Virus record (IMG/VR): IMGVR_UViG_2858943916_000002
Coordinates: 26,186 to 90,185 of that record
From: a virus
Taxonomy: Duplodnaviria; Caudoviricetes
Strand: one strand, 5' to 3'
Length of the DNA stretch: 64,000 bases
How positions within the stretch are numbered: the first letter of the stretch is position 1; every line of letters starts with the position of its first letter. The notes under the pieces were generated by a model. It saw only the letters and a program-made list of their open reading frames with translations, did not search any database and was not told the origin of the DNA. Both the position numbers and the translations under genes were made by a program. This document shows positions 1-64,000 of this stretch, in pieces.

Positions 1-1412
1 ATACACACCAGCCCCGCTTCGAGGTAGCTCTGGACGTCCATGACCCGCGTCAGCTTGTCTTTGTCGCGGGGAACGCCCTTGACGGGGATATGCCCGCCGG
101 CGGCGATCTCCTGGACCAGTCCGGTACCGCTCGACTTGTCCTCGATGAGGAACTGCCGCAGCGGCGCCGACAGCTTCGGATTGAACGGCTTGTGCTTGGC
201 CCAGAAGTCCAGCGCCCGGCGCTTGAGCTCCGGCGCCTGCCATTTGCCGCGCAGCAGATCCAGCAGGTACAGCTTGCCGTCGTCGCCCAGGCCCCAGCAT
301 TCGAAGACGCTGTAGTCGTTGCGCTCGGCCGTCTTCTGGGCCGTGTCGGCAAACACCTTGCGCGCGACGATCCGGGGCGGCACCGCATACCGGCCGAACC
401 AGGCGCCCTTGATCAGGTCGCCACCCAGCGGCGCTGGGCGTTGCTGGTACTGCGCCGAAAACACGTACCGGCTGACGCGTGCGCCCTCCTGGTCCGTGCC
501 GGCGCCGGCCTCCATGGCCAGCAGGTCCGCCAGCGGCTCCTTGTAGGGCCAGTAGCTGAAGCGCCCCTTCTCGTCCCGGACGCTGCTGTCGACCTTGATC
601 TGCAGCTCGGCCGGCAGGCCTGCCACATACGCGTCATCGATCAGCGCCGGGATGACGATCTGTTCCCAGTCCGAGCCGAGGTTTCCGGCCTCGATGAAGC
701 CGGTCACGTCCTCCTGCGCCAGGCGCTGCATGATCACGATGATCGGCGTGTCGGGGTTGGCCCGACGGCTTTTCACCGTGGCAATCAGGTCACGGTTTGC
801 CTTGGCCCGCCGCGGCTTGCTGTAGGCGTCGCCGACCTTGAGCGGGTCATCGATGATGATGGCGCCCTGCCACCCTTCCGCCATGTGACCGGCGCGAAAG
901 CCGGTGATTTGGCCGCCGAGCGATACCGCGTACACTCCGCCGGCCTTGCGGCCATCGACCTCGATGTTCCAGCGCTTCTTGCTTTTCGCGTCCGCGGCGA
1001 CCTTAAGCGGCCACAGCTCCTGGAACTCGTCAGACTGAACCAGTTCCTTGGCCGTCTGCGAATTCAGCAGTGCCAGGTCGTCGGAATAGCTGATGTGCAG
1101 GAACCGGGCCCGAGGGTTCAGCGCCAGGCCGCGCGCCATCAGGTTGATGGCGACCAGCTCGGTCTTCGACGAGCCTGGCGGCACGTTGATGACCAGGTTC
1201 TTGATGCGGCCGTCGATGACGTCCTGCACCTTCTGCGCGATCAGCTCGTGATGCCAGTTGACCCGGAACTTGATGGCCTGGCGGTGCTTGAAGAAATACC
1301 GGCTGAAGAACAGGTGGTCCTGTTCGCATAAAGCCTTGGCCGTGGCGCGCAGGAGGGCGGGGTCAGTATTCGCCTTGCAGCTTTGCGACAGCGGCGGCGA
1401 CTTCTCTTTCAT
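1..1412 (-). CDS. terL: Terminase large subunit (runs off the left edge)
   Basis: Read manually from ATG 1412 inside the terS end: ...[15 protein letters not shown] (Walker A region) to ...[19 protein letters not shown]; absent from the ORF track because there is no stop in the window. Confidence 0.88.
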
Positions 1413-1836
1413 CCACCACCACCGTCTTCTGTTCTATCGGGCCGCCGCCGGCGCCTGTGTGCTCCCGCTTGTTCGTGAATGCGCCGCCCACCTCCTTGGC
1501 GGCCTGCTCCAGCACGCCGGCCGCGCCGATGACGTTGCCACGGCTGATGTGCTTGTCGTAGATCCTGCCGAGCTGTCGGAGGCGAAACGCCTGATCGGCG
1601 ATGGGGATCTCGGCGATTTCCTCTCGGAAGCGTTGCCGGGTGTCGTGGAATAGCTGGACCCACTTCTTGGCCAGATCTTTACCGGCGACCTTGGTCGGGT
1701 CGTACTGCGCTACCTGCATCCGCGGGACGTCCAGACCGAATTCTTCCTTCACCACCTCCGATACCTGGCTGGGGCGGTCCCAGCAGGCCAGGGCTTGGAC
1801 TATGAAGCGCTTGTGCGCCTCCGTGAGCTTTGCCAT
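1363..1836 (-). CDS. terS: Terminase small subunit (DUF2280-like)
   Basis: N-terminal HTH ([15 protein letters not shown]...), directly upstream of and overlapping terL. Confidence 0.8.
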
Positions 1837-1903
1837 ACCAATATGTTGCCAATAAACACAGAAGGCGCTAAACGGGTAACTCGACTAATAATGGGAGACG
1901 ACA

Positions 1904-2125
1904 ATGCCTAAAGCGCGCAATCCGCTCAAGAATCTGAAAATCGAGACCGCTGCTGGTACCCGTAAATGCCACGCGAATTCGAAGCACACGATTGCCGCCG
2001 GGGAGAAACACCTGGCTCAATACGACGACAGCGGAATGGTCCGCGAGAACATTTGCGCGGAATGTGCTCCGCGCGTCCTTGCTGAGATCGAAGGGCATCT
2101 GCGCGAGTTGCAGGCCAGTTTCTAA
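1904..2125 (+). CDS. Small Cys/His (putative Zn-binding) protein, opposite to late genes
   Basis: SD GGGAG before ATG; CHANSKH...CAEC motifs. Confidence 0.6.
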   Translation: MPKARNPLKNLKIETAAGTRKCHANSKHTIAAGEKHLAQYDDSGMVRENICAECAPRVLAEIEGHLRELQASF

Positions 2126-2134
2126 AGCCTTGCG

Positions 2135-2779
2135 CTACGCGGCCCTCAAGCAGCACCCGCAAGCGCGAGCAACGTCCAGCCGAGGCACGGCCGGCGCACC
2201 GCCGGCGGCTGCGGCCAGCCGCCGTACATCCGGCGACGGCCCATACCGCGCCACCACGCCAACGAATTCCTCGACGTCGTGCCCCACGATGCGCAGCTTC
2301 GGCCGGCCCGCCTTGTCGAATGCCGGCGCACCGTACGGATCGGGCGCGTGCCCGATGTGGTAGAGCTCATGCTCCACCAGCGCGCAGAACTCCGCATCGC
2401 TGCAGGTGGCGCAGTAGTCCGCCGCCAGAGTGATCAGGAACGCCGGCACACGGCCGAACCACTCGAACATCTGCTGCTCCTGGCGCACCTTCTGCCAGCC
2501 GCTGGCGCGAAACATGACCTGTTCGGCCTGGCCCAGCACCACGCGCCCGGCCTTCTGAAAGCCGGACGACGCCCAGAGGAACGCTAGGTCGGCGTCAACC
2601 AAGTGAGCGTGGTCAGGATTATGAAGCGGCCCGTCCGCGGCGAGTATCACTCGTTCAGTCCATTCCAGCAGCTGAGGCGCCGGCGCCAGCAAGCCGCCGG
2701 TGGCCTCCGCGCGCGCCAGCCACTCGGCGGGCGGCCTGGGTCGCTCCTCACCCATCGGTCGCGCTCGCCCTCCCTTCAT
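2135..2779 (-). CDS. Putative phage metallopeptidase
   Basis: VEHELYHI (HExxH) and downstream GHDVEEF motif; start may be ATG 2755. Confidence 0.8.
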   Translation of the reverse strand: MKGGRARPMGEERPRPPAEWLARAEATGGLLAPAPQLLEWTERVILAADGPLHNPDHAHLVDADLAFLWASSGFQKAGRVVLGQAEQVMFRASGWQKVRQEQQMFEWFGRVPAFLITLAADYCATCSDAEFCALVEHELYHIGHAPDPYGAPAFDKAGRPKLRIVGHDVEEFVGVVARYGPSPDVRRLAAAAGGAPAVPRLDVARACGCCLRAA

Positions 2780-2986
2780 ACTGAATCATCCACGATGCTT
2801 AACCAGCCTTGCTCCGCGCGATAAAGAGTCCCGGCCTTCCTCATTTGTCCAAGCGCCTCGCTGGGCCTGTCGTCGCTTGCCGCCGTCGATCGACAACCGC
2901 TCATCCCTCGAAGCGGCGATGCTTGTCGGTGCGCGCCATTTTCACTACATTCGGACATTACGAAATCTTACAAAAAAGGAAATCTC

Positions 2987-4024
2987 GTGCCTAACGCCGA
3001 GCAAAACCAACGAAATGAACAGGCCACATCAAGGCTAATTCGGATCCCAATAATCGTGGGGGGCTTGCTAATACTTGCCTACGGTATTTATTTTGGACTC
3101 ATCCGGAAGCAGGGAACAGGTGGCACCGATATCTGGGGTCAATTTGGCGATTTCTTGGGTGGACTGCTAAATCCGATCGTGGGTACCATCACCATCATCC
3201 TTCTCGTCCGCACTCTCATGGCCCAGTTAAATGCTGTCGACATGCAACGGGAAGAGTTAACACTGCAGCGGGATGAATTAAAGCTCCAACGTGCAGAAAC
3301 CGCGAAATCTACGGAGGCATTAGCGGCGCAAAACAATGCAATCAAGATGCAGAGTTTTGAGCAGACTTTTTTCGCATGGCACGACAGTTATCGAACCTTA
3401 GTGACTAACCTCGCGGGGACTAATGCGCAACTCAGCGGAGCCCAGAGACTTCTGGAGTTATATCAGCCTTTCAAGTCCTCATCGGTCTGCAAGGTCGCCA
3501 AAGGCGCACTAACGGAATACGACTCCATCCCGCCGGCCACCTATCCTCAAGCGATCGAGAGCTATCTGACAGATGGGAATAGATTAGTCGTCGAGCGTTT
3601 CGAGCGGGCAATTACTGCATACGAGACGATCTATAGAAACCACCACTCTGTTCTAGGCCCCATCTATCGAACGCTTTATCGACTGCTAGATTGGATAGAC
3701 AGATCATCGATTTCGGACGAAGAAAAATGGCACTATGTGGCTATAGCGCGATCCCAGTTATCCTGGGGCGAAATGCTATTTCTAGCATTTAACGGACTAA
3801 CTCCCAGAGGGCTAAACTTTGTTCCTCTCATGAACAAGTACGCATTACTCGACAATCTTGAAGACCACACGGAAGACCTGGTCCTGGTAATGCGCAAAGC
3901 CTTTCTGAAAAAGCCGCCAGAGCTTCTTAATCCGCAAATCAATGCGTGGAGGTACGAGGACGGCGCCTTTCACTCGTCCGTCGCCAAATCGAAGTTGGGG
4001 ATATTGACCGCAAGAGATATTTAA
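2987..4024 (+). CDS. Putative abortive-infection protein (putAbiC-type domain with N-terminal TM helices)
   Basis: WGQFGDFLGG TM segment, coiled coil, FEQTFF, YRTLYRLLDWID...ARSQLS...LMNKYALLDNL motifs; AT-rich codon usage. Confidence 0.75.
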   Translation: MPNAEQNQRNEQATSRLIRIPIIVGGLLILAYGIYFGLIRKQGTGGTDIWGQFGDFLGGLLNPIVGTITIILLVRTLMAQLNAVDMQREELTLQRDELKLQRAETAKSTEALAAQNNAIKMQSFEQTFFAWHDSYRTLVTNLAGTNAQLSGAQRLLELYQPFKSSSVCKVAKGALTEYDSIPPATYPQAIESYLTDGNRLVVERFERAITAYETIYRNHHSVLGPIYRTLYRLLDWIDRSSISDEEKWHYVAIARSQLSWGEMLFLAFNGLTPRGLNFVPLMNKYALLDNLEDHTEDLVLVMRKAFLKKPPELLNPQINAWRYEDGAFHSSVAKSKLGILTARDI

Positions 4025-4254
4025 GGCTTATCGAAATATGCCCGACATCTCCGGCATATAGCGAATAGCTCTATGGAATTTTCACATAGCGTGGGCTCAA
4101 ACATTGAGGTTCACATGCAGCTAGTCATGCGGCCCAGAAGGCCGCTCAATCGAATCTGGGCTGACGACTCACTTCGTTAGCCAGCTGCGACCTCGAAATT
4201 GCAACGACTTAGCTGTGACCGGCTTCCTTCTAACCAGGTTCTTCAAGAGGTTGT

Positions 4255-4503
4255 ATGAAACGAACCCATGCATCGAAACGCACCGACATTCAGATCCACG
4301 CCGATCAGGCACATCAGGGTCCGCTCTCCAACATTGCCTACGTCACATATGGGCAAACGGCAATACGCGGGGCGAATCTTTCGGCCAAAACCCTTAAGAG
4401 AATCCAGCCTTGGCTGGATCAAAATGAGATTCCTCACAAGCTCTCGGTCGACGGTGGCCAAACGTGGATCGAGAAGTTCGCCCCAGATTGGCACGTGCAA
4501 TGA
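4255..4503 (+). CDS. Hypothetical protein (cargo)
   Basis: 82-aa ORF with GAGG SD, ends at a hairpin terminator. Confidence 0.55.
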   Translation: MKRTHASKRTDIQIHADQAHQGPLSNIAYVTYGQTAIRGANLSAKTLKRIQPWLDQNEIPHKLSVDGGQTWIEKFAPDWHVQ

Positions 4504-4530
4504 AAAACGCCCCGGTTTTTGGCCGGGGCG
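4503..4530. terminator. Hairpin between convergent cargo genes
   Basis: CGCCCCGG/CCGGGGCG stem preceded by A5 (U-tract on the minus strand). Confidence 0.65.
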
Positions 4531-4582
4531 CTTCGTCAGATCGAACTTGCTACGAGTCTGGGCGAATTTTGCACAACTTGAT

Positions 4583-5230
4583 TCACAGAGTCAAGGGGGG
4601 GGCAAAGACAAAGACGATATAGCCATATACTCCTAGCCCCGCCAACAAGAGCAGAAATAGGGGCACCCGACGCAATAGTGCTCTCCTCCGCTCTACCGTC
4701 TGCAGCCGAGAAAGCGCAATGCGACTGAGGCCGACTTGAGCAATTGCAAGTGCTACGAAAAGCCAAAACAACAATTTCGGCGTGCTCGGGTGGTCGGAGA
4801 CCGCGAGCGCCGCGCAAACCGCCGCTGCGAAGAGGAAAATCGCCCCTTCCCAGTAATAGTCCGAATCCTTGAACATTGAGGCTTCCGCAGTCTTGCTGCG
4901 TAGCACCCCACGACCTGCCGCGAGCGCTGCGGCTGCTGATAGCCAGAACGATGCATAGCTGAAAACGCCTGCACGCTTATCGGCGTTCAACACGTACTCA
5001 TAGTACGGCATTGTGTTCGTCGCCAGGACAGCGCAGATAGGTACGACACTAAGAAAAGCCAGCAGCAGGATCACCGGGACTTCCCGTGAATCAAGGTCGC
5101 CTGAACTACCCGACTTGGCCTTTCCCGGGTTACCCAGAGCTGCGTCTTGCAGATTGACCTTAGGCGCTTGTGGCGTCTGAAGCTGGTGCGCGTTCCGCGA
5201 AGCCTTTCTTCTCCTTTGCCTACGATTCAC
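4583..5230 (-). CDS. Multi-pass membrane protein (cargo)
   Basis: Basic N-terminus then about 5 hydrophobic segments. Confidence 0.65.
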   Translation of the reverse strand: MNRRQRRRKASRNAHQLQTPQAPKVNLQDAALGNPGKAKSGSSGDLDSREVPVILLLAFLSVVPICAVLATNTMPYYEYVLNADKRAGVFSYASFWLSAAAALAAGRGVLRSKTAEASMFKDSDYYWEGAIFLFAAAVCAALAVSDHPSTPKLLFWLFVALAIAQVGLSRIALSRLQTVERRRALLRRVPLFLLLLAGLGVYGYIVFVFAPPLTL

Positions 5231-5283
5231 CGGCTGCTCCTACTTTCAATTTGGGAGCAAATTTTAGGAACCGTTGAGCGCTG

Positions 5284-5883
5284 TTAAACGGTCAAGTAAA
5301 CGCTGGAACCAGCCTCTGTCTGGATGTCAATCGGAAACTCCGCGCAGACAATGCATGCCTCCCGCATTTGAGTATCCAGACGATGCAAGGCGGCTCGACG
5401 CTTCCCTTCTACCAGCACCCGGTACGCGCCTCCGGCACGCTGTATGGCCGAATAAGGCAAGTCGAAGCGATCCGACAGATCACGCAGGCGCGGCCGGCCA
5501 CGCAGGATATTGGTGACCAGCAGGTCGGTCAGTTCACGCTCACAACTGTCGGCGAGCCCCTCCGGGTTAAGCCATTCCGAGATCCGACGTGCGCTGGCCG
5601 CCCCCTCTTCACCGGTTCCATACTGCGCCCGCAGGATGTGGAAGCCCACGCTATCGCCCAGCGTCCGCTCCATCAGCTTGACGATGAACACGGCCTGCGC
5701 GTGCCACTCATGCGGCGTCAGTCCTGATAGGGCCTTGCGCTCGTACTCGACGTCGAACCGCTCGCGCAGGGCCTCGCAGACCAACTGCGTCGGGTTCTTC
5801 GGCTCGATGGGCATGGCCAGCATCAAGTAGGCCACGGCGATCGCGTGCTCGGGGCACGAAAACGTTCCGGCTTCACGCGGCAT
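5284..5883 (-). CDS. Putative late-gene regulator (Q-position protein)
   Basis: Last gene of the early-right operon, strong SD AAGGAG, C-terminal HTH-like RLRDLSDRFDLPYSAIQR; function inferred from position. Confidence 0.55.
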   Translation of the reverse strand: MPREAGTFSCPEHAIAVAYLMLAMPIEPKNPTQLVCEALRERFDVEYERKALSGLTPHEWHAQAVFIVKLMERTLGDSVGFHILRAQYGTGEEGAASARRISEWLNPEGLADSCERELTDLLVTNILRGRPRLRDLSDRFDLPYSAIQRAGGAYRVLVEGKRRAALHRLDTQMREACIVCAEFPIDIQTEAGSSVYLTV

Positions 5884-6373
5884 TCTTTACTCCTTTCAAA
5901 TTCTCCAGCTCACAGCCTGGCTGTATCGGGCGGGTATAGACAGCCAAGCTCGGCACGCCCGGCTCGTCGTCCGAAAAATTTGTCGCGTACGGGTACCATT
6001 CCTGTTTCCACACGAGGAGGAATATATGAACAACCAAGTTCAGCAGCAGTTTGGCTTTCGGGTTGAAGATGCAGTAGAAACACCCTATGGTTGGACGGCC
6101 GCGTATTGGATCACTCGGCCTGGTGGGGCAGACCACGTTCGAGTAGATGTGCCTACGGTATTTCCAACATCCAAGGAGGCCGAAGAGAGTGCGCTCATGC
6201 GAGCCGAGGATCATCTTGCAGATGACTATGGCGGCATACGAAAGATCCGAGTTCCGCCAGCTCAACTCATGAGTTTTGGACCAAACGGTAAACGCTAAAT
6301 GGAGCGCTGTACGCCCCTTTGACTGGCCGTCCGTTTCAAGGTTTATCAGGAGCGCCTTGGCCATTGAGTTCAT
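5873..6373 (-). CDS. Antisense bridge ORF across cargo gene 6026..6298
   Basis: ATGA overlap with the upstream stop (6370-6373) and 11-nt overlap with the downstream start (5883); no recognisable protein family. Confidence 0.4.
   Translation of the reverse strand: MNSMAKALLINLETDGQSKGRTALHLAFTVWSKTHELSWRNSDLSYAAIVICKMILGSHERTLFGLLGCWKYRRHIYSNVVCPTRPSDPIRGRPTIGCFYCIFNPKAKLLLNLVVHIFLLVWKQEWYPYATNFSDDEPGVPSLAVYTRPIQPGCELENLKGVKNAA
6026..6298 (+). CDS. Hypothetical protein (cargo)
   Basis: Strong SD GAGGAGG; globular-looking 90 aa. Confidence 0.7.
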   Translation: MNNQVQQQFGFRVEDAVETPYGWTAAYWITRPGGADHVRVDVPTVFPTSKEAEESALMRAEDHLADDYGGIRKIRVPPAQLMSFGPNGKR

Positions 6374-6849
6374 GCCAGGTCACTCACCAAATCCACGGCC
6401 CTGAACCAACTGCCAAGGCCCGCACCGGCCGATGCTCCCGCCGTGTCTCCGCGCGGCTGCGCTGACGCGCATTCGTCGCCAAGCACCCGCAGCATCAACG
6501 CCCCCAATGCCTGCGCGGTCACATTCCCGCTGGCCGCTTCCGCGAAGTCCTTGCGGCTGTGCCGGCTCAGCCAGGGAATCACGCTGTCCGGCACAGGCTG
6601 GCCGGGCAGCGCCGCCTTCAGGCGCCCAGCCAGGATGAACAGGCTTCGACGGTTGTGCATGCGAGCGGTGATGCCTGCCTGCTCCGCGTAGGCCGTGCCG
6701 TGGTGCAGATGGCAGTACCAGTCGGACACGCCGGTCGTGGTGTCAGCGATAGACCCGGGCAGCATGCAGCCCCTGACGCAGCACATGCCGTAGCCCTGGA
6801 CCGGATGCTGGTGGCGGGTCACCGCCGCGGATGCCTCGGCGTAGCTCAT
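6370..6849 (-). CDS. Cys/His-rich phage protein (homolog of 50917..51393)
   Basis: MSYAEASAAV...GYGMC...GC.LPG...DWYC.LH shared with the prophage 2 copy. Confidence 0.75.
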   Translation of the reverse strand: MSYAEASAAVTRHQHPVQGYGMCCVRGCMLPGSIADTTTGVSDWYCHLHHGTAYAEQAGITARMHNRRSLFILAGRLKAALPGQPVPDSVIPWLSRHSRKDFAEAASGNVTAQALGALMLRVLGDECASAQPRGDTAGASAGAGLGSWFRAVDLVSDLA

Positions 6850-7835
6850 GCGGTTCGCTCCTGCTCATCACGCCGGCGACGCAGCTCGGCGAAGATCCGA
6901 TCGCGGTAGCTGGCGTAGGTCTCGCCGCCCCGAGCAAACATGCCCAGTTCACGCCCCACGCGGTCCGTCGCCGCATCGGACTTCCACCACTCGCCCCAGT
7001 CCTGGCCGGTCTCGGCACGAGGCCCCACCGCGTTCGGCACGACGGGAGCGCGAGCTGTTCGCACGCGGTTTCGCCAGGTCGCCAGCCAGTCGAGCTTGCA
7101 GCCCTTCGCTCCTGGCACGGCGGTCCAGTAGTCGCGGAATTCGTCGGCCAGTACGCGCACCTGCTCGGCGGACAGGTCGGGCCGCAGGTCGAGCGCCGCC
7201 TTGCCCCAGGACATCGGCAGAACCCAGTCTGCCGGCAGGCGAGATCCACGCTTCGTGGTGCTGACAGTGTTACGGCTTTTAGAGGTATTACCTACGAAGA
7301 TAGGTATTACCTCTTTCTTATGTTTTATTTCTGTAGGGAAAACTGGTACTGCTTCGGGTTTACCCAGGTGTCCCAAATTTGGTACTGCTTCGGGGTAAGC
7401 GGTACCAGTTTTGGGACTGCTTCCCTCAAAATCATCGGAAGCTATCCCAATTTCGGTACCGCTTAGCTGTCCCAAATCTGGTACTGCTTGGGCTTCGGAA
7501 GCTGTCCCGTTTTCGGTACCGCTTTGCTGATCCGAAGCTGTACCAGAATTGGTACCGCTTGCTGGTTCGCACAGCCGGAACACGACCACCGACTTAGTGG
7601 CCCCTGCCCGCTCGCCGCTATCGACCAGGAAACCTGCGTCGATCAGCCGGCGCAGATTGGCGAGCACCGTCTTGCGGTCTTGCCCAGTCTGCTGCGCGAT
7701 CAGGGTGGTGGATGCAAATGCGCTCCACGGCGCTTGCTTGCCGTGCGCATAATGCGCCAGTGCCACCAGAATGAACTTGGCTGGGGAATGGCAAACAGGC
7801 TGGGCCAATGCCCAAGCGACAGCTTGAGCACTCAT
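6846..7835 (-). CDS. Phage replication initiator (N-terminal HTH, O-like)
   Basis: AKFILVALAHYA...AQQTGQDRKTV HTH; internal iteron array; C-terminal DWLATWRN motif. Confidence 0.85.
   Translation of the reverse strand: MSAQAVAWALAQPVCHSPAKFILVALAHYAHGKQAPWSAFASTTLIAQQTGQDRKTVLANLRRLIDAGFLVDSGERAGATKSVVVFRLCEPASGTNSGTASDQQSGTENGTASEAQAVPDLGQLSGTEIGIASDDFEGSSPKTGTAYPEAVPNLGHLGKPEAVPVFPTEIKHKKEVIPIFVGNTSKSRNTVSTTKRGSRLPADWVLPMSWGKAALDLRPDLSAEQVRVLADEFRDYWTAVPGAKGCKLDWLATWRNRVRTARAPVVPNAVGPRAETGQDWGEWWKSDAATDRVGRELGMFARGGETYASYRDRIFAELRRRRDEQERTA
7270..7560. repeat. Replication origin: 7 iterons plus adjacent AT-rich stretch
   Basis: GG(T/G)AC(T/C)GCTT at 7345, 7381, 7413, 7455, 7480, 7515, 7551, most preceded by TGTCCCAAATTT-like 12-mers; AT-rich 7270-7335. 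Confidence 0.75.
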
Positions 7836-8155
7836 CGTCGTCCCCCAGGGGCCACAACCCTACCCTGCTCTACTACCGGTGCAACTCGTCCAATTCGTCC
7901 AGTGGCATTGCATTCACCACACATTAGCTTTTGAGGTTCACCAGAATACAACCATGCCAGGAATGGTTTGCGCACCAACTCATGGAATCGGTCGCGCGCC
8001 ATTTGATCCAGGTCGAGCTCGGCGCGCGACTCCACACCGGATACGCGACGAATGAACGCAGCGGCCTCATCGGCGCAGTGAACGCCAGCAAAAACCCAGA
8101 ACTTCGGATTTCGACTCAGCCGGACGGCCAGCCAGCAAATCGAATTGGCCTTCAT
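7832..8155 (-). CDS. Conserved phage hypothetical protein
   Basis: ATGA-coupled to the initiator; ESRAELD...FHELVRKPF motif. Confidence 0.75.
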   Translation of the reverse strand: MKANSICWLAVRLSRNPKFWVFAGVHCADEAAAFIRRVSGVESRAELDLDQMARDRFHELVRKPFLAWLYSGEPQKLMCGECNATGRIGRVAPVVEQGRVVAPGGRR

Positions 8156-11100
8156 TCGATATGCTCGAGTAAATCCCCTGCGGCAACACCCCGCTCCTCC
8201 GGCCCCTTACGGCATACACTGTTGGCTCTCACTCTGAACAGACGGGAGACGACCGACCATGAAGAAGTTAATAGTTGCGCTGAGGTATGAGCCATCCGTT
8301 GCGTTGCTCTTCGGGACGGCTGGCGTTGAATACCGCACAGATGGCGTTGTGGCTCCCGATGGGACGCAACTACCGGTGTGCCTATTACTCGTGGCATGCT
8401 CATCGGTTTCAGCCACGGACCATGGCCTTGTACGACTGGAAATTCGCCCAAGAGAGGGCGACCGAGCGCTTCCGTTCTCAGCGGTCTCAGTCCCAGCAGC
8501 ACTCCTTGCCTGGAGCATTGATTCAGGAAACGAGCGAGACTTCCCCGTGGGATTCCTACGTACCCAGGTCTAAGGCCGCGCATTGGCGTTGGGTGCAAGA
8601 GAACTTGATGCCGTAACAGATACCCGCTACTCTTGATAGTTACTTTTCTGTTACATCCAAGCGGAGTTGAAAGTGAATCAAGAGCAACACGAACTACTTG
8701 TCCAAGCTCATCAGCAAATGCTGAACCTTGCTCAAATAAACGAGGTGCAAATGAAGTTGAGCATGTCGATGCGAGAAGATCTGATGGCGGCGCAAATTGC
8801 CCTGCGCGCAGTGTGCGAAGTTCTTTCTCCCGAGGGAAAACGGCTTGCGGCTGAGCACATCCGGGAATTCGGGGAAGAGTTTCGGGATCGATTTGCAAAG
8901 GACCACCCAGACCGGGCGATTGACGGGTTCTCAATTGCAATAAATGCCTATATAGAAGGCTTGGGAGCCGCCCCCATCGCCGAGGGTGTGAAGTAGGACG
9001 CACGACAAAAGCGATTCGCCCATTCGCGCCTGCCAATCGCTGTTCAACTAGGAGATCGATTTGGATAACCCCGTCTATCGCTCCGCGATGGAAGGCCTGC
9101 AGGAAATGTATGGGCCTTTGTCTGGATGGCAAAGCAACGTAGGCGTTCGCACCAACACTTCGCCGAAGGGAAAAATCACCCTTTATCACGATCGAATCGC
9201 TTCCGGAAATAAGGCCGAGCTCGCGGTCGATCCTGAATCGATGGCCCGAGCGACCGGGCAAGGCGAAGACCAAGCCGAAGCTTTCATAAAACAACTGTCG
9301 CAGTTGACGGGGCGCGCCACCCTGACCCATGCAAGGTACAAATGGCCGCGGATCGGCTTGGCTGTGGACTCCGACGTGGAAGCAGTTTTGGAAGCTCTGC
9401 AAACTCTGTTCAATGAGGTGGCCTCGGACGCCCTCTCTTCGGATCCGTCGCCCAGCTACTGGTGGGTGAGCCACAACCAAATGCATCGCCGAGAGCTCAG
9501 CGGCGGCTACATCTGGTGTCCCCAGACCAAGAAAGGCGGCGGGGCGAGAGAAACCTGGACGAACGTATCTCGCGTGCGACGGGGAGACATCGTCTTTTCC
9601 TACGCAAAAACGAAGCTCCAAGCTGTTGGCGTTGCGCTTGGCGATGCACAGGAGGCAAGTGCTCCCAGCGAGGCGTATCACTCGTGGAACGATGCTGGAT
9701 GGCGCGTGACAATCCAGTGGGAATCCCTTGGATCCCCGTTGTCTCCCAAAGAGCATTGGGACGAAATCGGCGACCTTTTCCCTGCTGTCCATTCGCCACT
9801 GCGCGAGGATGGCGGCGGAAACATGACATACCTGGCGGCGTTGAGCGTGCCTCTGGGTTTGAAGCTGCTGGACCTGATCGGCATGACGGACGACGACGCC
9901 CTCGCGAACGTTGATCGGGAGATGGTCAAGGTGTCTGGCGTCGATAAGACCGAGGTTGAGCGGGTCTACCAAGCGCGTATAGGCCAAGGCACATATAGAA
10001 AGAACGTCATGTCCGTCGAACGCTACTGCCGCGTAACGGGTGTCAGCAATGTGGATCTGCTCATCGCGAGCCACATCAGGCCGTGGCGTCAAAGCTCGAA
10101 CCAACAACGCCTCGACGGCAACAATGGCCTGCTTCTCTCGCCTCACGTCGATAAGTTGTTCGACTCGGCCTGGATATCGTTTTCCGATCAGGGAGAGATC
10201 CTGGTTGCCAGCGGAGAGGTCAGAGAGGTGCTCATCGCCTGGGGCATTGACCCAGACATGAACGTAGGGCAATTCAATGAGGACCAAGAAAAATACTTGG
10301 CCTACCATCGAGACGTCCTTTTCTCGGAAAAGGCTAAGCAACCAGAAGAATGAGCGATCGGCCTCAATCGCAATCAGAAGAATCCACAAAGCACCTTGGA
10401 TTGAACCTGGCTGAGTTCGTACGTAATCCCACCAACCTTCACTAGACTCCCTGCAGGGAGCTTCCACATACGCAGCGATTAATCGGGAGATTTGGTCAGA
10501 ATGGCCCTCTACTTTTTGAGCTACGACTTGCGCAAATCCCGCAACTACCAACCGCTGTACGATGAACTGGCAAAGCTCGATGCCACTCGGGTCCTGGAAT
10601 CCCTTTGGGCGTTCAAACTCGCCGACACCAATTGCACATACGTTCGGGACTATTTCCGTCAATTTATCGATGCAGACGATGGGTTGATCGTGACCCAAGC
10701 TGTCGACTGGGCAACTTGGAACACGGATAAAGCCCCACCCAACACATAAGTCACGCCGTGCAGGAGGTAGCACCGCGCCCTCCTCCTGCCGGTCTAACGC
10801 CCGCGCCGCCTGTTCTAGATCAAGATGCGCATACTCAACTGGCGCCAATTTGACTTGGTCGGACACGTCGGGACGAATCCGCAACCTAGAATTGCCAACC
10901 AATTTGGCGGCCAGTTCCAGCCATATATGATCGGGATTCCCCAACCCCAACCATATGTGGAAGGAACTGACCATGGACCCGCAAGTAAGAGGACAATTGG
11001 CGACAATCACCTTCGCGCTTGGCAAACTCATCCGCTCGACCAGCCGTACCGCCGAACAGAGGCAAGACGAGGTGGAGCGGCTGCGGAGCTGGGCGGACCA

Positions 11101-11211
11101 CCAGCTCAAAGAGGCATATCGCGCGGGCGCAGATTCTGCCGGCCTCACGCCGGAGCAACAAGCCTTCCTGTCAGGAGTCCACGACACCGTAGACCAGTTG
11201 GCATGGCTCAT
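8152..11211 (-). CDS. 1019-codon antisense bridge ORF across five plus-strand cargo genes
   Basis: Stop-free in the ORF track; ATGA overlaps at both ends (11208-11211, 8152-8155); product has no recognisable motifs. Confidence 0.35.
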   Translation of the reverse strand: MSHANWSTVSWTPDRKACCSGVRPAESAPARYASLSWWSAQLRSRSTSSCLCSAVRLVERMSLPSAKVIVANCPLTCGSMVSSFHIWLGLGNPDHIWLELAAKLVGNSRLRIRPDVSDQVKLAPVEYAHLDLEQAARALDRQEEGAVLPPARRDLCVGWGFIRVPSCPVDSLGHDQPIVCIDKLTEIVPNVCAIGVGEFERPKGFQDPSGIELCQFIVQRLVVAGFAQVVAQKVEGHSDQISRLIAAYVEAPCRESSEGWWDYVRTQPGSIQGALWILLIAIEADRSFFWLLSLFREKDVSMVGQVFFLVLIELPYVHVWVNAPGDEHLSDLSAGNQDLSLIGKRYPGRVEQLIDVRREKQAIVAVEALLVRALTPRPDVARDEQIHIADTRYAAVAFDGHDVLSICALAYTRLVDPLNLGLIDARHLDHLPINVREGVVVRHADQVQQLQTQRHAQRRQVCHVSAAILAQWRMDSREKVADFVPMLFGRQRGSKGFPLDCHAPSSIVPRVIRLAGSTCLLCIAKRNANSLELRFCVGKDDVSPSHARYVRPGFSRPAAFLGLGTPDVAAAELSAMHLVVAHPPVAGRRIRREGVRGHLIEQSLQSFQNCFHVGVHSQADPRPFVPCMGQGGAPRQLRQLFYESFGLVFALPGRSGHRFRIDRELGLISGSDSIVIKGDFSLRRSVGANAYVALPSRQRPIHFLQAFHRGAIDGVIQIDLLVEQRLAGANGRIAFVVRPTSHPRRWGRLPSLLYRHLLQLRTRQSPGLGGPLQIDPETLPRIPGCAQPQAVFPREKELRTLRAGQFAPPSDLLASTCSTSFAPRLFEQGSAFADELGQVVRVALDSLSTPLGCNRKVTIKSSGYLLRHQVLLHPTPMRGLRPGYVGIPRGSLARFLNQCSRQGVLLGLRPLRTEALGRPLLGEFPVVQGHGPWLKPMSMPRVIGTPVVASHREPQRHLCGIQRQPSRRATQRMAHTSAQLLTSSWSVVSRLFRVRANSVCRKGPEERGVAAGDLLEHIE
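8259..8573 (+). CDS. Hypothetical protein (cargo)
   Basis: 104-aa ORF with GGGAG upstream. Confidence 0.6.
   Translation: MKKLIVALRYEPSVALLFGTAGVEYRTDGVVAPDGTQLPVCLLLVACSSVSATDHGLVRLEIRPREGDRALPFSAVSVPAALLAWSIDSGNERDFPVGFLRTQV
8667..8996 (+). CDS. Hypothetical helical/coiled-coil protein (cargo)
   Basis: GGAG SD (GTG 8673 is an alternative start); Q/E-rich helical pattern. Confidence 0.6.
   Translation: MKVNQEQHELLVQAHQQMLNLAQINEVQMKLSMSMREDLMAAQIALRAVCEVLSPEGKRLAAEHIREFGEEFRDRFAKDHPDRAIDGFSIAINAYIEGLGAAPIAEGVK
9061..10353 (+). CDS. EVE/PUA-like plus HNH endonuclease (modification-dependent restriction, VcaM4I-like) with an extra N-terminal domain
   Basis: YWWVS..Q....E..GGYIW.P and GDIVFS (EVE-like); R.GQG.YR, CRVTG, LIASHIRPW, RLDG.NGLLL.PH.D.LFD (HNH); TTG start with AGGAG. 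Confidence 0.82.
   Translation: MDNPVYRSAMEGLQEMYGPLSGWQSNVGVRTNTSPKGKITLYHDRIASGNKAELAVDPESMARATGQGEDQAEAFIKQLSQLTGRATLTHARYKWPRIGLAVDSDVEAVLEALQTLFNEVASDALSSDPSPSYWWVSHNQMHRRELSGGYIWCPQTKKGGGARETWTNVSRVRRGDIVFSYAKTKLQAVGVALGDAQEASAPSEAYHSWNDAGWRVTIQWESLGSPLSPKEHWDEIGDLFPAVHSPLREDGGGNMTYLAALSVPLGLKLLDLIGMTDDDALANVDREMVKVSGVDKTEVERVYQARIGQGTYRKNVMSVERYCRVTGVSNVDLLIASHIRPWRQSSNQQRLDGNNGLLLSPHVDKLFDSAWISFSDQGEILVASGEVREVLIAWGIDPDMNVGQFNEDQEKYLAYHRDVLFSEKAKQPEE
10501..10749 (+). CDS. Stand-alone Cas2/VapD-like small protein
   Basis: N-terminal strand YFLSYDL with an acidic D, Y..L..EL helix, ES.W, D.DD.L; 82 aa; no array nearby. Confidence 0.6.
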   Translation: MALYFLSYDLRKSRNYQPLYDELAKLDATRVLESLWAFKLADTNCTYVRDYFRQFIDADDGLIVTQAVDWATWNTDKAPPNT

Positions 11212-11293
11212 CGACTCCCCCGTTTACCCTCAGGGCCAAACGAGCGGTACATCCGCTCCGCGCAACGACGATCCCAGTCCTCCTGATCTCTGA
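10973..11293 (+). CDS. Hypothetical helical protein (cargo)
   Basis: SD GGAAGGA before ATG 10973 (MDPQVRG...). Confidence 0.65.
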   Translation: MDPQVRGQLATITFALGKLIRSTSRTAEQRQDEVERLRSWADHQLKEAYRAGADSAGLTPEQQAFLSGVHDTVDQLAWLIDSPVYPQGQTSGTSAPRNDDPSPPDL

Positions 11294-11363
11294 CGTCGCG
11301 GGTGTATCGGCGCAGCGCGGGCGTAATTAACCAGAGCAAGGCGCGGGCATACAGTTCACGCAT
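11208..11363 (-). CDS. 51-aa phage protein MRELYARALLWLITPALRR...
   Basis: Translated manually; 8-nt overlap with the upstream stop and ATGA overlap with the 1019-codon ORF. Confidence 0.6.
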   Translation of the reverse strand: MRELYARALLWLITPALRRYTRDVRDQEDWDRRCAERMYRSFGPEGKRGSR

Positions 11364-11712
11364 GGCAGCCCCCACTCGCGTCGGTATCTGGCGACTGCTC
11401 TTTGAACTTGCGCTCCCAGCCGATCACGAGGTAGCCAAACGGTCGGCTCCACTCCGTCACACCGGCTGGCGGGACCGCGCCAGGAATGATCTCGGCCAAC
11501 TCATATGTGAACCGCCCTGCGACATCGCCAACGGGTCGAAAGGTGGCATAGCCAATGTGGTTGCCGGCGCCATCACGTAGGCGCATGCCCAAGAGCGTCG
11601 GAGCTTCAGGGCGCATTTTTGGCCCCTCAAGCACCAGTCGAACGCCACCGCGGCCCGCAGGCTCGAGCCAGGCGTTGATATCGAGGTCAGCGTAGGTTCG
11701 GAATTCACGCAT
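11356..11712 (-). CDS. Hypothetical phage protein (MREFRTY...)
   Basis: Strong SD AAGGAG before ATG 11712. Confidence 0.65.
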   Translation of the reverse strand: MREFRTYADLDINAWLEPAGRGGVRLVLEGPKMRPEAPTLLGMRLRDGAGNHIGYATFRPVGDVAGRFTYELAEIIPGAVPPAGVTEWSRPFGYLVIGWERKFKEQSPDTDASGGCHA

Positions 11713-11968
11713 TGGAGGCTCCTTGCTGCGAATGGGCGCCCTGCCCCTTCCCCTTAAACTGGCTGCTCTCACACAAACCATCCTTGGGAAAGGAGCTGGG
11801 CATGGAAAAAACGGCGCGGCAGCAGTTCGACGACCTGCTGAAGGAATCGCACTTCTTCAACGATTCGATCAACACGGCAAAGCGAGCCGCTGGATACGCG
11901 GCCGGGCAAATCCTCGGCGCCCTCATCGAAGGGGATGTCACCATGTACGAAAAGCTCAAGCGACTCAT
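11705..11968 (-). CDS. Antisense bridge ORF B across cargo 11802..12143
   Basis: ATGA start overlap at 11965-11968 and ATGCGTGA end overlap at 11705-11712. Confidence 0.4.
   Translation of the reverse strand: MSRLSFSYMVTSPSMRAPRICPAAYPAARFAVLIESLKKCDSFSRSSNCCRAVFSMPSSFPKDGLCESSQFKGKGQGAHSQQGASNA
11733..11806 (+). promoter_or_regulatory. 74-bp cargo promoter/RBS element shared with prophage 2 (54521..54594)
   Basis: 67/74 identical by manual alignment; TAAACT -10-like hexamer, AAAGG(A/G)G SD and ATG. Confidence 0.65.
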
Positions 11969-12143
11969 GGCCGAAGACTTCCAGCGAGACTCGGACCAAG
12001 GCCCGAGCCTGGACAGTGCAGCTCGGCTGGTGCTCCATGGAATTCAGCAGGGACTCGATTCGGTTGCGCGTCCAAGCGCGCGGCTGCAGCAGACGCGGCA
12101 GCGTTCGGCCGCGCGGTCGCCGGGGAACCCAGCCGCCGACTGA
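11802..12143 (+). CDS. Hypothetical protein (cargo)
   Basis: Starts at the ATG of the shared element (MEKTARQQF...). Confidence 0.65.
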   Translation: MEKTARQQFDDLLKESHFFNDSINTAKRAAGYAAGQILGALIEGDVTMYEKLKRLMAEDFQRDSDQGPSLDSAARLVLHGIQQGLDSVARPSARLQQTRQRSAARSPGNPAAD

Positions 12144-12243
12144 TCGCTACCATCACCAGCGCACGTTGCATGGCGCGCCTGATCTGCGGCGGCCCGAAAG
12201 CCTTGGCGCCCTTCTCGCGCCCATATCCAGCCCGATTACGCAT
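11965..12243 (-). CDS. Post-cro ORF A / antisense bridge
   Basis: ATGCGTAA overlap with the cro stop; stop overlaps the ORF B start. Confidence 0.45.
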   Translation of the reverse strand: MRNRAGYGREKGAKAFGPPQIRRAMQRALVMVAISRRLGSPATARPNAAASAAAARLDAQPNRVPAEFHGAPAELHCPGSGLGPSLAGSLRP

Positions 12244-12523
12244 GGCTTGGCTCCTGCGGCGCGGCCGCGGCCAGCTCCGGCCAGAGACGCCCGTAGTCAT
12301 TGGGCCGCAAGTCCTGGCGGCGGCATTCGCCATCGGTGATCAATTCAATGTCCGCAGCGATAAGGCCGGCGAGCTTATAGCCGTAAGCGACCTGGCGGAG
12401 GTATCCCACCGACGTGCCACGTTGGCGACAGCGTGCCTGCGCTTCCAGCTTGGGGGTCTTCCTCAACCACTGGAGCAAAGGCTCCACTGGCACTCTTGTT
12501 CGGGATAAGGGTTGTTGACTCAT
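12236..12523 (-). CDS. cro: Cro-like transcriptional regulator (YdaS-type)
   Basis: GTSVGYLRQVAYG HTH, ...DLRP.D...WPEL tail, divergent from the repressor. Confidence 0.85.
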   Translation of the reverse strand: MSQQPLSRTRVPVEPLLQWLRKTPKLEAQARCRQRGTSVGYLRQVAYGYKLAGLIAADIELITDGECRRQDLRPNDYGRLWPELAAAAPQEPSHA

Positions 12524-12532
12524 CCTAAAACA

Positions 12533-12594
12533 TTACCGCAGGGTAATTATTTTGACAAGAAAAATTTACCCCTGGGTTGTTTACCTGCGGGTAG
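12533..12594. promoter_or_regulatory. OR operators of prophage 1 (three TTACC-N4-GGTAA sites)
   Basis: ttaccgcagggtaa 12533, ttacccctgggttg 12566, ttacctgcgggtag 12581; TTGACA at 12552. Confidence 0.8.
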
Positions 12595-12616
12595 CTGTCA
12601 GGCAACACTTCACACC

Positions 12617-12994
12617 ATGGAAATTGACGATATCTACGCAGTCCGCCTTCAGCGCTTTCGGACCCTGATGGACGACCGGTTCGGCGGCAAACAAGCCGCG
12701 ATCGCTACTGCGGTTGGCAAGCCAGCCAACTATGTTTCCCGCATCATCAGCGGGAATAAAAAGCTGGGCGAAGAAATCGTCCGGGAATTCGAGACATCCC
12801 TGGACCTTCCCGCGTATTGGTTTGACGGGCTAACCGATACAACGGCATGGCCCTTCCCTAGCGTCAGCCGAGCGGCGTATGAGTCGCTTACGCCCGAACA
12901 ACGCCGTGGCATCGAACAATGGGTTGCTAGGCAAGTGGAAGCATTCGGCGACACGCACACGCCGGGCGCGGGTAACTCCAAAAAGAGCGCCTAG
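12617..12994 (+). CDS. cI: CI-like repressor, HTH only (125 aa, no S24 peptidase domain)
   Basis: RLQRFRTL...KQAAIATAVGKPANYVSRII...REFE..L.LP.YWFD; divergent from cro. Confidence 0.8.
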   Translation: MEIDDIYAVRLQRFRTLMDDRFGGKQAAIATAVGKPANYVSRIISGNKKLGEEIVREFETSLDLPAYWFDGLTDTTAWPFPSVSRAAYESLTPEQRRGIEQWVARQVEAFGDTHTPGAGNSKKSA

Positions 12995-13022
12995 GCGTCG
13001 ACCGACGGCTGCATCAACGACT

Positions 13023-13310
13023 TCAGTCTACGTAGATCGGTTCCCCTGCAAGGGTAGGCTCGCGCTGCTGCGCAGCCGCGTCCTGAATTGCGTACCGCAA
13101 TTGAACGATCTCCCTGCGCGTCAGAAAATCTGGCATCCCAATCGTGGCCAACAGCGCCAACGGGCCGAGCACCACTCCCCATAAGAACCAGCACGCTCCG
13201 CATGCCCCTTTGGCATTGGCGATGTGATGCGCCAGGAATGCTGAAACGAACCAGGAGGCCACCAATAGGATGGCCCAGATCGAAGTAAGCAGAAACGCCA
13301 ACACCGTCAT
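13023..13310 (-). CDS. Small membrane protein in the immunity region
   Basis: Two hydrophobic segments, WFLWGVVLGPLALL; GGAGAG SD. Confidence 0.65.
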   Translation of the reverse strand: MTVLAFLLTSIWAILLVASWFVSAFLAHHIANAKGACGACWFLWGVVLGPLALLATIGMPDFLTRREIVQLRYAIQDAAAQQREPTLAGEPIYVD

Positions 13311-13426
13311 CTCACTCTCCTTGGAAGCTGAACCGCCAATGGGGAGCTAATCGTAACAGATTGATTCTTAAATCTCGTTCTATCTCCTAGACGCGGAAAG
13401 GGTCCTACTTTCGCTTCCCGCCAAGA

Positions 13427-13465
13427 TTACCTACAGGTATTCCTATAATATTTACCTACAGGTAA
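13427..13465. promoter_or_regulatory. OL operators / PL of prophage 1
   Basis: ttacctacaggtat 13427 and ttacctacaggtaa 13452 flanking TATAAT. Confidence 0.8.
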
Positions 13466-13482
13466 TTTTTTAGGAGACCACC

Positions 13483-13830
13483 ATGGAAGTTACCCAAACC
13501 GTCAGCGCATGGCTGACGCCCACCAGCCTGACCTCGCCCGACGAGATCACCGATCCGAACAAGGTCCGCCTCGGCGACCTGTCCTACACCAACCTGGACA
13601 TGACCGAGTGCGGCTACACGCTGATCGGCAAGGCCCGCATCACCCTGGCACTGCCTGACCGCGAACGACTGATCGATTCCAAGGTGGCGTCGATGCGAGC
13701 GGAAGTGAAGAAGATCCGCGCCGAGGCCGAAGCGAAGGCCTGCCACATCGAAAACCAGATCAGCAACCTGCTGGCGATCGAGCTCAGCCCGGCGCCGGCA
13801 TCTGAATCTGACCGCACCGAGGGGAACTGA
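13483..13830 (+). CDS. Phage hypothetical protein, first early-left gene
   Basis: GGAGACCACCATG start; C-terminal coiled coil. Confidence 0.75.
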   Translation: MEVTQTVSAWLTPTSLTSPDEITDPNKVRLGDLSYTNLDMTECGYTLIGKARITLALPDRERLIDSKVASMRAEVKKIRAEAEAKACHIENQISNLLAIELSPAPASESDRTEGN

Positions 13831-13831
13831 C

Positions 13832-14209
13832 ATGTCGAACATGTCTATTCCTACCCCATGCGGCACGGCCGCGATCCTTCGCCCCTACAACGACGAGGAA
13901 CGCCGCGCAGAGCTGATGCAAGACCTTGGCGGCGACGTGCATTTGGCGCTGTGCCGCGATCAGTTGATCCACCGCGAATACGACTTCAGCCAGCGCGCCG
14001 CCGAAGCGCTCTACGCCGCGACCGAAGGCAATCAGCTGGCCGAGGACGCATTCGCACTGGTGGTGCGCTCGGCCGTGGCACGGGATCCGCTGGCGGTGGT
14101 GGGGCTTCTCTTCCGCCAGTGGCTTGACCTGGCGGTCCGGCAACTGACCGCGGATCTTGCGGACCGGTGCGAAGACGGCCAGCGCGTGACCTTCGGGGCC
14201 CGCCAATGA
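13832..14209 (+). CDS. Phage hypothetical protein
   Basis: Tightly packed in the PL operon. Confidence 0.7.
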   Translation: MSNMSIPTPCGTAAILRPYNDEERRAELMQDLGGDVHLALCRDQLIHREYDFSQRAAEALYAATEGNQLAEDAFALVVRSAVARDPLAVVGLLFRQWLDLAVRQLTADLADRCEDGQRVTFGARQ

Positions 14210-14307
14210 CCGCCCTGCTCCTCTTCATCCTGGGTGGCCTGTGCGCCGCCTATCCCCTGGGCCTGCTCGGGGATGCCTGGATGGCCTACCGGCGGAGGTC
14301 TGCATGA
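14206..14307 (+). CDS. 33-aa hydrophobic microprotein (homolog of 58977..59078)
   Basis: MTALLLFILGGLCAAYPLGLLGDAWMAYRRRSA; ATGA overlaps at both ends. Confidence 0.65.
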   Translation: MTALLLFILGGLCAAYPLGLLGDAWMAYRRRSA

Positions 14308-14501
14308 TCCGCCGGCTGCGCAACCTCTGGCACCGCGCCCGCGTTTCCGGCCGAGACCTGGACTTCGCCGGCGTCGCCGCGATCTTCGCCGGCGCGGTGG
14401 TGCTGCTGGCCAGCGGCATGGTCGGCCCGACGCGCGACGCCCACTCCCCCACTCCCACCGCCCATGACGGGCGCCCGACGGCATACGCCGCGAAGGACTG
14501 A
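14304..14501 (+). CDS. Small single-TM phage protein (homolog of 59490..59657)
   Basis: MIRRL...TM...GPT.DA shared with the prophage 2 copy. Confidence 0.65.
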   Translation: MIRRLRNLWHRARVSGRDLDFAGVAAIFAGAVVLLASGMVGPTRDAHSPTPTAHDGRPTAYAAKD

Positions 14502-14503
14502 TC

Positions 14504-15481
14504 GTGAACGCTATTTCTGAACCTATCGCCCTGGATCGCACACGCTTCCTCGGCGGCACCGACATGGCCGCGCTGTACGGCGTCAGCAAGTGGAAGACTC
14601 CCCTGCAGGTGTGGGCCGAAAAGACCCGCCGTGATGCCTACCGCGAAGACGACCCGGCCAAGACGAAGGTGCTCAACCGCGGCAAGCGCCTTGAACCGGT
14701 CGTGGTGGCCATGCTGCGCGAGGACTACGGCCTGGACGTTGTCGCCGTGAACGAACGCTACACGCACCCCGACCACACCTTCCTGTCGGTCGAGATCGAC
14801 TTCGAGTGGCGCGTCACCGAGCAGGCCCTGGCGGCATTCCCCTGGCTCGCTCCCCTTGAGCTGGGCTCGATCCAGAACGGCGAGGTCAAGACCGTGCATC
14901 CGTTCGTCGCCCACGAGTGGGGCGACATGGGAACCGACGACGTGCCGATTCACTATGCGGCGCAGTCCATGACCGGCTTGGCCGTCACCGGCCGCGACGT
15001 GTGCCTCTACGCCACGCTGGTAGGCGTGGATGACCTGACCTTCTACGCGGTGCGCCGCGACCAGGAGACGATCGACGCGATGGTCGCCAAGGCCGTGGAC
15101 TTCTGGACCAACCACGTCCTGACCGACATCCCACCCAATCCCGAAACGTTCGACGACCTGAAGTTTCTCTACGCCCGCGACAACGGCCAAGCGATCGAGG
15201 CAACCGACGAGATCCTGGCCCAGCTCGCCGAGTTTCGCGAGCTCAGCGACCAGGCCAAGCGCATCGAGGAACGCCGCGACGAGCTCAAGTTCGGCATCCA
15301 GACGTTTATGGAGCCCAACGCCATTCTGACGGCCAAGGGCGGGCCGGTGGCCACCTGGAAAAGCCAGTCCGCCAGCCGCCTGGACGGCAAGGCCCTGGCG
15401 CTGGCTCGCCCCGATATCGCCGCCGCCTACCGCACCACATCCGAAACCCGAGTCTTCCGCCTGAAAGGAGCGAAGAAATGA
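14504..15481 (+). CDS. YqaJ/lambda-exonuclease-family recombinase nuclease
   Basis: R..FLGGTD.AA..G.SKW.TP, GKRLEP, E.KT, Y.AQ motifs. Confidence 0.88.
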   Translation: MNAISEPIALDRTRFLGGTDMAALYGVSKWKTPLQVWAEKTRRDAYREDDPAKTKVLNRGKRLEPVVVAMLREDYGLDVVAVNERYTHPDHTFLSVEIDFEWRVTEQALAAFPWLAPLELGSIQNGEVKTVHPFVAHEWGDMGTDDVPIHYAAQSMTGLAVTGRDVCLYATLVGVDDLTFYAVRRDQETIDAMVAKAVDFWTNHVLTDIPPNPETFDDLKFLYARDNGQAIEATDEILAQLAEFRELSDQAKRIEERRDELKFGIQTFMEPNAILTAKGGPVATWKSQSASRLDGKALALARPDIAAAYRTTSETRVFRLKGAKK

Positions 15482-16500
15482 GCGCATCCAAATTGAAAGC
15501 CGTGGCCACAGGCCAAGCACAGTCCCAACAACTGGCCAGCATGAAACCGAAGGACCAGATCGCCCACCTGCTGGAAAAGCGCAAGGGCGAGATCCAGAAG
15601 ATGCTGCCCAAGCACCTTTCCGCTGATCGCCTGCTCAAGGTCGCGCAGATCGCCGCCACCACCACGCCGGCCCTGGCCGAATGCGACATCCCGTCGCTGG
15701 TGGGCGCCATCGGTCAGTGCGCGCAGATGGGATTGGAGCCCAATACCGTCCTCGGCCATGCCTACCTCGTCCCGTTCAACACCAAGCGCAAGGACGCCGG
15801 CGGCAATGAGCGCTGGGTGAAGTCGGTGCAGGTGATCGTTGGCTACAAGGGCCTGATCGACCTGGCCCGCCGCTCCGGCCAGATCGTGAGCATCGCCGCC
15901 CACGAAGTCTGCGAGAACGACACCTTCGACCTGGTGTATGGCCTGGACGAGAAACTGGAGCACCGGCCGGCCATGGGCGAACGTGGCGCCGTCACCGGCT
16001 TCTATGCCGTCGCGAAGCTCGTAGGCGGCGGCCATGCCTTCGAATTCATGAGCCTGTACCTGATTGACCAGATCAAAGCGGCAACGCAAAGCAAGGGCGC
16101 CTACGGCCCCTGGAAGGACAACTTCGTGGAGATGGGCCGCAAGACCGTGATTCGCCGGCTGGCCAAGTACCTGCCGCTGTCCATCGAATTCCAGAAGGCG
16201 ACGGCCCTCGACGAAATGGCCAGCAGCGGCCGCGACCAGCACCTGGACGACAACACGCTCGACGGCGATTTCATCTTCGCCCAACCCGAGCCTGGGGCCG
16301 ACCAGGCAGAGGCAGGCGATGGCGCGCCGCAACAGCTTGCCTATGACCCGGCGCCCGTGCTGGCGCAGATCGCCAGCGCCACGAACATCGACGCCCTGGA
16401 CCTCGTCGCCGACGGTTTCCGCGACGCGCCGGACGAGCACTACGACGCGCTCAAGAAGGCCTACGACGCCCGCCGAGCGGCGCTGGATCCGGCCGCTTAG
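15478..16500 (+). CDS. recT: RecT single-strand annealing protein
   Basis: LPKHLS.DR, AQMGLEPN..LG.AYLVPF, IVGYKGLIDLARRSG, M.RKTVIRRL.KYLP. Confidence 0.92.
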   Translation: MSASKLKAVATGQAQSQQLASMKPKDQIAHLLEKRKGEIQKMLPKHLSADRLLKVAQIAATTTPALAECDIPSLVGAIGQCAQMGLEPNTVLGHAYLVPFNTKRKDAGGNERWVKSVQVIVGYKGLIDLARRSGQIVSIAAHEVCENDTFDLVYGLDEKLEHRPAMGERGAVTGFYAVAKLVGGGHAFEFMSLYLIDQIKAATQSKGAYGPWKDNFVEMGRKTVIRRLAKYLPLSIEFQKATALDEMASSGRDQHLDDNTLDGDFIFAQPEPGADQAEAGDGAPQQLAYDPAPVLAQIASATNIDALDLVADGFRDAPDEHYDALKKAYDARRAALDPAA

Positions 16501-16593
16501 CCGTTCTCCCTGGGCGGCGCCTCACCAAATGGAGGCACCCCCTGGCGCCGCCCGCCCCACTACCCAGCGATCTCAAAACCCATAGGTGAACAC

Positions 16594-16959
16594 ATGGGAG
16601 CATTTTGCGTATACGGAATGACCGAGCAGCTCGCGAAGAAAGCCGCCGAGCGGGCTTGGCAAAAATATAAGGAATCCATGACCGCGGATGTTCGCGCGTG
16701 CCTGCGGCCATCCGACCAGGCCGACTGGATCAAGGTCAAGACGGAGTACCACCTGGCCAAGGGCAATCCTGTCCAGCTATCGGCACCGTTCGATGCACCA
16801 CAGTTCGCCCGCGAGTTCATCAAGCTCGCCGCGGCCACAGGCCGAACCTCACGGCTGTGCATCATGCAGCGCGGCCCGAAGCTCGATAAGCACGGAGCGC
16901 CCCGAATCAGCAAGGCCACCAAGCGCCCGATGATCACCTGGGTTCCCTATCCGCGATAG
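16594..16959 (+). CDS. Phage hypothetical protein
   Basis: GGTGA SD; in the PL operon. Confidence 0.65.
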   Translation: MGAFCVYGMTEQLAKKAAERAWQKYKESMTADVRACLRPSDQADWIKVKTEYHLAKGNPVQLSAPFDAPQFAREFIKLAAATGRTSRLCIMQRGPKLDKHGAPRISKATKRPMITWVPYPR

Positions 16960-16996
16960 CGCACACGACGTATCACCTATCCCTATCGGAGCCTAC

Positions 16997-17785
16997 ATGG
17001 CCAAGAAATCCAAAGACGTGTACGGCGCGGACGGCCAGAGCAATCTGCTCAACTTCGACCCCGCCAAGCTGACTCTCGTCACAGACGAATCCAGCCCCCT
17101 ATATGACAAGCGCGTGCATCTGCCCGTGAACGAGGCGCTGGCGCGGAACATCGACTATCAGGGAGTGCTGGAGCCCGTGGCGGTTTCCAAGAACCCCGAG
17201 ACGGGCGACACCGAGGTCGTGTTCGGCCGGCAGCGCGTGAAGGCCGCCGTGCTCGCCAACCAGTGGCGTCGAGAACGCGGTGTGCCGGAACGACTGATTC
17301 CCGGCATCGTCTACACGGGCAAGCGCGAGAACGCCCTGGACGCGATCGTCAGCGAGAACGAAGCCCGCACCGCTGATACGCCTCTGGGCCGCGCCGAGAA
17401 GATGCGCCAACACCTTGCCCTGGGCAAAGGTGAAGACCAGATTGCGGTCATCTACAACTGCACGATCGCCACGGTCCGCGACACGCTGGCGCTGCTGGAT
17501 AGCCCCAAGGCCGTGCAGAACGCCGTCGAGGCAGGTCTGATCACCCTGACCCATGCCAAGGCACTGGTGAAGCTCAAACCTGATGAACAGCGCGCCAAGG
17601 TGGCCGAGTTGGTCGCGGCCGGCAAGAACGCCACGCCCCACCAGCGAAGCCGCAAGCAGGCCGCAGTCATGGGCGAGCGCCCCCGCGTAAGGTCCCGCAA
17701 GCAGATCCAGGCCGCTTTGGAAACCGCGCAAGGCGACTATGCCGCAGCCCTGCGCTGGGTGCTGGGAGAGGAAGACGGCGCATGA
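16997..17785 (+). CDS. ParB-like nuclease/HTH protein
   Basis: GVLEPV.V, VVFGRQRVKA, SENEAR, HTH and LTHAKAL motifs. Confidence 0.8.
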   Translation: MAKKSKDVYGADGQSNLLNFDPAKLTLVTDESSPLYDKRVHLPVNEALARNIDYQGVLEPVAVSKNPETGDTEVVFGRQRVKAAVLANQWRRERGVPERLIPGIVYTGKRENALDAIVSENEARTADTPLGRAEKMRQHLALGKGEDQIAVIYNCTIATVRDTLALLDSPKAVQNAVEAGLITLTHAKALVKLKPDEQRAKVAELVAAGKNATPHQRSRKQAAVMGERPRVRSRKQIQAALETAQGDYAAALRWVLGEEDGA

Positions 17786-17853
17786 ATGCTTCCAAGGCGA
17801 CGAGCCCGAACAGCGAAATCCAATCCCGACAGGGCAATGGGAGCGAAGAATGA
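17782..17853 (+). CDS. 23-aa linker ORF
   Basis: ATGA overlap with the ParB-like stop and with the bridge start. Confidence 0.35.
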   Translation: MNASKATSPNSEIQSRQGNGSEE

Positions 17854-18515
17854 TAGCTAGAAAGCTAGTCGAGATTTCCGCTCAACACTCGGGCCATCCA
17901 GTCCTCGCACTGCCGTTTCAGCGCCTCCACATCGGCAATGCCGGACAGCAACACATCAGAGGAGGCGCCGTTGACAATCATCATCGCCAACCCCGACTGT
18001 GCCTGACGCGCAGCCCTAACCGCAGCCGATCGTTCGGCCTTCTGCGCCATACCTTCGAAATTCGCGCACATGGATGCGAGGAGCGACACGATCGATCCCC
18101 CAAATACTCCATCGGCTCTGTCTTGCAAGGCGATCAAGCGCGTGTGCAAGAGCGAAAACTCCGAACTCGAAGGCCTGTCTCCGGCCTCCCATTGCTTGAG
18201 AAGCGCCTGCAACTGACCGCAAATCTGGTAGCACGTGTGAGCCACGGCCCAGTTTCGCTTCACAACAGCAGCCTTGTCGTCCTTTCGTCGCTCGAAGTTC
18301 TGCCAAAGAGGAACGGCTACGGCAAACATCGCCGCCCCCACAGTGCCGAACGCCGTCATCAAATCCCACCACTTAGCTTCGGCCGACATGTCAACTTTCG
18401 TGGCGAGAGCGAACCCCAAAGCCAAGCCAATGAGGGTAAGCACTGCGCCGGCAATCAAATAAAGCGCCTTCATGCTCGTCTCCATATTTGGCCGCAATCG
18501 TATCCCAGCGGCTAA
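17850..18515 (+). CDS. Antisense bridge ORF across cargo 17865..18497
   Basis: ATGA start; its TAA overlaps the AAGGAG SD of the next ORF. Confidence 0.4.
   Translation: MIARKLVEISAQHSGHPVLALPFQRLHIGNAGQQHIRGGAVDNHHRQPRLCLTRSPNRSRSFGLLRHTFEIRAHGCEERHDRSPKYSIGSVLQGDQARVQERKLRTRRPVSGLPLLEKRLQLTANLVARVSHGPVSLHNSSLVVLSSLEVLPKRNGYGKHRRPHSAERRHQIPPLSFGRHVNFRGESEPQSQANEGKHCAGNQIKRLHARLHIWPQSYPSG
17865..18497 (-). CDS. Membrane-anchored hypothetical protein (cargo)
   Basis: Two N-terminal TM segments (WWDLMTAFGTVGAA...W) then a helical domain. Confidence 0.7.
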   Translation of the reverse strand: MRPNMETSMKALYLIAGAVLTLIGLALGFALATKVDMSAEAKWWDLMTAFGTVGAAMFAVAVPLWQNFERRKDDKAAVVKRNWAVAHTCYQICGQLQALLKQWEAGDRPSSSEFSLLHTRLIALQDRADGVFGGSIVSLLASMCANFEGMAQKAERSAAVRAARQAQSGLAMMIVNGASSDVLLSGIADVEALKRQCEDWMARVLSGNLD

Positions 18516-18526
18516 GGAGTGTCAGC

Positions 18527-18622
18527 ATGAACGACCGTCAAAGCAACGAACACGTCCAAGCGGGAATCCTGCTGCTCGACTACCTGGAGGTTAGATGCTC
18601 ACACTCACAAATGAAGAGCTGA
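18527..18622 (+). CDS. 31-aa linker ORF before xis
   Basis: AAGGAG SD; overlaps the xis start. Confidence 0.35.
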   Translation: MNDRQSNEHVQAGILLLDYLEVRCSHSQMKS

Positions 18623-18825
18623 TCGAACTGACCGGGAAGGCCAGAAAGGCTGGCCAGATCGAAGCCCTCAGATTCCTCACTATCCCGTTCAAGATTCGCC
18701 CGGATGGCACCCCTGTGGTCCTTCGGGCCGCTATGGAGGCAGCACTAGGCCATGCGCCCAAGAACCAAGGATCGACACCTCCCCGCGTGCGTGTACCAGA
18801 AGCACGGCGCATACTGGTACGTTAA
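18595..18825 (+). CDS. xis: Excisionase-like protein (DUF4224-type)
   Basis: LT.EEL.ELTG...A.Q...L....IPF..RPDG.PVV; overlaps the integrase. Confidence 0.75.
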   Translation: MLTLTNEELIELTGKARKAGQIEALRFLTIPFKIRPDGTPVVLRAAMEAALGHAPKNQGSTPPRVRVPEARRILVR

Positions 18826-19720
18826 GGGCGGGAAGTGGCGCAAGATCGGCGCCGACCTGCACAGCGCGTTGACCGAATATGCACGTATCGTCTCCGCCCC
18901 AAAGGACGGCATGCCGGCATTGATCGATGATGCCCTTCCGCTCCTGACAAAAGACGTAGCCGTCTCGACTCGCAAGCAATACGAATACTGCGCAGCTCAG
19001 CTCAAAGAGGCTTTCGTCGACTTCTATCCGAACCAGGTGCGCCACGGCGACGTGGTGGAACTGCTTGACGGCTACTCTGATCGTCGAGCCCTGGCCAACC
19101 GAATGCTGACCGTACTGAAGCTGGTCTTTCAATGGGCCTTGGACCGCGGCCGAGTAGATGCGAATCCATGCGTCAGCGTGAAGCGCTTCGTCCAGAAGCC
19201 GCGAGACCGGCTGATCACGCCCAAGGAATACGCAGCCATCTACGAAGGCTGCCCGCCTTGGCTGCAATGCGTCATGGATCTTTGCTACCTGACCGGCCAG
19301 CGCATCGGCGACGTGCTGAAAATCGAAGACAGCCACGTTCGCGACGAGGGGTTGTACTTCGAACAGCAGAAGACGAGAAAGCGCCTGGTGGTCGCGTGGA
19401 CGCCGGAATTGCGCGCTGCGGTGGAGCGTGCTCAGGAGCTGCGCGTTGCCCCGACCAGAACGCCGTACCTTCTCGGTGGCCGCGGAGGCAACCTCCGGCT
19501 CCATTCCAACGTCTGGCGCATCTTCAAGGACGCTGCGGTCAAGGCCAACGTCCCCGACGTGACCCTGCACGACTTGCGGGCAATGGCGGGCACGGATGCT
19601 GAATCCCAAGGTATCGACCCGAGCGCCCTGCTCGGCCACTCGGATCCCCGAACGACCCGGATCTACCTGCGCGACAAGCGCCCTAAGCTTGTGAAAGGAC
19701 CGACGCGAAAGGCTGTATAA
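18752..19720 (+). CDS. int: Tyrosine integrase
   Basis: Catalytic R (TGQRIGD), HxxR (LHDLRA), H and Y (LGHS...TTRIY). Confidence 0.93.
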   Translation: MRPRTKDRHLPACVYQKHGAYWYVKGGKWRKIGADLHSALTEYARIVSAPKDGMPALIDDALPLLTKDVAVSTRKQYEYCAAQLKEAFVDFYPNQVRHGDVVELLDGYSDRRALANRMLTVLKLVFQWALDRGRVDANPCVSVKRFVQKPRDRLITPKEYAAIYEGCPPWLQCVMDLCYLTGQRIGDVLKIEDSHVRDEGLYFEQQKTRKRLVVAWTPELRAAVERAQELRVAPTRTPYLLGGRGGNLRLHSNVWRIFKDAAVKANVPDVTLHDLRAMAGTDAESQGIDPSALLGHSDPRTTRIYLRDKRPKLVKGPTRKAV

Positions 19721-19732
19721 GCACACAGTCCA

Positions 19733-19830
19733 GGGCGTCGAGTTTTAGACATCTAATTGACGCCCGAGCGCAAAGCCTTTGTTTATGTGGTTCTCCGGCC
19801 TATAGATGTATTCCGTCATGCCCTGCCCCG
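19733..19830. other. Right attachment junction of prophage 1
   Basis: Immediately after int; GGGCGTC/GACGCCC inverted repeat enclosing TTAGA-CA-TCTAA; pilin-like sequence begins at 19805. Confidence 0.7.
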
Positions 19831-19855
19831 CCTGACGCTGCAAATATCCCGACAC
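19745..19855 (-). pseudogene. flp: Truncated Flp/Tad prepilin: host 5' part fused to phage sequence (36 aa)
   Basis: GGAG SD, GTG start, MSGYLQRQAG-QGMTEYI (G/-1, E+5, Y+6 Flp signature), then polar YRPENHINK... instead of the hydrophobic helix. Confidence 0.8.
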
Positions 19856-20272
19856 TGCCGTTCTCCGCTCGCGATGAATGAGGGTCACAGTGTCGAGGCT
19901 GCCGCAGGGCGCCACAATTCGCGGATACCGAGCTGGATCAAAACATCGCACCATCCGGCCGAGTCGACATCGGCCCAGGACAACGCCCAAGAAAATGTTG
20001 TAACCCCTTAATTTCCATCGGGTTTTCCCTATTGCCCAGGCCCCAGGGCGGCAGTAGATTGAAGTTGCCGGGCTGTCTGACACCCATCGCGTGCGAAGCC
20101 GGGCAGGAGCGCCTCAGACTCATCGCGAGCTGGGGCGCTCTTCCATTCCACGGTCCGCAAACAGGGACCCGGCGCGCCGGCGGCATTACAAAATCTATAC
20201 ACAGTCGCCCAATCCCCTCACAGGGCCATGGCTAGCATTGCGTCTTTCGTTGCCCGATTCGATTGACGACCT

Positions 20273-21451
20273 ATGCTTGCCTACGCCCCACAGCCCAGGG
20301 CCTCGCGCCCCGTGCAGGGCGCCGCCGTCCACAATCCCGCCATCGACGCCCTGCGTGGCCTGGCGATCCTGTGCGTCGTGCTGCTGCACGTGCAGATCCA
20401 CATCCCGCAAGAACAGAGCCTGCTGGGAAAAGTGCTGCCGCCCGCCCTCTTCAACCTCGTCTTTCGCAGCGGCTACTACGGCGTCATCATTTTTTTCGTG
20501 ATCTCGGGCTTTCTCATCACGCGCGCAGCCCTCGAGCGCTGGGGCAGCCTGGAAGCCGTCCCCTGGAAACCGTTCCTGCGACGCCGGATCGCCCGCATCT
20601 ACCCCTGCCTGGCTTTGCTGGTATTGATACTGGCCGGCCTGCACTGGGCCGAGGTCCCCGGCTTCGTCGTCGACAACACCAGCCTCGCCCGGGCTGCGGC
20701 CAGCGCGCTGGCGCTGCATCTGAATTGGCTGGAAGCCCAGGTCGGCTACCTGCCCGCGGCCTGGAACGTGTTGTGGTCGCTGTCCATCGAAGAGGCGTTC
20801 TATCTGGCGTTTCCGCTGATCTGCATGCTGGCGCTGGCGGCGGGCCGGCGCGCACTGATCGTGGCGCTGCTGCTGTTCGTGGGGCTGGGTCCCTTCGCCC
20901 GGGCTGCCTTCAGCGCCAACGAAATCTGGGCCGACCACGCCTACCTGTCCGGCATGGACGGCATCGCCATCGGCTGCCTCGCGGCCTTGTACGCCGCCTG
21001 CCCCGCCCGCTGCGCGCGGCACGGCCGCAGGCTGCTGCTTGCCGGCACCGCGCTGTTCTCACTGGTGTTCCTGTTGCGCAAGACCACCCACATGCTGGGC
21101 CTGACGGGCCTGGGGCTGAACGTCACGCTGCTAGAGATCGGCGTGGCCTGCCTGCTGATAGGCTGGAGCCGTCCGCGGCGTGCGCCACGTCCCAACGCCA
21201 TCGCCGCCGCGCTGCGCTGGGCCGGGCAAAACAGTTACGAGATCTACCTCACCCACATGTTCCCCGTGCTGCTGCTGGCGGCCGCATCGTGCCGCAATTC
21301 CGGCGGCGTCGTGTCGACCTGGTGGCGGGCGGGCGCGCTGACCGCGGCCAGCGTGCTGGCGATCCTGCTGTCGGCCATGCTGGGGGGATTGGTGGCGCGC
21401 TATTATTCGACGCCCATGCGCCACTGGCTGACCCGGCCCGCCCCACGATGA
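20273..21451 (+). CDS. Acyltransferase family 3 (OafA-like) membrane protein
   Basis: IDALRGLAIL.VVLLH, GV..FFVISGFLIT, RR..RIYP, WSLSIEE.FY, SYEIYL.H. Confidence 0.9.
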   Translation: MLAYAPQPRASRPVQGAAVHNPAIDALRGLAILCVVLLHVQIHIPQEQSLLGKVLPPALFNLVFRSGYYGVIIFFVISGFLITRAALERWGSLEAVPWKPFLRRRIARIYPCLALLVLILAGLHWAEVPGFVVDNTSLARAAASALALHLNWLEAQVGYLPAAWNVLWSLSIEEAFYLAFPLICMLALAAGRRALIVALLLFVGLGPFARAAFSANEIWADHAYLSGMDGIAIGCLAALYAACPARCARHGRRLLLAGTALFSLVFLLRKTTHMLGLTGLGLNVTLLEIGVACLLIGWSRPRRAPRPNAIAAALRWAGQNSYEIYLTHMFPVLLLAAASCRNSGGVVSTWWRAGALTAASVLAILLSAMLGGLVARYYSTPMRHWLTRPAPR

Positions 21452-21578
21452 AGCGGCAGACGGCTGCTCTGTTCCACGCGGTGCGTCGGGCGCCGCTGGC
21501 ACCCATCCGGCAAGGCCACCGTGAAAAAGCATACGATCGGTTATCCTCCGCAGCAAAAACCACGAGGATGAATCGAAC

Positions 21579-22499
21579 GTGAGCACCGCTCATTCCTTCC
21601 AGACCGGCAAACTGGCGTTGGTCCTGTCCAATCGGCTGGGTGATACGTTATATCAGATGACCCTGGCCAACAATCTGCGCAAGGCCGGCCGCGACCTCAC
21701 CGTGTATGGCGTGCACGGCCACGCCTTGCGGGAATGGTTTCCCGACTTCGATATCCAGCCCCTACCCGCGGACATCGACGGCCTGGCGGGATACGACACC
21801 ATCGTGCAAATGGACCCGGACAGCCCATTCGACGGCCTGACCCGAGTCTGCAGGCGTTTTCTCAGCACCAAGGAATGGGGCAAGATCCGGGCGGCGCCGC
21901 GCAGGCATGCCTCGCCCAACGGCATCCTGGATGAATTCCGCCGGTTCTCGGTCGACGCCTTCGGCCTGACCGAATGGAGCGACGACAACGGACTGCGCGC
22001 GCCCGCGCGCTTCAAGGCCCGCCTGCACGACAAACGCGTAATCCTGCACCCCACCTCGAGCGAAGCGGAACGCTGCTGGACGCCGGGAAAATACGTCCTG
22101 GTCGCCCGTCGCCTGCGCGCCATGGGCTATGAACCCACCTTCGTGCTGGCGCCCTCTGAACGCGCGTTCTGGCGCCCGCTGCTGGAGCAGGCCCATGCCG
22201 GCCTGGTGGAAGCGCCCTCCATCGATGGTGTCGCCGCGCAAGTCTACGAGTCGGGCTGGTTCATCGGCACCGATTCCGGGATCGGCCACCTGGCCTCCTG
22301 TTGCGGCCTGCCGACGGTGACCATCGTCGACCGCCCCCGCAATATGCCGCGCTGGCGGCCGGCCTGGGCCGACAACATCATCGTCAAGCCGTGGTGGCTG
22401 CCCCTGCGGACCCTGCGCCGCAAATATTGGCGCGAGGCCACCACGGTGGCCGCGGTGATGCGTTGCTTCGGACGCATGGTGCATCGCCAACGCCGCTGA
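21579..22499 (+). CDS. Glycosyltransferase family 9 (heptosyltransferase-like)
   Basis: RLGD.L, V.LHP.SS...CW, FIG.DSG.GHLAS..GLPTVTI. Confidence 0.85.
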   Translation: MSTAHSFQTGKLALVLSNRLGDTLYQMTLANNLRKAGRDLTVYGVHGHALREWFPDFDIQPLPADIDGLAGYDTIVQMDPDSPFDGLTRVCRRFLSTKEWGKIRAAPRRHASPNGILDEFRRFSVDAFGLTEWSDDNGLRAPARFKARLHDKRVILHPTSSEAERCWTPGKYVLVARRLRAMGYEPTFVLAPSERAFWRPLLEQAHAGLVEAPSIDGVAAQVYESGWFIGTDSGIGHLASCCGLPTVTIVDRPRNMPRWRPAWADNIIVKPWWLPLRTLRRKYWREATTVAAVMRCFGRMVHRQRR

Positions 22500-22600
22500 G
22501 CGGGAAAACAAACAAACCGGTTGTCGACATGTCGGCAACCAGCCTGGCTCGGCAAGGCCGATTCCCGCCGCGCACGAGACTCCTGAACGTCGTTCTCGCG

Positions 22601-23743
22601 TCAGGCTGCCACCGCCCCGCTCCTGACCATCCTCGCCTCGTCCATCGCGGCCTCGTAAGCGCTCAACGTCTCGGCCATCTTCTGGGACAGTACCAGGTGA
22701 CGGTCGGCGAACGCCCGCGCCTGCTCCGCAATGCGGGCGGCCTGCTCCGGATGCGACCAGATCCACGCCAGTCGTTCGGCAAAACCGGCGATGTCACCCA
22801 CCGGCGCCAGCCAACCCGTGCTGCCAGGGTGAACGATCTCCGGCAATCCCCCGACCGCGCTGGCGACCACCGGACAACGCGCCGCATAGGCTTCTGGCAC
22901 GACGCGGGACCAGGCCTCGTTGACGGATGGCACCAGCACCGCGTCGGCGGCATGGATGACACTGGCGATATCCTCGCGATGTCCGGCGAATGTCACGCAC
23001 CCGCCGATTCCCAGTTCCGCCACCAGCTCTTGCAGTTTCTGGCCATACGCCATGGTGCCGCGTGTCGGCATGCCCACCACCAGGGCGTGCGCCGGCAACC
23101 CGCGCTGGCGCAGCAGATGCACCACGCGCAGCAGGTCCTCCTGGCGTTTGTCCGGGCGCAGCATGCCGATGGTCGCGACGACGAACGCGGCCGGATCCAG
23201 CCCCAACTCGCGCCGGGCCGCCTGGCGCCGCTCCAGCTTGTCCGCGCCCACGAAAAAGCCATGGTCGGCCCATTCCCCAACGACACTGATACGGTCCTGC
23301 GCGGCAAAGCCCGCCGTGACGATATCCTGGGCGCCCCCCTGGCTGGTGGTGATGACGCGGTGGCAGCCCAGGCGCCATTCCAGCCGTCGCCGCCAGCAGG
23401 TGCCCAGAGGGCGGGCGAAGTGCCAGGTCCGTACCAGCGAGCACAGGTCGCGGCATAGCGCGGTCGCCTTGGCGTCCGATGTGCCGTGCGCATCGATGAC
23501 CTGGATGCGCAGATCCTTGACCAACCGGCGCAGCTTGAGCATGCCCGACCACGAATACGGCGAACGGAAATTCATGCCGATGGTCGCCAATCCCCAACTG
23601 CGCGCAAGCTTCAGGGTTTCGCTTCCTGGCGGCGCGGCAATCGCCACAGCGTGGCCCTGCTCCCGCAGCCAGCGGGCCTGATCCAGGACGCGAAACTCCA
23701 AGCCACCCAGATTCGAGCCAGAAAGCGTGTGCAGAATTTGCAT
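22601..23743 (-). CDS. Glycosyltransferase family 4
   Basis: GGLE, LRPDKRQ, PS.NE.WS.VVPEA.AA.CPVVAS.VGGLPEI. Confidence 0.9.
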   Translation of the reverse strand: MQILHTLSGSNLGGLEFRVLDQARWLREQGHAVAIAAPPGSETLKLARSWGLATIGMNFRSPYSWSGMLKLRRLVKDLRIQVIDAHGTSDAKATALCRDLCSLVRTWHFARPLGTCWRRRLEWRLGCHRVITTSQGGAQDIVTAGFAAQDRISVVGEWADHGFFVGADKLERRQAARRELGLDPAAFVVATIGMLRPDKRQEDLLRVVHLLRQRGLPAHALVVGMPTRGTMAYGQKLQELVAELGIGGCVTFAGHREDIASVIHAADAVLVPSVNEAWSRVVPEAYAARCPVVASAVGGLPEIVHPGSTGWLAPVGDIAGFAERLAWIWSHPEQAARIAEQARAFADRHLVLSQKMAETLSAYEAAMDEARMVRSGAVAA

Positions 23744-24463
23744 GAAAATAAAAAGACCGGAAAGCGTGACGCAACTGGCGACGCCCGGTGGCAACTCCGC
23801 CCCCCGGACCAGCCCGACTCGGTTGGCGCCCAGGCAGGCGCGGCATGAGCGGGATCTCGAATCCGCAGGTCGGCGCTTGGTAAGATGGCCGTCGCGCATC
23901 CTTGCGCGGCAGGCTATCGGGTCATCGAAACCAACTGAAACGCCAATTTTGTGAAATTTAGCTATCGGTCAGGAATATAGACAGGCAAAAGGGGACGAAT
24001 TAGGCGATGCCTTTAACTATTGTTAATTTCTTTGCTGATTTCGTAACATTCTGATTCCACTCCTCCCCTCCTGTCCAAGGTGGCGCCGCCGGCATGCGCT
24101 GGCACGAAAGGGAGCAATACCCAGACAACAAGGGTTGGAACCAGAAGCCGAACGGCCTCTTGCGCCGCGCGGGCCTGTCGGCCGCAACAGCGCCGATGGC
24201 GGGAGAATTGAGGGGAAAGCCATAGGGGAATGACGACGGGCGCTCCACCCTCGCATTGCGCGAGGCATCGTCATCAGCGCTGTCCTACGTGCCGCCCATG
24301 CCGGCCCGGTCTGTGCCGACCGGGAATCAGCGCTCAGAAAATACAGGTCTTTTGCGTGCAGGTCTTTTGCGCGCCTTCGACCAGAAAAACCGCCACCCGA
24401 CGATAAACCGATGCCATGCGGGCGCCTGTCGACATGGCGCGGTGGACCGCCGCTGCATCACGG

Positions 24464-24499
24464 AAAACAAAGCGGGCCTCGGATTGCTCCGAGACCCGC
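24464..24499 (-). terminator. Rho-independent terminator downstream of the tRNA 3' end
   Basis: GCGGG..CTCGGA/TCCGAG..CCCGC stem followed by TTTGTTTT on the minus strand. Confidence 0.7.
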
Positions 24500-24508
24500 A
24501 TTGTTCTT

Positions 24509-24555
24509 TGGTAGGCCCCCCGAGAGTCGAACTCGGCACCAACGGATTATGAGTC
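24509..24555 (-). tRNA. 3' fragment (47 bp) of a CAT-anticodon tRNA (Ile2/Met type), the att core of prophage 2; not a complete tRNA
   Basis: GACTCATAATCCGTTGGTGCCGAGTTCGACTCTCGGGGGGCCTACCA: anticodon loop, T-arm GTTCGA, CCA; no D-arm or acceptor 5' half upstream. Confidence 0.88.
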
Positions 24556-24596
24556 TGCCGAGGAATCTAGGCTTTATGCGGGTTTCGGGCCGGTGG

Positions 24597-24671
24597 CCGT
24601 TCCGCAATCATAATGGCGTACCGCCGAAAAATCCCTTTAGAATCAAACACCGATTTTCCATTGCGGAACGG
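24597..24671. repeat. 12-bp inverted repeat next to att (possible integrase arm sites)
   Basis: CCGTTCCGCAAT 24597-24608 and ATTGCGGAACGG 24660-24671. Confidence 0.6.
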
Positions 24672-24691
24672 TTTTTTTTGGGGGGGCGGAC

Positions 24692-24910
24692 ATGGACGAC
24701 AACGGAATCCTGGAGCAGGTGCCCGGCCAGTACGTGGCCCAGGCCGCCCTTACCCTGCCGCCGGCGGCCACCGCCGAGGACCGCGACTACCAGGTCGAGA
24801 TCGACGCCGGGCACGCCGGTCGGGTGCGCATCACCTTTCGGCGCCACAAGGCCCGGCGTGCCAAACACACGCATTGGTTCTGGGCAGCCAAGCGAGCGGA
24901 CGCTGTCTAG
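24692..24910 (+). CDS. Small hypothetical protein next to att
   Basis: 72 aa, convergent with Rz with overlapping stops. Confidence 0.65.
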   Translation: MDDNGILEQVPGQYVAQAALTLPPAATAEDRDYQVEIDAGHAGRVRITFRRHKARRAKHTHWFWAAKRADAV

Positions 24911-25371
24911 GGCCTGACGCCGCGCAGGCCGCGGATATAGCCTTGCAGGCCGTTCACCTGGTCGGCCCATCCTGCGGCGTCGGCAGCCAGGTCTCCATAT
25001 TCCGCGTAGCACGCTGCAAAACCTCCGATCCAGTCGGGGCCGGCCTCATCAGGTCGGCGGCCGGCTCGGGGATTTGCGGGATCGCGGCCGGCGGAGCGGA
25101 GCAGGCGGTCAAGCTGAGCGCGGGCAGCAGCCAGGCCAGTTTTCGCAGCCTCGCGCGCCAGGACGGCACCACGATATTGGGCATCAGCACGGTCTTTCTC
25201 CAGTTGGTAGGCTTCGGTGATGGCGCGCTGCGCGGCCTCGGCGCGGGCGCGCTCCTTGGTGACGCCGGCGGCCTCCCGGCTGGCGCCGTACAGCACGACG
25301 CCGGCGCCCAGCACCAGCACCACCAGCGCGCCGCCGATCCAGGGCAGCGCCAACTTCCAGAACGGGTTCAT
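24907..25371 (-). CDS. Rz: i-spanin
   Basis: N-terminal TM plus coiled coil, after the endolysin. Confidence 0.8.
   Translation of the reverse strand: MNPFWKLALPWIGGALVVLVLGAGVVLYGASREAAGVTKERARAEAAQRAITEAYQLEKDRADAQYRGAVLAREAAKTGLAAARAQLDRLLRSAGRDPANPRAGRRPDEAGPDWIGGFAACYAEYGDLAADAAGWADQVNGLQGYIRGLRGVRP
24954..25190 (-). CDS. Rz1: o-spanin lipoprotein embedded in Rz
   Basis: Lipobox LTAC followed by a Pro-rich segment, nested in an alternate frame. Confidence 0.75.
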   Translation of the reverse strand: MLMPNIVVPSWRARLRKLAWLLPALSLTACSAPPAAIPQIPEPAADLMRPAPTGSEVLQRATRNMETWLPTPQDGPTR

Positions 25372-25859
25372 GCCTGCACCTCGGCGGCGGCCTGGCGGTA
25401 GAGGTCAGGCCAGGTGTGCGGGTGCGGCTTGCCCGGCCGCCAGGTGCGCAGGTACAGCGCCCATCCTGCGTCAGCATCGCCGACAGCCGGCAGCGCCTTC
25501 GGATCGGTCCACAGCAGCAACCGGGCGACGCCGGCGGCCAGCACGTCGTCATACTCCAGAGCCGCATAAATCGCGTCCGGGTCATAAGCCACACTGCGGG
25601 CGTTGCACAGCACCGCCAGGTGATCCTTGCTCGCCGGGTGCAGGAACACGCCCCACACACCGCCCCGGCTCGCCCGCGTACCCTTTTCGAATTGCCAGAA
25701 GCCCCGCGCCGGTCCGCCGATCTGCTGGCGGTGCGTGAACCGGCTTTCCTGCAGGCCGATGGCCAGCAACATCACGCGCGCCGCGGGCGTGTCCATGGCA
25801 GCCGGCAGCAGCGACAGCGCGGGGGTGATGGCGGCGGAAACGATAGTGTCCAAGGTCAT
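25368..25859 (-). CDS. Endolysin (lysozyme-like)
   Basis: LLAIGLQES, GPARGFWQFE, YLRTWRPGKP; position in the lysis cassette. Confidence 0.8.
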   Translation of the reverse strand: MTLDTIVSAAITPALSLLPAAMDTPAARVMLLAIGLQESRFTHRQQIGGPARGFWQFEKGTRASRGGVWGVFLHPASKDHLAVLCNARSVAYDPDAIYAALEYDDVLAAGVARLLLWTDPKALPAVGDADAGWALYLRTWRPGKPHPHTWPDLYRQAAAEVQA

Positions 25860-26140
25860 AGCGTGGGTTTCCTGATGTGCTTTGCCGTCACAGCGGCGAC
25901 ATAGAAGGCGGCCGACGCGGCAAGCGCTGCATCGCCGGCACTCGCCCAGCCGGCAATGAAGATCCGGCACGCCGCGCCGGTGGCGGTCAGGCTGACGGCG
26001 GCCAGGCCGATACGCTCGAAAGTGGTGTCCTTGATGGTGCGGGAGAAGACCGCCAGCACCGCCCCGCCAGCCACGATGAGCCAACTCACGAACGCCAGCA
26101 CGGCCCAGAGCGTCAGGTAAATGGTGCTGTCCATGGTCAT
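25856..26140 (-). CDS. Holin/antiholin-like membrane protein
   Basis: Three hydrophobic segments, between holin and endolysin. Confidence 0.65.
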   Translation of the reverse strand: MTMDSTIYLTLWAVLAFVSWLIVAGGAVLAVFSRTIKDTTFERIGLAAVSLTATGAACRIFIAGWASAGDAALAASAAFYVAAVTAKHIRKPTL

Positions 26141-26445
26141 GCCCCCTTACCGCGCACGCGGTCGATCACTGCCTGCCACAGCGCGCCGATGGGCGCCGCC
26201 TGCACGGCCTCCCACGCGCGCGACACGATGGCCATGCCGAACATTCCAGTCAGGAAGCCGGCCAAGCCTTCCGGAATACCCAGCAGCAATGACAGGTATG
26301 GCGACGCGTAGAAGGCCACCAGCGAACCGCTGGCCGCCATGCTCAGGCGCGCCGGCCACGAACCCTGCAGGTAGCGCATGGACACGGCCGCGCCCAGCAC
26401 CCCGGCGAACTTTGCCGCGAAGGCGTCGAAGTCTTGGATGTTCAA
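26137..26445 (-). CDS. Holin
   Basis: About 100 aa, 3 TM segments, basic C-terminus; TTG start. Confidence 0.75.
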   Translation of the reverse strand: MNIQDFDAFAAKFAGVLGAAVSMRYLQGSWPARLSMAASGSLVAFYASPYLSLLLGIPEGLAGFLTGMFGMAIVSRAWEAVQAAPIGALWQAVIDRVRGKGA

Positions 26446-26463
26446 TCGCGTCCCCTATAGACG

Positions 26464-26486
26464 AAAAAAATCCCGCACGAGGCGGG
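26464..26486 (-). terminator. Terminator between tail-tip cargo and the lysis cassette
   Basis: CCCGC/GCGGG stem plus T7. Confidence 0.6.
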
Positions 26487-26502
26487 CACTTTGGGCTAAC
26501 CC

Positions 26503-26778
26503 TTATCTCTCAAATGATCGATGCCTGATCACTGACAAATGGCCGCCGGGATCAATAGGAAATATGGGATTTGGGATAGACGGCGAAGGCAACGAAGCAT
26601 CCCCGCCGGCATAGACGATCGCGGCAACATAGCCGTCCAAATCATATGGCACGCGATACCTGCCACTCAGATTCAAGATCCCATGATGCATGTTGTTTGA
26701 CACATTGAACCCAAGGCCGAGCCCACCAAAGCCGACGCCGGCTGTCTCGATGTTGGCACCGGAAAGCGACTGTGCCAT
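26503..26778 (-). CDS. Hypothetical protein (tail-tip region, AT-rich)
   Basis: 91-aa ORF. Confidence 0.5.
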   Translation of the reverse strand: MAQSLSGANIETAGVGFGGLGLGFNVSNNMHHGILNLSGRYRVPYDLDGYVAAIVYAGGDASLPSPSIPNPIFPIDPGGHLSVIRHRSFER

Positions 26779-26871
26779 AGTTAGCTATAGGCAGCGATGT
26801 GACTTTCTCGCAGGGCGTGGGCGACTGGAAGAGTTCCGTCTTTGGCGAATGAAGCCGCAGCAATATCTTCA

Positions 26872-27348
26872 TCAGATGATGAACTCATCAAGCGTCATGA
26901 CGGCTGGCACGTTCGTCACAAAATTCATATCTCCGCGGCTACCGAGATAGACGGAGCCGGACCAAATGCGCCACCGAAACTCGTAGGTATGTGCGCCTGA
27001 AAGCGGTGTAGTGTCCCGCCATCGGAGGTAGATCGGAACTACTGCAGCATTCGTCGGGATCGATACGGCGCCCACCTGCTCCAGCAGTTGACCATCACGG
27101 AATATCCCGAATAGCACCAGGCCATCCGCTGAGCGCCCTACAATGCCGGAAAGCGCCACCTCGACACCACAGGGCTCAGTCATGCCTTCGAGCGTGATCT
27201 GCGCCCCAGCGATAGGCATCCATGAAGGCGTCGCTCCGTATGCAGCGCCTTGGGCCTGAACAATTGCGGATTTTGTACGCGTGTAGCCGCCGCCAGGTGG
27301 CCTGCATACACAGGACAACTCTTGCAGGTTGATAACAATTTCCGGCAT
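26872..27348 (-). CDS. Beta-rich protein resembling a free-standing tail-fibre tip / adhesin domain
   Basis: Position after the tail-fibre chaperone; ..SGAHTYEFRWR..SGSVYL..beta pattern. Confidence 0.5.
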   Translation of the reverse strand: MPEIVINLQELSCVCRPPGGGYTRTKSAIVQAQGAAYGATPSWMPIAGAQITLEGMTEPCGVEVALSGIVGRSADGLVLFGIFRDGQLLEQVGAVSIPTNAAVVPIYLRWRDTTPLSGAHTYEFRWRIWSGSVYLGSRGDMNFVTNVPAVMTLDEFII

Positions 27349-27422
27349 TTCTTGAATCCCCTCGTTCTCTACCGGGCAAATGTATCCAGATCGTGCCTAA
27401 CCGCCTGATCGAATCCGCTTGG

Positions 27423-27854
27423 TCAGTTCGGCGGCTCAGGCCATTGGATGGACGACGGATACCCCGATTGCGTGGAGATACGAGAAAGACTGATTCTATA
27501 CGTCTTCCACTGGCGCAACGATTCGATTTCCTCGGCCGTCGCAAGATTCAGCTCAACGGCGTCTTCGAGCGGTGCAATTCGCATGGTGGCAACATAAAGC
27601 AGCTCATCCCGACGCGCTTCTGCAGCAGTGGCCAGCTGTGCAATCGTTGGTTTCGGGGCATCGCCCCACGCCGGCAGCCCGTCATCACCAACGGCACGGG
27701 TTTTCCCATCAGGGGCAGTCCCAAGAGAGAACTCAGCAAAGGCCTCGTACGGAACGGCTACCACATCTGCTGGGAGAGTCCCAGCTTGCTCGTAGTCGCT
27801 CCGCATGTCCAACGGATAGAAGCTATTTTCTGACGGTGAAAATAGGACTTTCAT
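27423..27854 (-). CDS. Tail fibre assembly chaperone (Tfa-like)
   Basis: FSPSEN.FYP, G..R.VG.DGLPAW, L.DAVEL..AT.EE...L..WK.YRI.L.R...WPE.P. Confidence 0.88.
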   Translation of the reverse strand: MKVLFSPSENSFYPLDMRSDYEQAGTLPADVVAVPYEAFAEFSLGTAPDGKTRAVGDDGLPAWGDAPKPTIAQLATAAEARRDELLYVATMRIAPLEDAVELNLATAEEIESLRQWKTYRISLSRISTQSGYPSSIQWPEPPN

Positions 27855-27865
27855 GGTTCTCTCCT

Positions 27866-28621
27866 TTAGCGGCCAATTGCCCGCCAGTAAATGCTGCCGC
27901 TCGTCGTGGCCCGGTACAGAAAGAAGTTAGTCAGACTAGTCCCGTTTTTAGCGGCACGCGTGGTCTGCGTGATCGTTGTCGCATTGCTCGCGTACACCGC
28001 GAGTACCTCGTTCGGAAATGGAATCGGGAAGTTCGTGAGGGTATCGATGTCGGGATTGATCGTCGCGAATCCCCACTGCTCAATGTAGCCGCCCGGAAGC
28101 TTCCGAAATCCGTTGGTAGTGAGAGACTGATTTCCCCCGCCCAGCGCATCTGCCAACTTCTTGGGCGTGATGAGGACCGTATCGTCCGTTAAAGCTTGCG
28201 CCTGTGCGGTGGTCGCAATTCCGGCTCCCATGTCCGCCCAGCCAGCGCCACCAGTATCGGGATTTGTCGTATTGTTATCGACCAAGCTCAGCCAATAACC
28301 GTTTCCAGCAGCTTGCCTGACTTGGGAGCCCTTGGGGTAGCCGCCAATGGCTGCGCTGAACGCGGCATCATAGGAATAGCCTGCCCCGGCCTGCCCCCAG
28401 CGCATTGCAGCGCTCAAAAAATTGAGGATGCCGTTGAAGTCTGCGCCGTAAGGGGGTACGCCACCCGCCGCCAGAGGCGTCATCGTCAACGGTGGGAACC
28501 CGTCGGTGAACGAAGCCGCGCCAGGCGTCACACCGATCTGAGAGGCGACGGGGATGGTGTTTTTGGTGCCGCTCTGCGCGAACGGAACAGCGGATTTGCT
28601 GGGTGCGTTGCTAGCCTGCAT
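27866..28621 (-). CDS. Short tail fibre protein
   Basis: GFPPLTMTPL.AGG.PP.G.DFNGI, GGYPKG, C-terminal G..KLPGG.I.QWG. Confidence 0.85.
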   Translation of the reverse strand: MQASNAPSKSAVPFAQSGTKNTIPVASQIGVTPGAASFTDGFPPLTMTPLAAGGVPPYGADFNGILNFLSAAMRWGQAGAGYSYDAAFSAAIGGYPKGSQVRQAAGNGYWLSLVDNNTTNPDTGGAGWADMGAGIATTAQAQALTDDTVLITPKKLADALGGGNQSLTTNGFRKLPGGYIEQWGFATINPDIDTLTNFPIPFPNEVLAVYASNATTITQTTRAAKNGTSLTNFFLYRATTSGSIYWRAIGR

Positions 28622-29285
28622 GGATGAGCCCCGAGGATGTGAAAAAGACGCCGGATCCGAAAGGCTGCATCAGCGCCTCATTGAATCCGAAGGTTGTTGG
28701 TAGGTCGACCTGCAAAACGTTGGCCAGGACAGCCGCTGGCTTAGGGATCGCGCCGGACTGGGTCAATATGGCGATCTCGTACGGCTCCAGCGCGAACTCG
28801 AACACATATCGGAACTCCATGTTCCCGGTATCGGACACGTAACAACGGCCGCGGCCTTCGAAAAGGTTTGAAAGCAGCCGGTTGAGACTGGGCGACGTGC
28901 AATCCGAGATATTGGCCAGTGCCTTGACGAGGATCAGCTTGCGGTAGGCGTCATCGGCAAGACGGTATGTCTGGGTTGCCTGCGCGCCCGTGTAGAAAGG
29001 CGCCTGGTTGAAGGGCTGCCAGCTAATGGCCTCCTCATACCCTAGATAGGTCACATCCCCGGGAACGGTGAGCATGCGCCCGATACCGACGATCCTGCCC
29101 CAGATGTCCAGCCCGAAGCCCTGCGCCGTCTCCACGTTCCAGACGAAGTTGTAGAAGGCGTCGAAATCCGTGTCCGGGTTGATGTAGTCGTCCATGTTGT
29201 TGGCCAACTGGACGAGCGTCGGGCTGTTCGCATACTGGCTGATGAAGGTCCGCGCCACCAGCCCGGGTTTCGGTTGCACGCTCAT
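28611..29285 (-). CDS. Baseplate protein (DUF2612)
   Basis: SQYANSP, A.GFGLDIWGRIVG, L.DD.YR.LI..KA..NI. Confidence 0.85.
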   Translation of the reverse strand: MSVQPKPGLVARTFISQYANSPTLVQLANNMDDYINPDTDFDAFYNFVWNVETAQGFGLDIWGRIVGIGRMLTVPGDVTYLGYEEAISWQPFNQAPFYTGAQATQTYRLADDAYRKLILVKALANISDCTSPSLNRLLSNLFEGRGRCYVSDTGNMEFRYVFEFALEPYEIAILTQSGAIPKPAAVLANVLQVDLPTTFGFNEALMQPFGSGVFFTSSGLIHAG

Positions 29286-30490
29286 ACCAAGGTCACCGAG
29301 ATATCGGCCGCCGACACTGTCGGGCGCCGGTTGATGGGGACGGTCAGGCTCGCCGCCGTCGGCGTCACGTCGCCCAGGAGCAATGAAAGGATCGACACCG
29401 ACGCACCGAGAAGCGACACGGGTGCGTAGAAGCGGCTCGCGTAGATAGTGGAGCCGATCCGCGCGCGCTGGCCGCCATCAGTGCCGTTGAACGCGTCGAT
29501 GATGGCCTGCTTGGTCAGGTCCACAATGTTCGACGGCAGCGCCGGATTGTTGGCCAGCTGCACCGCGAATTTCACCGGCAGCGCGGCGGGGGTTTCCCAC
29601 TTCACCACATAGGACGGGTATGGATAGGAATAGCCGTCCCGGTCTTCGACCGTGTAAGACGTGTTGCCGTTGTAGTCCGCGCCGTTGCTCTTCTTGCGCC
29701 AGATGGCCAAGGCGATATCCGCCGCCTCGCCGCCGACCACCGCCACCCAAATGGAATGCGGCACGAGCGACACCCCGCCGATGGTTTGGGCGATGGACAG
29801 GTTGTTCTCCGTCACGTAGACGTCGATGACGCCGTCCAAGTTTGCGACGGCGGCGTAGATGGACTGGAGGGAGCTTCGGGCATTGATTGCCACGGATTGG
29901 CGCCGGCGCTCTTCGAACTCTGCCCGTGACTCGACATTGCTGCCCACCGTGCCCGCGCCGGCGTTCAAGACCGAGTCCCAACCCGGGATCGCCTGATAAA
30001 TCTGGTTCAGTGTGCCAGCCGCGCAGCTGATCGGTCCGTTGACCGAGCAGGAGAACGGCAGGTCGATGCTGCCCGAGGGTGGGATGGTGCCGGCCTGCGT
30101 GCAGAGGTAGATATTGCCGTCGACCGCCTGCGCGCGAGCGCCCACTGGGATTGTGACGCCCGTCAGCCCCATGCAGGTCGCGATCACGGTGGTGGCCGTG
30201 CCAGGCTTGCGGTCCAGGAAGTAGATGCGGCCGATGGCATCTTGCATCCGGCCAGCGGCGAAGGCCGGGTCCACCTGGTTCACATACGAGGCGAACTCGC
30301 TATTCTTGTCCCCGATGATCGCCGTGGTGGTGCTGGCCAGCTGGCCCTGGGGCGTCTCCAGGTTCTTGTTCAGGCCGCCACCGAAGGCGCTGTCCATGTC
30401 CGCCAGTACGCCGGCCAGGATCTCGGATTCTTGAGGCAATACGAGGCCTTCCGGCGTGAACTGCACGCGCGGTACTTGGGAGGTAGCCAT
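29282..30490 (-). CDS. Baseplate J/gp47-like protein
   Basis: TPQGQL, G.MQDAIG, ESRAEFE.RR, PHS..V.V.GG. Confidence 0.88.
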   Translation of the reverse strand: MATSQVPRVQFTPEGLVLPQESEILAGVLADMDSAFGGGLNKNLETPQGQLASTTTAIIGDKNSEFASYVNQVDPAFAAGRMQDAIGRIYFLDRKPGTATTVIATCMGLTGVTIPVGARAQAVDGNIYLCTQAGTIPPSGSIDLPFSCSVNGPISCAAGTLNQIYQAIPGWDSVLNAGAGTVGSNVESRAEFEERRRQSVAINARSSLQSIYAAVANLDGVIDVYVTENNLSIAQTIGGVSLVPHSIWVAVVGGEAADIALAIWRKKSNGADYNGNTSYTVEDRDGYSYPYPSYVVKWETPAALPVKFAVQLANNPALPSNIVDLTKQAIIDAFNGTDGGQRARIGSTIYASRFYAPVSLLGASVSILSLLLGDVTPTAASLTVPINRRPTVSAADISVTLV

Positions 30491-30497
30491 GGGGTCC

Positions 30498-30848
30498 CTA
30501 GAAAGTGATGGTCGACGTCTTGCCGTTGGTCAGCGTGACTTCGACATAGCCGCTCAGGCGGCGATTCTCGAATGCGGTGATGGCCGGTACGGCGTCTGCC
30601 ACATCCGGCACGGTCAAGGCCGCGGCGCGCAGCCATTCGCGCACCAGCGCCAGCGGAGGCAACTGACCCAGCACCTCGGTCCAGTACGGAATGCCCTTGG
30701 CGGTGTCATAGAACAGCTCGCCACGGAACAGCTTGATGGCGCTGGCCACGTCCTGCGCCACGGCGTAGGGGTTCGATGCCATCGCGATGTTGCCGGCCGC
30801 ATCCAGGACGAGATCCCACGCGGTCCGGTCCAACAAAAGGGTATTCAT
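30498..30848 (-). CDS. Baseplate wedge (gp25/W-like)
   Basis: Q.V....KLF.GE..YD...GIPY; ATG 30848. Confidence 0.8.
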   Translation of the reverse strand: MNTLLLDRTAWDLVLDAAGNIAMASNPYAVAQDVASAIKLFRGELFYDTAKGIPYWTEVLGQLPPLALVREWLRAAALTVPDVADAVPAITAFENRRLSGYVEVTLTNGKTSTITF

Positions 30849-31582
30849 CAGTTCGGTGTCCCGGTGTTCGCGGGGCCCGTCTGCACCCCAGGATGGGTGT
30901 GCGTCGAGCCAACGTCCTTGCCGTTGTTGCGCAGCGTGCCGAGCGTTTCCATGTTGCCCTGCCAGGTCGAGGTGCCAGCGTACGAGCCTGCCCCCTGTTG
31001 CACAGTGCCATTCAGCACGATCTGAGGCGAGTTCAGGGCACATCGCTCGCTGGCGTTCACCTCGACGTTTGGCGCCACCACAGTGACCTTGGCAGGCGAC
31101 ACAACGCTGATACCTTCCTCGGTAAACTGCACATACTGCACCGGCGCGCCGTTGAGCATGCCACCGAAGTAAAGTCCGTCGGCCATGTCGTGCGTTCGCC
31201 AGGACGCGGGGTTCGCCTGCTGCTTGCTGGACTTGACGGCCGATAGGTCTCGGCTAGCAAAGGCCGCCATCCCGATGTCGCCCACCTTTGGATCAAGGAT
31301 CACGGCATCGGTACCACCCTGCAGCCTGAAGTAAGGGAGTTGGAAAAGTCGCCCATGAGGCTCTGCATTTCCATTCCCGTCCAGCTGGTTCACGAGCGGC
31401 TGGACATCAACAAGGCCGACAGGGGAAACGCCGCCGTTGTTCGTGACCGCGATCACGCGCACCAGCGTGCAGGTGTTCAGCCTGTTCAGCATCTGGGCCA
31501 CCAGGAACGTGAACGCACCGAAGTCGCCACTACCTTCCGACGCCCTGGCCATCCCTTGATAGCCGAAGTCAGGATTGGCCAT
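30848..31582 (-). CDS. Baseplate spike (gp138/V-like)
   Basis: VDVQPLV, P.VGDIG, H...DG...GG, C-terminal HTHPGV. Confidence 0.85.
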   Translation of the reverse strand: MANPDFGYQGMARASEGSGDFGAFTFLVAQMLNRLNTCTLVRVIAVTNNGGVSPVGLVDVQPLVNQLDGNGNAEPHGRLFQLPYFRLQGGTDAVILDPKVGDIGMAAFASRDLSAVKSSKQQANPASWRTHDMADGLYFGGMLNGAPVQYVQFTEEGISVVSPAKVTVVAPNVEVNASERCALNSPQIVLNGTVQQGAGSYAGTSTWQGNMETLGTLRNNGKDVGSTHTHPGVQTGPANTGTPN

Positions 31583-32438
31583 TGAAGTCCCTTATGCACA
31601 TGATTTCCGTGACCCAGGCACCATTTGGGACCTCGGCCTCGAGAGTGTGAGACAGGCTCACCACCGTCCACTCCCCGTGGGCGGGCTCATTCACGCTGAC
31701 GACCTGCACCCTCTTCCCGACGCCCAGACGCGGCTCATACAACAGCCGGACCATGATGCCGCCACCGGTAAACGAGGGGTAGCCGACCATGTTGATCGCT
31801 GGATCGATCAGGATTGCTTCGTTCTGTCGGCTGCCGTCCCACGCCCAAATCGCGAGGATCCCGGCTTCGATCGTGTAGTTGAAACGCGCGGCCTTGGCCA
31901 ATGCTCGCAGCTGATCGACCGCAGTCCCCGGGAAATAGGGGTTGGCAAGGCTCCCCTCCACCCCGCTGGACTCGAACGCCAGCCCCATGCTCGAGGCGAT
32001 GTCTCTCGCAACGTCGACGACCTTGGTAGGCGCGCGATAGCTTCTTGGACGAACCAGCTTTAGCGCGTCACTGGCTTGGGCCAAAGCTGTGATGTAGAAA
32101 ACCACCTCCGGCGCAGAGTTGTAATCCGCCCAGGCTTGGTCAATCTTGCCCTCGTACACGACAGAAAGCGCCTGATCCGCATCGCCACCTTCCACCAGCA
32201 CGCGATTTTGCCCGCGGCGCTGGCTCAGCACTGGGCCGATGGTGGTCAGCTTGTTGATCATCTCCGGCGCCAGGCCGTAGATGCGCATTTGCATCTGCGC
32301 CTGCGCGTCGCCGTTATACGACACCATCGCCACCTGGACGCGGTACCCCCGCAATGTCACATCGGGGCCCTTTTCGTCGCCAAACTGGCCCTCGCCCAAG
32401 CTGATAGTTACATCAAGGCGGCGTTTAATGAAGCTCAT
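31569..32438 (-). CDS. Baseplate hub protein
   Basis: Position and size; IYGL...I motif. Confidence 0.75.
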   Translation of the reverse strand: MSFIKRRLDVTISLGEGQFGDEKGPDVTLRGYRVQVAMVSYNGDAQAQMQMRIYGLAPEMINKLTTIGPVLSQRRGQNRVLVEGGDADQALSVVYEGKIDQAWADYNSAPEVVFYITALAQASDALKLVRPRSYRAPTKVVDVARDIASSMGLAFESSGVEGSLANPYFPGTAVDQLRALAKAARFNYTIEAGILAIWAWDGSRQNEAILIDPAINMVGYPSFTGGGIMVRLLYEPRLGVGKRVQVVSVNEPAHGEWTVVSLSHTLEAEVPNGAWVTEIMCIRDFNGQS

Positions 32439-32734
32439 AGGTCCGAAGTCTCGATGTACATCAGCTGAAACCTGCCGCCCAAACCGGCATACCCCGGGTC
32501 GTCGCGGCCTTGGGTGTCAACAAAAGAGAGATCACCCACGAAAGCGGTATACGACTCGCGGACCAGCCGGACACGGTCCCGGCAAAGCACGGCCATAGCG
32601 ATCGGCTGGTGGTTGACCTGAACATCAACAAACAGGCCGGTGGACTTCTGGTAAACCGCCAGTTGGCAGTTTTGGCCGCCAAGCACCACGCTGCAGGTCT
32701 GTGCAGGGATGGGTCGTAAGGGAATCCGCCTCAT
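32435..32734 (-). CDS. Baseplate protein
   Basis: IPL.P.P.Q...V.LGGQ...L....G.L.F.DTQG..DP.Y.GLG.RF.L.Y. Confidence 0.8.
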   Translation of the reverse strand: MRRIPLRPIPAQTCSVVLGGQNCQLAVYQKSTGLFVDVQVNHQPIAMAVLCRDRVRLVRESYTAFVGDLSFVDTQGRDDPGYAGLGGRFQLMYIETSDL

Positions 32735-33402
32735 TGAATTGCTCCATCCAGCGGCGTCGCGTCAATGACAGCGGGGTCGGACACGTCAAAAATCTCCACT
32801 GGGGCTGGGTCCGACACGGGAAAGGTCTGGACCTGACCGCTGCTCTCTTCTTCCGTTCCATCCGGTTCAGCAGTCTCCCCGAAATCCGCTGAAGCAGTCA
32901 CGCGCACCTCTTCGACGTAAATGTCGAAGATCAACTGGCTGGGGCCCGTGCGCGGACCACGCTCGTACGAGTAGCCCACGACGTTCGCGGACGGGTACAC
33001 GATCTCTGGCGTCACCACCGAAAGCAATTCGACGCTTGCCTTCAGGCCCTCCAACATCTCGAGCAGCTCCCCCCGCGATGTCATGTCGCCACTGTGAGCA
33101 AACCGAAGAGCGACGTCGAACGGTGTGTCCACCTTGTTGAAGGATGAAAACGAGCCCTGCTCGACGGGGAAGCTGGAGATGCGCGACCCGTTTCGGAATC
33201 GGATGCCGAGGAAGGTATCGAAGATCACCGCGGCGATTCCGTTCTGGTTGTATAGGCCCCATCTCGGCACACCGAAGATCAGGGCCGCCAGCGCGCCCAA
33301 ACCGAGGTTCGCCAGCTCAGACACCGACGGAATGGTCAGGTCGCGCAATACCGCCGGAACCCCAGGAACCTGGGGCACGTTAGGAAAGGGAATCAGCGGC
33401 AT
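32731..33402 (-). CDS. Baseplate/tail tube initiator protein
   Basis: FPVEQGSF.SFNKV..PF motif, after the tape measure. Confidence 0.78.
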   Translation of the reverse strand: MPLIPFPNVPQVPGVPAVLRDLTIPSVSELANLGLGALAALIFGVPRWGLYNQNGIAAVIFDTFLGIRFRNGSRISSFPVEQGSFSSFNKVDTPFDVALRFAHSGDMTSRGELLEMLEGLKASVELLSVVTPEIVYPSANVVGYSYERGPRTGPSQLIFDIYVEEVRVTASADFGETAEPDGTEEESSGQVQTFPVSDPAPVEIFDVSDPAVIDATPLDGAIQ

Positions 33403-35042
33403 CAGAAGGCCCCAGTATTTGCTTGGCTCACCAGATTTTGGCTACCGCCCAACGCGCCCAACTCTCGAGCCAGGCTACGCCCATCAGTTGCCTGGGTATG
33501 AACCGTCACAGGCCCGTTGATGTTGACTTCGTGGTTGTTTTCGGTGTTCAGCGGCAGAGGCTTGGCCGCCGGCTGCGCCAACGGTTGGGCGGCCTGGGCC
33601 ATGTTCACCGCGCCCAGCGCGCTGTTTGCGGTCAGGCCTTCTTTGACTCGAGCCAGGTAGTTGATGGTTTCAGTGGCCGAAGGCGAGCCACCAGCTTGCA
33701 CCGCGCGCGCCTGCTTGATACCGCCGTTGTATTCGGTAATCGCCGCATCGACATTGCCGTTGTAGCGCTTCAGCAGGTCGACAAAATAGCGCCCAGCCGC
33801 ATCGATCGAATCGTAGGGATTGGTGATTTCCCCCTTCCCATACTGCTCCCAGGTGCCAGGCATGAACTGCATGACGCCCTTGGCGCCGGCCGGCGAGACC
33901 TGGTCGCTATTGCTCCTTTCGCCCTGGTTCTTGATGGCGTTCAGGAGCCCTGGCGGTAGCCCATTCTCTTGCTCGACCTTCGTCGCGTACTCGTTCAGCT
34001 TGGGATCGTCGTACCGCATCCCATCGCTGCCACCCTTAGGCTTCAGCCAGGACGGGGTGATGGCGTCCTTCGCGGCATCCATCGACGCCTTGACGGGATC
34101 GCTCGAGCTATTGATCTTGTCGCGGACATCCTTAGGCACCAGCTTCTCGATCAGCGAGGTGAGAGCCTTCAGCAGTTGCTCGAACCCGGATACGAAGCTC
34201 TTAACCCCGTCGTTGATGGCGCCGCGGTTGCGGATGATCCAGTCGCCCAGCTCGATCAGCTTTTCGACGATGAAGTCGAACGCCGGCATCATCGCTGTCA
34301 GCACGTTCACGCCCACGCTAGACAGCTTGTTCATTGCTGTGTCGTATTTCTGGCGCAGTTGCTCGGCACGATCCGACGCAGCGGCGAGTTCCCCGGCCGC
34401 CCCGGACTGCTCACGACGCCGCCGCGCAATCCCCTCCGGGCCTTCCTTGTACAGGTTGAATTGCTGGGGATCCAACCCCATCATATTTGCGGCCAGCGCA
34501 GCGCGCGAGCGGTCGGTCTTGTACAGATCCTGGACGATCTTGGTACGAGCCAAGAGGTATGTGTTTCCGTCCTTCAGGTCTTCGACCTTGCCACCAAACT
34601 GGAAGAAGGCTGCAGCCGTTTCCGGAGCCATGCCCCGCTGGAATTTGGCGACCTGGTCGGCGGACTCTCTGAGCTGATTCGTGATCCCCTCGACGGAGCC
34701 GCCGGCGTTCTTTGCGGCGAGCTGCCATTCGGCCAGATCCTTGGCGCTCATGTTCAGATTGCCAGAAAGGCGCGCCAGGCTCGCCGTCGACTCCACCGTG
34801 CTGGACACGAAGTTCTTGATGCCCATGCCAGCGGTGAACACCGCCAACAGCGCCAGAGCCTCGTTGCGTACCTTGCTGAAGAACATGGCCGCCTGCTTTC
34901 CGCGCGCCTCCATATCCCGAGCCGTTCGTGCCGTCTCTTCACGGGTGTGCTTCAACGATTCATCGGTCTCAGCGGATCCGCGCTTGAACGCCTTGGCATC
35001 CAGGCCCAGAGTGACAACCAGGGCGTCAATTACGGTGGCCAT
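33402..35042 (-). CDS. Tape measure protein with a lytic transglycosylase (SLT) domain
   Basis: VIDALVVTLGLD N-terminus; E.S.....SPAGAKG.MQFMP.T...YN.G. Confidence 0.88.
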   Translation of the reverse strand: MATVIDALVVTLGLDAKAFKRGSAETDESLKHTREETARTARDMEARGKQAAMFFSKVRNEALALLAVFTAGMGIKNFVSSTVESTASLARLSGNLNMSAKDLAEWQLAAKNAGGSVEGITNQLRESADQVAKFQRGMAPETAAAFFQFGGKVEDLKDGNTYLLARTKIVQDLYKTDRSRAALAANMMGLDPQQFNLYKEGPEGIARRRREQSGAAGELAAASDRAEQLRQKYDTAMNKLSSVGVNVLTAMMPAFDFIVEKLIELGDWIIRNRGAINDGVKSFVSGFEQLLKALTSLIEKLVPKDVRDKINSSSDPVKASMDAAKDAITPSWLKPKGGSDGMRYDDPKLNEYATKVEQENGLPPGLLNAIKNQGERSNSDQVSPAGAKGVMQFMPGTWEQYGKGEITNPYDSIDAAGRYFVDLLKRYNGNVDAAITEYNGGIKQARAVQAGGSPSATETINYLARVKEGLTANSALGAVNMAQAAQPLAQPAAKPLPLNTENNHEVNINGPVTVHTQATDGRSLARELGALGGSQNLVSQANTGAF

Positions 35043-35043
35043 G

Positions 35044-35280
35044 CTATTTTCTCGCGTTCGCTATCGCTTCTTGGTTGTGCGCGTCGACCGCGAACACCTC
35101 AAGCAGGTTGTAGAGGTCCTCGGCACCGTAGACCGTCTGCAAATCGCGCAGCAGGCTCGGGTGCCGAGAGATCACCGCCCCGATGTTGGGTGGAATGTTT
35201 CCGTACCTGATCAGCCGCGGGCCGCCGCCGTGCCAGGCTTGGAGCCCGAAGTCGATTTGGCGGCGGCCATAGAAAAATCC
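35044..35280 (-). CDS. gpT-like tail chaperone extension, reached by a predicted -1 frameshift
   Basis: -1 frame open from G GAT TTT T (35280-35273) to TAG 35044: ...IGAVIS...L.DLQTVYG.EDLYNLLEV..VD.HN. Confidence 0.6.
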   Translation of the reverse strand, partial: GFFYGRRQIDFGLQAWHGGGPRLIRYGNIPPNIGAVISRHPSLLRDLQTVYGAEDLYNLLEVFAVDAHNQEAIANARK

Positions 35281-35648
35281 ATGTGCAGCCCCAGCACGTG
35301 CTTGCGCAGGGTCAGAAGTGTCGCCACCTCCTCGATGTCATCGGCAATCAAGCGCCGCGTCACCTTGGCGCTCGGCTGTATTTCTACGCACTCCATCATC
35401 TTGTCCAGCAATGGCTTGGCGCTTTCGTAAGGCAGCTTGGTCAGGGCGGTCATGCCCAAGGCGGCAACGCCGGCAAGGCCGGACTGCGCGATGTTCTCGG
35501 GGATCTGCACCCCGGCGTTCATCAGGGCGAAAAGAGCGCGCCCCGCCCAGTCCTCGGCCTCATAGGCAGAGAGCTCGGTCAACACGAACACCTTGCCCTG
35601 GTCGCGCCCTTCGGCGCTGATGGTCACGGTTTCCTGTCTGCGCGCCAT
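35211..35648 (-). CDS. Tail assembly chaperone (gpG-like)
   Basis: GRD.GK.F..TE..A..AE.WA.RA, DIEEV.TL..LR; lies between tube and tape measure. Confidence 0.8.
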   Translation of the reverse strand: MARRQETVTISAEGRDQGKVFVLTELSAYEAEDWAGRALFALMNAGVQIPENIAQSGLAGVAALGMTALTKLPYESAKPLLDKMMECVEIQPSAKVTRRLIADDIEEVATLLTLRKHVLGLHMDFSMAAAKSTSGSKPGTAAARG

Positions 35649-35649
35649 A

Positions 35650-36081
35650 TCACACCAGTGCCGGAGAGACGTTCTGCCAGGTGATCTGGAACGTCATAGG
35701 TTGAAGGATGGAGCGGGCCGTGGGCACCATCGGCGCCTGGGTCAGCACCCCGCGCTGCAGCGTGTACTTGCGCTCGATAGAGGGGATTGCGAGGGTTCCA
35801 TTCGAGTAGAAGACCTCTCGCGAAGTCTTCATCGCGGCCATCCAGGCCTCGAAAATGAACTTCGAGGGGGAATCCGCCTGGATAGAGATCGTCTGCACGA
35901 CCGGCTGCGGCGTGAAGCCGGCCGACATGTAACCATCCACACCCATCACAGCCTGTGCGAGCTGCACCGCCTCGAATGCGAAGGCGTCGTCGGTGGCATA
36001 ACCCTCGATCTTCTGCGGCACAGGGAAGACGAGGCCGACGCCCAGCATCAGGACGGAATTGGCACTGGTCAAAGTGGTCAT
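35650..36081 (-). CDS. Tail tube protein
   Basis: TLTSANS, MGVDG..SAG, I.LQADSPS. Confidence 0.82.
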   Translation of the reverse strand: MTTLTSANSVLMLGVGLVFPVPQKIEGYATDDAFAFEAVQLAQAVMGVDGYMSAGFTPQPVVQTISIQADSPSKFIFEAWMAAMKTSREVFYSNGTLAIPSIERKYTLQRGVLTQAPMVPTARSILQPMTFQITWQNVSPALV

Positions 36082-36093
36082 GGTGTATAGCCC

Positions 36094-37572
36094 TTACAGG
36101 ACGGCCAGAGAGGCCAGGGTGATCTGCTGGACGGAACCGCCATCCATGTACCAGAACGTCATGGGCGGCGTGCCGCGCGCTTCGCGCACCTGCGGCGTGG
36201 CGTCCTTGATCTGCAGGTACCAGCCGCGGGTCTGGAGCGTTTCGGAGATATCCACGCCGGCCTGGTTGTTCACCTGGGCCTTCTGCTGCGCGGACAGCGT
36301 CACACCGGCACGGATGGAGCCGAAGTTCACGCCCGCGTTGATGGGATCCAGGCAGGCGGCATCGATCAGCGTGTACCCGTCCAGGTTGTACGGGATCGAG
36401 TTCACCTGCGTGAGCAGCGTCATCAGCGCCTGCTGGAACGCAGCGTTCTGCCAGATCTGGTTCACATAGGTGTCGATCCACTTCCAGTTGCCGCTGATCT
36501 GCCCGGGGTAGAAAAAGCGGAACTGGTCGTTGCTGGTCGCATAGTCGCCGTAGAAGTTGTAACCGTTGTCGATCAGCGTCTGCGCGGTCGTGGCGTCGGT
36601 CACCGAGAACGTCAGGCCAGACTGGCCCTTGAATGCCAGTGTGATCCGGCCGTTCGTGCGCTCGAAGTCGATCGACGCCACGGCGCCCAGGACGAAAGCC
36701 GCATGCTGGATGTCCTTGTAGACCGGCACCGAGCCCGAATATTCGTTCGCCGCTATGCGCGCGGCCCAGCTGGTGGTACTGCCCTGCTGCGCGGCCGCCA
36801 CGTCGGTATCCCAGCCCACATAGGCGAAGCGATTGGCTCGGCTGTTCGTCCAAGCCGAGAATGCGACCTTGCCATCCGTGTCCGGCTCGAACGTGGTCAT
36901 GAACGACGCCCAGTTCTGGGTGATGTCCGTGATCGCACTCATGTTCGTGGCCGGCACACCCGCGACTGCGCCTTGCGACAACACCGCACCGGTAGCCTGC
37001 GTCAGCTTCAGGCCGGCCGCGATCGTGCCGCTGCCGTAGCTGATGGTGCTTGCCGCGCCGTCGGTGGCCGAGGTGATCACGAAGCCGGCGCGCTGGGCGT
37101 CATAGGTGCAGGAGGCACCGAACGACGTGAAAGCCGCCTGGATGATCGAGGCCGCGTTCGAGAAGCTGGTAGCCCCCGACAGCGTGATGGTGCTGGAGGT
37201 CTTGGCCACACCGTCAACGGTCACGGTCAGCACGCCCGTCAGGGCCTGCAATTGCGCCAACGTGGTCGAAGCCATCGAGCCGCCGCGCAGATAGCCGGCG
37301 ACGGCCTCGGTCGGATACTGGGCGAACAGCACGTTGCCCGGCTTGCGCGTCGAGTTGTCGAAGCCGTTGAAGTAGATGCCGGCCAGCGTCGCCTCGGTGG
37401 ACGTGGCGCCGAAGAAACGCTCCACATCGCGCGCCGTGGCGAAGCTTTGGACAGTGCCGACCGGCACAGCCGTATCGGTGGTGAGGATCAGGCCGTTCAG
37501 GTCGAGCGCCGATCCGCCGGCGCCGATCACGCCAGGGACGACCTGGACGATTTCACTGGCGGGAATGGACAT
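36094..37572 (-). CDS. Tail sheath protein (DUF3383)
   Basis: IPAS.IV.V.PGV, IPYN..G, WY.DGG..Q.I. Confidence 0.88.
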
Positions 37573-37576
37573 AGCT

Positions 37577-38110
37577 TTAAGCTCCCGGAGGGTAGGTAGT
37601 GTCGACCTCGACGAAGTCAACGTGGAGTTCGTCCGCAAACTGCTGCGGCACGGTGATGGATGGGTTGAACTGCAGGACCGCGTCGACTGACCAGCGCTCC
37701 AGGTACTGATCCTCGCCGGTGATGAACGGCAGTTGCCGCGGCTCACCGGTGTAGAGCGGCTGCGCGCCGCTCGCCTTCAATGCATCGCAGCCATAGGAGC
37801 TGCGCAGCGCGATACAGATGGCCAGGGCCATGTCCTGCGCGCCGTCTCCGTAGCAATCGACCTGGGCGTTCCACTGGGTGGGCCGCGTCAGGGTCATGGC
37901 GCCGGCGTTCGGCACGTCCGCGTAGGTGGTGCGCGGAAGCGACAGCGCAGGCGCCAGGATGGGCGTGATGTACACGTAGCGCCCGGCCGGCGGCGGCACG
38001 CGGTTCTGCTGCCCGCGCGCCACCGGAACCTGGTTGCCGACGATGACCTCGACGAACGCGCCCAGCGCGTCGACCAGCGCGTCTTCGGTGAGGGAAACAG
38101 GGATGCTCAT
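37577..38110 (-). CDS. Tail terminator/completion protein
   Basis: Q.N.VP.P, Q.D.YG, PLY...P.Q, E.QY..RW.....QFNP. Confidence 0.78.
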
Positions 38111-38484
38111 GGCGCCGCGTCCATCTGAAGAGTCACGCCGACCTTGCACCAGTCGGGCCAGGTCTCGAAGACCACGGTCACCAGCCAGACCTGGCCGCCG
38201 AAGACCAGCAGATCGCCACCCTTGGCCAGCGCGCGCACAACGCCCTGGGTGTCTCCGTACATATAGACGCTGCGCTGCACACCCTGGATGTTCTGCGCCT
38301 CAAGATGCGCCAGGTCCTTGCCGCTCAGCGGCTGCACCTGGAGCCGCGCGGCCGCGTCCGGCTTGTACTTCGGCACCTGCTTGCGCCCGGCGCCGATCTC
38401 GTAGCCATCGCTGGCGCGCAGCGTGCCGTCGATCATCGGGTTCACCGTGGCGATGATCGGGGATGCCAAGCCGTGAAGATTCAA
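38107..38484 (-). CDS. Head-tail adaptor/closure protein
   Basis: MNLHG.....I..VNP, QVQPLS..DL, WPDW. Confidence 0.78.
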   Translation of the reverse strand: MNLHGLASPIIATVNPMIDGTLRASDGYEIGAGRKQVPKYKPDAAARLQVQPLSGKDLAHLEAQNIQGVQRSVYMYGDTQGVVRALAKGGDLLVFGGQVWLVTVVFETWPDWCKVGVTLQMDAAP

Positions 38485-38975
38485 GACGCTCTCCCATACT
38501 CGCCGAAATGAACCGCTGCTGCCGCGACGTATGCCTCGTGCGCCAATTCAGGGGACACAAACATCCCCAGATGCTTACGCACGCAGGAAAGCCGAATATC
38601 GGCGCGCCACTTCTTGCGCCCGGAATCCCATGAAACACCTTTAAATCCCGAGCGGTTGTCAGCACGAACCGATGTGTTCATGGCATTCTGACTTTTCGTC
38701 GCTGCACGCAGGTTGCTCCAACGGTTGTCGCCTCTGATGAGGTTGATGTGGTCAACCTCATCAGATGGCCACGACCCAGTCATGAGCAGCCATGCCAATC
38801 GGTGCGCGCGGTAAAGGCGTCCGTCCAGATAGATCTGAAGATATCCGTCCTTTACCGCCCCGGTCGCCTGTCCAACGCGCGAGGCGTACTTGTTGGTCTT
38901 CCAGCGAAACACGCCAGTGTCGGGATCGTAGGAAAGTCGTGACCGAACATATTCGGCCGTCGGCGCAGTTTTCAT
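38481..38975 (-). CDS. Free-standing HNH-AP2 homing endonuclease
   Basis: L.YDP.TG.F.W, AHRLAW, VDHIN..R.DNR..NLR, SGFKGV.W...KW.A.I. Confidence 0.88.
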   Translation of the reverse strand: MKTAPTAEYVRSRLSYDPDTGVFRWKTNKYASRVGQATGAVKDGYLQIYLDGRLYRAHRLAWLLMTGSWPSDEVDHINLIRGDNRWSNLRAATKSQNAMNTSVRADNRSGFKGVSWDSGRKKWRADIRLSCVRKHLGMFVSPELAHEAYVAAAAVHFGEYGRAS

Positions 38976-39424
38976 GTGTCGACCTCGTAGTCCACGCTGT
39001 TCATCATGTGGCCGGTATCGACCAGCGGCTTCTCGAAGCCCTTGCGCGCCACCGTGACAGGCGACAGGGCCGGGCTGTCCAGGTGTCGAATGGATTCCTG
39101 CAGCTGCCCCTTGATGCCTTCGCCCATCTGGCCGAGCGTCTTGTCGATGTCGTAGTCGTTGTTTTTGGCCACGGCGCCCAGGGCGCGCGGCCAGTCCTTC
39201 TGCTTCTCGGAGATCATCCCCCGGAAGAACGGCCGCGGCGGCTGATTGCGGTCAGGACGGCCGAACTCGTTCACGGCGGCCACAAGGGCGACCGGGGTGC
39301 CGTCTGGATAGGTCGCGCCTTCCAGGAACCCCACCCGCAACGTCCCGCCGTCCCCCAGCCTCTGGGCCAGTTCTTCCAGCCGCTTCACCAGCGCCTGGCC
39401 GCCCTTCAGCTCTACGGCCGCCAT
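38972..39424 (-). CDS. Neck/tail-completion protein
   Basis: VGFLEGATYPDG, NEFG, PPRPFFR, KPL.DTG.M. Confidence 0.8.
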   Translation of the reverse strand: MAAVELKGGQALVKRLEELAQRLGDGGTLRVGFLEGATYPDGTPVALVAAVNEFGRPDRNQPPRPFFRGMISEKQKDWPRALGAVAKNNDYDIDKTLGQMGEGIKGQLQESIRHLDSPALSPVTVARKGFEKPLVDTGHMMNSVDYEVDT

Positions 39425-39843
39425 GGGATCACCACTGGAACCGCGTAGCCCGTCGGCGCGGGCCGATAGCGGCCCACCCGGTACTTGGCCGTGGCCTCCC
39501 AATACTGGGCGCCATAGCTGGTCTGCGCGTACCACTGCGCTGAGCCCGGCGCCACGTTGTACTCGGCCGAGACCGACACCGAGCCCTCCGTGGCGCTGCT
39601 GATCCGCCCCACCAGCGGACGCGGACCCTGGCCGTTCTCGCCATAGGTCAGCGCCGCCACGTGGGCCGTCAGCAGATACAGGAGCACCTTGCGCTCGTCG
39701 ACGTCACAGACCGCGCTGCTGTCCTTGTTGCTCAGGTACAGCGTGGCCATGCTGAAGGCATGGTTCAACTGCGCATCCGTGAGCGTGGCGAAGGACGGGT
39801 AGATCTGCCGGAACTCGGCAGGGTCAAAGACGACGACAGCCAT
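39412..39843 (-). CDS. Head-tail connector (DUF4054)
   Basis: FR..YP.F, LYLLTAH, GRISSA.EGSVSV, W..QT.YG..YW. Confidence 0.85.
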   Translation of the reverse strand: MAVVVFDPAEFRQIYPSFATLTDAQLNHAFSMATLYLSNKDSSAVCDVDERKVLLYLLTAHVAALTYGENGQGPRPLVGRISSATEGSVSVSAEYNVAPGSAQWYAQTSYGAQYWEATAKYRVGRYRPAPTGYAVPVVIPWRP

Positions 39844-39852
39844 GGGCCGCTC

Positions 39853-40185
39853 CTAGTTTTTCTGATCGGGCACGCGCTCGAGGCCCTTGCCGGGCTTGTC
39901 CGGGTCCAAGCCTTCCAGGCCGCTCTTCTCGCCCTTGCGTTCCTTGGCCTTCGAGATGGCGCTGCGTTCGCCGCCCTGGGCGAAGATCAGTTCCTTCTTC
40001 AGCGGTTGGAAATCGGGGTACAGCTTCGTCCAGGCTTCCCAGAAGTCGGCGGCCACTTCGGTGAGGCCATGGCCTGCGATGGCTTCCGGGTGGTTGGCGC
40101 CATTCAGCACCACCGGCTGTTTGGCGCCCGGGACGTCCAGGACCAGCCCATTGGGCAATTTGCACGCGACGGTAACGGTCGACAT
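39853..40185 (-). CDS. Phage hypothetical (structural-region) protein
   Basis: VTVACKLP.GL.L, G.T.V..DFW..W, SGLE.LDP. Confidence 0.75.
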   Translation of the reverse strand: MSTVTVACKLPNGLVLDVPGAKQPVVLNGANHPEAIAGHGLTEVAADFWEAWTKLYPDFQPLKKELIFAQGGERSAISKAKERKGEKSGLEGLDPDKPGKGLERVPDQKN

Positions 40186-40200
40186 TTCTCTTCCTCGAAT

Positions 40201-40227
40201 AAAAAAGGGGCGCCAAATCGGCGCCCC
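40201..40227 (-). terminator. Terminator after the major capsid gene
   Basis: GGGGCGCC/GGCGCCCC stem plus T6. Confidence 0.75.
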
Positions 40228-40249
40228 TGGTCGTGGCAGCAGGCCTGCG

Positions 40250-41275
40250 TTACACGCCGATCATGCTGGCGATGGCCATCGGAACCTTGATGACGGCGCC
40301 CCAGGTGCCCTGCGACTTCTTCTGCTTGAAGCTGGAGGTGTCACGGACGATGGCATGGGCGCGCATCTTCTCGGTGAAGGCGGCGGTGCCCACGTTCTGG
40401 CCTTCGATCGAGTCGGCGATGAGCTGCACCAGCTGGCCCGAGCCCGTGGCGTACTGCACGGCGGTCTCGACCGTCAGGTTGGGGAAGTTCTTGGCCAGCA
40501 TGTCGCTGACGTTGACGTTGTACTGGTTCGTCTTCGTCAGGTTGACTTCGATCTCGGGCGACATGCACAGCTTCAGCTTGTCGCGACGCGTGACCAGGCC
40601 CCGCGTCTGCGACACCAACTGGCCGTAGATCTTCACGATGTCGTCGTAAACCGCTTGGCCATCCTTGCCCGACCAGAGGGTCACGCCGCCGACCGAGATC
40701 GGAGCCACCGGCGCCGACAGGTTCGGATCGTTCAGCAGGCCGTAGTTCTGCAGGCCGGCGATGCCGAAGAAGTAGCTGTTGTCCTGGAACTTGTTCAGCA
40801 CCAACGCGGACGCGATGTTCAGCTCCGACGCCCAGTTGATCTTCGCCTGGCCCGCCATGTCCAGCTCGCGCTCACCCCATTCCGTCATGGTCTGGTAGTG
40901 GTACGACTGGCGCTGCGGGAAGTTGGTGTTCGCGCCGGCGCGGCCGTTGTTGTTGAAGTCGCCGTAGGACGACACTTCACCCGTGGATTCCACCACCGGG
41001 AAGGTGGCGGTCAGGGTGGTCCAGTCGCCTTTCTTGGACTCGCCCAGGATCACGGCGCCCTGCATTGGCGTCGTAAGCACGCGGGTCAGCTCGGGATCGA
41101 TGTAGTTCAGCAGGTAGCTCGGGATGCCCGAGTTGCTGACCGTCACCAGCGGGCCGGCGGCATCCATGGCCAGAGCGTAATCGTGGCGGAACTCGTCGGG
41201 CAGATAGTCCATGGCGCCCGGGAACACGATGCCGAAGTGCTTCTCCAGCAGCGCGAGGTCTTGATTTCGTTTCAT
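40250..41275 (-). CDS. Major capsid protein (DUF2184 family)
   Basis: E.KKGDW, GE...YGD, Y..Q....WGE.E, N..YF.GI.GL..YG.LN.P. Confidence 0.88.
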
Positions 41276-41278
41276 GTC

Positions 41279-41764
41279 TTACCCCAGGGAAGTGGAGGTC
41301 ATTTTGATCAGTGCGCCGATCGCGCCAGCACTGGCAACCTTCCAGGCGGTCTCGGTGTGGCCAGCGATGGTGTCGCCAGCCGCGCCCGTGGATACCGTGC
41401 CGTCGGTGTTCGACGCGAACACCTTCTGGCCGATGGTCGCCACGGTCTTGGTGGCCGCCAGGAAGTCACCGCCGTCATGCAGGGTGACGCCCAGACCGGC
41501 CGGGATGATCATGGTCGCCTCGCCCAGCCAGGTGATGATGACGGCCTGCTGCTCGCGGTGCACGAAACCGGACGGAACGCCCGTGCCGGCATTGGTGACC
41601 TTGCCGTTGGCGTCGGCCCAGGCGAAGCGCCCGACCGTCACGCCGGCGGTGTCAGCCACCAAGGCGCCGGGCCCGGCCAGCACGGTGGCCCGGGGGTTGG
41701 CGCTGGCGAAGTCGCCGGCCACGCCGAGAGCCGGCTCGATGTAAACCTGTTTCTGGAAGCCCAT
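41279..41764 (-). CDS. Head decoration/cement protein
   Basis: FQ..V......GV.GDFAS.NPR; directly before the capsid gene. Confidence 0.78.
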   Translation of the reverse strand: MGFQKQVYIEPALGVAGDFASANPRATVLAGPGALVADTAGVTVGRFAWADANGKVTNAGTGVPSGFVHREQQAVIITWLGEATMIIPAGLGVTLHDGGDFLAATKTVATIGQKVFASNTDGTVSTGAAGDTIAGHTETAWKVASAGAIGALIKMTSTSLG

Positions 41765-41766
41765 GA

Positions 41767-43128
41767 TTAGATCGCCTTCGGAATGTGCGGGAAGCGGTCG
41801 CGGAAGCTCTTCTGAGCGGCCGAGTCCATCGCCACACGCGGGGTTTGCGGAGCCTGGTCTTGCGCCAGGGCCATCTTGACCAGCGCGCGATACGCCGAGG
41901 GCGGCGTATCGGTCAGATCGATGCCCTTGGCGTCCAGGGCCATCTTGTAGACCGCCTCGGCCGAGTCCTGGGCGACGATCTCGCCGAGGATGGGCCGGCA
42001 TTCTTGCTCGGCGGTGCGGATTTCGGTCCAGCGTTTGACGGCGGCCTGCTCGCCATCCTTCTGGGCCTTGGCCAGCGCCTGGTCCATGGCCTGCTTGGTC
42101 ACCGGCGCCGGCGGCGTTCCGGGGGTGGGCGTCGGTTCGTCCTTGGCCGCGGCCGGCTCGCCCAGGGCGGCCATGACGCGCGCGGCTTCTTCCGGACCCA
42201 GCTTTTCGCCGAGCATCTCGCGGATCTTGCCCATGAGCTCGTCGTCTTGGGCGACCGGTTCGGGCGTGTCGTCGTCTTCGTCTTCACCGATGGGCGCCAC
42301 GGCCGGGTCGGTGAATACCTCGATGACCGCTTTCAGGTCTTCCAGATCGGCGTCCTGCGCCAGCTTGCCCTTGAAGTGGTTCTGCATGGCGCGCACGATG
42401 CGCGGCAGCTCCGACTTCAGGCTCTTGCGGCTGACGCCCTTCAGGAAGGGGGTCAGGTCGCCCAGTGCCGCGTCCTGGGCCAGCCGGGGCCGGATATGCG
42501 CCCCGAGTGCCCCGGCGACGACGGCGGCGGTTTTCGTCAGTTTCATTTTCGGGATCTCCGAAGGGTTGAGGGTACTGCTGTCGCCTACGACGACGTCCGG
42601 GCCTGCGCGGCCCACTTCGACAAGCGCGACGTGATTGCCGCGGATGTCTCGCATTACCCCGTCGTGTGCGACGCCCTCATAGACACCGGGCGTCATGTCG
42701 GCCCGGTAGCGATAGGCGCTCGAAAGCTCCTTTTGCTCTTCGGATTCGATGAGCGCGATCGCGACGGCGTCCCACACGACGAGGGAATTCTTGAGGTACG
42801 GCGCCTGGTAGGAGGCGTTCGAACCCGTGGCCCCGACCACAAACTCTTTCTGCGGCTCGGCGGCCGAGACGGGGATGTGCTTGGACAGCAGCGGGATGTT
42901 GTTGAAGGTGGACGCGGCGCGCGCCAGCTCTTCCGGGTCCCTGAGCAGGAAGTAGATGCGGTTGGCGTCAAGGCCCAGCACTTCCCAGTCCGGGATCTCG
43001 TTGCCGCGGTAAGGGTTGACCGTGGCCTTGCTGATGTTGCTGATCTCGACGTGCATCCGGCCGTCCACGTCGATCGTGCGGACGGTGGCGCGGTCGAAGG
43101 CCAGGCCCTGACGGTTCTGCTGTTTCAT
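41767..43128 (-). CDS. Capsid maturation protease/scaffold (DUF2213)
   Basis: LAFD...R..D.DG.MHV, ELSS.Y.Y..D..PG, I.GNHVALV..GRAG. Confidence 0.88.
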   Translation of the reverse strand: MKQQNRQGLAFDRATVRTIDVDGRMHVEISNISKATVNPYRGNEIPDWEVLGLDANRIYFLLRDPEELARAASTFNNIPLLSKHIPVSAAEPQKEFVVGATGSNASYQAPYLKNSLVVWDAVAIALIESEEQKELSSAYRYRADMTPGVYEGVAHDGVMRDIRGNHVALVEVGRAGPDVVVGDSSTLNPSEIPKMKLTKTAAVVAGALGAHIRPRLAQDAALGDLTPFLKGVSRKSLKSELPRIVRAMQNHFKGKLAQDADLEDLKAVIEVFTDPAVAPIGEDEDDDTPEPVAQDDELMGKIREMLGEKLGPEEAARVMAALGEPAAAKDEPTPTPGTPPAPVTKQAMDQALAKAQKDGEQAAVKRWTEIRTAEQECRPILGEIVAQDSAEAVYKMALDAKGIDLTDTPPSAYRALVKMALAQDQAPQTPRVAMDSAAQKSFRDRFPHIPKAI

Positions 43129-43934
43129 GGGTCAAATCCCGGGATGATGCTGATGGCCACGCAGCGGCAGTTCGGCAGCTCGCCGGGGCGGATGTATTCG
43201 CCGTCGATGAGCATGCCCTTGTCCACGTCGTAGACATTGCCGTCGGCTTCCTGGTGCGACTTGCGCGGGTGCTTGCCGCCGCGCGAGTGCCGCCACTTAG
43301 CCTGTTTGATGCCCAAGCTCTGCTGGCGCACGCGCGTGATGGTGGCCGTGGCCTTGTTGCTCTGGTCGCGCGCGATGAACGCCGCGCGCCGCTTGGTGAT
43401 GCCGTACCGCTTCTGAAGGTCCTCGACCAGCCCTTCTAGGTCGCGGCCTTGGGTCACCGACCGCATGACCAGCCCCTGGACGTCCTGCAGATGCTCGGCG
43501 GCGATAGACTTGATCAGCCCGACGTTCTCCTGCACGGTGGCCTGGAACACATCGTTGGCCGCCCGGGTCAGCTGGAACTGCACGCTGAACCCCTTCTGCC
43601 GCAGAGCATTGCGCAGCGAGACGTCCGCCGCGCTCATCGAGGTCTCGGCGAACTCGCTGGCCACCGGCTGGGCCGCCTCGTCGAAGCGCCGCTGCCACTG
43701 CTTGGCCAAGCGCCGCATCATCTTGGTCAGCGCCATGGCAGGGCTTTCGTCCTGCGCGATCTCCGGCACATTGCGCCGGTACGCCGCCGTCAGCCAGTAC
43801 ACCAGGGACCGCTGCATCTCATCGATGAGGCGGTCCAGGCGCTTGCGGTACGCCGTCTCGATCCCCACGTTGGCATGCACGGGGCGCAGCGGCACCTCGC
43901 GGCCGGTAGGTGAAACGAGGTCAGGCATTGGCAT
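43125..43934 (-). CDS. Minor head / head morphogenesis protein (SPP1 gp7, Mu gpF-like)
   Basis: RA.FIARDQ..K, W.HS......R..H...DG, PG...NCRC. Confidence 0.88.
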   Translation of the reverse strand: MPMPDLVSPTGREVPLRPVHANVGIETAYRKRLDRLIDEMQRSLVYWLTAAYRRNVPEIAQDESPAMALTKMMRRLAKQWQRRFDEAAQPVASEFAETSMSAADVSLRNALRQKGFSVQFQLTRAANDVFQATVQENVGLIKSIAAEHLQDVQGLVMRSVTQGRDLEGLVEDLQKRYGITKRRAAFIARDQSNKATATITRVRQQSLGIKQAKWRHSRGGKHPRKSHQEADGNVYDVDKGMLIDGEYIRPGELPNCRCVAISIIPGFDP

Positions 43935-45474
43935 CTTCCTGCGATTCGCCGTCCAGCGGCGGCGGCGGCGCACCGGGCACCGAGTCAGGCAGCCCGTCTG
44001 CGTCGTCGTCGGTCAGGTCCAGCGAGTGGTACCCGTTCGTCTCGTCTGCGGCCACGCGCTCGCGCACTTCCTGCGGGCTGACCGAGCCGAGCTCGACCAG
44101 CACCGCGTCGGTGTCGGCGTCCAGCTTGCGAACCTCGGCCAGTTCCTTCTGGCTCAACTGCCACAAAGGCACGAAGCTGAAGGTGATGTCAGGGTCGATC
44201 TCGCCGAACTCGCTCAGCTGGATCACCTCCAGACACTGCTGCAGCGGGTCTCGGAACACCGCTTCCTGGGCCGACAGCATTTCGTCGTAGAAAACCCGGA
44301 TTTCGCCCTCGGCCGTGGCGTTCAGACCGCTCGGGGTGATGCCGGTGTACTTCACCAGCGGGATGCCAGGGACCACGCACAGCTGTTCCAGCGACTGGTT
44401 CTGCAGCGCGTCCAGGCCTGAAAGGGGCACGTTCTCGAACCTGAAGTCCTCTTCCGTCTTGTCGATTGCCCAGGCGCCGCGATTCGTCCGCATGCGGTTG
44501 AACACGTCGACACGTCTGAACACGTCATCGCCGGAATCGCCGCTTAGGATGGATGCCATATTCGTCAGGAACAGCGGCACCGAGAACCCGTCGATCAGGT
44601 TGGCCACCGCCTGGCGCGTCTTCAGCCAGTTGTCGACGTATGGGATCGTCAACTGGGTAAGGGACATCCCGCCGAAGTTGTACGACGGCTTCAGCAGGTC
44701 CGGCACCTCGCGCGACACGATGTTCAGCAGGCGGCTGCTGTGCACCTGGCGCCCCAGCACAAACCAGGACGTCGGCTTGTAGAAGTCCGGGCGCATGGGG
44801 TTGTCGCTGTTGTACAGGTACGGCGTGGTCCAGACCGGGTCAATGACCTTGAAGCCCACCAGCGAGCCCTTGGCGATCTTGGCCGGGCTCTTAACCAGGA
44901 TGGACTTCAGTTCCTCCGGCTCGGCCCATGCCAGCATGCCGCTGGGCGTCTTCACGTCGATGTAGATCTGCGACCGGCCGAACAGACCGTCCTGCAGGGC
45001 AGCCAGGCGGAACTTCGCGCGCAGGCGATGCCGGCGCATGGCCTTCTCGATGATCTCGAGCTTGTCGCCCTTGTCGTCGTCGCCCTTCACTTCCAGCTTG
45101 ATCCATTTCCGGGTCATCTCCTTGGCGATGACGTCGGACATCTTGCGGTACTCGGGGCGCTGGGAAAGCTCGGCCAGGTAGGGATAGCCGATGAAGCCCA
45201 TCCCAGCGTAGGCCTCGCTCACGTAGGCGTAGACGGGGCTCATGTCCTCGTCCATCGCCAGCATGGCGTCCTTCTTGTCATCCGGGATGACGAAAGGCGC
45301 CACAGCCGGGCGCTTGAACTCGCCCACCGGCGCGGCCACGGGCTCGGCCGGCGGCACATTGGCCAGGCCCAGGGCCTCCAGGCTGATTTTCATCCCGGGC
45401 TCGCGGCGCGCAGCCGGCTCCGCCGCGGGGGCCGTCGCCGGCGTCCTGCGGAGGATCCAGTCGAGTAGTTTCAT
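43921..45474 (-). CDS. Portal protein (DUF1073)
   Basis: F.GY..LA.L.Q..EYR, LFG, P.F..P..W, VH.SRL, P.YN..G.SL.Q, GIP.VK..G.TP.GLNA. Confidence 0.88.
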   Translation of the reverse strand: MKLLDWILRRTPATAPAAEPAARREPGMKISLEALGLANVPPAEPVAAPVGEFKRPAVAPFVIPDDKKDAMLAMDEDMSPVYAYVSEAYAGMGFIGYPYLAELSQRPEYRKMSDVIAKEMTRKWIKLEVKGDDDKGDKLEIIEKAMRRHRLRAKFRLAALQDGLFGRSQIYIDVKTPSGMLAWAEPEELKSILVKSPAKIAKGSLVGFKVIDPVWTTPYLYNSDNPMRPDFYKPTSWFVLGRQVHSSRLLNIVSREVPDLLKPSYNFGGMSLTQLTIPYVDNWLKTRQAVANLIDGFSVPLFLTNMASILSGDSGDDVFRRVDVFNRMRTNRGAWAIDKTEEDFRFENVPLSGLDALQNQSLEQLCVVPGIPLVKYTGITPSGLNATAEGEIRVFYDEMLSAQEAVFRDPLQQCLEVIQLSEFGEIDPDITFSFVPLWQLSQKELAEVRKLDADTDAVLVELGSVSPQEVRERVAADETNGYHSLDLTDDDADGLPDSVPGAPPPPLDGESQEDANA

Positions 45475-46973
45475 GCGTGCCTCAGGGCGTCAGGGTGAAT
45501 AGTCATCGGCCGCTTGGTGATCAGCTCGGCGAAGGCCCGTGAGAGCCCGTCAACCTGGTCGTCATGCTTGCCGTTCGGGAAAGACCGCAGCTCGTCGATC
45601 AGCGCCTTGTTCCAGTCGCCGCGCAGCATCAGCACGTTGCCAACGTTGACCTGGGCGGCGAACGGCTCGGCACGCACAACCTTGTCGCCGCTTTCAGGGC
45701 TGCTCACGATCCGGTAGCCGGGCATGCCTCGCGTCAGGTACAGCACCTGCGTCTTGCCGGCCTGGCCCGGGTCCTGCGGAATGCTGATGCGCACCTGTCG
45801 GCCGTCCAGCGCCGCGGTGTTCTCCAGCGCCTTGTCGCGCCGGTCGGGACCCCACTGACCGCGCACCATGTCGCCGATCACGTACTGACCGGTCGGCAGG
45901 CGCCCCAGCTTCGGGCCGGCCGTGAAGTCGCCCGCGCCGTCGGTGCTGGCGAAGTCCCAGCCGCGCACCCAGTCGATGCGGCCGACGGGCAGCGCGTCGA
46001 TGATCTGGATCTGGTCGGGCCTGAATAGGTCGCCATCCAGCGGCGTCGGCAGCTGCTGATACAGCGACGACCAGGTGCGTGAGTTGCTTTCGAACTGCGC
46101 CCAGTGCTGGCGATCGAACCATTCCGGCCAGAGGTATTCGCCCCTGGAACGCCCGAGAGGGTCGCTGTCGACCTCGCAGCGCGCCTGGATGCACAGCACC
46201 TCCCAGTCGTTGCCGTCCTTGCAGCGGATCAGGCCGCTTTCGCCCTTCCAGTCATCAGGCAGAATCCGGCCGGCCAGGTCGTCCTCGTGCCACCTGGTGG
46301 TGATCAGGACAATCCAGCCGCCCGGGATCAGGCGCGTCTTCAGGTCGTCTTCGTAGGCATCCCAGGTCTTGTTCCGGATCGTCTCCGAATTCGCCTGCTC
46401 GCGGCCCTTGATCGGGTCGTCGATGATGATGCCGTGGGCGCGGTTGCCGGTGATGCCGGACAGGATGCCGCACGCCATGTACTCGCTGCCGTTGGATAGT
46501 GCGAATTCCTGGGCGGCGTTCGAATCCGACACCAGGGCCGCGCCCCAGATGTTCCGGTACCGCGGCTGCTTGATGATCGAGCGCGTGCGGCGCCCCATCT
46601 TGCGCGCCAGGTCGTCACCGTAGCTGGCCAGGATGACGCGCCGGCCCGGGGTGGCGCCCAGGTACTTCGAGGGGAACACCACCGACGCATACGTCGACTT
46701 GGCGCTGCCAGGCGGCATGCACACGATCATCCGGCCGTGCCGGCGCTGGCTGGTCTCTTCCAACTTGGCCAGCAGCAGGCGGTGGTGCACCGCCATGGTG
46801 GTCTCGATCGGCTCGAAAAACTCGGTGTCCGGGTCTTCCTCGTCCACCGGCCGGCCGGGAACCTCGATCGCGTTGGCGTACTGGAGGATGTCAGTCCTCG
46901 ACCGCCTTCGGATCAGCAGTTCCCTGGCCGCTTCCTGTCGCGAGGGCAAGTAGCTCTTCGTCGGTGAGGTCAT
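45471..46973 (-). CDS. terL: Terminase large subunit
   Basis: MPPGSAKS, IIIDDPIK, TRWHEDDL, WD.AS, C-terminal FP.GKHDDQVD. Confidence 0.92.
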   Translation of the reverse strand: MTSPTKSYLPSRQEAARELLIRRRSRTDILQYANAIEVPGRPVDEEDPDTEFFEPIETTMAVHHRLLLAKLEETSQRRHGRMIVCMPPGSAKSTYASVVFPSKYLGATPGRRVILASYGDDLARKMGRRTRSIIKQPRYRNIWGAALVSDSNAAQEFALSNGSEYMACGILSGITGNRAHGIIIDDPIKGREQANSETIRNKTWDAYEDDLKTRLIPGGWIVLITTRWHEDDLAGRILPDDWKGESGLIRCKDGNDWEVLCIQARCEVDSDPLGRSRGEYLWPEWFDRQHWAQFESNSRTWSSLYQQLPTPLDGDLFRPDQIQIIDALPVGRIDWVRGWDFASTDGAGDFTAGPKLGRLPTGQYVIGDMVRGQWGPDRRDKALENTAALDGRQVRISIPQDPGQAGKTQVLYLTRGMPGYRIVSSPESGDKVVRAEPFAAQVNVGNVLMLRGDWNKALIDELRSFPNGKHDDQVDGLSRAFAELITKRPMTIHPDALRHA

Positions 46974-47571
46974 CGGCCTTCCGCGGCGTCGTGTTCAGGT
47001 TGATCTGCTGCGGCGTCGGCAGGATGCCGTAGGCCTCGCGCTCCAGCGGGATCAGCACCTTCAGCATGTCGGCCAGCTTCTTGGCGCCATCCAGACGCCC
47101 CGCGCTGGATATGGCGCGCCGGTAGACTTCGGCCCGCTTGTCGGCGGCCGCATCGTCCTCGCCGCGCAGGAATTCCCCCAGCTCCTGGAACAGGCCGGGG
47201 TTGTTCGTCTCGGCCTCGATCTCGCTCATCAGGGTGTCGCACAAGGTGCGCATGCGGGTCAGCGAGGTCTTGTGCGACAGCTTGACCTCGGCCACCAGCT
47301 TGGCGCCGATGGCCACTGCTTCGGTCTCGCGGTACGCAATCGTTTCATCGCGTACCTGTTTGCGTACCTCTTCCCTGCGTACCAGCTCGTCGGCCTTGGC
47401 CTGCACTTTGGCAGCCAGGTCACGGGGCCACTCGTCGCGCTTGGCGCGCTTACGGATGGCTCCCTCGGTGATGCCGTGCAGGGTGGCAAGCTCGCGCAGC
47501 GACATGACGCCCGCGCGGTAGCCCGCCTCGATGCGCTCCCAGTCGGGTGGCGCCTTCTTGGGCTGTGTCAT
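46891..47571 (-). CDS. terS: Terminase small subunit
   Basis: PDWE.IE..YRAG..SLRE.A..HGI...AI.KRAKR..W; overlaps terL. Confidence 0.8.
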   Translation of the reverse strand: MTQPKKAPPDWERIEAGYRAGVMSLRELATLHGITEGAIRKRAKRDEWPRDLAAKVQAKADELVRREEVRKQVRDETIAYRETEAVAIGAKLVAEVKLSHKTSLTRMRTLCDTLMSEIEAETNNPGLFQELGEFLRGEDDAAADKRAEVYRRAISSAGRLDGAKKLADMLKVLIPLEREAYGILPTPQQINLNTTPRKADDLTDEELLALATGSGQGTADPKAVED

Positions 47572-48046
47572 TCGGTTCTCGGTGTGGTTGCCCCCATCCG
47601 ACTACCCGCCACGGCGGGCTGGGCGCGGCGGTTCTCGTCGTGCTGGCCGCCGGCGACAAGACCGGAAAGAAGTGCCCCGCGCATTTGCCCCTGCGCGGGC
47701 GCCAGGCCAGCTGAGGCGACTCATGGGGGTGTTGTTGGAGTGGGGCCCCTCCCCCGAGCACGCGTTGCACGTGGCGCTGTCATGGCGCAGGGAGACTTCG
47801 GGCGGCGCCGGTCGGAGCCAGTGGTACGGGGCCATCCCCGTGCGCAGCGGCCGCGGCGGCGCGCTGCTGTCTGGTCGATTGCGGCGGCTGTTCCCACAGA
47901 GCAGAGGTCGGAGCATGACGTCTGCCAGTCGGTGCCCATGCGGCCCGGCGGACGGCTCTCTCTGGCCCCTGCTCTCTGGAAACAAAAGGTGCAGATGCAC
48001 CAATGTCGTCAGCTCGATCACGGTCAGACGACGACGCCCGCAATGC

Positions 48047-48077
48047 AAAAAGCCCCGGCCATTGGCTCGGGGCTTTT
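48047..48077 (-). terminator. Terminator in the late leader (tR'-like position)
   Basis: AAAAGCCCCG...CGGGGCTTTT stem just downstream of the Q-like gene. Confidence 0.65.
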
Positions 48078-48120
48078 CTTCCGGAAACGCGACATCCGCC
48101 TACGGGCATCAGTCTCGTCG

Positions 48121-48570
48121 TTAGACGGTAGTCATCACGGATTGAGGGGGATTATGCACCCGGGAGACGAACTTGGCAACATAAGACTCGAATTCGTAGA
48201 CAGCCCGGACCAGAATGTCGTCGAACTCCCGTACACGCACCCCCTGCATACGGCAGATTATGGCCGGCGGCTGTCGCAGAACGTAGTAGGAGCGCAACAG
48301 CGCCGTTTCGCGTGGCAGACCTCGGTATCCCGCCGCCGTCCGCCAGCAGGCCTCGATCAACTCTGCATCCGCCTCGTCTTTCTCCGGGCGCAGATGCTCG
48401 CTGTCTTCTCCACGCGGCAGCTTGCCGGCCTTGCGCGCCAGTTCCTGGCATACCTGATACGTGGGCGATACCGAGAATGACGGCCGATCGCGCATCACCG
48501 CGCCCCAATTTTCAAGCCGTTCGTGAAAGTCGGCCGGCAGCCGGTCCAGCAGCAGTTTGGGAATGGTCAT
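48121..48570 (-). CDS. Putative antiterminator Q-like protein
   Basis: RLENWG...R N-terminus, L...Y...P....C; last early-right gene. Confidence 0.65.
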   Translation of the reverse strand: MTIPKLLLDRLPADFHERLENWGAVMRDRPSFSVSPTYQVCQELARKAGKLPRGEDSEHLRPEKDEADAELIEACWRTAAGYRGLPRETALLRSYYVLRQPPAIICRMQGVRVREFDDILVRAVYEFESYVAKFVSRVHNPPQSVMTTV

Positions 48571-48773
48571 GGCGCGGGGCGCTCCTCGTACTTCGAACAA
48601 CGTTGGCCGATCTCTTCGCCCAGGGCGCAGCGCAGGACGCGCCGGCCGCCGAACGGGTTGGTGATCAGGCGGATTTCCTTGCAGCCCGCGCAGGTGCGCG
48701 CCGGCGGCGGTTCTTGGCGTCGCTCCAGCAGCTTGGCCGGGTCGCCGCGCTCGGATTGTGTGGCCCAGGTCAT
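48567..48773 (-). CDS. Small Cys-rich phage protein
   Basis: GDP...LER.Q....C.GC.......C....G.RC. Confidence 0.7.
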   Translation of the reverse strand: MTWATQSERGDPAKLLERRQEPPPARTCAGCKEIRLITNPFGGRRVLRCALGEEIGQRCSKYEERPAP

Positions 48774-49045
48774 GCGGCACGCTCCACGTCTCGCGCGGGC
48801 ATGGCAATTTGCGGGTCTACGTCCGCCCAGCGGTATTCGACGGAATTGCGCGCGTGCTGGATGACGCGGACGTAGCCGCCCTCACGCAGGGTTTCCAGCA
48901 GTCGCAGAATGGCCTGGCGCGCGGCGTTGCGCTCGCGGCGCGATAGGTCGCGGCCGGCGGCGGCCGCCTGCACCAGCTGCGCCATGCGGTGGGCGCGCGG
49001 CGGCTGGGATTGGAGAAGGCCCATCACCTCGGCGGCGTGTTTCAT
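48770..49045 (-). CDS. Small winged-helix-like phage protein
   Basis: MK.A.EV..L......RM..LV, ..LRLLETL...G.V. Confidence 0.7.
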   Translation of the reverse strand: MKHAAEVMGLLQSQPPRAHRMAQLVQAAAAGRDLSRRERNAARQAILRLLETLREGGYVRVIQHARNSVEYRWADVDPQIAMPARDVERAA

Positions 49046-49410
49046 GCGGAGATCTCCTGGACGGTGCCCGGGATGCGGCTGACCGCGGGAATAAGGGGGA
49101 TTTGCGACGCGGCCGCGCGCTCGGCGGCGGCGCGCAGCCAGCGGTCAGGCCGGTACTCGGGCGCGTGGAGTGCGTCGTGCGTCCGGCTCGGGGTCGGCAC
49201 GCCTTCGGCCATGCTGGCGAAGCGCTGCATGTAGCCCACGGACTCACCGCGCCCAGGCCTGGCCCAGCCGGTGATGCGGTGGATGGCGGCGACCACGTCG
49301 AAGTCGCGCACAGTCTTCTTCGGGAACTTGTAGCCCTGCCGGCGCAGCTTGCGCGCGCAGGCGTTGCGCGCTTTTCGGGCCTGGACGATCTGCTCGTTGG
49401 TTCGGCTCAT
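49042..49410 (-). CDS. Phage hypothetical protein
   Basis: Coupled ORF in the early-right operon. Confidence 0.65.
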   Translation of the reverse strand: MSRTNEQIVQARKARNACARKLRRQGYKFPKKTVRDFDVVAAIHRITGWARPGRGESVGYMQRFASMAEGVPTPSRTHDALHAPEYRPDRWLRAAAERAAASQIPLIPAVSRIPGTVQEISA

Positions 49411-50327
49411 GCTTTGCGCTCCTGCGCCACGGCGCCAAAGAGGTCGGTCTGCGGCTGCTCGACGGCCAGCGGCGTGACGACCGCCACCAGCCGCGCGCCG
49501 AATTCGTCCGGCTCGGCCCGGCGGGCGCTGATCTCGCGCACCCAGGCGTCATCCTGGAAAACCACGTCCTTCAGGCTGTCCAGCACCACCTTCTGGGCGT
49601 TGTCCAGGTCCAGGCACTGCACGGTGTCGTCCCAGGCCGCGCCTTCCTTGCGCATGCGCTTCTGCCAGTCCTGCGGCCGGTTCGGGTACAGCGTGAACTC
49701 GACCCGCACCCGGCCGGCGATCGGCTTGCGCACGCCCGCCACCAGCGCCAGCCTCTGCACCTGGGCCTTGTAGGCCTTGGCCTCGGGCGTGACGTAGGTG
49801 CTGGTGAAGGCCGGCTTGCCGCGCGGCGTGACCGTCCGGCTGGCCCAGTAGCGATTCGCGCTGATCGGGTACGGGAGGGTCAGCAGCACCGAGGGCGCGG
49901 CGCCGGGGGCCGAACTTGACGAATTGCGCAAGTTGGCAAATTCCGGCCGGGCCCAGGGATCAGCGGCCTCGATGTTAATTTTTGCCGGCTCGGCTGTAGG
50001 CGCTCCCGCGCGCGTAAAACTGGCCGGCGTAGCTCCTGCACCACCTGCGGTTTTGTAGCGCTCCTGCACCACCTGCGCACCGGCGGCAGGCCTGCACACC
50101 AGGCACCCGTCGCAGCCGCGGGCCTGGCATTGCAAGGCATTTCGGCCGCCACCACCAGGTGCGCGGATCAAGGTTTCATGCGGCGTGGCGGGGCTGTTTG
50201 CTTGCAAAACCCGCGCCGTTGCGGGCTTCTCGCTTTGAAAGTCCGGCGAATACGTGATTCGGCCCGTGCCCGCCAGCGTGCCGGCCATCGGGTCGTAGGC
50301 GTCCGTGAGGTTCTGTGAAGAGGTCAT
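49407..50327 (-). CDS. rusA: RusA Holliday junction resolvase with a long N-terminal extension
   Basis: LPYP.S.NRYW, DLDN..K...D.L...V..DD..V; ATG 50327. Confidence 0.8.
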   Translation of the reverse strand: MTSSQNLTDAYDPMAGTLAGTGRITYSPDFQSEKPATARVLQANSPATPHETLIRAPGGGGRNALQCQARGCDGCLVCRPAAGAQVVQERYKTAGGAGATPASFTRAGAPTAEPAKINIEAADPWARPEFANLRNSSSSAPGAAPSVLLTLPYPISANRYWASRTVTPRGKPAFTSTYVTPEAKAYKAQVQRLALVAGVRKPIAGRVRVEFTLYPNRPQDWQKRMRKEGAAWDDTVQCLDLDNAQKVVLDSLKDVVFQDDAWVREISARRAEPDEFGARLVAVVTPLAVEQPQTDLFGAVAQERKA

Positions 50328-50920
50328 CAGATGGATTCCTTGGCGGGGAAGTGGCGGGCCAGCTTGTCGATCACCGGCAGAATGGTCTTGGCGCGGGCGT
50401 CGTGCAGAACCTGCTGGCGATCGTCCGGGTGCATGTCGTCGTAGCCGGCCGGCAGTTCCACATCGCGCAGGCACTGCCAGCCAGGCACGCGGTAGACCGT
50501 CCAGCCGAGGGCGGCCAGCTTCCGGTCTCGGGCAGCGTCCTTGCGCGCGCCATGGAACTGCGCGCCGTCGCATTCGAGGGCCACCTTGGCGATGGGATTG
50601 CCGAAGTCGACGAAGAAGCCGGCGACAGGCAACTGCGGCCACATGGGCAGGCCGGCGCGGCGGATGTGATACCAGGCCTCCTGCTCGATCGGCGAAAAGA
50701 TCAGCACCCAGTCGCCGACGGAATACTGGTTTTCGCCATCCCAGCTTTCCAGGCCGACATCGACGCGGACCTGGAACTGCCGGTAGGCGCGGCGGATGCG
50801 CGAGAACATCTCACCCAGGTTCGCGGACCAGGTGGCCTGCTGCAGGGGGTAACGCTGCGACAAGCGCAGGTCGTCCAGGAATGCCGGCATCTCGTCGGCG
50901 ACGTGAACGGGCTCTTTCAT
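50327..50920 (-). CDS. DUF559/Vsr-like endonuclease-domain protein
   Basis: SPIE, PQ.PV..FFVDF, .ALECDG..FH....D..RD..L...GW.VYR. Confidence 0.78.
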   Translation of the reverse strand: MKEPVHVADEMPAFLDDLRLSQRYPLQQATWSANLGEMFSRIRRAYRQFQVRVDVGLESWDGENQYSVGDWVLIFSPIEQEAWYHIRRAGLPMWPQLPVAGFFVDFGNPIAKVALECDGAQFHGARKDAARDRKLAALGWTVYRVPGWQCLRDVELPAGYDDMHPDDRQQVLHDARAKTILPVIDKLARHFPAKESI

Positions 50921-51393
50921 GCGTCGATTTCCTCGGGTTGGTTTTGGTCCATCCAGGTTGTGCCCTGGCCGGCGCGTTTCGGGGTGCCCATGTGTTCCTG
51001 TGGCTGGCGGCACTCGTCGCCCAGGACGCGGAGCATGTGGACGCCCAGGTGGTAGGCGGTGACGCCGCGCACGCTGGGCACCTTCTCCAGCAGGTCGGCG
51101 CGGCCCAGGGCTTTGATGCGGTCGCGCACCTTGCGGCTGATGGTGTCGCCCTTGGGGCGATTCACCAGCCAGTAAGCAGCGGTGAACAGGGCCTTGCGGT
51201 TCTGGGCGCGCGCGCTGATGTCGTCGAATTCCGAGCGCGGCGCGCCGAAGTGCAGGCGGCAATGCCAATCCTTGCCGCCCTGGGTGCTGGAGGACATCGT
51301 GCCCGGCAAGCAGCAGCCGAAGGCAGCGCAGACGCCATAGCCCCCGCTCTCGTTGCCGCCCACGGCGGCGCTGGCTTCGGCGTAGCTGCTCAT
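50917..51393 (-). CDS. Cys/His-rich phage protein (homolog of 6370..6849)
   Basis: SYAEASAAV...GYG.C...GC.LPG...W.C.LH. Confidence 0.75.
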   Translation of the reverse strand: MSSYAEASAAVGGNESGGYGVCAAFGCCLPGTMSSSTQGGKDWHCRLHFGAPRSEFDDISARAQNRKALFTAAYWLVNRPKGDTISRKVRDRIKALGRADLLEKVPSVRGVTAYHLGVHMLRVLGDECRQPQEHMGTPKRAGQGTTWMDQNQPEEIDA

Positions 51394-52145
51394 GCCCGGG
51401 CCCCTTGCTGGTGCTGGGCGACCTTGGCCGCCGTCTCGGCCTTCAGGACGTCGAGGCGGTCACGCTCGGCCTGGCTGGCCTCTTCGGCGGCGCGCCGGCG
51501 CTTCTCGGCCGGCGTCATGGCCTTGGCCAGCATCTCGTGCAGCTTGCGGATGTTTTCGGCCGCGACCTCGTCGTCGGGCAGCCCGCCCTGAGGCGCCGGC
51601 GGCGGCAAGAGCGCGGCGACGTGCGGCGCCGGCAGCAGGCCGGCATTGCCGGCGGCGGTCAGCGCGCGCTCGCGGCGGTCGGAGTCCCAGCCAAGGGACG
51701 CCTGCCATGCCACGGGCTGGCGTTCATGCCGGGCCCGCGCCACCAGCCGGTCGTAGGCGCCCTTGAATGCCATGCGCGCGCCCACCTCGTCGCCCAGGTC
51801 CAGCACGGTGCGGCAGGCCGCGAACGCTTGGGCCGTCTCCAGCGTCCAGACGACCGTTTCCGCCTCATCGCGCGACACCAGGGCCGTGGCCCATGCTTCG
51901 TCTGCGCTGGGCCGGCTGTCGCCCGTGCCGTGGCCCAGCAGCGCCAGGATCTGCGCCGGCGTGGGCGGGTACTTGACCTCGTTGGACACGTACTGCGAGA
52001 AAGCGGCGCTTACCGCGGGGAATTCGTAGGGCTCGAGCATGCGCAGCCACAGCAGTTGCGTGGTCGGCTGCGGCGGCAGGCGGTTGTAGGCGTCGAAGAC
52101 ACCGGCCAGCAGCTCGGCGAAGGCAGAGACGTCGCGGTTGTGCAT
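51390..52145 (-). CDS. Replication accessory protein (P/helicase-loader-inhibitor-like)
   Basis: W...L..Y....V..A......PP.PA.I, P.A.EAW, ARMAF..AY.R. Confidence 0.72.
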   Translation of the reverse strand: MHNRDVSAFAELLAGVFDAYNRLPPQPTTQLLWLRMLEPYEFPAVSAAFSQYVSNEVKYPPTPAQILALLGHGTGDSRPSADEAWATALVSRDEAETVVWTLETAQAFAACRTVLDLGDEVGARMAFKGAYDRLVARARHERQPVAWQASLGWDSDRRERALTAAGNAGLLPAPHVAALLPPPAPQGGLPDDEVAAENIRKLHEMLAKAMTPAEKRRRAAEEASQAERDRLDVLKAETAAKVAQHQQGARA

Positions 52146-53017
52146 CAGGCCTGCTCCATGTCGAAGGTGCGGTTGTCCTGGCCACCGTGTCCCGCCAGGC
52201 GCAGGAACTCCTGCTTGCGTCGGTCCGCCTCGTTCAAGGGTGTTGAGCCCAGCGGGCGGCCCGGCGCGCCTTCGTTGCGGACCCATTCGGCTTTGAAGCC
52301 CTGCCACCCACGCTCGGAGGCGGTGCGCAGCGCGTCGTTCAGAGTCATCCCGGCAGCGGCGGCTTCGCGCTCCAGGCCAGCCAGCGCCGTGGCCGTGACG
52401 GGCGCCCGCTTCTTTGCGCGCAGCGCCAGGAAGTCGGTAGCCACCTGAGGGTCCACACCTCGGGCTTGCAGGTCATCGGCGTTGATGCCTGATCCGGACT
52501 TGGGCTTCGGAGTCGTGCGGCTATTGTTTTTTTCCTGCTCTTTCTCCTGCTTCTGTTCCTGTTCCTGTTCCTGGTTAAGGAAGGGTTCCGGAACGGTTTC
52601 GCAAGGGTTCCCCCATTCTTCCTGCGAAATGTCGAGCGATTCGCCCCAAACCCGCATGAAACCTAGCTTCCAGCCGCATTCATCGGGAATTGACACCGCG
52701 ATTTTCTTGGCGGCTTTTCGCTGGTTGGGGTTTTCTGGCTGGTTCCACTCCAGATGCTTCGAAATCCACACCCATTTGGTGGTTTCGCAACGGTTAGCGA
52801 AACCCTTCCGGAACAGTTCCGCGAACCCTTTCGAAACCCTTTCCGGCGTCCAGTTCAGGTCTTCCATGGCGTAGCCATCAGGAAGCCGAAACACGCCGGT
52901 GATGTTGCTGTGGGGGCTGGTCAGCAGGTACAGCGCAAGCATGCGTCCATCCTCGGACATGCTGCTCACGGTGGCGCTGGACCAGAACGAGGTATGGACC
53001 TTCCCGTAGTCGCGCAT
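52145..53017 (-). CDS. Phage replication initiator
   Basis: Y.KV...FW, R.L.LYLLT.PH.N..G.F; QEQEQE linker; C-terminal W.GF...W; internal GAAACCCTT repeats. Confidence 0.82.
   Translation of the reverse strand: MRDYGKVHTSFWSSATVSSMSEDGRMLALYLLTSPHSNITGVFRLPDGYAMEDLNWTPERVSKGFAELFRKGFANRCETTKWVWISKHLEWNQPENPNQRKAAKKIAVSIPDECGWKLGFMRVWGESLDISQEEWGNPCETVPEPFLNQEQEQEQKQEKEQEKNNSRTTPKPKSGSGINADDLQARGVDPQVATDFLALRAKKRAPVTATALAGLEREAAAAGMTLNDALRTASERGWQGFKAEWVRNEGAPGRPLGSTPLNEADRRKQEFLRLAGHGGQDNRTFDMEQA
52575..52845. repeat. Probable origin iterons in the prophage 2 initiator gene
   Basis: (C)GAA(A)CCCTT at about 52798, 52821, 52832 and inverted AAGGGTT copies near 52581 and 52604. Confidence 0.5.
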
Positions 53018-53493
53018 CAGAGCGCCTCCTGCAATTTGCTGTCGCGCGCGGCGGACCAGCGTGTGTAAGCCCATTCCCAGGTCGCGCGCTTCTCGGCCTT
53101 GGTCAGGGTCATGCCCTGGTCAAGGCAGGCGTGGCAGCGCGCGCAGCCGGGAACGGTGTAGATGTCGGGGGCCTTGATGCCCATGCCCTTGCCGTAGTCG
53201 CTCCAGTTGGCGTGACACGGCACGACGGTGTCGCGCTCGCCACGGCAGACGCCCGGGATCTGGAGGAAGCAAGGTTCGCCGCGGCACGCGGCCAGGTACT
53301 TCGGTTCGTGGCCGGGGCGCTTCTTCGGCGCGCGGCGCTTGATGGCGGCACGCTGCAGCGTGGACTGCCGCGCCAGGCTGGCGCTGGAGCCGCTGGTGAG
53401 CCGGTCAACCCCGGCGAAGGCCTGGGGGGCTCGCCGGAATGCGGTGGCGCGCAGCGCGGTTTTGCGGGTCAGGGGTGCGGAGCGCTTGAGCAT
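53017..53493 (-). CDS. DUF1364-like Zn/nuclease-fold phage protein
   Basis: YLAA.RG..C....PG.C...TVV.CH.N...GKGMG.KA.D...GC..CH..LD. Confidence 0.78.
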   Translation of the reverse strand: MLKRSAPLTRKTALRATAFRRAPQAFAGVDRLTSGSSASLARQSTLQRAAIKRRAPKKRPGHEPKYLAACRGEPCFLQIPGVCRGERDTVVPCHANWSDYGKGMGIKAPDIYTVPGCARCHACLDQGMTLTKAEKRATWEWAYTRWSAARDSKLQEAL

Positions 53494-53951
53494 CACACCG
53501 CCTTCACTTCGAGATGCACGCCGCGCGCGGCAAAGTCGTCGCGCACCGCGTTCGCATACCTGGTCAGTTGGCTGGTGTTCATCCGGGACGTGACCGGGAA
53601 CACGCGCATGGCCAGCAGCTTTTTCTCGTAGGACAGCGGCTTGATGGCGCCGTCGTAGGCCTCGCGGAATTCTTCGTCCTCGGCGCGCAGGATCGGCACG
53701 CCGTGGTGCAGCTTGCAATAGCACCGCCACCCCTGCTTGTCGTCCTCGGGCAGGGCTTCGGCGATCTCGCCGTACCACGCATGGGAGAAGGCGTTCTGCG
53801 CACGCGTGCGCGGCTTCTGTAGCTCGCGCACCACCACCTCAAAGGGATGTTCAGCATCCAGGGGCAGGCTCGCCAGGAACGCCTGCGCCGCTTCCTGCTG
53901 GCTCGGGCCCAGCAGAATGAACTTCTTTGGGTTCAACAGGCGCTGGCGCAT
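53493..53951 (-). CDS. ninB: NinB/Orf-family recombination protein
   Basis: RT..QN...HAW...IA, TSRMN..Q...Y. Confidence 0.78.
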   Translation of the reverse strand: MRQRLLNPKKFILLGPSQQEAAQAFLASLPLDAEHPFEVVVRELQKPRTRAQNAFSHAWYGEIAEALPEDDKQGWRCYCKLHHGVPILRAEDEEFREAYDGAIKPLSYEKKLLAMRVFPVTSRMNTSQLTRYANAVRDDFAARGVHLEVKAV

Positions 53952-53953
53952 GG

Positions 53954-54265
53954 CTATGCCGCCCCGCACGTGCCCTGGCTCAGCCTGGCGCGGCAGCAGT
54001 TGGCGCCGATGGCATTGCCACGGGCCAGATAGTCCATGTACCACTGCTCGACGATCGACAGGCCGAACACCTCCAGGATGGCGTCCAACTGCTCCAGCTT
54101 GATGCCGGCGTTGTTGTTCAGTACCTGGGTGATCGACGATTCATCTTTCCAGCCAGCCGCCTGCATGACGTCGGCGCGCTTGGCCTTGGACATGGTGGTC
54201 AAGGCCTTGCGGATCAGGGTTTCGCCCTGAGGCTGTGATGCGGAGGGAATCTGAGGGGCGTTCAT
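53954..54265 (-). CDS. cII: CII-like transcriptional activator
   Basis: V..A.GW.D.S.I..V..N..GIKLE.L...L..FGL..V; position after cro. Confidence 0.7.
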   Translation of the reverse strand: MNAPQIPSASQPQGETLIRKALTTMSKAKRADVMQAAGWKDESSITQVLNNNAGIKLEQLDAILEVFGLSIVEQWYMDYLARGNAIGANCCRARLSQGTCGAA

Positions 54266-54915
54266 GAGGCTTCAACGCTGTTCAAGTGAAAGGGAATGCC
54301 GCTGAAAGCGCGGCTCGGCACACTGGCGGCATGAAAAATCTGACCGAAACCGAAAAGCTGCTCATCACCGCCCAGGACATGGCCCGGCGCACCTTCGTCG
54401 ACCCCAGCGAGGCCGCGGTGCTGGCCATCTTTGAAGAGCTGCGCGCCGAGCGCGACCGCATGGCATGGGCCACCGACGACCGCGCCGGCGCGACGGTGCA
54501 CTGAGCCATGTCCATCGAATTGGGCGCCCTGCCCCTTCCCCTTAAACTGGCGGCTCTCACACTCACCGTTCTTGGGAAAGGGGATGGGCATGGACTGGAA
54601 GTTCGCCTTAGGCACGCTGTTCGCCGCGCTGGGCGGCCTGTTCGCGCTGATGAATCGGCATCCGCGCGTGTACAAGGCAATCAGCAGTGTGCTGACCGAC
54701 ATCATTGGGTTCTTGGGCACTGCGTCGATGGGCCTGTACCTGGGCATACAACTCGCGATGGATCTCATCCGAGACTCAGCCGCAAAGCAGATGCCGGATA
54801 TCACCGCGGCGTCGGTCGGGCAGTTGATGGGGAGCGCCGAAAGAGCCCTCACCGTCTTCGGCTGGGCGACAGCACTCATCTTTGCGTTGTTCGTCGGGCA
54901 TCTGGTGTTCGGCAT
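54262..54915 (-). CDS. Antisense bridge ORF across cargo 54590..54964 and 54331..54504
   Basis: AGGAGG SD overlapping the upstream TAG, ATG 54915; ATGA overlap with cII. Confidence 0.45.
   Translation of the reverse strand: MPNTRCPTNNAKMSAVAQPKTVRALSALPINCPTDAAVISGICFAAESRMRSIASCMPRYRPIDAVPKNPMMSVSTLLIALYTRGCRFISANRPPSAANSVPKANFQSMPIPFPKNGECESRQFKGKGQGAQFDGHGSVHRRAGAVVGGPCHAVALGAQLFKDGQHRGLAGVDEGAPGHVLGGDEQLFGFGQIFHAASVPSRAFSGIPFHLNSVEAS
54331..54504 (+). CDS. 57-aa helical protein antisense to the PR operon
   Basis: MKNLTETEKLL..AQD.ARR.F.DPSEAAV...F.EL.AERDR.AW. Confidence 0.6.
   Translation: MKNLTETEKLLITAQDMARRTFVDPSEAAVLAIFEELRAERDRMAWATDDRAGATVH
54521..54594 (+). promoter_or_regulatory. 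74-bp cargo promoter/RBS element shared with prophage 1
   Basis: 67/74 identical to 11733..11806. Confidence 0.65.
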
Positions 54916-54964
54916 CCTGGCCCTCCTAGCGGTCAACGAAGAGGACAAGAAGGCCAAAGGCTGA
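54590..54964 (+). CDS. Three-TM membrane protein (cargo)
   Basis: Hydrophobic segments; starts at the ATG of the shared element. Confidence 0.7.
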   Translation: MDWKFALGTLFAALGGLFALMNRHPRVYKAISSVLTDIIGFLGTASMGLYLGIQLAMDLIRDSAAKQMPDITAASVGQLMGSAERALTVFGWATALIFALFVGHLVFGILALLAVNEEDKKAKG

Positions 54965-55084
54965 CGCCAGGCCGACATGGAAATGCCAGCGCGACCACCA
55001 CGTGGCGCGCGCGGTCGCCCAGCGGGCATACCGGACAAGCCATGCGTGACGAGCAGCGCGCCGAGCAAGCAATTCGACGAGCAT
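54926..55084 (-). CDS. 52-aa post-cro ORF (Arg/Trp-rich, hydrophobic end)
   Basis: TGATG overlap with the cro stop; MLVELLARRAARHAWL... Confidence 0.5.
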   Translation of the reverse strand: MLVELLARRAARHAWLVRYARWATARATWWSRWHFHVGLASAFGLLVLFVDR

Positions 55085-55335
55085 CACGCCGCCTCCTGCT
55101 GGGCCGGCGCGGGCTCGGGAAGTTCGGGCCAGATCTCGCGCCAGTCCTCACGCATGTCCTGCCGGGTGACGGCGCGGCCCGACTCCCGCTCAATTGCGAC
55201 GCAGAGCTTTTCGCCGGCGGTTCGTTGCCCGTACATGACGTTGCGAAGGAAGGGCCACGTCGTTCCGCAACTTGCGGCGAAGGCCTCCCTCTGAGGAAGG
55301 CTGAGGGGCTTGAGGAAGTCTTTGAGCTTGTCCAT
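55084..55335 (-). CDS. cro: Cro-like regulator
   Basis: FA..CGTT..FLRNV.YG.R, IERES..AVTR..MR.DW..IWPEL. Confidence 0.88.
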   Translation of the reverse strand: MDKLKDFLKPLSLPQREAFAASCGTTWPFLRNVMYGQRTAGEKLCVAIERESGRAVTRQDMREDWREIWPELPEPAPAQQEAA

Positions 55336-55346
55336 ATGCGCCATAT

Positions 55347-55412
55347 TACATCGTTTGATGAATGTAGCAAGCATCATTTGATGAATGGCGCTCGCTCTAA
55401 CCGTTTGATGTA
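55347..55412. promoter_or_regulatory. OR operators of prophage 2 (TACATCA-N2-TGATGTA type)
   Basis: tacatcgtttgatgaa 55347, agcatcatttgatgaa 55370, ctaaccgtttgatgta 55397. Confidence 0.8.
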
Positions 55413-55420
55413 ATTCGGCG

Positions 55421-56119
55421 ATGCCCAGCACCAACACTCAAGCAGACACCCGACGCGAGAATCTCCAGGCCCTTGTCGATACTTTTGGACAAGCAGCGGT
55501 CGCGCGCTATGTAGGGAAACCTGATCGACAGATCGCTGACATCCTCGCTGGCCGAAGATCGATGGGTGAAAAACTCGCGCGCATCATGGAGGCTAATTGG
55601 CTCCAGAGTCGAAACGAGCCACTGCATTTGGATATCGCACGACAGTCGGCAGTTAAGGAAGCACGTCTCGAAGCCAGGATTTCGCTCCTAGATGATGAAG
55701 TGCCCATTCCCCAGTTCGACACTGGCGGCAAGATGGGCGACGGCCTTGAGCTGCGTGACCAGCCTGGCATGATCAAGAGCTGGCGGGTGGACCTGGAGTG
55801 GCTGAACAAGAACGTGCGGGGCGCCACCGCGGCCGGCAACCTTTGCATCGTGACCGGCTTCGGCGATTCCATGCGCCCCATGTTCAATCCCGGCGACCCG
55901 TTGCTGGTCGACCGCGGCGTTGTCACGGCCGACTATGACGCGGTCTACTTCTTCCGGGTGGATGGCGAAGGATTCATCAAGCGCCTGCAGAAGATCCCAG
56001 GAAAGGGTCTCGTCGCCCTCTCTGAGAACCCCGCATACCAGGCCTGGGTCGTCGAACCCACCATGGATTTCGAGGTCTTCGGCCGCGTGCTGAAGGTGTG
56101 GCGTAGCGAGGATTTCTAG
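55421..56119 (+). CDS. cI: CI repressor with S24 (LexA-type) autopeptidase
   Basis: N-terminal HTH; GDSM.P catalytic Ser, IKRL Lys, V.GRV. Confidence 0.92.
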   Translation: MPSTNTQADTRRENLQALVDTFGQAAVARYVGKPDRQIADILAGRRSMGEKLARIMEANWLQSRNEPLHLDIARQSAVKEARLEARISLLDDEVPIPQFDTGGKMGDGLELRDQPGMIKSWRVDLEWLNKNVRGATAAGNLCIVTGFGDSMRPMFNPGDPLLVDRGVVTADYDAVYFFRVDGEGFIKRLQKIPGKGLVALSENPAYQAWVVEPTMDFEVFGRVLKVWRSEDF

Positions 56120-56189
56120 AGTGCGAGCGCCCAACGGCTGAACCACCCCAATTCTTCCTTGTGTCAGACCTTACCTACACTGATCCTAT

Positions 56190-56531
56190 ATGACGGAACA
56201 ACACAAGCCCGGCCCACCGCTAGGGCCTGATGTCGAGATGGTCTCTTATGACGACGCACTTCGATATCTTGGCGCCTTGGGCGTCAAGTCACTTTGTCCG
56301 GCGTGTGGACACGACGAAGCCGGCATACTCACCTCTAGTGATGATTCATCCGTGCGTTGTTTCTATCTAGGGACGAAGCTCTTCCACAGCGACTACTCTG
56401 TCAGTGGCAACCTGCCTGGTGTCGCCGTTTGGATGACTGACTGCATACAATGCGGGCACATGAGGCAGTTTGGTTATGGCCGATTGGTCGATTGGGTTCG
56501 AAACAATCCACACCAGGAGGAGGTCAAATGA
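56190..56531 (+). CDS. Zn-ribbon protein in the immunity region
   Basis: CPACG...CIQCG. Confidence 0.7.
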   Translation: MTEQHKPGPPLGPDVEMVSYDDALRYLGALGVKSLCPACGHDEAGILTSSDDSSVRCFYLGTKLFHSDYSVSGNLPGVAVWMTDCIQCGHMRQFGYGRLVDWVRNNPHQEEVK

Positions 56532-57001
56532 GCAGCGTCAAGCAAATGGCTTCCCACTGGTCCAAACAGCCCCCAATTCCGGGAGGAGGTGGAATTGCAA
56601 GTGGATCGTCTGGCGGCAATAATGGAGGCATGGACCGCCTTGATCACCTTGAAAAACGTGTCGATGACATCGACGGCCGCCTCGGCCGGATCGAGAAGGA
56701 CGTTGACACGCTGAAGGGTGACGTCAGCACCTTGAAGTCTGACGTTAGCTCGATCAAAACGACCCTCGCGAGCATTGACGCAAAGCTGGATATCAGCAGC
56801 ATCCGCGCATCCGTCGAAAAAGCCCACACCGACATTTACAAGTGGATCGTCAGCATCATTGCAGTCGTGGGTGCGATCTACTTCGGTATCCAACGCCTGG
56901 CACCAGCCATGCCGCAACAAGGATATCCTCAGGCCGTCACGCCTATCGCGCCGCAGCCGGCGCCAGCCCCTTCCCCCGCACAGCCGCCCCAGGCCAAGTA
57001 G
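56528..57001 (+). CDS. Coiled-coil protein with a C-terminal TM anchor
   Basis: Heptads LEKRVDDIDGRLGRIEKDV..., KWIVSIIAVVGAIYF; ATGA-coupled to the previous gene. Confidence 0.72.
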   Translation: MSSVKQMASHWSKQPPIPGGGGIASGSSGGNNGGMDRLDHLEKRVDDIDGRLGRIEKDVDTLKGDVSTLKSDVSSIKTTLASIDAKLDISSIRASVEKAHTDIYKWIVSIIAVVGAIYFGIQRLAPAMPQQGYPQAVTPIAPQPAPAPSPAQPPQAK

Positions 57002-57028
57002 CCAGCACCGCTACCGCAGCACAGAGAC

Positions 57029-57051
57029 AGCCCGCCCCGAGCGGGCTTTTT
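57029..57051 (+). terminator. Terminator of the cI operon
   Basis: AGCCCGC/GCGGGCT stem plus T5. Confidence 0.8.
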
Positions 57052-57056
57052 CATGC

Positions 57057-57560
57057 CTACTTGAGCGGCTGCCAACGGGGATCTGGGCCGTATCGGCAGT
57101 CATAGTCCACAGCGCGTGTTAGCTGTTGCGAAGGCAGCGCCAGCGCCCACGGTTCGAAGTAGGTAGTGTTCACGACGCTCTTGAGAGTCTTCTCATCGAC
57201 CTTCAACCATTTCTCTGCCTTGAGCTGTGCTAACGCACTCGCGGGCGGCTGTCTGTTGTCTCTCGATATGCTGGCCAGCATGTACGCGGAGCTGTATCGC
57301 CTACACCCGTCAAAAAGCCGGCTCAATGCCTCCCCTGGATTCAGCCCTGCCGCTGTCAGCTTCTTCTCGTACTCAGCAACGCGGGGGCATTCCTCGTTCG
57401 CTATCTTCGATCCCGCTCCATGTGTCGAACAGAGCCCTTGCGATCGCGCATATTGCTGCACGAGCTCATGCGTTTGCTGTGGCGTGAGCGCTGAATTACC
57501 TGCTACGGCGTGGGCCCCTAGGCCCCATAGCACGACAACATACCCGGCATGCAGCTTCAT
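57057..57560 (-). CDS. Predicted secreted/periplasmic protein with Cys pairs
   Basis: Signal-peptide-like N-terminus (...AHAVAG), four Cys. Confidence 0.65.
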   Translation of the reverse strand: MKLHAGYVVVLWGLGAHAVAGNSALTPQQTHELVQQYARSQGLCSTHGAGSKIANEECPRVAEYEKKLTAAGLNPGEALSRLFDGCRRYSSAYMLASISRDNRQPPASALAQLKAEKWLKVDEKTLKSVVNTTYFEPWALALPSQQLTRAVDYDCRYGPDPRWQPLK

Positions 57561-57671
57561 CTCTGACCTCCCTCCTGGCTTGCAAGATTAGCAGGCCACA
57601 ACACTCAACGCCTGTCCGCAGCTCCCGCGCGCATGCCAGGGACGGCCTTTTCTACGCCTGTTACAAAAAAG

Positions 57672-57712
57672 ATCATCATTTGATGTAGACGGCAAATACA
57701 TCATCTGATGTA
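57672..57712. promoter_or_regulatory. OL operators / PL of prophage 2
   Basis: atcatcatttgatgta 57672 and tacatcatctgatgta 57697. Confidence 0.82.
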
Positions 57713-57758
57713 ATGTCTCCCAACACCCCACCACCCGGTGGGAAACAGGGAGAAGACC

Positions 57759-58349
57759 TTGAAACACGAGATCAAGAACCGCTGGACCGGCGCCGTGCTC
57801 TTCACGGCTGATGTGCCCGAGGGCACCGAGAGCGGGCTGATTGCTCGTGTCGCGCTGGAGCAGGCTGTGGCGCGCGGTGCCGACCTGCGCGGCGCCAACC
57901 TGGGCGGTGCCTACCTGCGCGATGCCTACCTGCGCGGCGCCAACCTGGGCGGCGCCAACCTGGGCGGTGCCGACCTGCGCGGCGCCAACCTGGGCGGTGC
58001 CGACCTGCGCGGCGCCAACCTGGGCGGTGCCTACCTGCGCGATGCCTACCTGCGCGGTGCCGACCTGGGCGAGCTCAGCAGCATTTGGGGCGCCAGCGGC
58101 AACCTCCGCGAACTTAAGGCCGTCCAGTGCGACACCTGGCCTGTGTCCTACACCGCCACGCACATGCAGATCGGCTGCCAGTTCCACACGTTGGAAGCGT
58201 GGTGGTCGTTCACGGACGAGCAGATCGCGCGCATGGATTCGTCGGCGCTGGCGTGGTGGCAGAAGTGGAAGCCGGTGCTGCACACGATCGTCACGATGTC
58301 GCCGGCCGTGCCTGGCGGCGAGAAGCCGGCCGAGCAGCAGGCCGCCTGA
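57759..58349 (+). CDS. Pentapeptide-repeat protein
   Basis: 13 (G/D)A(D/N/Y)L(R/G) repeats between an IKNRWTG.VLF head and a H.QIGC..H...W tail; TTG start with GGAG. Confidence 0.88.
57876..58070 (+). repeat. 13 x 15-bp tandem repeat array
   Basis: Five unit types in the order A B C D B B A B A B C D E; the 60-bp ABCD block occurs twice exactly. Confidence 0.92.
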
Positions 58350-58390
58350 CCTTCCCCACCCGCCCCGGGTGCCGGGGCAAGGAGACCACC

Positions 58391-58615
58391 ATGGACACCC
58401 CCAACAAGCCGAACGCGACGCCCGACGAGATCGTCAGCGAAATGCTGGTGACCGGCGGACGGTTCGCCAAGCAATTGGCGCTGCTCTGGCGCGCGGCAGA
58501 CCCCGTCAACCAGCTGTTGATCGCCGCCACGTGGCCCGGCATGTTCGCCGAGTACGCCACCGCCGTGCACTACCGCAAGATGGCCGTCGAGGCCGACCGC
58601 GCGTCGAGGAACTGA
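58391..58615 (+). CDS. Phage hypothetical protein
   Basis: GG.FAK.LA.LW..ADP.N; GGAGACCACCATG start. Confidence 0.72.
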   Translation: MDTPNKPNATPDEIVSEMLVTGGRFAKQLALLWRAADPVNQLLIAATWPGMFAEYATAVHYRKMAVEADRASRN

Positions 58616-58617
58616 CC

Positions 58618-58980
58618 ATGGGTGCCTATCACGCAGAACTGATGGACGACCTGCTGCGGGTCGCGCCGCCCTACTCCCTGCCGCGCGAGCCCGACGAGGA
58701 CGCGCCGGTGGTGACGCAGGCGCAGGCCGTGGCGGCCGTGGTGGCCTGCCTGTCGAACGAAACGCCGACGGCCTACGGGCTGACGGCGGCCGACTGGGCG
58801 GAACACCTGATGGACGAGCTGGCCGACAACCCCGGCGCCGTGTTGCTGGTGCTGCTGATCGGCTCCAGCGTGCCGAGCGTGGGCGTGTTCCTGGCCGGCC
58901 ACCTGGGCAACTGCATCGAGGGCCTGGCCAACCGCCAGCTGGCCGAGATGGACCCGGACGAAGCCGAGGCGTGCCTGTGA
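58618..58980 (+). CDS. Phage hypothetical protein
   Basis: Acidic 120-aa ORF in the PL operon. Confidence 0.68.
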   Translation: MGAYHAELMDDLLRVAPPYSLPREPDEDAPVVTQAQAVAAVVACLSNETPTAYGLTAADWAEHLMDELADNPGAVLLVLLIGSSVPSVGVFLAGHLGNCIEGLANRQLAEMDPDEAEACL

Positions 58981-59078
58981 TCGCCGTCGCCGCCTTCACC
59001 CTGTGCGGCCTGCTTGCCGCGTACCCCATGGGCCTGCTGGGCGACGCCTGGATGGCCTTTCTGAGGAAGTCAGCATGA
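58977..59078 (+). CDS. 33-aa hydrophobic microprotein (homolog of 14206..14307)
   Basis: MIAVAAFTLCGLLAAYPMGLLGDAWMAFLRKSA; GTGA/ATGA overlaps. Confidence 0.65.
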   Translation: MIAVAAFTLCGLLAAYPMGLLGDAWMAFLRKSA

Positions 59079-59293
59079 ACGAGATCAACGACGGCGGTGC
59101 GGCCTTCCCCCTCAGCCGCACCAGCAGCATCAGCAAGAACTACGAGGGCATGACCCTGCGCGACTACTTCGCGGCAAAGGCCATGCAGGGCGAGCTTGCT
59201 GCTTGCGTGGAAAAGCGGCCGGATCCGGCTGAATCCGCCAAGTTTGCCTACGCCATCGCCGACGCCATGCTGGCCGCGCGAGGTGCCCAATGA
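59075..59293 (+). CDS. Conserved small phage protein
   Basis: DGG.AFP, GMTLRDYFAAKAMQ, AY..ADAML.AR. Confidence 0.82.
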   Translation: MNEINDGGAAFPLSRTSSISKNYEGMTLRDYFAAKAMQGELAACVEKRPDPAESAKFAYAIADAMLAARGAQ

Positions 59294-59493
59294 GCGAAAT
59301 GATCGAAGCATACAAGGCGCTCAAGGACTACAGGAAGGCGGTGCGCGCCAAGTATGGGGTGAAGTGCCCAGCCTGCGCCATCGCTCGGCCCAAAGCCCCT
59401 GCCAGCATCCTGATTCCGCAGCAGCGCTGCCGCGTCGACGGCTACCGCGACCCGCGCCCTGAACTCACTGACGAGCAATGGGGAAGCGCATGA
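59290..59493 (+). CDS. Small Cys-containing phage protein
   Basis: CPAC...R.....L.PQ..C..DGY.DPR. Confidence 0.7.
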   Translation: MSEMIEAYKALKDYRKAVRAKYGVKCPACAIARPKAPASILIPQQRCRVDGYRDPRPELTDEQWGSA

Positions 59494-59657
59494 TCCGCCG
59501 CCTCCTGCGCGCCCACGGCGACCTGCTGCTCGGCGCCGCAGCCCTCTGCGCCGGCGTCTTCATGGCCTGCGTGCTTGGCCCGACGCTCGACGCCCAATCC
59601 ACCCTCACCGCCTGCGAAGGCTGCGGCAAGACCGCCGTGGCCGCGCGCCAACCCTGA
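59490..59657 (+). CDS. Small single-TM phage protein (homolog of 14304..14501)
   Basis: MIRRLL...TM...GPTLDA. Confidence 0.62.
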   Translation: MIRRLLRAHGDLLLGAAALCAGVFMACVLGPTLDAQSTLTACEGCGKTAVAARQP

Positions 59658-59669
59658 GAGACCACCACC

Positions 59670-60830
59670 ATGACCGAAGTTGTAGACGAAGTGCTCGACG
59701 CACCCGCCGCGATCATCGAATTCAACGCCGTGCAGAAGGGCCTGGCCGAACTGCGCCAGGAGCTGGCCGGCGTGCAGTTCGACGTCACCACCACGGCCGG
59801 CGACAAGGCCGCCCGCGCCGCGCGCGCCCGCTGCGTCAGCATCCGCACGTCGGCCGATGCCGCCTATGAAGGCTGGAACAAGCCGATGCTGGCCAAGCAG
59901 CGCGAGATGCGCGCCATCCTGGCCAAGATCAAGGACGAGGTAAAGGCAGTTGAAGAGCCGATCGACGCGCAGATCAAGGCCGAAGAGGCGCGCAAGGCCG
60001 AAATCAAGGCGGCGAAGGAAGCGGCCGAACTGGCGCGCCAGCAGGCCATCCAGTCGCGGATCAACGCCATCAGCCAGTACCCGGTGCAGGCCGCGGGCAA
60101 GAGCGCCGCCGATATCGCCGCGCTGTTGGCCGCTGTTGCCGAGCTGCCCATCACCACCGAGCTGTACGAACATCGCGCCGGCGAGGCCATGGCCCTGCAG
60201 GCGGACACCGTCGCCAAGCTGGAACAAATGCACGGCGCCGCGCTCGCGCAGGAACAGGAAGCCGCGCGCCTGGCCGCCGAGCGGGCGGAGCTGGAGCGTC
60301 AGCGCCTGGAGCAAGAAGCGGCCGCTGCCGCCGCGCGCAAGGCCGAGGACGAGCGCCTGGCCAAGGAGCGCGCCGAGTTGGAAGAGCAGCAGCGCCGCCT
60401 GCAGGCCGAGCGCGACGCCGAGAACGCCCGCCAAGAAGCCGCGCGCGCCGAGCAGGCTCGCAAGGATGCCGAAGCCGCGGCGGCGCTCAAGCGCCAGCAG
60501 GATGAGGCCGCCGCCGCGCTGCGCGCCCAGCAGGAAGAAATCGACCGCCAGCGCCGCGAGTTCGAAGAGCAGCAGGCCGCCGCGCGCCGCGCCGAGCAGG
60601 AACGCGCCGAAGCCGAGGCCCGCGCCCAGCAGGAGAAGGAAGCCGCCGCGCGCGCCGAGCGCCAGGCAGAACTGGACCGCCTGCACCGCGCAGCGCCGGA
60701 GATGCTGGATGCCCTGATGCAGTGGCGCGCCGCTGAACGCGACGGCGACGAGGAAGAACTGAAGCACGCCCGCGTCGCGCGCGACGAGGCTATCGCTGCC
60801 GCTACGCAGCCCGAAGTTACCCCCGCCTAA
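59670..60830 (+). CDS. Long coiled-coil phage protein
   Basis: I.EFN....LAEL N-terminus, I..IE.PID.QIK, E/A/R/Q-rich tail. Confidence 0.8.
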   Translation: MTEVVDEVLDAPAAIIEFNAVQKGLAELRQELAGVQFDVTTTAGDKAARAARARCVSIRTSADAAYEGWNKPMLAKQREMRAILAKIKDEVKAVEEPIDAQIKAEEARKAEIKAAKEAAELARQQAIQSRINAISQYPVQAAGKSAADIAALLAAVAELPITTELYEHRAGEAMALQADTVAKLEQMHGAALAQEQEAARLAAERAELERQRLEQEAAAAAARKAEDERLAKERAELEEQQRRLQAERDAENARQEAARAEQARKDAEAAAALKRQQDEAAAALRAQQEEIDRQRREFEEQQAAARRAEQERAEAEARAQQEKEAAARAERQAELDRLHRAAPEMLDALMQWRAAERDGDEEELKHARVARDEAIAAATQPEVTPA

Positions 60831-60872
60831 CCCATCCACTACGCCCGGCCGAGTCTCGGGCAGGAGACCACC

Positions 60873-61775
60873 ATGTCTGACACCACCACGATCGACCAAC
60901 AACCCACCACCGCCCTGGACCTGCCGGCGGCGAACACCAGCACCAGCGGCTTGGTGCTGCACGCCGACAACATGGAGGCCATGATGCGCGCGGCCGAGAT
61001 GATGGCGGCGGGCCGCGCCACCGTGCCCAAACACCTGCAGGGCAACCCGTCCGACTGCATGGCCGTGATCATGCAGGCGATGCAGTGGAACATGAACCCG
61101 TTTGTGGTGGCCCAGAAAACCCACCTGGTGAACGGCACGCTTGGCTACGAGGCGCAACTGGTCAACGCGGTGGTGCAGTCGTCCGGCGCCATCGCCGGCC
61201 GGTTCCACTACGAATACAAGGGCGACGGCAACACCCTGGAATGTCGCGTGGGCGCCGTAATCGCCGGCGAGGCGGATATCACCTGGAGCGAATGGCTCAA
61301 GATTTCCGACGTCACCACGAAGAATTCGCCGCTGTGGAAGACCAATCCGCGCCAGCAGATGGGTTACCTGCAGGTGAAGAACTGGACCCGCGCTTACACC
61401 CCTGGCGCGCTGCTGGGCGTGTACACGTCCGACGAGCTGATCGATGCGCAACCGCGCGAGCGCGATATCACGCCGAAGACCGCCGCCGAATTCGCTCAGG
61501 CCGCGAAGCCGCAGCCGGCGGTGCAGGTCGACCGCGACCAGATCATCCGCGACCTGGAAATGATCGCGCGCAGCAATGATCCCGCCGAGAAGCGCACCGC
61601 AGACCTGACCGCGGCCTGGATGGCGCTGGGCAAAGATGGCCGCGCCGCCGTTGGCAAGAACGAGATCACCCGCATCGAGGCCCTGGCCAAAGCCGAGGAC
61701 GCGGCGCCCGCGCAGCCCAGCCCCCAGGATAAGCCGGGCGCCGGCGACAACCCCTTCGAGGGTGTGCAGGAATGA
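60873..61775 (+). CDS. recT: RecT-family single-strand annealing protein
   Basis: VPKHL.G.PSDC.AV..QA.QW.MNPF.VAQKT..VNG.LGYEAQLVNAV, W...P.QQ..Y...K.W.R. Confidence 0.85.
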   Translation: MSDTTTIDQQPTTALDLPAANTSTSGLVLHADNMEAMMRAAEMMAAGRATVPKHLQGNPSDCMAVIMQAMQWNMNPFVVAQKTHLVNGTLGYEAQLVNAVVQSSGAIAGRFHYEYKGDGNTLECRVGAVIAGEADITWSEWLKISDVTTKNSPLWKTNPRQQMGYLQVKNWTRAYTPGALLGVYTSDELIDAQPRERDITPKTAAEFAQAAKPQPAVQVDRDQIIRDLEMIARSNDPAEKRTADLTAAWMALGKDGRAAVGKNEITRIEALAKAEDAAPAQPSPQDKPGAGDNPFEGVQE

Positions 61776-62443
61776 ACGCGCCCGCCGAACAACGCACCGA
61801 GGAATGGCGGCAAGAACGCGCCGGCAAGATCACCGCCAGCAACTTCGCCGCGGCCATCGCGATCACGCCCGCCGAGGGCGTCTACAAGAGCGGCCCGCGC
61901 AAGGGACAGTTGAAGGTGGCCGAACCCACGCTGGAACGCACAAAGCTGATGCGCACGCTGGCATTCGAGCGGCTGGCCGGCATCCCGCGCCGCGAGATCG
62001 GTGCGAAGTCCCTGTCGTGGGGCCGCGACCTGGAAGACGCCGCCAAGGAGGCCTACATGGTCGAGAAAGGCGCGCTGGTCGAGGACAGCGGCTTCGTGTT
62101 GCACCCGACGCACGACTTCATCGGCGCCAGCCCGGACGGCCTGATCGGCGCTGACGGCGGCATCGAGATGAAGTGTCCCCACGACGAGCAGGTCCATATC
62201 CAGACCTGGCTGGAAGGCATGCCAGAAGGCCACATCCCGCAGGTGCAGGGAAACATGCTCGTGACCGGCCGCCAGTGGTGGGACTTCATCAGCTACGACC
62301 CGCGCATGGCCGAGCCCTGGCGCCTGTACGTGCAGCGCATCCCGCGCGACGAAGCCTACATCAAGACCTTGCTGACCGCCCTGCTGCAGTTCGAAGCTGA
62401 GCTGCGCGCGATGGTCGACACCCTGCGGCGCAAAGCCGCCTGA
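61772..62443 (+). CDS. Lambda-exonuclease/YqaJ-family nuclease
   Basis: QRT.EW...R.G.ITAS, WG...E, GASPDGL, EMKCP, Q.Q....VTGR..WDF.SYDPR. Confidence 0.9.
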   Translation: MNAPAEQRTEEWRQERAGKITASNFAAAIAITPAEGVYKSGPRKGQLKVAEPTLERTKLMRTLAFERLAGIPRREIGAKSLSWGRDLEDAAKEAYMVEKGALVEDSGFVLHPTHDFIGASPDGLIGADGGIEMKCPHDEQVHIQTWLEGMPEGHIPQVQGNMLVTGRQWWDFISYDPRMAEPWRLYVQRIPRDEAYIKTLLTALLQFEAELRAMVDTLRRKAA

Positions 62444-62478
62444 CCCTTTCCCAACGTAGCACCCTGGAGCCCTGCCCC

Positions 62479-63006
62479 ATGTTCTCGATTACCAAGCAAA
62501 CCGCAACCCTGGCGCACATCAACGTGCGCACCGAGCGCCACGGCGAAGAGCCGGCGGGCGCCGCTGACCTGAAGATCAGCTTCACCGATGGCAATGGCGT
62601 GCTGTCCGAATTCCATCCGGTGCTGCGCTCGTTTCTCTACAAGCAAGAGGAATCCCCGGACCAGGCCGAGATGCCCGTGGGCGAGGCACTGACTGTGCGC
62701 CGCTTTGGCGACCTGATCGAAAAGCTCCGCCTCAAGCACGAGCTGGTAGGCGCCAAGGTGCTGATCGGCTTCGGCCTGGGCGGCGCTTCCGATATCGAAC
62801 TGGACCCCGCCGACGTTGACGGGTTCGCCGCTGAAATCATGGAAGGCGGCAGCGTGATCCTCACCTTCCGCGTGAAGTGCCACCCGAGCGGCGAGCAGGT
62901 CAAGAAGCTCTACGAGGTGCTGGGCAACGAGATCACGATCAGCATCACGCCCGCCGTCGACAAGCAGGGCTCGCTGGGCCTGAACCTGGAGCCGGAAGCG
63001 GCGTAA
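62479..63006 (+). CDS. Conserved phage hypothetical protein
   Basis: N.R.ERHG.E..A.DL, GGS..L.FRV. Confidence 0.75.
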   Translation: MFSITKQTATLAHINVRTERHGEEPAGAADLKISFTDGNGVLSEFHPVLRSFLYKQEESPDQAEMPVGEALTVRRFGDLIEKLRLKHELVGAKVLIGFGLGGASDIELDPADVDGFAAEIMEGGSVILTFRVKCHPSGEQVKKLYEVLGNEITISITPAVDKQGSLGLNLEPEAA

Positions 63007-63084
63007 CCCTTTGGCCGGCCCGGCGGCGGGCTACCTCAAGCACCCCCACCGCCGCCGGCGCCTGGCCACCTGATACCGAAAAAA

Positions 63085-63555
63085 ATGCCCCACGCCCGCA
63101 AGCCCCGCCGCAACAAGCGCTACGTGAAGCGCCCTACGGTCATCCCCATGCTGGTGAAGTCGCAGTGCGCCATTGGTCCCCTGGAAGACTGGTTGCGCCA
63201 GATCGAGATCCACGAAACCGTCGACTCGGTGCAGGGCGAAGCGATCCTGCGCAGCCACGGCGACGGCTTCGCCTATCCCGCGGCGGGCGCGGTGGACGGC
63301 GTCGCGGACTTCTTCGAAATGTGGGCGACGCGCCACGGCAAGACGCGGGATGTCTCCGCGCTGCGCCAGGTGGCCGTGCGCCTGGCCAACGGCGCGCCGA
63401 TCGATCACCCCCTGATGGAGCGCGTGAAAGCGCTGCTACCAACCCTGCGCCGTATCGGCGCCTTCATGAACTGCGACGACGCCGAGGATCTGATCCGCCA
63501 GACCCAGATCAAGGCCGAACTCGAAGCCGGCGCCGCGCGCGCCCAAGGAGCCTGA
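63085..63555 (+). CDS. Phage hypothetical protein
   Basis: Basic N-terminus RKPRR.K.Y..RP. Confidence 0.7.
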   Translation: MPHARKPRRNKRYVKRPTVIPMLVKSQCAIGPLEDWLRQIEIHETVDSVQGEAILRSHGDGFAYPAAGAVDGVADFFEMWATRHGKTRDVSALRQVAVRLANGAPIDHPLMERVKALLPTLRRIGAFMNCDDAEDLIRQTQIKAELEAGAARAQGA

Positions 63556-63556
63556 C

Positions 63557-64000
63557 ATGTCCACCCCCCAATCCCGGCTGTTGAAGCTCGCTGACGAAGC
63601 GGTCGCAGATTACAACGCGATGCACGCGGCTGGCGGCGAGGCCGTCTATCCCTCATGGGTCGAAGACGTGCGCCTGTTGTGCAATGCCGCCCCTGCATCC
63701 CCCGTATCCACGGTGGAGGATGCGCAGGACGAGCGCCAGGCGGATGCTTGCCCCCGTTGCGAAGGTAGCGGCGGGATAACCGTGATGAGTGACAACAGCC
63801 CGGACGCGCATGACGTGGTTGTCTGCTGCGACCACTGCCAGGGATCGGGTGCAGCGGTGGACGCCGCCAAGTATCTCGCTGCCGCGCTGGCTGGCGAGAA
63901 GTACCGGCATATGCAGGTCTTGGCCGAGTACCGGAATTTTCACCGCAGCCTGTGCGCGCGCTTCGGCTACGGCCACGACGAAGTCCACTTCCGCCGCGAT
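63557..64000 (+). CDS. Phage protein with CxxCxGxG Zn-finger motifs (runs off the right edge)
   Basis: CPRCEGSG and CDHCQGSG; AAGGAG SD. Confidence 0.65.
   Translation, partial: MSTPQSRLLKLADEAVADYNAMHAAGGEAVYPSWVEDVRLLCNAAPASPVSTVEDAQDERQADACPRCEGSGGITVMSDNSPDAHDVVVCCDHCQGSGAAVDAAKYLAAALAGEKYRHMQVLAEYRNFHRSLCARFGYGHDEVHFRRD

What the first reader, a model, noticed from the sequence alone, without database searches (positions are those of the whole stretch)
19745..19855. Prophage 1 is integrated inside a Flp/Tad pilin gene
The host side reads SD-GTG-MSGYLQRQAG/QGMTEYI, the Flp prepilin cleavage signature. Exactly where the hydrophobic helix should start, it switches to phage-derived YRPENHINKGFALGRQLDV-stop next to the integrase. 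Established: Tad pili mediate adhesion and serve as phage receptors in some bacteria, and some prophages act as reversible gene switches. Inference: lysogeny turns off this pilin, possibly removing a phage receptor, and excision restores it. The other junction is outside the window and could supply a replacement 5' end.
Basis: partly seen in the sequence, partly recalled or inferred. Interest (0 to 1): 0.85.

Follow-up and report, generated by a model that had tools for sequence, protein, structure and literature searches.

The report
Prophage splits a Tad-like pilin gene
An Achromobacter prophage is inserted in the small pilin gene that heads a Tad-like pilus operon and breaks it, but the same event at the same 14-bp site was published for the related Bordetella phage PHB09, so this is a new example of a known event.

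Summary
On the minus strand, SD-GTG (19855) opens 17 codons of an Flp-like prepilin (leader, Gly, then QGMTEYI). Homology to eight empty-site Achromobacter genomes stops exactly at 19805. Phage DNA then adds 19 codons and a stop, 25 bp from the integrase stop.

In empty-site genomes the gene is an 85-aa ORF. It is the first gene of a Tad-like operon: TadG-like, TadE-like, secretin, FHA-ATPase and two T2SSF genes.

The far junction lies outside the window and outside the 90-kb contig. In six related lysogens it carries an in-frame stop and no leader, so the prepilin is not rebuilt there.

This is already published for a close relative. Bordetella phage PHB09 has an integrase 82% identical to this one. 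It integrates at TGACCGAGTACATC inside a B. bronchiseptica 'pilin gene' (PMC7010805). The window has TGACGGAATACATC and the same attP arms.

- All 24 relatives with integrase at 62% identity or more and readable flank sit at this motif (a further one is the free attP form); none of the 11 family-survey relatives below that do (two further 45-46% viral-contig relatives also lacked it).
- The target gene was found in 346 of 401 sampled genomes of the family.
- The hosts keep a separate canonical flp-tadV locus.

The 'reversible switch' and 'receptor removal' ideas remain untested. The scan earlier noted analogous serine-integrase insertions in actinobacterial Tad pilin genes on other DNA.

The parts
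1..19804 (.). Window part of prophage 1. It continues leftward through contig bases 1-26185, about 46 kb on the contig. The contig stops roughly 3 kb short of the far junction if the prophage is collinear with the A. ruhlandii relative.
   Evidence: Collinear 90-96% identical blocks with the A. ruhlandii LMG 1866 prophage. Terminase-like DNA at window 34-1517. No pilin 3' half and no att repeat on the contig.
18595..18825 (+). Small DUF4224 protein, an excisionase-position gene overlapping the integrase start.
   Evidence: Pfam DUF4224, E 2.6e-14.
18752..19720 (+). Tyrosine integrase of the PHB09 type.
   Evidence: Pfam Phage_integrase, E 4.8e-16. 81.7% identical to the integrase of Bordetella phage vB_BbrS_PHB09.
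19745..19804 (-). Phage (attP-derived) arm. It supplies 19 codons and the stop of the hybrid ORF.
   Evidence: No homology to empty-site genomes. Matches the first bases of the PHB09 record after its 14-bp core.
19805..19818 (-). 14-bp att core TGACGGAATACATC. It covers the last two bases of the Met codon and the T-E-Y-I codons.
   Evidence: Same position as, and 12 of 14 bases identical to, the published PHB09 site TGACCGAGTACATC.
19805..19855 (-). Surviving 5' fragment of the Flp-like prepilin gene: GTG start, 10-residue leader ending in Gly, and the first 7 mature residues.
   Evidence: Aligned to intact 85-aa orthologues in eight Achromobacter genomes.
19745..19855 (-). 36-codon hybrid ORF (pilin 5' end plus phage tail). 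It is probably a non-functional remnant.
   Evidence: Read directly from the sequence.
19856..20272 (-). Host upstream region of the pilin gene: the SD just before 19855, and presumably the operon promoter.
   Evidence: Homologous to empty-site genomes. No sigma-70 consensus match was found, so the promoter is not located.
20273..21451 (+). Host acyltransferase gene, the divergent neighbour used to find empty-site genomes.
   Evidence: Pfam Acyl_transf_3, E 2.1e-29. 78-82% identical orthologues in most Achromobacter species found (67% in A. pulmonis).

Best explanation
Prophage 1 is an ordinary temperate Achromobacter phage that carries a PHB09-type integration module (DUF4224 xis-like gene, tyrosine integrase, attP).

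Its integrase recombines attP with a 14-bp core, TGAC(C/G)GA(A/G)TACAT(C/G), that encodes the M-T-E-Y-I residues just after the prepilin cleavage site. The target is an 85-aa Flp-like pilin, the first gene of a Tad-like pilus operon.

Integration separates the promoter, leader and first 7 mature residues from the rest of the pilin and from the downstream assembly genes by about 49 kb (37-50 kb in relatives). The int-proximal junction makes a 36-codon hybrid remnant. In relatives the far junction has an in-frame stop and no leader or Gly(-1). The pilin is therefore knocked out, and the operon behind it probably loses its promoter.

The site is most likely used because it is a very conserved, single-copy sequence across the host family, playing the role that tRNA genes play for other phages. 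Unlike tRNA-targeting phages, this one does not repair its target.

Shown: the position of the junction, the intact gene in empty sites, the target specificity of the integrase clade, and the non-restoring far junction in relatives.

Inferred: loss of pilus function in this strain, polarity on downstream genes, and the reason for the site choice.
For: - Junction: homology to eight empty-site genomes starts at 19805. The intact 85-aa ORF is present in all eight.
- Operon context in L003: TadG-like, TadE-like, secretin with pilus N domain, FHA-T2SSE ATPase and two T2SSF genes.
- Published precedent: PHB09 has a 14-bp site inside a B. bronchiseptica pilin gene, and its lysogens are less adhesive, less invasive and less virulent. 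Integrase identity is 81.7%. The PHB09 record starts with the core plus the same arm as window 19745-19804 and ends with the arm seen at the far junctions. The B. bronchiseptica orthologue of the pilin is 79% identical and has the same motif.
- Specificity: 8 of 8 viral-contig relatives with readable flank and a host junction (L035 is instead the free attP form) and 16 of 16 genome relatives with integrase at 62% identity or more end at the GQGMTEY codons. None of the 11 genome-survey loci at 62% or below (43-61.7%) do. L035 shows the free attP form.
- Far junction in six lysogens: a stop lies 6-20 codons upstream. CTG or TTG replaces the Met codon. There is no Gly(-1).
- In the A. ruhlandii relative, the terminal phage gene at the far end points away from the pilin remainder.
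- Target conservation: a homologue was found in 346 of 401 sampled genomes of the family, and the listed best matches are about 73-90% identical (the tally includes one unpublished genome, G385).
Against: - The far junction of this particular prophage is not on the 90-kb contig. Non-restoration is extrapolated from relatives.
- No expression or pilus data exist for this strain.
- Two far junctions have TTG where the pilin has its third mature residue, Met. A leaderless start there cannot be strictly excluded, although no well-spaced SD is present.
- No promoter was located upstream of the pilin.
- The published phenotype of PHB09 lysogens was not tied to the pilin by a clean knockout. The authors say the knockout failed.
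Confidence: 0.85

Rival explanations
1. Active lysogeny or receptor control. The prophage is a reversible switch for this pilus: integration turns piliation off (perhaps removing the phage's own receptor and blocking superinfection), and precise excision without lysis turns it on again.
For: - Integration is precise, at a short core inside the coding sequence, so precise excision would restore the gene.
- The downstream TadG-like gene is still an open frame in 4 of 5 lysogens checked, so there is no decay.
- Tad pili are phage receptors in Caulobacter (PMC11067988).
- Unrelated serine integrases were noted by this scan in actinobacterial Tad pilin genes (these are leads, not tested here).
Against: - For PHB09 the authors report that induction always led to lysis and saw little chance of reversion.
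- The prophages are full-size (37-50 kb), not the reduced int/xis-retaining remnants typical of domesticated switches.
- The receptor of these phages is unknown.
- The hosts keep a second, canonical flp-tadV locus.
- The extreme conservation of the target is enough to explain the site choice.
Confidence: 0.1
2. The pilin is functionally rescued in this strain. Either the unseen far junction supplies a new start and leader, or a leaderless product from an internal or TTG start is assembled, so lysogeny is phenotypically neutral for the pilus.
For: - The far junction of this prophage is not available.
- TTG precedes the TEY codons in two relatives.
Against: - Six of six related far junctions have an in-frame stop shortly upstream and no Gly(-1).
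- The attP left arm is conserved from PHB09 to the Achromobacter phages.
- PHB09 lysogens do show reduced adhesion.
Confidence: 0.04
3. Artefact. The junction is an assembly chimera or a degraded pseudogene region, not a site-specific integration.
For: None found.
Against: The same base-exact junction occurs in 24 independent records, an attP form exists, and the site is experimentally published.
Confidence: 0.01

Closest known systems
Bordetella phage vB_BbrS_PHB09 integration into a B. bronchiseptica pilin gene (Chen et al. 2020, Front Cell Infect Microbiol 10:14, PMC7010805)
   Same: - The integrase is 81.7% identical.
- The 14-bp core is at the same codons (12 of 14 bases identical; the differences are synonymous).
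- Both attP arms are alike.
- The target is the orthologous pilin (79% identical protein).
- The gene is disrupted.
   Different: - The host genus is Achromobacter.
- The rest of the phage is unrelated at the DNA level. Only window 18627-19704 matches PHB09, so the module is mosaic.
- The paper calls the target simply 'pilin'. It does not describe the Flp-type motif, the Tad-like operon, the second canonical flp locus or the spread of the integrase clade.
Prophages as regulatory switches (active lysogeny): Listeria phi10403S in comK, Bacillus SPbeta in spsM and skin in sigK (own knowledge; Feiner et al. 2015 review)
   Same: A prophage sits inside a coding sequence, and precise excision would restore the gene.
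   Different: There is no evidence here of non-lytic excision or of developmental control. The one experimental relative lysed on induction.
Phages that integrate into tRNA genes or gene 3' ends and rebuild the target (own knowledge; Campbell 2003, cited in PMC7010805)
   Same: A short, highly conserved host sequence is used as attB.
   Different: The core lies near the 5' end of a protein gene, and the phage carries no replacement for the lost part.
Serine-integrase prophages and islands in actinobacterial Tad pilin genes
   Same: A mobile element splits a small Tad-operon pilin gene, and related integrases reuse the site.
   Different: The integrase family, the host phylum and the position in the gene are all different. 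I did not re-test those notes.

Membership tests
Flp/Fap pilin (Pfam PF04964; Tad or type IVc major pilin) | Score above the Pfam gathering threshold | tested here: not met
   15.1, 17.7 and 14.6 bits against a cut-off of 32.2 for three intact orthologues. Only 2 of the 120 listed homologues carry a precomputed PF04964 hit. hhalign against the host's canonical Flp gives probability 1.9%, E 0.026, although the motifs align in register.
Flp/Fap pilin (Pfam PF04964; Tad or type IVc major pilin) | Short prepilin with a leader ending in Gly, then XXXXEY (Glu5-Tyr6) and a hydrophobic helix of about 20 residues | tested here: met
   An 85-aa ORF with ...RRQ(T/A)G / QGMTEY followed by a hydrophobic run. 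G, Q, M, T, E and Y are invariant in 30 homologues.
Flp/Fap pilin (Pfam PF04964; Tad or type IVc major pilin) | Linked to Tad-type assembly genes | tested here: met
   Downstream in L003: Tad (TadG-like; 19.1 bits against 22.3), TadE (22.8 against 22.9), Secretin plus T2SS-T3SS_pil_N, FHA-T2SSE ATPase and two T2SSF genes. No TadZ/CpaE or CpaB-like gene was recognised. The 276-aa ORF has no Pfam hit.
Flp/Fap pilin (Pfam PF04964; Tad or type IVc major pilin) | A TadV/CpaA-type prepilin peptidase is available | tested here: met
   A small Peptidase_A24 frame (58-59 bits) is present in three Achromobacter genomes, but it lies next to the canonical flp gene and not in this operon. Which peptidase processes this pilin is unknown.
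PHB09-type pilin-targeting integration module | Integrase orthology | tested here: met
   81.7% identity over 99% of the length.
PHB09-type pilin-targeting integration module | The same core sequence at the same codons of the orthologous gene | tested here: met
   TGACGGAATACATC against the published TGACCGAGTACATC. The orthologue in B. bronchiseptica has the same GQGMTEYI motif.
PHB09-type pilin-targeting integration module | Homologous attP arms | tested here: met
   The start of the PHB09 record matches window 19745-19804. Its end matches the far-junction arm of G274.
Active-lysogeny (regulatory switch) prophage | Excision without host lysis that restores the gene under defined conditions | not testable with these tools
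   The only experimental relative is reported to have always lysed on induction.
Active-lysogeny (regulatory switch) prophage | The disrupted gene is restored exactly by excision | tested here: inconclusive
   The junction sequences are compatible with exact restoration. Excision products were not observed for this strain. An attP-form contig of a relative exists (L035).

The most novel reading that the evidence does not exclude
Targeting of Tad-type pilin genes is selected rather than incidental. Unrelated integrases (tyrosine in Alcaligenaceae; serine in actinobacteria, by earlier scan notes) have converged on these genes because silencing the pilus benefits the phage. The benefit could be removal of its own receptor or of a competitor's, or a change in host surface behaviour. 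In some hosts excision may act as a reversible piliation switch. A side reading: the pilin promoter fires antisense into int and xis, which would couple excision to pilus regulation.
Probability: 0.12. Interest if true: 0.7.

Novelty: new member of a known kind. Interest (0 to 1): 0.3.

Why it matters
Achromobacter species are opportunistic airway pathogens, and Tad-type pili are adhesion and biofilm factors. In Bordetella, a prophage of this type has been shown to lower adhesion, invasion and virulence.

The module turns out to be widespread. It was found in 16 of 401 sampled species genomes of the family and in many viral contigs, and it always lands on the same prepilin-processing codons. 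That makes PHB09 one representative of a clade rather than a curiosity. It also identifies the target as the major pilin of a second, poorly annotated Tad-like system that is nearly universal in the family.

The practical use is in annotation: the split gene should not be called as two hypothetical ORFs. The survey also gives a natural loss-of-function series for studying that pilus.

Tried and rejected
- I searched the 90-kb contig for a second att copy and for the pilin 3' half. Only chance 11-13-mers and no tblastn hit were found, so the far junction is off the contig.
- The genome search 'relatives' is not available for a virus record. I used the search for related loci and family sampling centred on A. 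ruhlandii instead.
- ARAGORN found no tRNA in the window, so tRNA targeting does not apply to this junction.
- The 112-aa ORF 19745-20083 was rejected as the gene. The conserved SD and start are at 19855.
- NCBIfam gave no Flp model hit, only weak pseudopilin-like noise.
- A profile search of the PDB gave only weak matches to type IV pilin N-termini, E 0.06-0.9.
- hhalign against the canonical Flp was not significant.
- The consensus promoter and terminator scan of 19600-20300 found nothing.
- The LexA-like box at the integrase stop was checked in relatives. It is present only in the window and in the A. ruhlandii prophage, so it is not part of the conserved module.
- Literature searches for Achromobacter plus PHB09 found nothing. 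General searches on prophages and flp/tad pilins gave no other report of this site.
- No structure prediction or complex prediction was run, because neither would change the verdict.

Full report
**1. What is in the sequence**

The window is bases 26186-90185 of a 90,185-bp virus-record contig.

On the minus strand at 19855-19745 there is a GGAG-type SD and a GTG start. Then come codons for S-G-Y-L-Q-R-Q-A-G-Q-G-M-T-E-Y-I, ending at 19805. Nineteen further codons and TAA follow.

A tyrosine integrase lies at 18752-19720 on the plus strand (Pfam Phage_integrase, E 4.8e-16). It ends 25 bp from that stop. A DUF4224 xis-position gene precedes it.

**2. Host and empty sites**

The neighbouring acyltransferase identifies the host as Achromobacter.

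BLASTN of window 19600-20300 against nine Achromobacter loci shows homology that begins at window 19805 in eight of them. The ninth, A. ruhlandii LMG 1866, matches through the integrase as well. It therefore carries a related prophage at the same place.

The eight empty-site genomes have an intact 85-aa ORF there. It has a short basic leader, Gly, then QGMTEY and a hydrophobic helix.

In A. deleyi (L003) this ORF is the first gene of an operon. The genes that follow are:
- a TadG-like gene;
- a TadE-like gene;
- an unassigned 276-aa ORF;
- a secretin with the pilus N-terminal domain;
- an FHA-T2SSE ATPase;
- two T2SSF genes.

**3. Is it an Flp pilin?**

By motif (G/XXXXEY), size and gene context, yes.

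By sequence statistics, no:
- Flp_Fap scores 15-18 bits against a cut-off of 32.2.
- NCBIfam has no matching model.
- hhalign against the host's canonical Flp is not significant, though the motifs align in register.
- PDB profile hits are weak type IV pilin N-termini.

Database names for the homologues are inconsistent. Most are 'hypothetical protein'; some are 'Flp family type IVb pilin', 'Flp pilus assembly pilin Flp' or 'PilA'. The nearest Atlas clusters are named Flp/Fap pilin.

Three Achromobacter genomes also have a canonical Flp gene (52-56 bits) next to a small TadV-like peptidase elsewhere in the genome. The interrupted gene is therefore best described as the major pilin of a second, divergent Tad-like system.

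**4. The other junction**

The contig holds neither a second att copy nor the pilin 3' half. By collinearity with the A. ruhlandii prophage, the contig ends about 3 kb short of the far junction.

The far junction could be read in six related lysogens:
- A. ruhlandii;
- G274, which is also viral record G003;
- G172, G280, G205 and G132.

In all six the phage arm brings an in-frame stop 6-20 codons upstream of the TEY codons. There is no leader and no Gly(-1). CTG or TTG stands where the pilin has Met. The prepilin is therefore not rebuilt.

In A. ruhlandii the terminal phage gene is a low-GC AAA_21/AAA_15 ATPase. It is transcribed away from the pilin remainder. No read-through into the operon is evident. 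The prophages are 37-50 kb long.

**5. Known precedent**

The integrase is 81.7% identical to that of Bordetella phage vB_BbrS_PHB09.

Chen et al. 2020 (PMC7010805) showed by PCR and sequencing of 13 natural and 40 laboratory lysogens that PHB09 integrates at one 14-bp site, TGACCGAGTACATC, inside a B. bronchiseptica pilin gene. Their lysogens were less adhesive, less invasive, more serum-sensitive and attenuated in mice. They could not make a clean pilin knockout. They state that induction always lysed the lysogen.

The window core is TGACGGAATACATC (19818-19805). The differences from the PHB09 site are synonymous. The PHB09 record starts with the core followed by the same arm as window 19745-19804. 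It ends with the arm seen at the far junctions. The B. bronchiseptica orthologue of the pilin has the same motif.

Outside the integration module the two phages are unrelated at the DNA level. The module is therefore mosaic.

**6. Survey**

In IMG/VR, every integrase relative at 63% identity or more that has readable flank and a host junction ends at the GQGMTEY codons. There are eight such loci. One short contig, L035, shows the free attP form.

In 401 sampled species genomes of the family, 26 have an integrase hit (27 loci):
- All 16 loci at 62% identity or more show the same junction.
- None of the 11 loci at 62% or below (43-61.7%) do.

The target pilin was found in 346 of the 401 genomes, and the listed best matches are about 73-90% identical. 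That tally includes one unpublished genome, G385. No other claim rests on it.

Mismatches between the two junction copies of the core occur at position 8 in G280 and from position 11 in A. ruhlandii. This suggests that strand exchange occurs within the first 7 bases. That is an inference.

**7. Interpretation**

The best-supported reading is ordinary site-specific lysogeny by a PHB09-type module. Its attB is the most conserved stretch of a near-universal, single-copy pilin gene. Integration knocks the gene out and probably cuts the downstream operon off from its promoter.

The switch and receptor ideas are not excluded, but nothing supports them directly. The only experimental relative argues against non-lytic reversion.

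Earlier notes of this scan describe serine-integrase elements in actinobacterial Tad pilin genes on other DNA. That makes convergent targeting a lead worth testing. I did not re-test those notes.

**8. Verdict**

This is a new member (Achromobacter) of a published kind, and interest is modest.

Noticed in passing
L081/L082 (G274:C1:2240900-2242400 and 2277000-2278500): In the same lysogen that has a PHB09-type prophage in the pilin gene, the next gene (TadG-like) is also split by a second insertion of about 37 kb. That element is bounded by a 424-aa P4-type integrase (Arm-DNA-bind_3 plus Phage_integrase). So two mobile elements sit in one Tad-like operon.
   Followed up: partly
window 19713-19728: A LexA-box-like CTGT-N8-ACAG overlaps the integrase stop; an earlier scan note flagged it. 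An equivalent box occurs in the A. ruhlandii relative. It was not found in the other integrase relatives checked, so it is not a conserved part of the integration module.
   Followed up: partly
L027:398-1918 (A. ruhlandii prophage far end): The first gene inside the far junction is a low-GC 506-aa AAA_21/AAA_15 ATPase (AbiEii/OLD-like P-loop). It looks like a defence-type cargo gene at the prophage end. The corresponding part of the window's prophage is off the contig.
   Followed up: no
window 19805-24050 and 24508-26486: Only about 4.2 kb of host LPS-type genes (acyltransferase, heptosyltransferase-like, GT4) separates prophage 1 from the next phage-like region. A. deleyi (L003) has 88-90% identical phage-like DNA at the corresponding place, so that second site is also reused.
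   Followed up: no
window 34-1517 and 18627-19704: The prophage is mosaic. Its terminase region resembles Burkholderia phage BgManors32 (78%). Only the xis/int module resembles Bordetella phage PHB09 (76% DNA identity).
   Followed up: no
L084:260-436 (A. deleyi G302:C51): A canonical 58-aa Flp pilin with G/ITALEYG lies next to a small Peptidase_A24 gene. Achromobacter therefore has two Tad-type systems, and only the divergent one is the phage target.
   Followed up: partly

Follow-up and report, generated by a model that had tools for sequence, protein, structure and literature searches.

Organization of the cro-cII interval

The DNA considered here is a 64,000-nucleotide stretch of a tailed-phage (Caudoviricetes) record, below called the window. 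Positions 54262-55084 of the window are the cro-to-cII spacer, or slot, of a lambdoid, Achromobacter-type prophage (prophage 2). Inside the slot lies a module that faces in the direction of cI, and that consists of a small gene (plus57), a structured element of about 70 nt and an accessory gene (TM126). The features of the slot and its flanks are the following.

53954..54265, minus strand: DNA-binding-type protein in the position of cII, 103 aa (phrog_20051 'DNA binding protein', E = 8e-10)
54262..54915, minus strand: second relay ORF, 217 codons, ending in ATGA on the cII-like start
54271..54285, plus strand: direct repeat TTCAA-N5-TTCAA that adjoins the start of the cII-like gene, upstream of plus57
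54331..54504, plus strand: plus57, conserved 57-aa gene, always backwards between cII and cro (about 110 loci)
54505..55085, no strand: cargo insert of 581 bp (hairpin element, TM126 and conserved 3' flank), delimited by comparison with the cargo-free architecture
54520..54599, minus strand: structured element, a hairpin of about 70 nt, predicted by folding and covariation to form on the minus strand only
54584..54964, plus strand: TM126, predicted membrane protein of 126 aa, accessory cargo, identified by codon usage and by gene calls in other assemblies
54922..54928, minus strand: stop codon (TAG) of the first relay ORF, overlapped by AGGAGG; the ATG at 54915 follows 6 nt further on
54926..55084, minus strand: first relay ORF, 52 codons, in the 3' flank of the cargo insert, beginning in TGATG on the cro stop
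55084..55344, minus strand: cro-like gene, 86 aa, YdaS/phrog_35 type (phrog_35, E = 8e-11; weak YdaS_toxin match)
55421..56119, plus strand: cI-like repressor with LexA-type S24 peptidase C-terminal domain (Peptidase_S24, E = 4e-16; phrog_4 transcriptional repressor, E = 1.5e-31)

The right flank is organized as a lambdoid immunity region, with an S24-domain repressor divergent from a small Cro-type gene; the gap of 73 bp between them contains three TTTGATG(A/T)A repeats. The gene on the left flank had been labelled cII in an earlier note on this DNA. Its position between cro and the early genes agrees with that label, while membership in the lambda CII family does not hold up, the protein having no Pfam match at E ≤ 0.01, Phage_CII included, and no sequence match in the PDB. 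As judged by these comparisons the gene is cII by position only. The adjoining TTCAA repeat may, speculatively, be an activator box of a P_RE-like promoter, and its spacing of one helical turn resembles that of lambda CII sites. A promoter scan of the slot gave nothing above threshold, the sole site in a terminator scan was one weak terminator-like minus-strand hit in the leader of plus57, and neither nut, put nor an intrinsic terminator was recognised in the slot.

A chain of reading frames antisense to the module

Between cro and the cII-like gene the minus strand is tiled by two open reading frames, here called relay ORFs, and signals of translational coupling are present at all three junctions (AGGAGG with TGATG; TAGGAGG-N6-ATG; ATGA). 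At the first junction, the cro stop codon TGA (55086-55084) shares one base with the ATG at 55084-55082 that begins the 52-codon ORF, and an AGGAGG (55097-55092) lies within the last cro codons, 7 nt upstream of this ATG; a GTG at 55087 is in the same frame. At the second, the TAG of the 52-codon ORF (54928-54926) overlaps an AGGAGG (54927-54922) that precedes the ATG of the 217-codon ORF. At the third, the TGA of the 217-codon ORF (54264-54262) overlaps the ATG of the cII-like gene (54265-54263). The earlier note had described this same chain of cro, 52-aa ORF, 217-aa ORF and cII as a bridge, and every coordinate and junction of it holds; the AGGAGG in the cro tail is an addition to that description.

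The longer frame runs antisense to TM126, then through the hairpin element (-47 kcal/mol, inside the ORF), and then antisense to plus57, so that it does cross both plus-strand genes (54331-54504 and 54584-54964), as had been claimed. With respect to plus57 it is the exact, codon-aligned reverse complement. With respect to TM126, the larger cargo, it is not codon-aligned, in agreement with the earlier description: third position falls on third position. The perfect Shine-Dalgarno (SD) sequence at 54927-54922 is likewise confirmed as antisense to the cargo gene, and corresponds on the plus strand to the TM126 codons CTC-CTA. This segment (54922..54928) is conserved even in a locus (L052) that elsewhere has only 55% nucleotide identity, and the first relay ORF is kept in three diverged loci with TM cargo (L113, L115, L117).

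The log-odds of codon usage per codon are -0.12 for the 52-codon and +0.04 for the 217-codon ORF, to be compared with 0.49 for plus57 and 0.26 for TM126. Neither relay ORF has a Pfam or PHROG match, and from their sequences the two products appear functionless.

The bridge in prophage 2 had been taken for an independent repeat of one in prophage 1 of the same genome, where an antisense ORF of 1019 codons lies over cargo of lower GC content (50-60%). Independence does not survive comparison: the two share an element of about 70 nt before the cargo, read in the same frame, and the start in the cro tail is a feature of the whole phage family, not one specific to prophage 2. The public RNA runs searched are without the prophage, and three raw runs under the same species label gave no reads on the stretch.

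The coding strand of the slot

By the pattern of substitutions in plus57 and by codon usage, the protein-coding strand of the slot is the plus strand, with plus57 and TM126. Nucleotide diversity in plus57 is 0.18, 0.14 and 0.37 at codon positions 1, 2 and 3, and the amino-acid identity is 75% for plus57 and 56% for the antisense frame; because most of the variation falls at third codon positions and identity is higher in the plus frame, plus57 is taken as the real coding strand here. Replacements in plus57 are conservative, which together with the third-position variation makes up a coding pattern, while synonymous plus57 changes give radical replacements in the antisense frame (for instance Arg, Gly, Cys and Ser at one column). 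The reverse-frame product is thus unconserved as a protein, which is a defining property of ambigrammatic coding. Both plus57 and the TM gene were called in other assemblies by the independent gene callers of public collections, and the plus-strand genes have GC3 values of 0.81-0.86 (0.81 in TM126) with GC1 above GC2.

An AlphaFold2 model of plus57 has two helices forming a helical hairpin (pLDDT 79). Its position between cII and cro is that of the lambda P_RE transcript, and from size and position the idea arises that plus57 might be a CIII-like protein. Homologues of TM126 form eight protein clusters of 67-95% identity, annotated in Achromobacter only as 'hypothetical protein'. TM126 itself belongs to no Pfam, PHROG or PADLOC family, and its best NCBIfam match, to the VC0807 family, scores 17 bits, far under the cut-off of 65 bits; more generally, plus57, TM126 and the prophage-1 cargo have no meaningful match in Pfam, NCBIfam or PADLOC. 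A search of genome contigs for TM126 found no match. A contig from a public run, which joins position 54504 straight to 55086, has the cargo-free form, and in cargo-free loci the stops of plus57 and cro are 3-6 nt apart.

A hairpin that folds on the minus strand only

The bases of the hairpin element serve on the plus strand as SD sequence and ATG of the cargo gene. As a single sequence the minus strand is predicted to fold with -47.2 kcal/mol (z = -5.2), while the plus strand reaches z = -1.6. For 21 variants, the consensus fold of the minus strand has -26.5 kcal/mol and 24 pairs, 9 of them compensatory, as against -7.05 kcal/mol for the plus strand; 94.4% of the alignment cells are paired, and the covariation score was exceeded by none of 500 shuffles. 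A covariance model finds the element at window positions 54520, 11732 and 10903, and in 22 loci. We regard this strand-specific hairpin as a new and well-supported RNA motif.

In the consensus the element is a single long hairpin with interruptions, unlike put elements, which have two stem-loops. No match was found among curated antitermination and RNA families (lambda nut, HK022 put, Rfam), and Rfam 15 (E ≤ 1; 53800-55600, both strands) returned a single chance microRNA match on the other strand. An integron attC site was also considered and dropped, as the attC core-site consensus does not fit and no integrase gene was noticed beside the slot. All types of the element keep TTGGGC-17 nt-TA(A/C/T)(A/G)CT, seen by eye and under the threshold of the promoter scan.

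Chance expectation for a single slot

Pseudo-ambigrammatic frames are known to arise from extreme GC3 bias in the absence of selection (PMC13262655). One may read the relay ORFs as a by-product of GC-rich coding and of inheritance, as shadow ORFs, with only the short coupled start after cro being real and no function in their reaching cII. Such a reading agrees with the absence of a coding signature in the relay ORFs, and with the fully open, codon-aligned antisense frames found in 16 of 49 genes in the window. It agrees also with the control stretches, where a lenient chain rule is satisfied by 53-89% of antisense stretches below 1.5 kb. Of 485 antisense stretches, each 500-900 nt long and drawn as controls from this family of phages, 66% are crossed under a looser rule (gaps ≤25 nt; ATG, GTG or TTG starts), while 2.7% are crossed as tightly as the slot when only ATG starts, overlaps of ≤4 nt or gaps of ≤12 nt, and at most two ORFs are allowed.

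For TM126 in particular, open frames are expected because of its amino-acid sequence and the GC-rich codon usage. Given the protein and the codon usage of the phage, the frame is open with P ~0.22, and when TM126 is resampled synonymously the slot of prophage 2 stays bridged, by a strict chain in 70% of trials and by a lenient chain in 96%. Taken alone, the TM126 part does not exceed chance expectation.

Recurrence in the phage family

The gene plus57 lies backwards in the cro-cII slot of about 110 Achromobacter and Bordetella prophages. Among 48 dereplicated slot variants, a strict ORF chain tiles 40 and a lenient chain 47, the remaining 8 failing the strict rule; as the surveyed loci are related, these counts are not independent events. 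In length-matched control antisense stretches the frequency of strict chains falls with rising length (41%, 29%, 15% and 7%). Homologous slots are usually bridged; the earlier note had named the opposite outcome as one that would refute its proposal. Several slots with apparent 'long cargo' were misparsed by the simple gene caller, which missed cro and took cI as cargo, and after reparsing some errors remain. Some slots hold genuine minus-strand genes, e.g., phrog_20156.

The junctions recur as well. Across many cro alleles, in about 55 of 58 cro-stop contexts (a hand count from a table, confined to correctly parsed contexts), GAGG or AGGAGG is followed by an ATG at -4, -1, -8 or 0 from the stop, and a cro tail ...PAQQEAA* with SD and overlapping start is found in nearly all of the correctly parsed contexts. 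Towards cII, the antisense ORF finishes in ATGA where cII is of the MNAP type, in TAAGGAAG-N7-ATG where it is of the MSTQ type, or else within about 20 nt.

Stop avoidance can be assessed for each gene family separately. In plus57, codons that would make an antisense stop occur 0 times over ~79 independent Leu/Ser draws, where 2.9 are expected (P ~0.05 after correction for relatedness). All six TM homologs (52-89% nucleotide identity) keep the frame open, with P of 0.18-0.36 each and ~0.01 for the family. Three phrog_1244 cargos with 26-33% amino-acid identity are all open as well (P ~0.4 each, ~0.03 for the family); phrog_1244 matches the plus-strand cargo of these other loci, whose antisense ORFs match nothing, and the antisense peptide is wholly different with each cargo. 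In the Pseudomonas phages D3112 and LPB1, ORF25, also of phrog_1244, lies backwards between ORF24 and the gene of the large terminase; a codon-aligned antisense ORF, ATGA-coupled in LPB1, extends across ORF25 despite its GC3 of just 0.52. Fisher's combination of the family P values gives p ~0.003 (hand arithmetic).

As far as sequence comparison goes, this family-level evidence supports selection, with stop avoidance contributing modestly. The earlier argument for selection over chance thereby stands on the family survey, the conserved cro-tail start and the four cargo families, and finds no support in TM126 taken by itself (P ~0.22).

A proposed relay of ribosomes to cII, and the alternatives

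To see what the chain might do, consider an early transcript of P_R type. It would have to traverse the module antisense in order to reach the cII-like gene and the genes for recombination and replication (ninB, HNH, O-like). A ribosome that ends cro would restart at the ATG overlapping the cro stop, with the AGGAGG of the cro tail as SD, as the signals there suggest. It would then terminate at the TAG within the second AGGAGG and restart 6 nt on, at ATG 54915, and finally terminate in the ATGA right on the start codon of the cII-like gene. Two benefits may follow: the continuous translation could shield the antisense RNA from Rho-dependent polarity, and ribosomes could be brought to cII by coupling. 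That the relay frames carry ribosomes across the backward genes to cII, and that the layout is kept for this, is the reading to which we incline, with moderate confidence, a little better than even.

The by-product reading described above is its most serious competitor, though we consider it unlikely. It is helped by the marginal P value for plus57 after the correction for relatedness. The hairpin of -47 kcal/mol inside the 217-codon ORF and the 8 slots that lack a strict chain also count against the relay. It is weakened by strict chains being 3 to 14 times commoner in slots than in controls, and by junctions that cluster at -4, -8 and -1 instead of filling the range allowed. Stop avoidance is, furthermore, seen in four unrelated cargo families, ORF25 of LPB1 with its low GC3 among them, and GC3 alone cannot account for the 1019-codon ORF over the 50-60% GC cargo of prophage 1.

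True dual coding, in which the 52-aa and 217-aa products, or at least an ORF of ~83 aa antisense to plus57, are functional, would explain the operon-style SD sequences and the starts overlapping a preceding stop, and the GenBank record of Bordetella phage vB_BaM-IFTN1 annotates the equivalent minus-strand ORFs (_51, _52) as genes. Against it stand the 56% identity of the antisense peptide with its radical replacements at synonymous plus57 changes, the codon-usage log-odds near zero or negative, the lack of Pfam and PHROG matches and the complete exchange of the peptide with each cargo, which together make it quite improbable. Least credible of all is that the minus-strand ORFs are the sole real genes, with plus57 and TM126 as their shadows: the same GenBank annotation has minus-strand genes only in the slot, but the variation and conservative replacements of plus57 already contradict the idea, and the GC3 and GC1 values, the independent calls of both genes and the phrog_1244 matches on the plus strand only also speak against it.

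Returning to the relay of ribosomes, a more general rule for temperate phages of beta- and gamma-proteobacteria can be put forward tentatively, at somewhat less than even chances: a gene could enter an operon backwards only where translation can still proceed along the operon strand. Such inserts would therefore bring stop-free relay frames without product function, linked by SD and ATGA junctions to the neighbouring genes, and those of the Achromobacter and Bordetella group would add a strand-specific RNA hairpin at the border of the cassette. Under such a rule, the slot of prophage 2, ORF25 of D3112 and LPB1 and, in prophage 1, the frame of 1019 codons would be instances of one principle.

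Relation to known systems

In phage lambda, the cro-cII interval contains nutR, tR1, P_RE and OOP and no gene, and relies on N/nut. The present slot has the same position between cro and cII, a transcript, putative here, in the cI direction from near cII that converges on P_R, and an early transcript that must be carried past the interval (for the cII/OOP context in lambda, see PMC5869508). It differs in that a backward gene is conserved there, whether accompanied by cargo or not, and in being fully open to translation.

The stop/start overlaps (ATGA, TGATG), the SD inside the upstream gene and the restart within ~10 nt are those of translational coupling between operon neighbours, which has been reviewed (PMC12548453) and studied with respect to re-initiation (PMC2268962). 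In ordinary coupling, however, the cistrons are not, as in the slot, apparently functionless, antisense to genuine genes, and there only to link cro to cII.

In ambigrammatic narnaviruses a reverse ORF lies across the gene of the RdRp (10.1101/761890 = PMC6884476, PMC8316113, PMC8155312). As in the slot, a long frame of the reverse complement is free of stops, its product is unconserved, and what is taken to count is the act of translation and not the peptide. Codons that would make a stop are avoided in these viruses and seemingly, to a modest degree, across the slot families as well. The slot differs in belonging to a double-stranded DNA temperate phage of bacteria, in having the open frame over the backward genes of an operon only, and in being a relay of several ORFs that SD and ATGA junctions link to genuine genes at either end; the benefit proposed here, coupling and the avoidance of polarity, would be specific to prokaryotes.

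Compared with shadow ORFs from GC3 bias (PMC13262655), the slot has the same types of frame left open, codon-aligned and third position on third position, and the same lack of a coding signature, while its junctions, its contrast to controls and its recurrence across families exceed what codon usage predicts. ORF25 of D3112 and LPB1 (Casadabanvirus) resembles the slot in being of a family found there, backwards between co-directional genes and overlapped, together with both neighbours, by the antisense ORF. It lies, on the other hand, in the late operon of phages that are Mu-like and infect another host, and no hairpin element was noted there.

Prophage morons, such as bor and lom of lambda, are accessory genes, host-directed or without assigned function, between core phage genes. 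The slot shares with them accessory genes in a core position, and an upstream element common to many different genes. Unlike morons, the slot genes oppose the early operon, the operon strand is open, and the scan found neither a terminator nor a promoter above its threshold.

Implications for accessory genes and annotation

Should selection act on the relay frames, these would account for how accessory genes, among them genes for defence, exclusion and lysogeny, can be placed against the direction of an essential operon that nevertheless stays connected. There would then be a constraint on moron acquisition that current annotation ignores, and ambigrammatic coding, so far a matter of eukaryotic RNA viruses, would extend to DNA phages and gain a concrete rationale in ribosome-coupled transcription and Rho. 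The slot and the shared upstream element mark a place to seek new accessory genes. In such slots gene callers choose the wrong strand: the deposited annotation of the Bordetella phage contains the relay ORFs, and plus57, although conserved, is absent from it.

The slot and its genomic setting

The window is part of an IMG/VR virus record of 90 kb. Among annotated genomes, those of Bordetella, Burkholderia and Acidovorax phages are its nearest relatives. Homologous loci lie almost all in Achromobacter and Bordetella genomes. Around the slot, the interval between cro and the cII-position gene of prophage 2, the genes are ordered as in a lambdoid immunity region, with ninB, an HNH/YbcO nuclease and an O/DnaD-like replication gene further along the minus strand.

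Features of the prophage 2 immunity region (window coordinates)
53954-54265, minus strand: DNA-binding-type protein of 103 aa in the cII position (phrog_20051)
54262-54915, minus strand: relay ORF of 217 codons
54331-54504, plus strand: plus57, a conserved 57-aa gene; GC3 0.86, codon-usage log-odds 0.49 per codon
54584-54964, plus strand: TM126, cargo gene for a predicted membrane protein of 126 aa; GC3 0.81, codon-usage log-odds 0.26 per codon
54926-55084, minus strand: relay ORF of 52 codons
55084-55344, minus strand: cro, YdaS/phrog_35-type
55421-56119, plus strand: cI-like repressor with an S24 peptidase domain

Neither Pfam families nor PDB sequences gave a match to the cII-position protein, which is cII by position alone. 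Three direct repeats of approximately TTTGATG(A/T)A(T/A) (55340-55410) lie in the 73 bp that separate cro from cI and are likely operators. Beyond cI, an ORF of 203 aa (57738-58349, plus strand) contains a long run of pentapeptide repeats.

Coding strand

The genes of the slot are the plus-strand ORFs. The relay ORFs have codon-usage log-odds of only 0.04 (217 codons) and -0.12 (52 codons) per codon, and in other assemblies plus57 and the TM gene are predicted by independent gene callers. Wrong strand assignment, in which the minus-strand ORFs would be the genes, is very improbable. Dual coding, in which the open relay frames would specify proteins as well, is unlikely: among 91 distinct plus57 sequences the diversity at codon positions 1, 2 and 3 is 0.18, 0.14 and 0.37, the mean identity is 75% for the protein versus 56% for the antisense translation, and at synonymous plus57 sites the antisense residue flips, e.g., among Arg, Gly, Cys and Ser.

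In Bordetella phage vB_BaM-IFTN1 (OM293950.1, 2809-3518; locus L013) the GenBank annotation has the two minus-strand relay ORFs (locus tags _51 and _52) as hypothetical proteins, and lacks both the plus57 homologue (2902-3063, plus strand) and a second plus-strand ORF (3134-3382). Here, the wrong strand was probably called.

Translation signals and a proposed relay

The junctions described in the earlier note are all present. The stop of cro forms a TGATG junction into the 52-codon ORF, the TAG of which lies within AGGAGG and is followed by ATG 54915, while the 217-codon ORF terminates in ATGA upon the cII-like start. In addition, a second perfect AGGAGG (55097-55092) lies in the final codons of cro, 7 nt ahead of the first relay start. 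As had also been claimed, the 217-codon ORF is not codon-aligned with TM126, third position falling on third position; relative to plus57 it runs in the exact reverse-complement frame.

In the best-supported reading, which we consider moderately probable, the two ORFs serve as relay frames on the early transcript, with unconstrained peptides, kept open for the passage of ribosomes to cII. They would be translated from signals that lie within cro and the cargo; ribosomes would then accompany the polymerase across the backward genes and, by terminating and reinitiating, reach cII. Rho is known to terminate RNA that is untranslated or antisense (PMC12360218, PMC11551753), and on this ground Rho-dependent polarity may be the reason for the open frames.

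The slot in related loci

Homologues of plus57 occur in about 110 loci (L014-L112 included); in every case the gene points backwards and is flanked by the cII-position gene and cro. The proteins have 54-57 aa; AlphaFold2 predicts two helices for plus57 (pLDDT 79), which matched no family. About half of these loci are cargo-free, with 3-6 nt from the plus57 stop to the cro stop; their minus strand runs from cro by ATGA into an ORF of about 83 codons, the exact antisense of plus57, and from there by ATGA, or by a stop and then an SD, to cII. The remaining loci have at least one additional gene between plus57 and cro. A public contig joins 54504 straight to 55086, from which follows that the intervening 581 bp are exactly a cargo insert.

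The widely diverged cro alleles have a tail in common (...QQEAA*, ...EEARAA* or ...SHA*), the codons of which give GAGG or AGGAGG and then ATG at -4, -1, -8 or 0 from the stop. By our count from the table, SD and start occur in about 55 of 58 correctly parsed contexts, so any ORF after cro is set up for translation. Some slots have a real minus-strand gene directly after cro, of 229-232 aa (phrog_20156, E=1e-138; L020:4092-4790, L010:2069-2758 and L080:4101-4796); these regions were initially given to the opposite strand by a simple gene caller.

Chance or selection

Two null models were used. In the first, control antisense stretches were taken from elsewhere in the same loci. With gaps of at most 25 nt and ATG, GTG or TTG starts (lenient rule), ORF chains cross 53-89% of controls shorter than 1.5 kb; with ATG or GTG starts and junctions of at most 12 nt (strict rule) they cross 41%, 29%, 15% and 7% with rising length, and only 2.7% of 500-900 nt controls are crossed as tightly as prophage 2. 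The survey of this slot across genomes finds homologous slots mostly bridged, 40 of 48 dereplicated variants by the strict rule and 47 of 48 by the lenient. In the second null model the TM126 codons were resampled synonymously with junctions held fixed; a strict chain then survives in 70% of trials, and the specific relay frame is open with P ~0.22, since Tyr, His and Gln are scarce in TM126. From this follows that the cargo part of the single prophage 2 locus is not evidence by itself.

The two nulls disagree, both matter, and the signal is repetition across families. The frame is open in 6 of 6 TM homologues with 52-89% nucleotide identity (P 0.18-0.36 each) and in 3 of 3 phrog_1244 cargos with mutual amino-acid identity of only 26-33% (P ~0.4 each), while plus57 has no antisense-stop codons versus 2.9 expected from about 79 phylogenetically independent Leu/Ser draws. 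Fisher's method over families, by our arithmetic and with families picked after the fact, gives p ~0.003. The repetition across families supports selection over chance; the TM126 cargo alone does not. The main rival attributes the openness over long distances to GC3-rich coding and shared descent, as a side effect; it agrees with the resampling of TM126 and is less probable.

In prophage 1 a minus-strand ORF of 1019 codons (8152-11211) spans plus-strand cargo of 50-60% GC. The repetition across families extends to ORF25 of Pseudomonas phages D3112 (L119 1456-2022) and LPB1 (L118 1384-1905), of the same family as some slot cargos (phrog_1244). ORF25 again faces backwards, here with ORF24 and the large terminase gene as its neighbours, and is spanned by a codon-aligned antisense ORF that overlaps both neighbours. 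In LPB1 the junction of this ORF is ATGA, and ORF25 has a GC3 of only 0.52, yet lacks CTA, TTA and TCA codons.

A hairpin element ahead of the cargo

Prophage 2 had been taken as an independent repeat of prophage 1, but the two share an element of about 70 nt, immediately ahead of their differing cargo genes, which the bridge reads in the same frame in both; independence is therefore lost. At least six unrelated cargo genes in other loci also follow this element.

The element is a structured, minus-strand-specific hairpin. The single-sequence fold of the minus strand has -47.2 kcal/mol (z=-5.2), compared with z=-1.6 for the plus strand. The consensus fold of 21 variants (at least three sequence types) has 24 pairs, of which nine show compensatory changes. 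It includes many U-G pairs, which on the opposite strand would be C-A mismatches, and its energy is -26.5 kcal/mol for minus versus -7.05 for plus. Paired cells amount to 94.4%, against 85% in shuffles and 42-55% with partners slid, and the covariation score was reached by 0 of 500 shuffles. A covariance model finds three minus-strand copies in the window (54520-54599, 11732-11811 and 10903-10982) and copies in 22 loci (e.g., L032:3690-3769), directly after the plus57 stop in 20 and about 480 nt further on in L015 and L017. The element matched no Rfam family.

Its plus strand holds the cargo SD and ATG, and in all sequence types the conserved promoter-like hexamers TTGGGC-17 nt-TA(A/C/T)(A/G)CT. 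The element could be a cassette promoter as DNA and a ribosome binding site as plus-strand RNA; on the early transcript it could form a hairpin with a role in RNA stability or processing, or one that hides sequence complementary to the cargo ribosome binding site. The plus-strand module of plus57 and cargo occupies the place at which the P_RE transcript runs in lambda, and a TTCAA-N5-TTCAA repeat adjoins the cII-like start; from position and repeat we speculate that plus57 and cargo may be expressed together with cI when lysogeny is established.

Conservation in the 3' flank of the TM cargo (54965-55085), which holds the 52-codon relay ORF, exceeds that of the TM gene itself, even in L052 with 55% identity. 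Neither strand of this flank gives a significant fold (z = +0.85 and -1.0); the flank carries the palindrome CCACGTGG and may be a boundary sequence for recombination.
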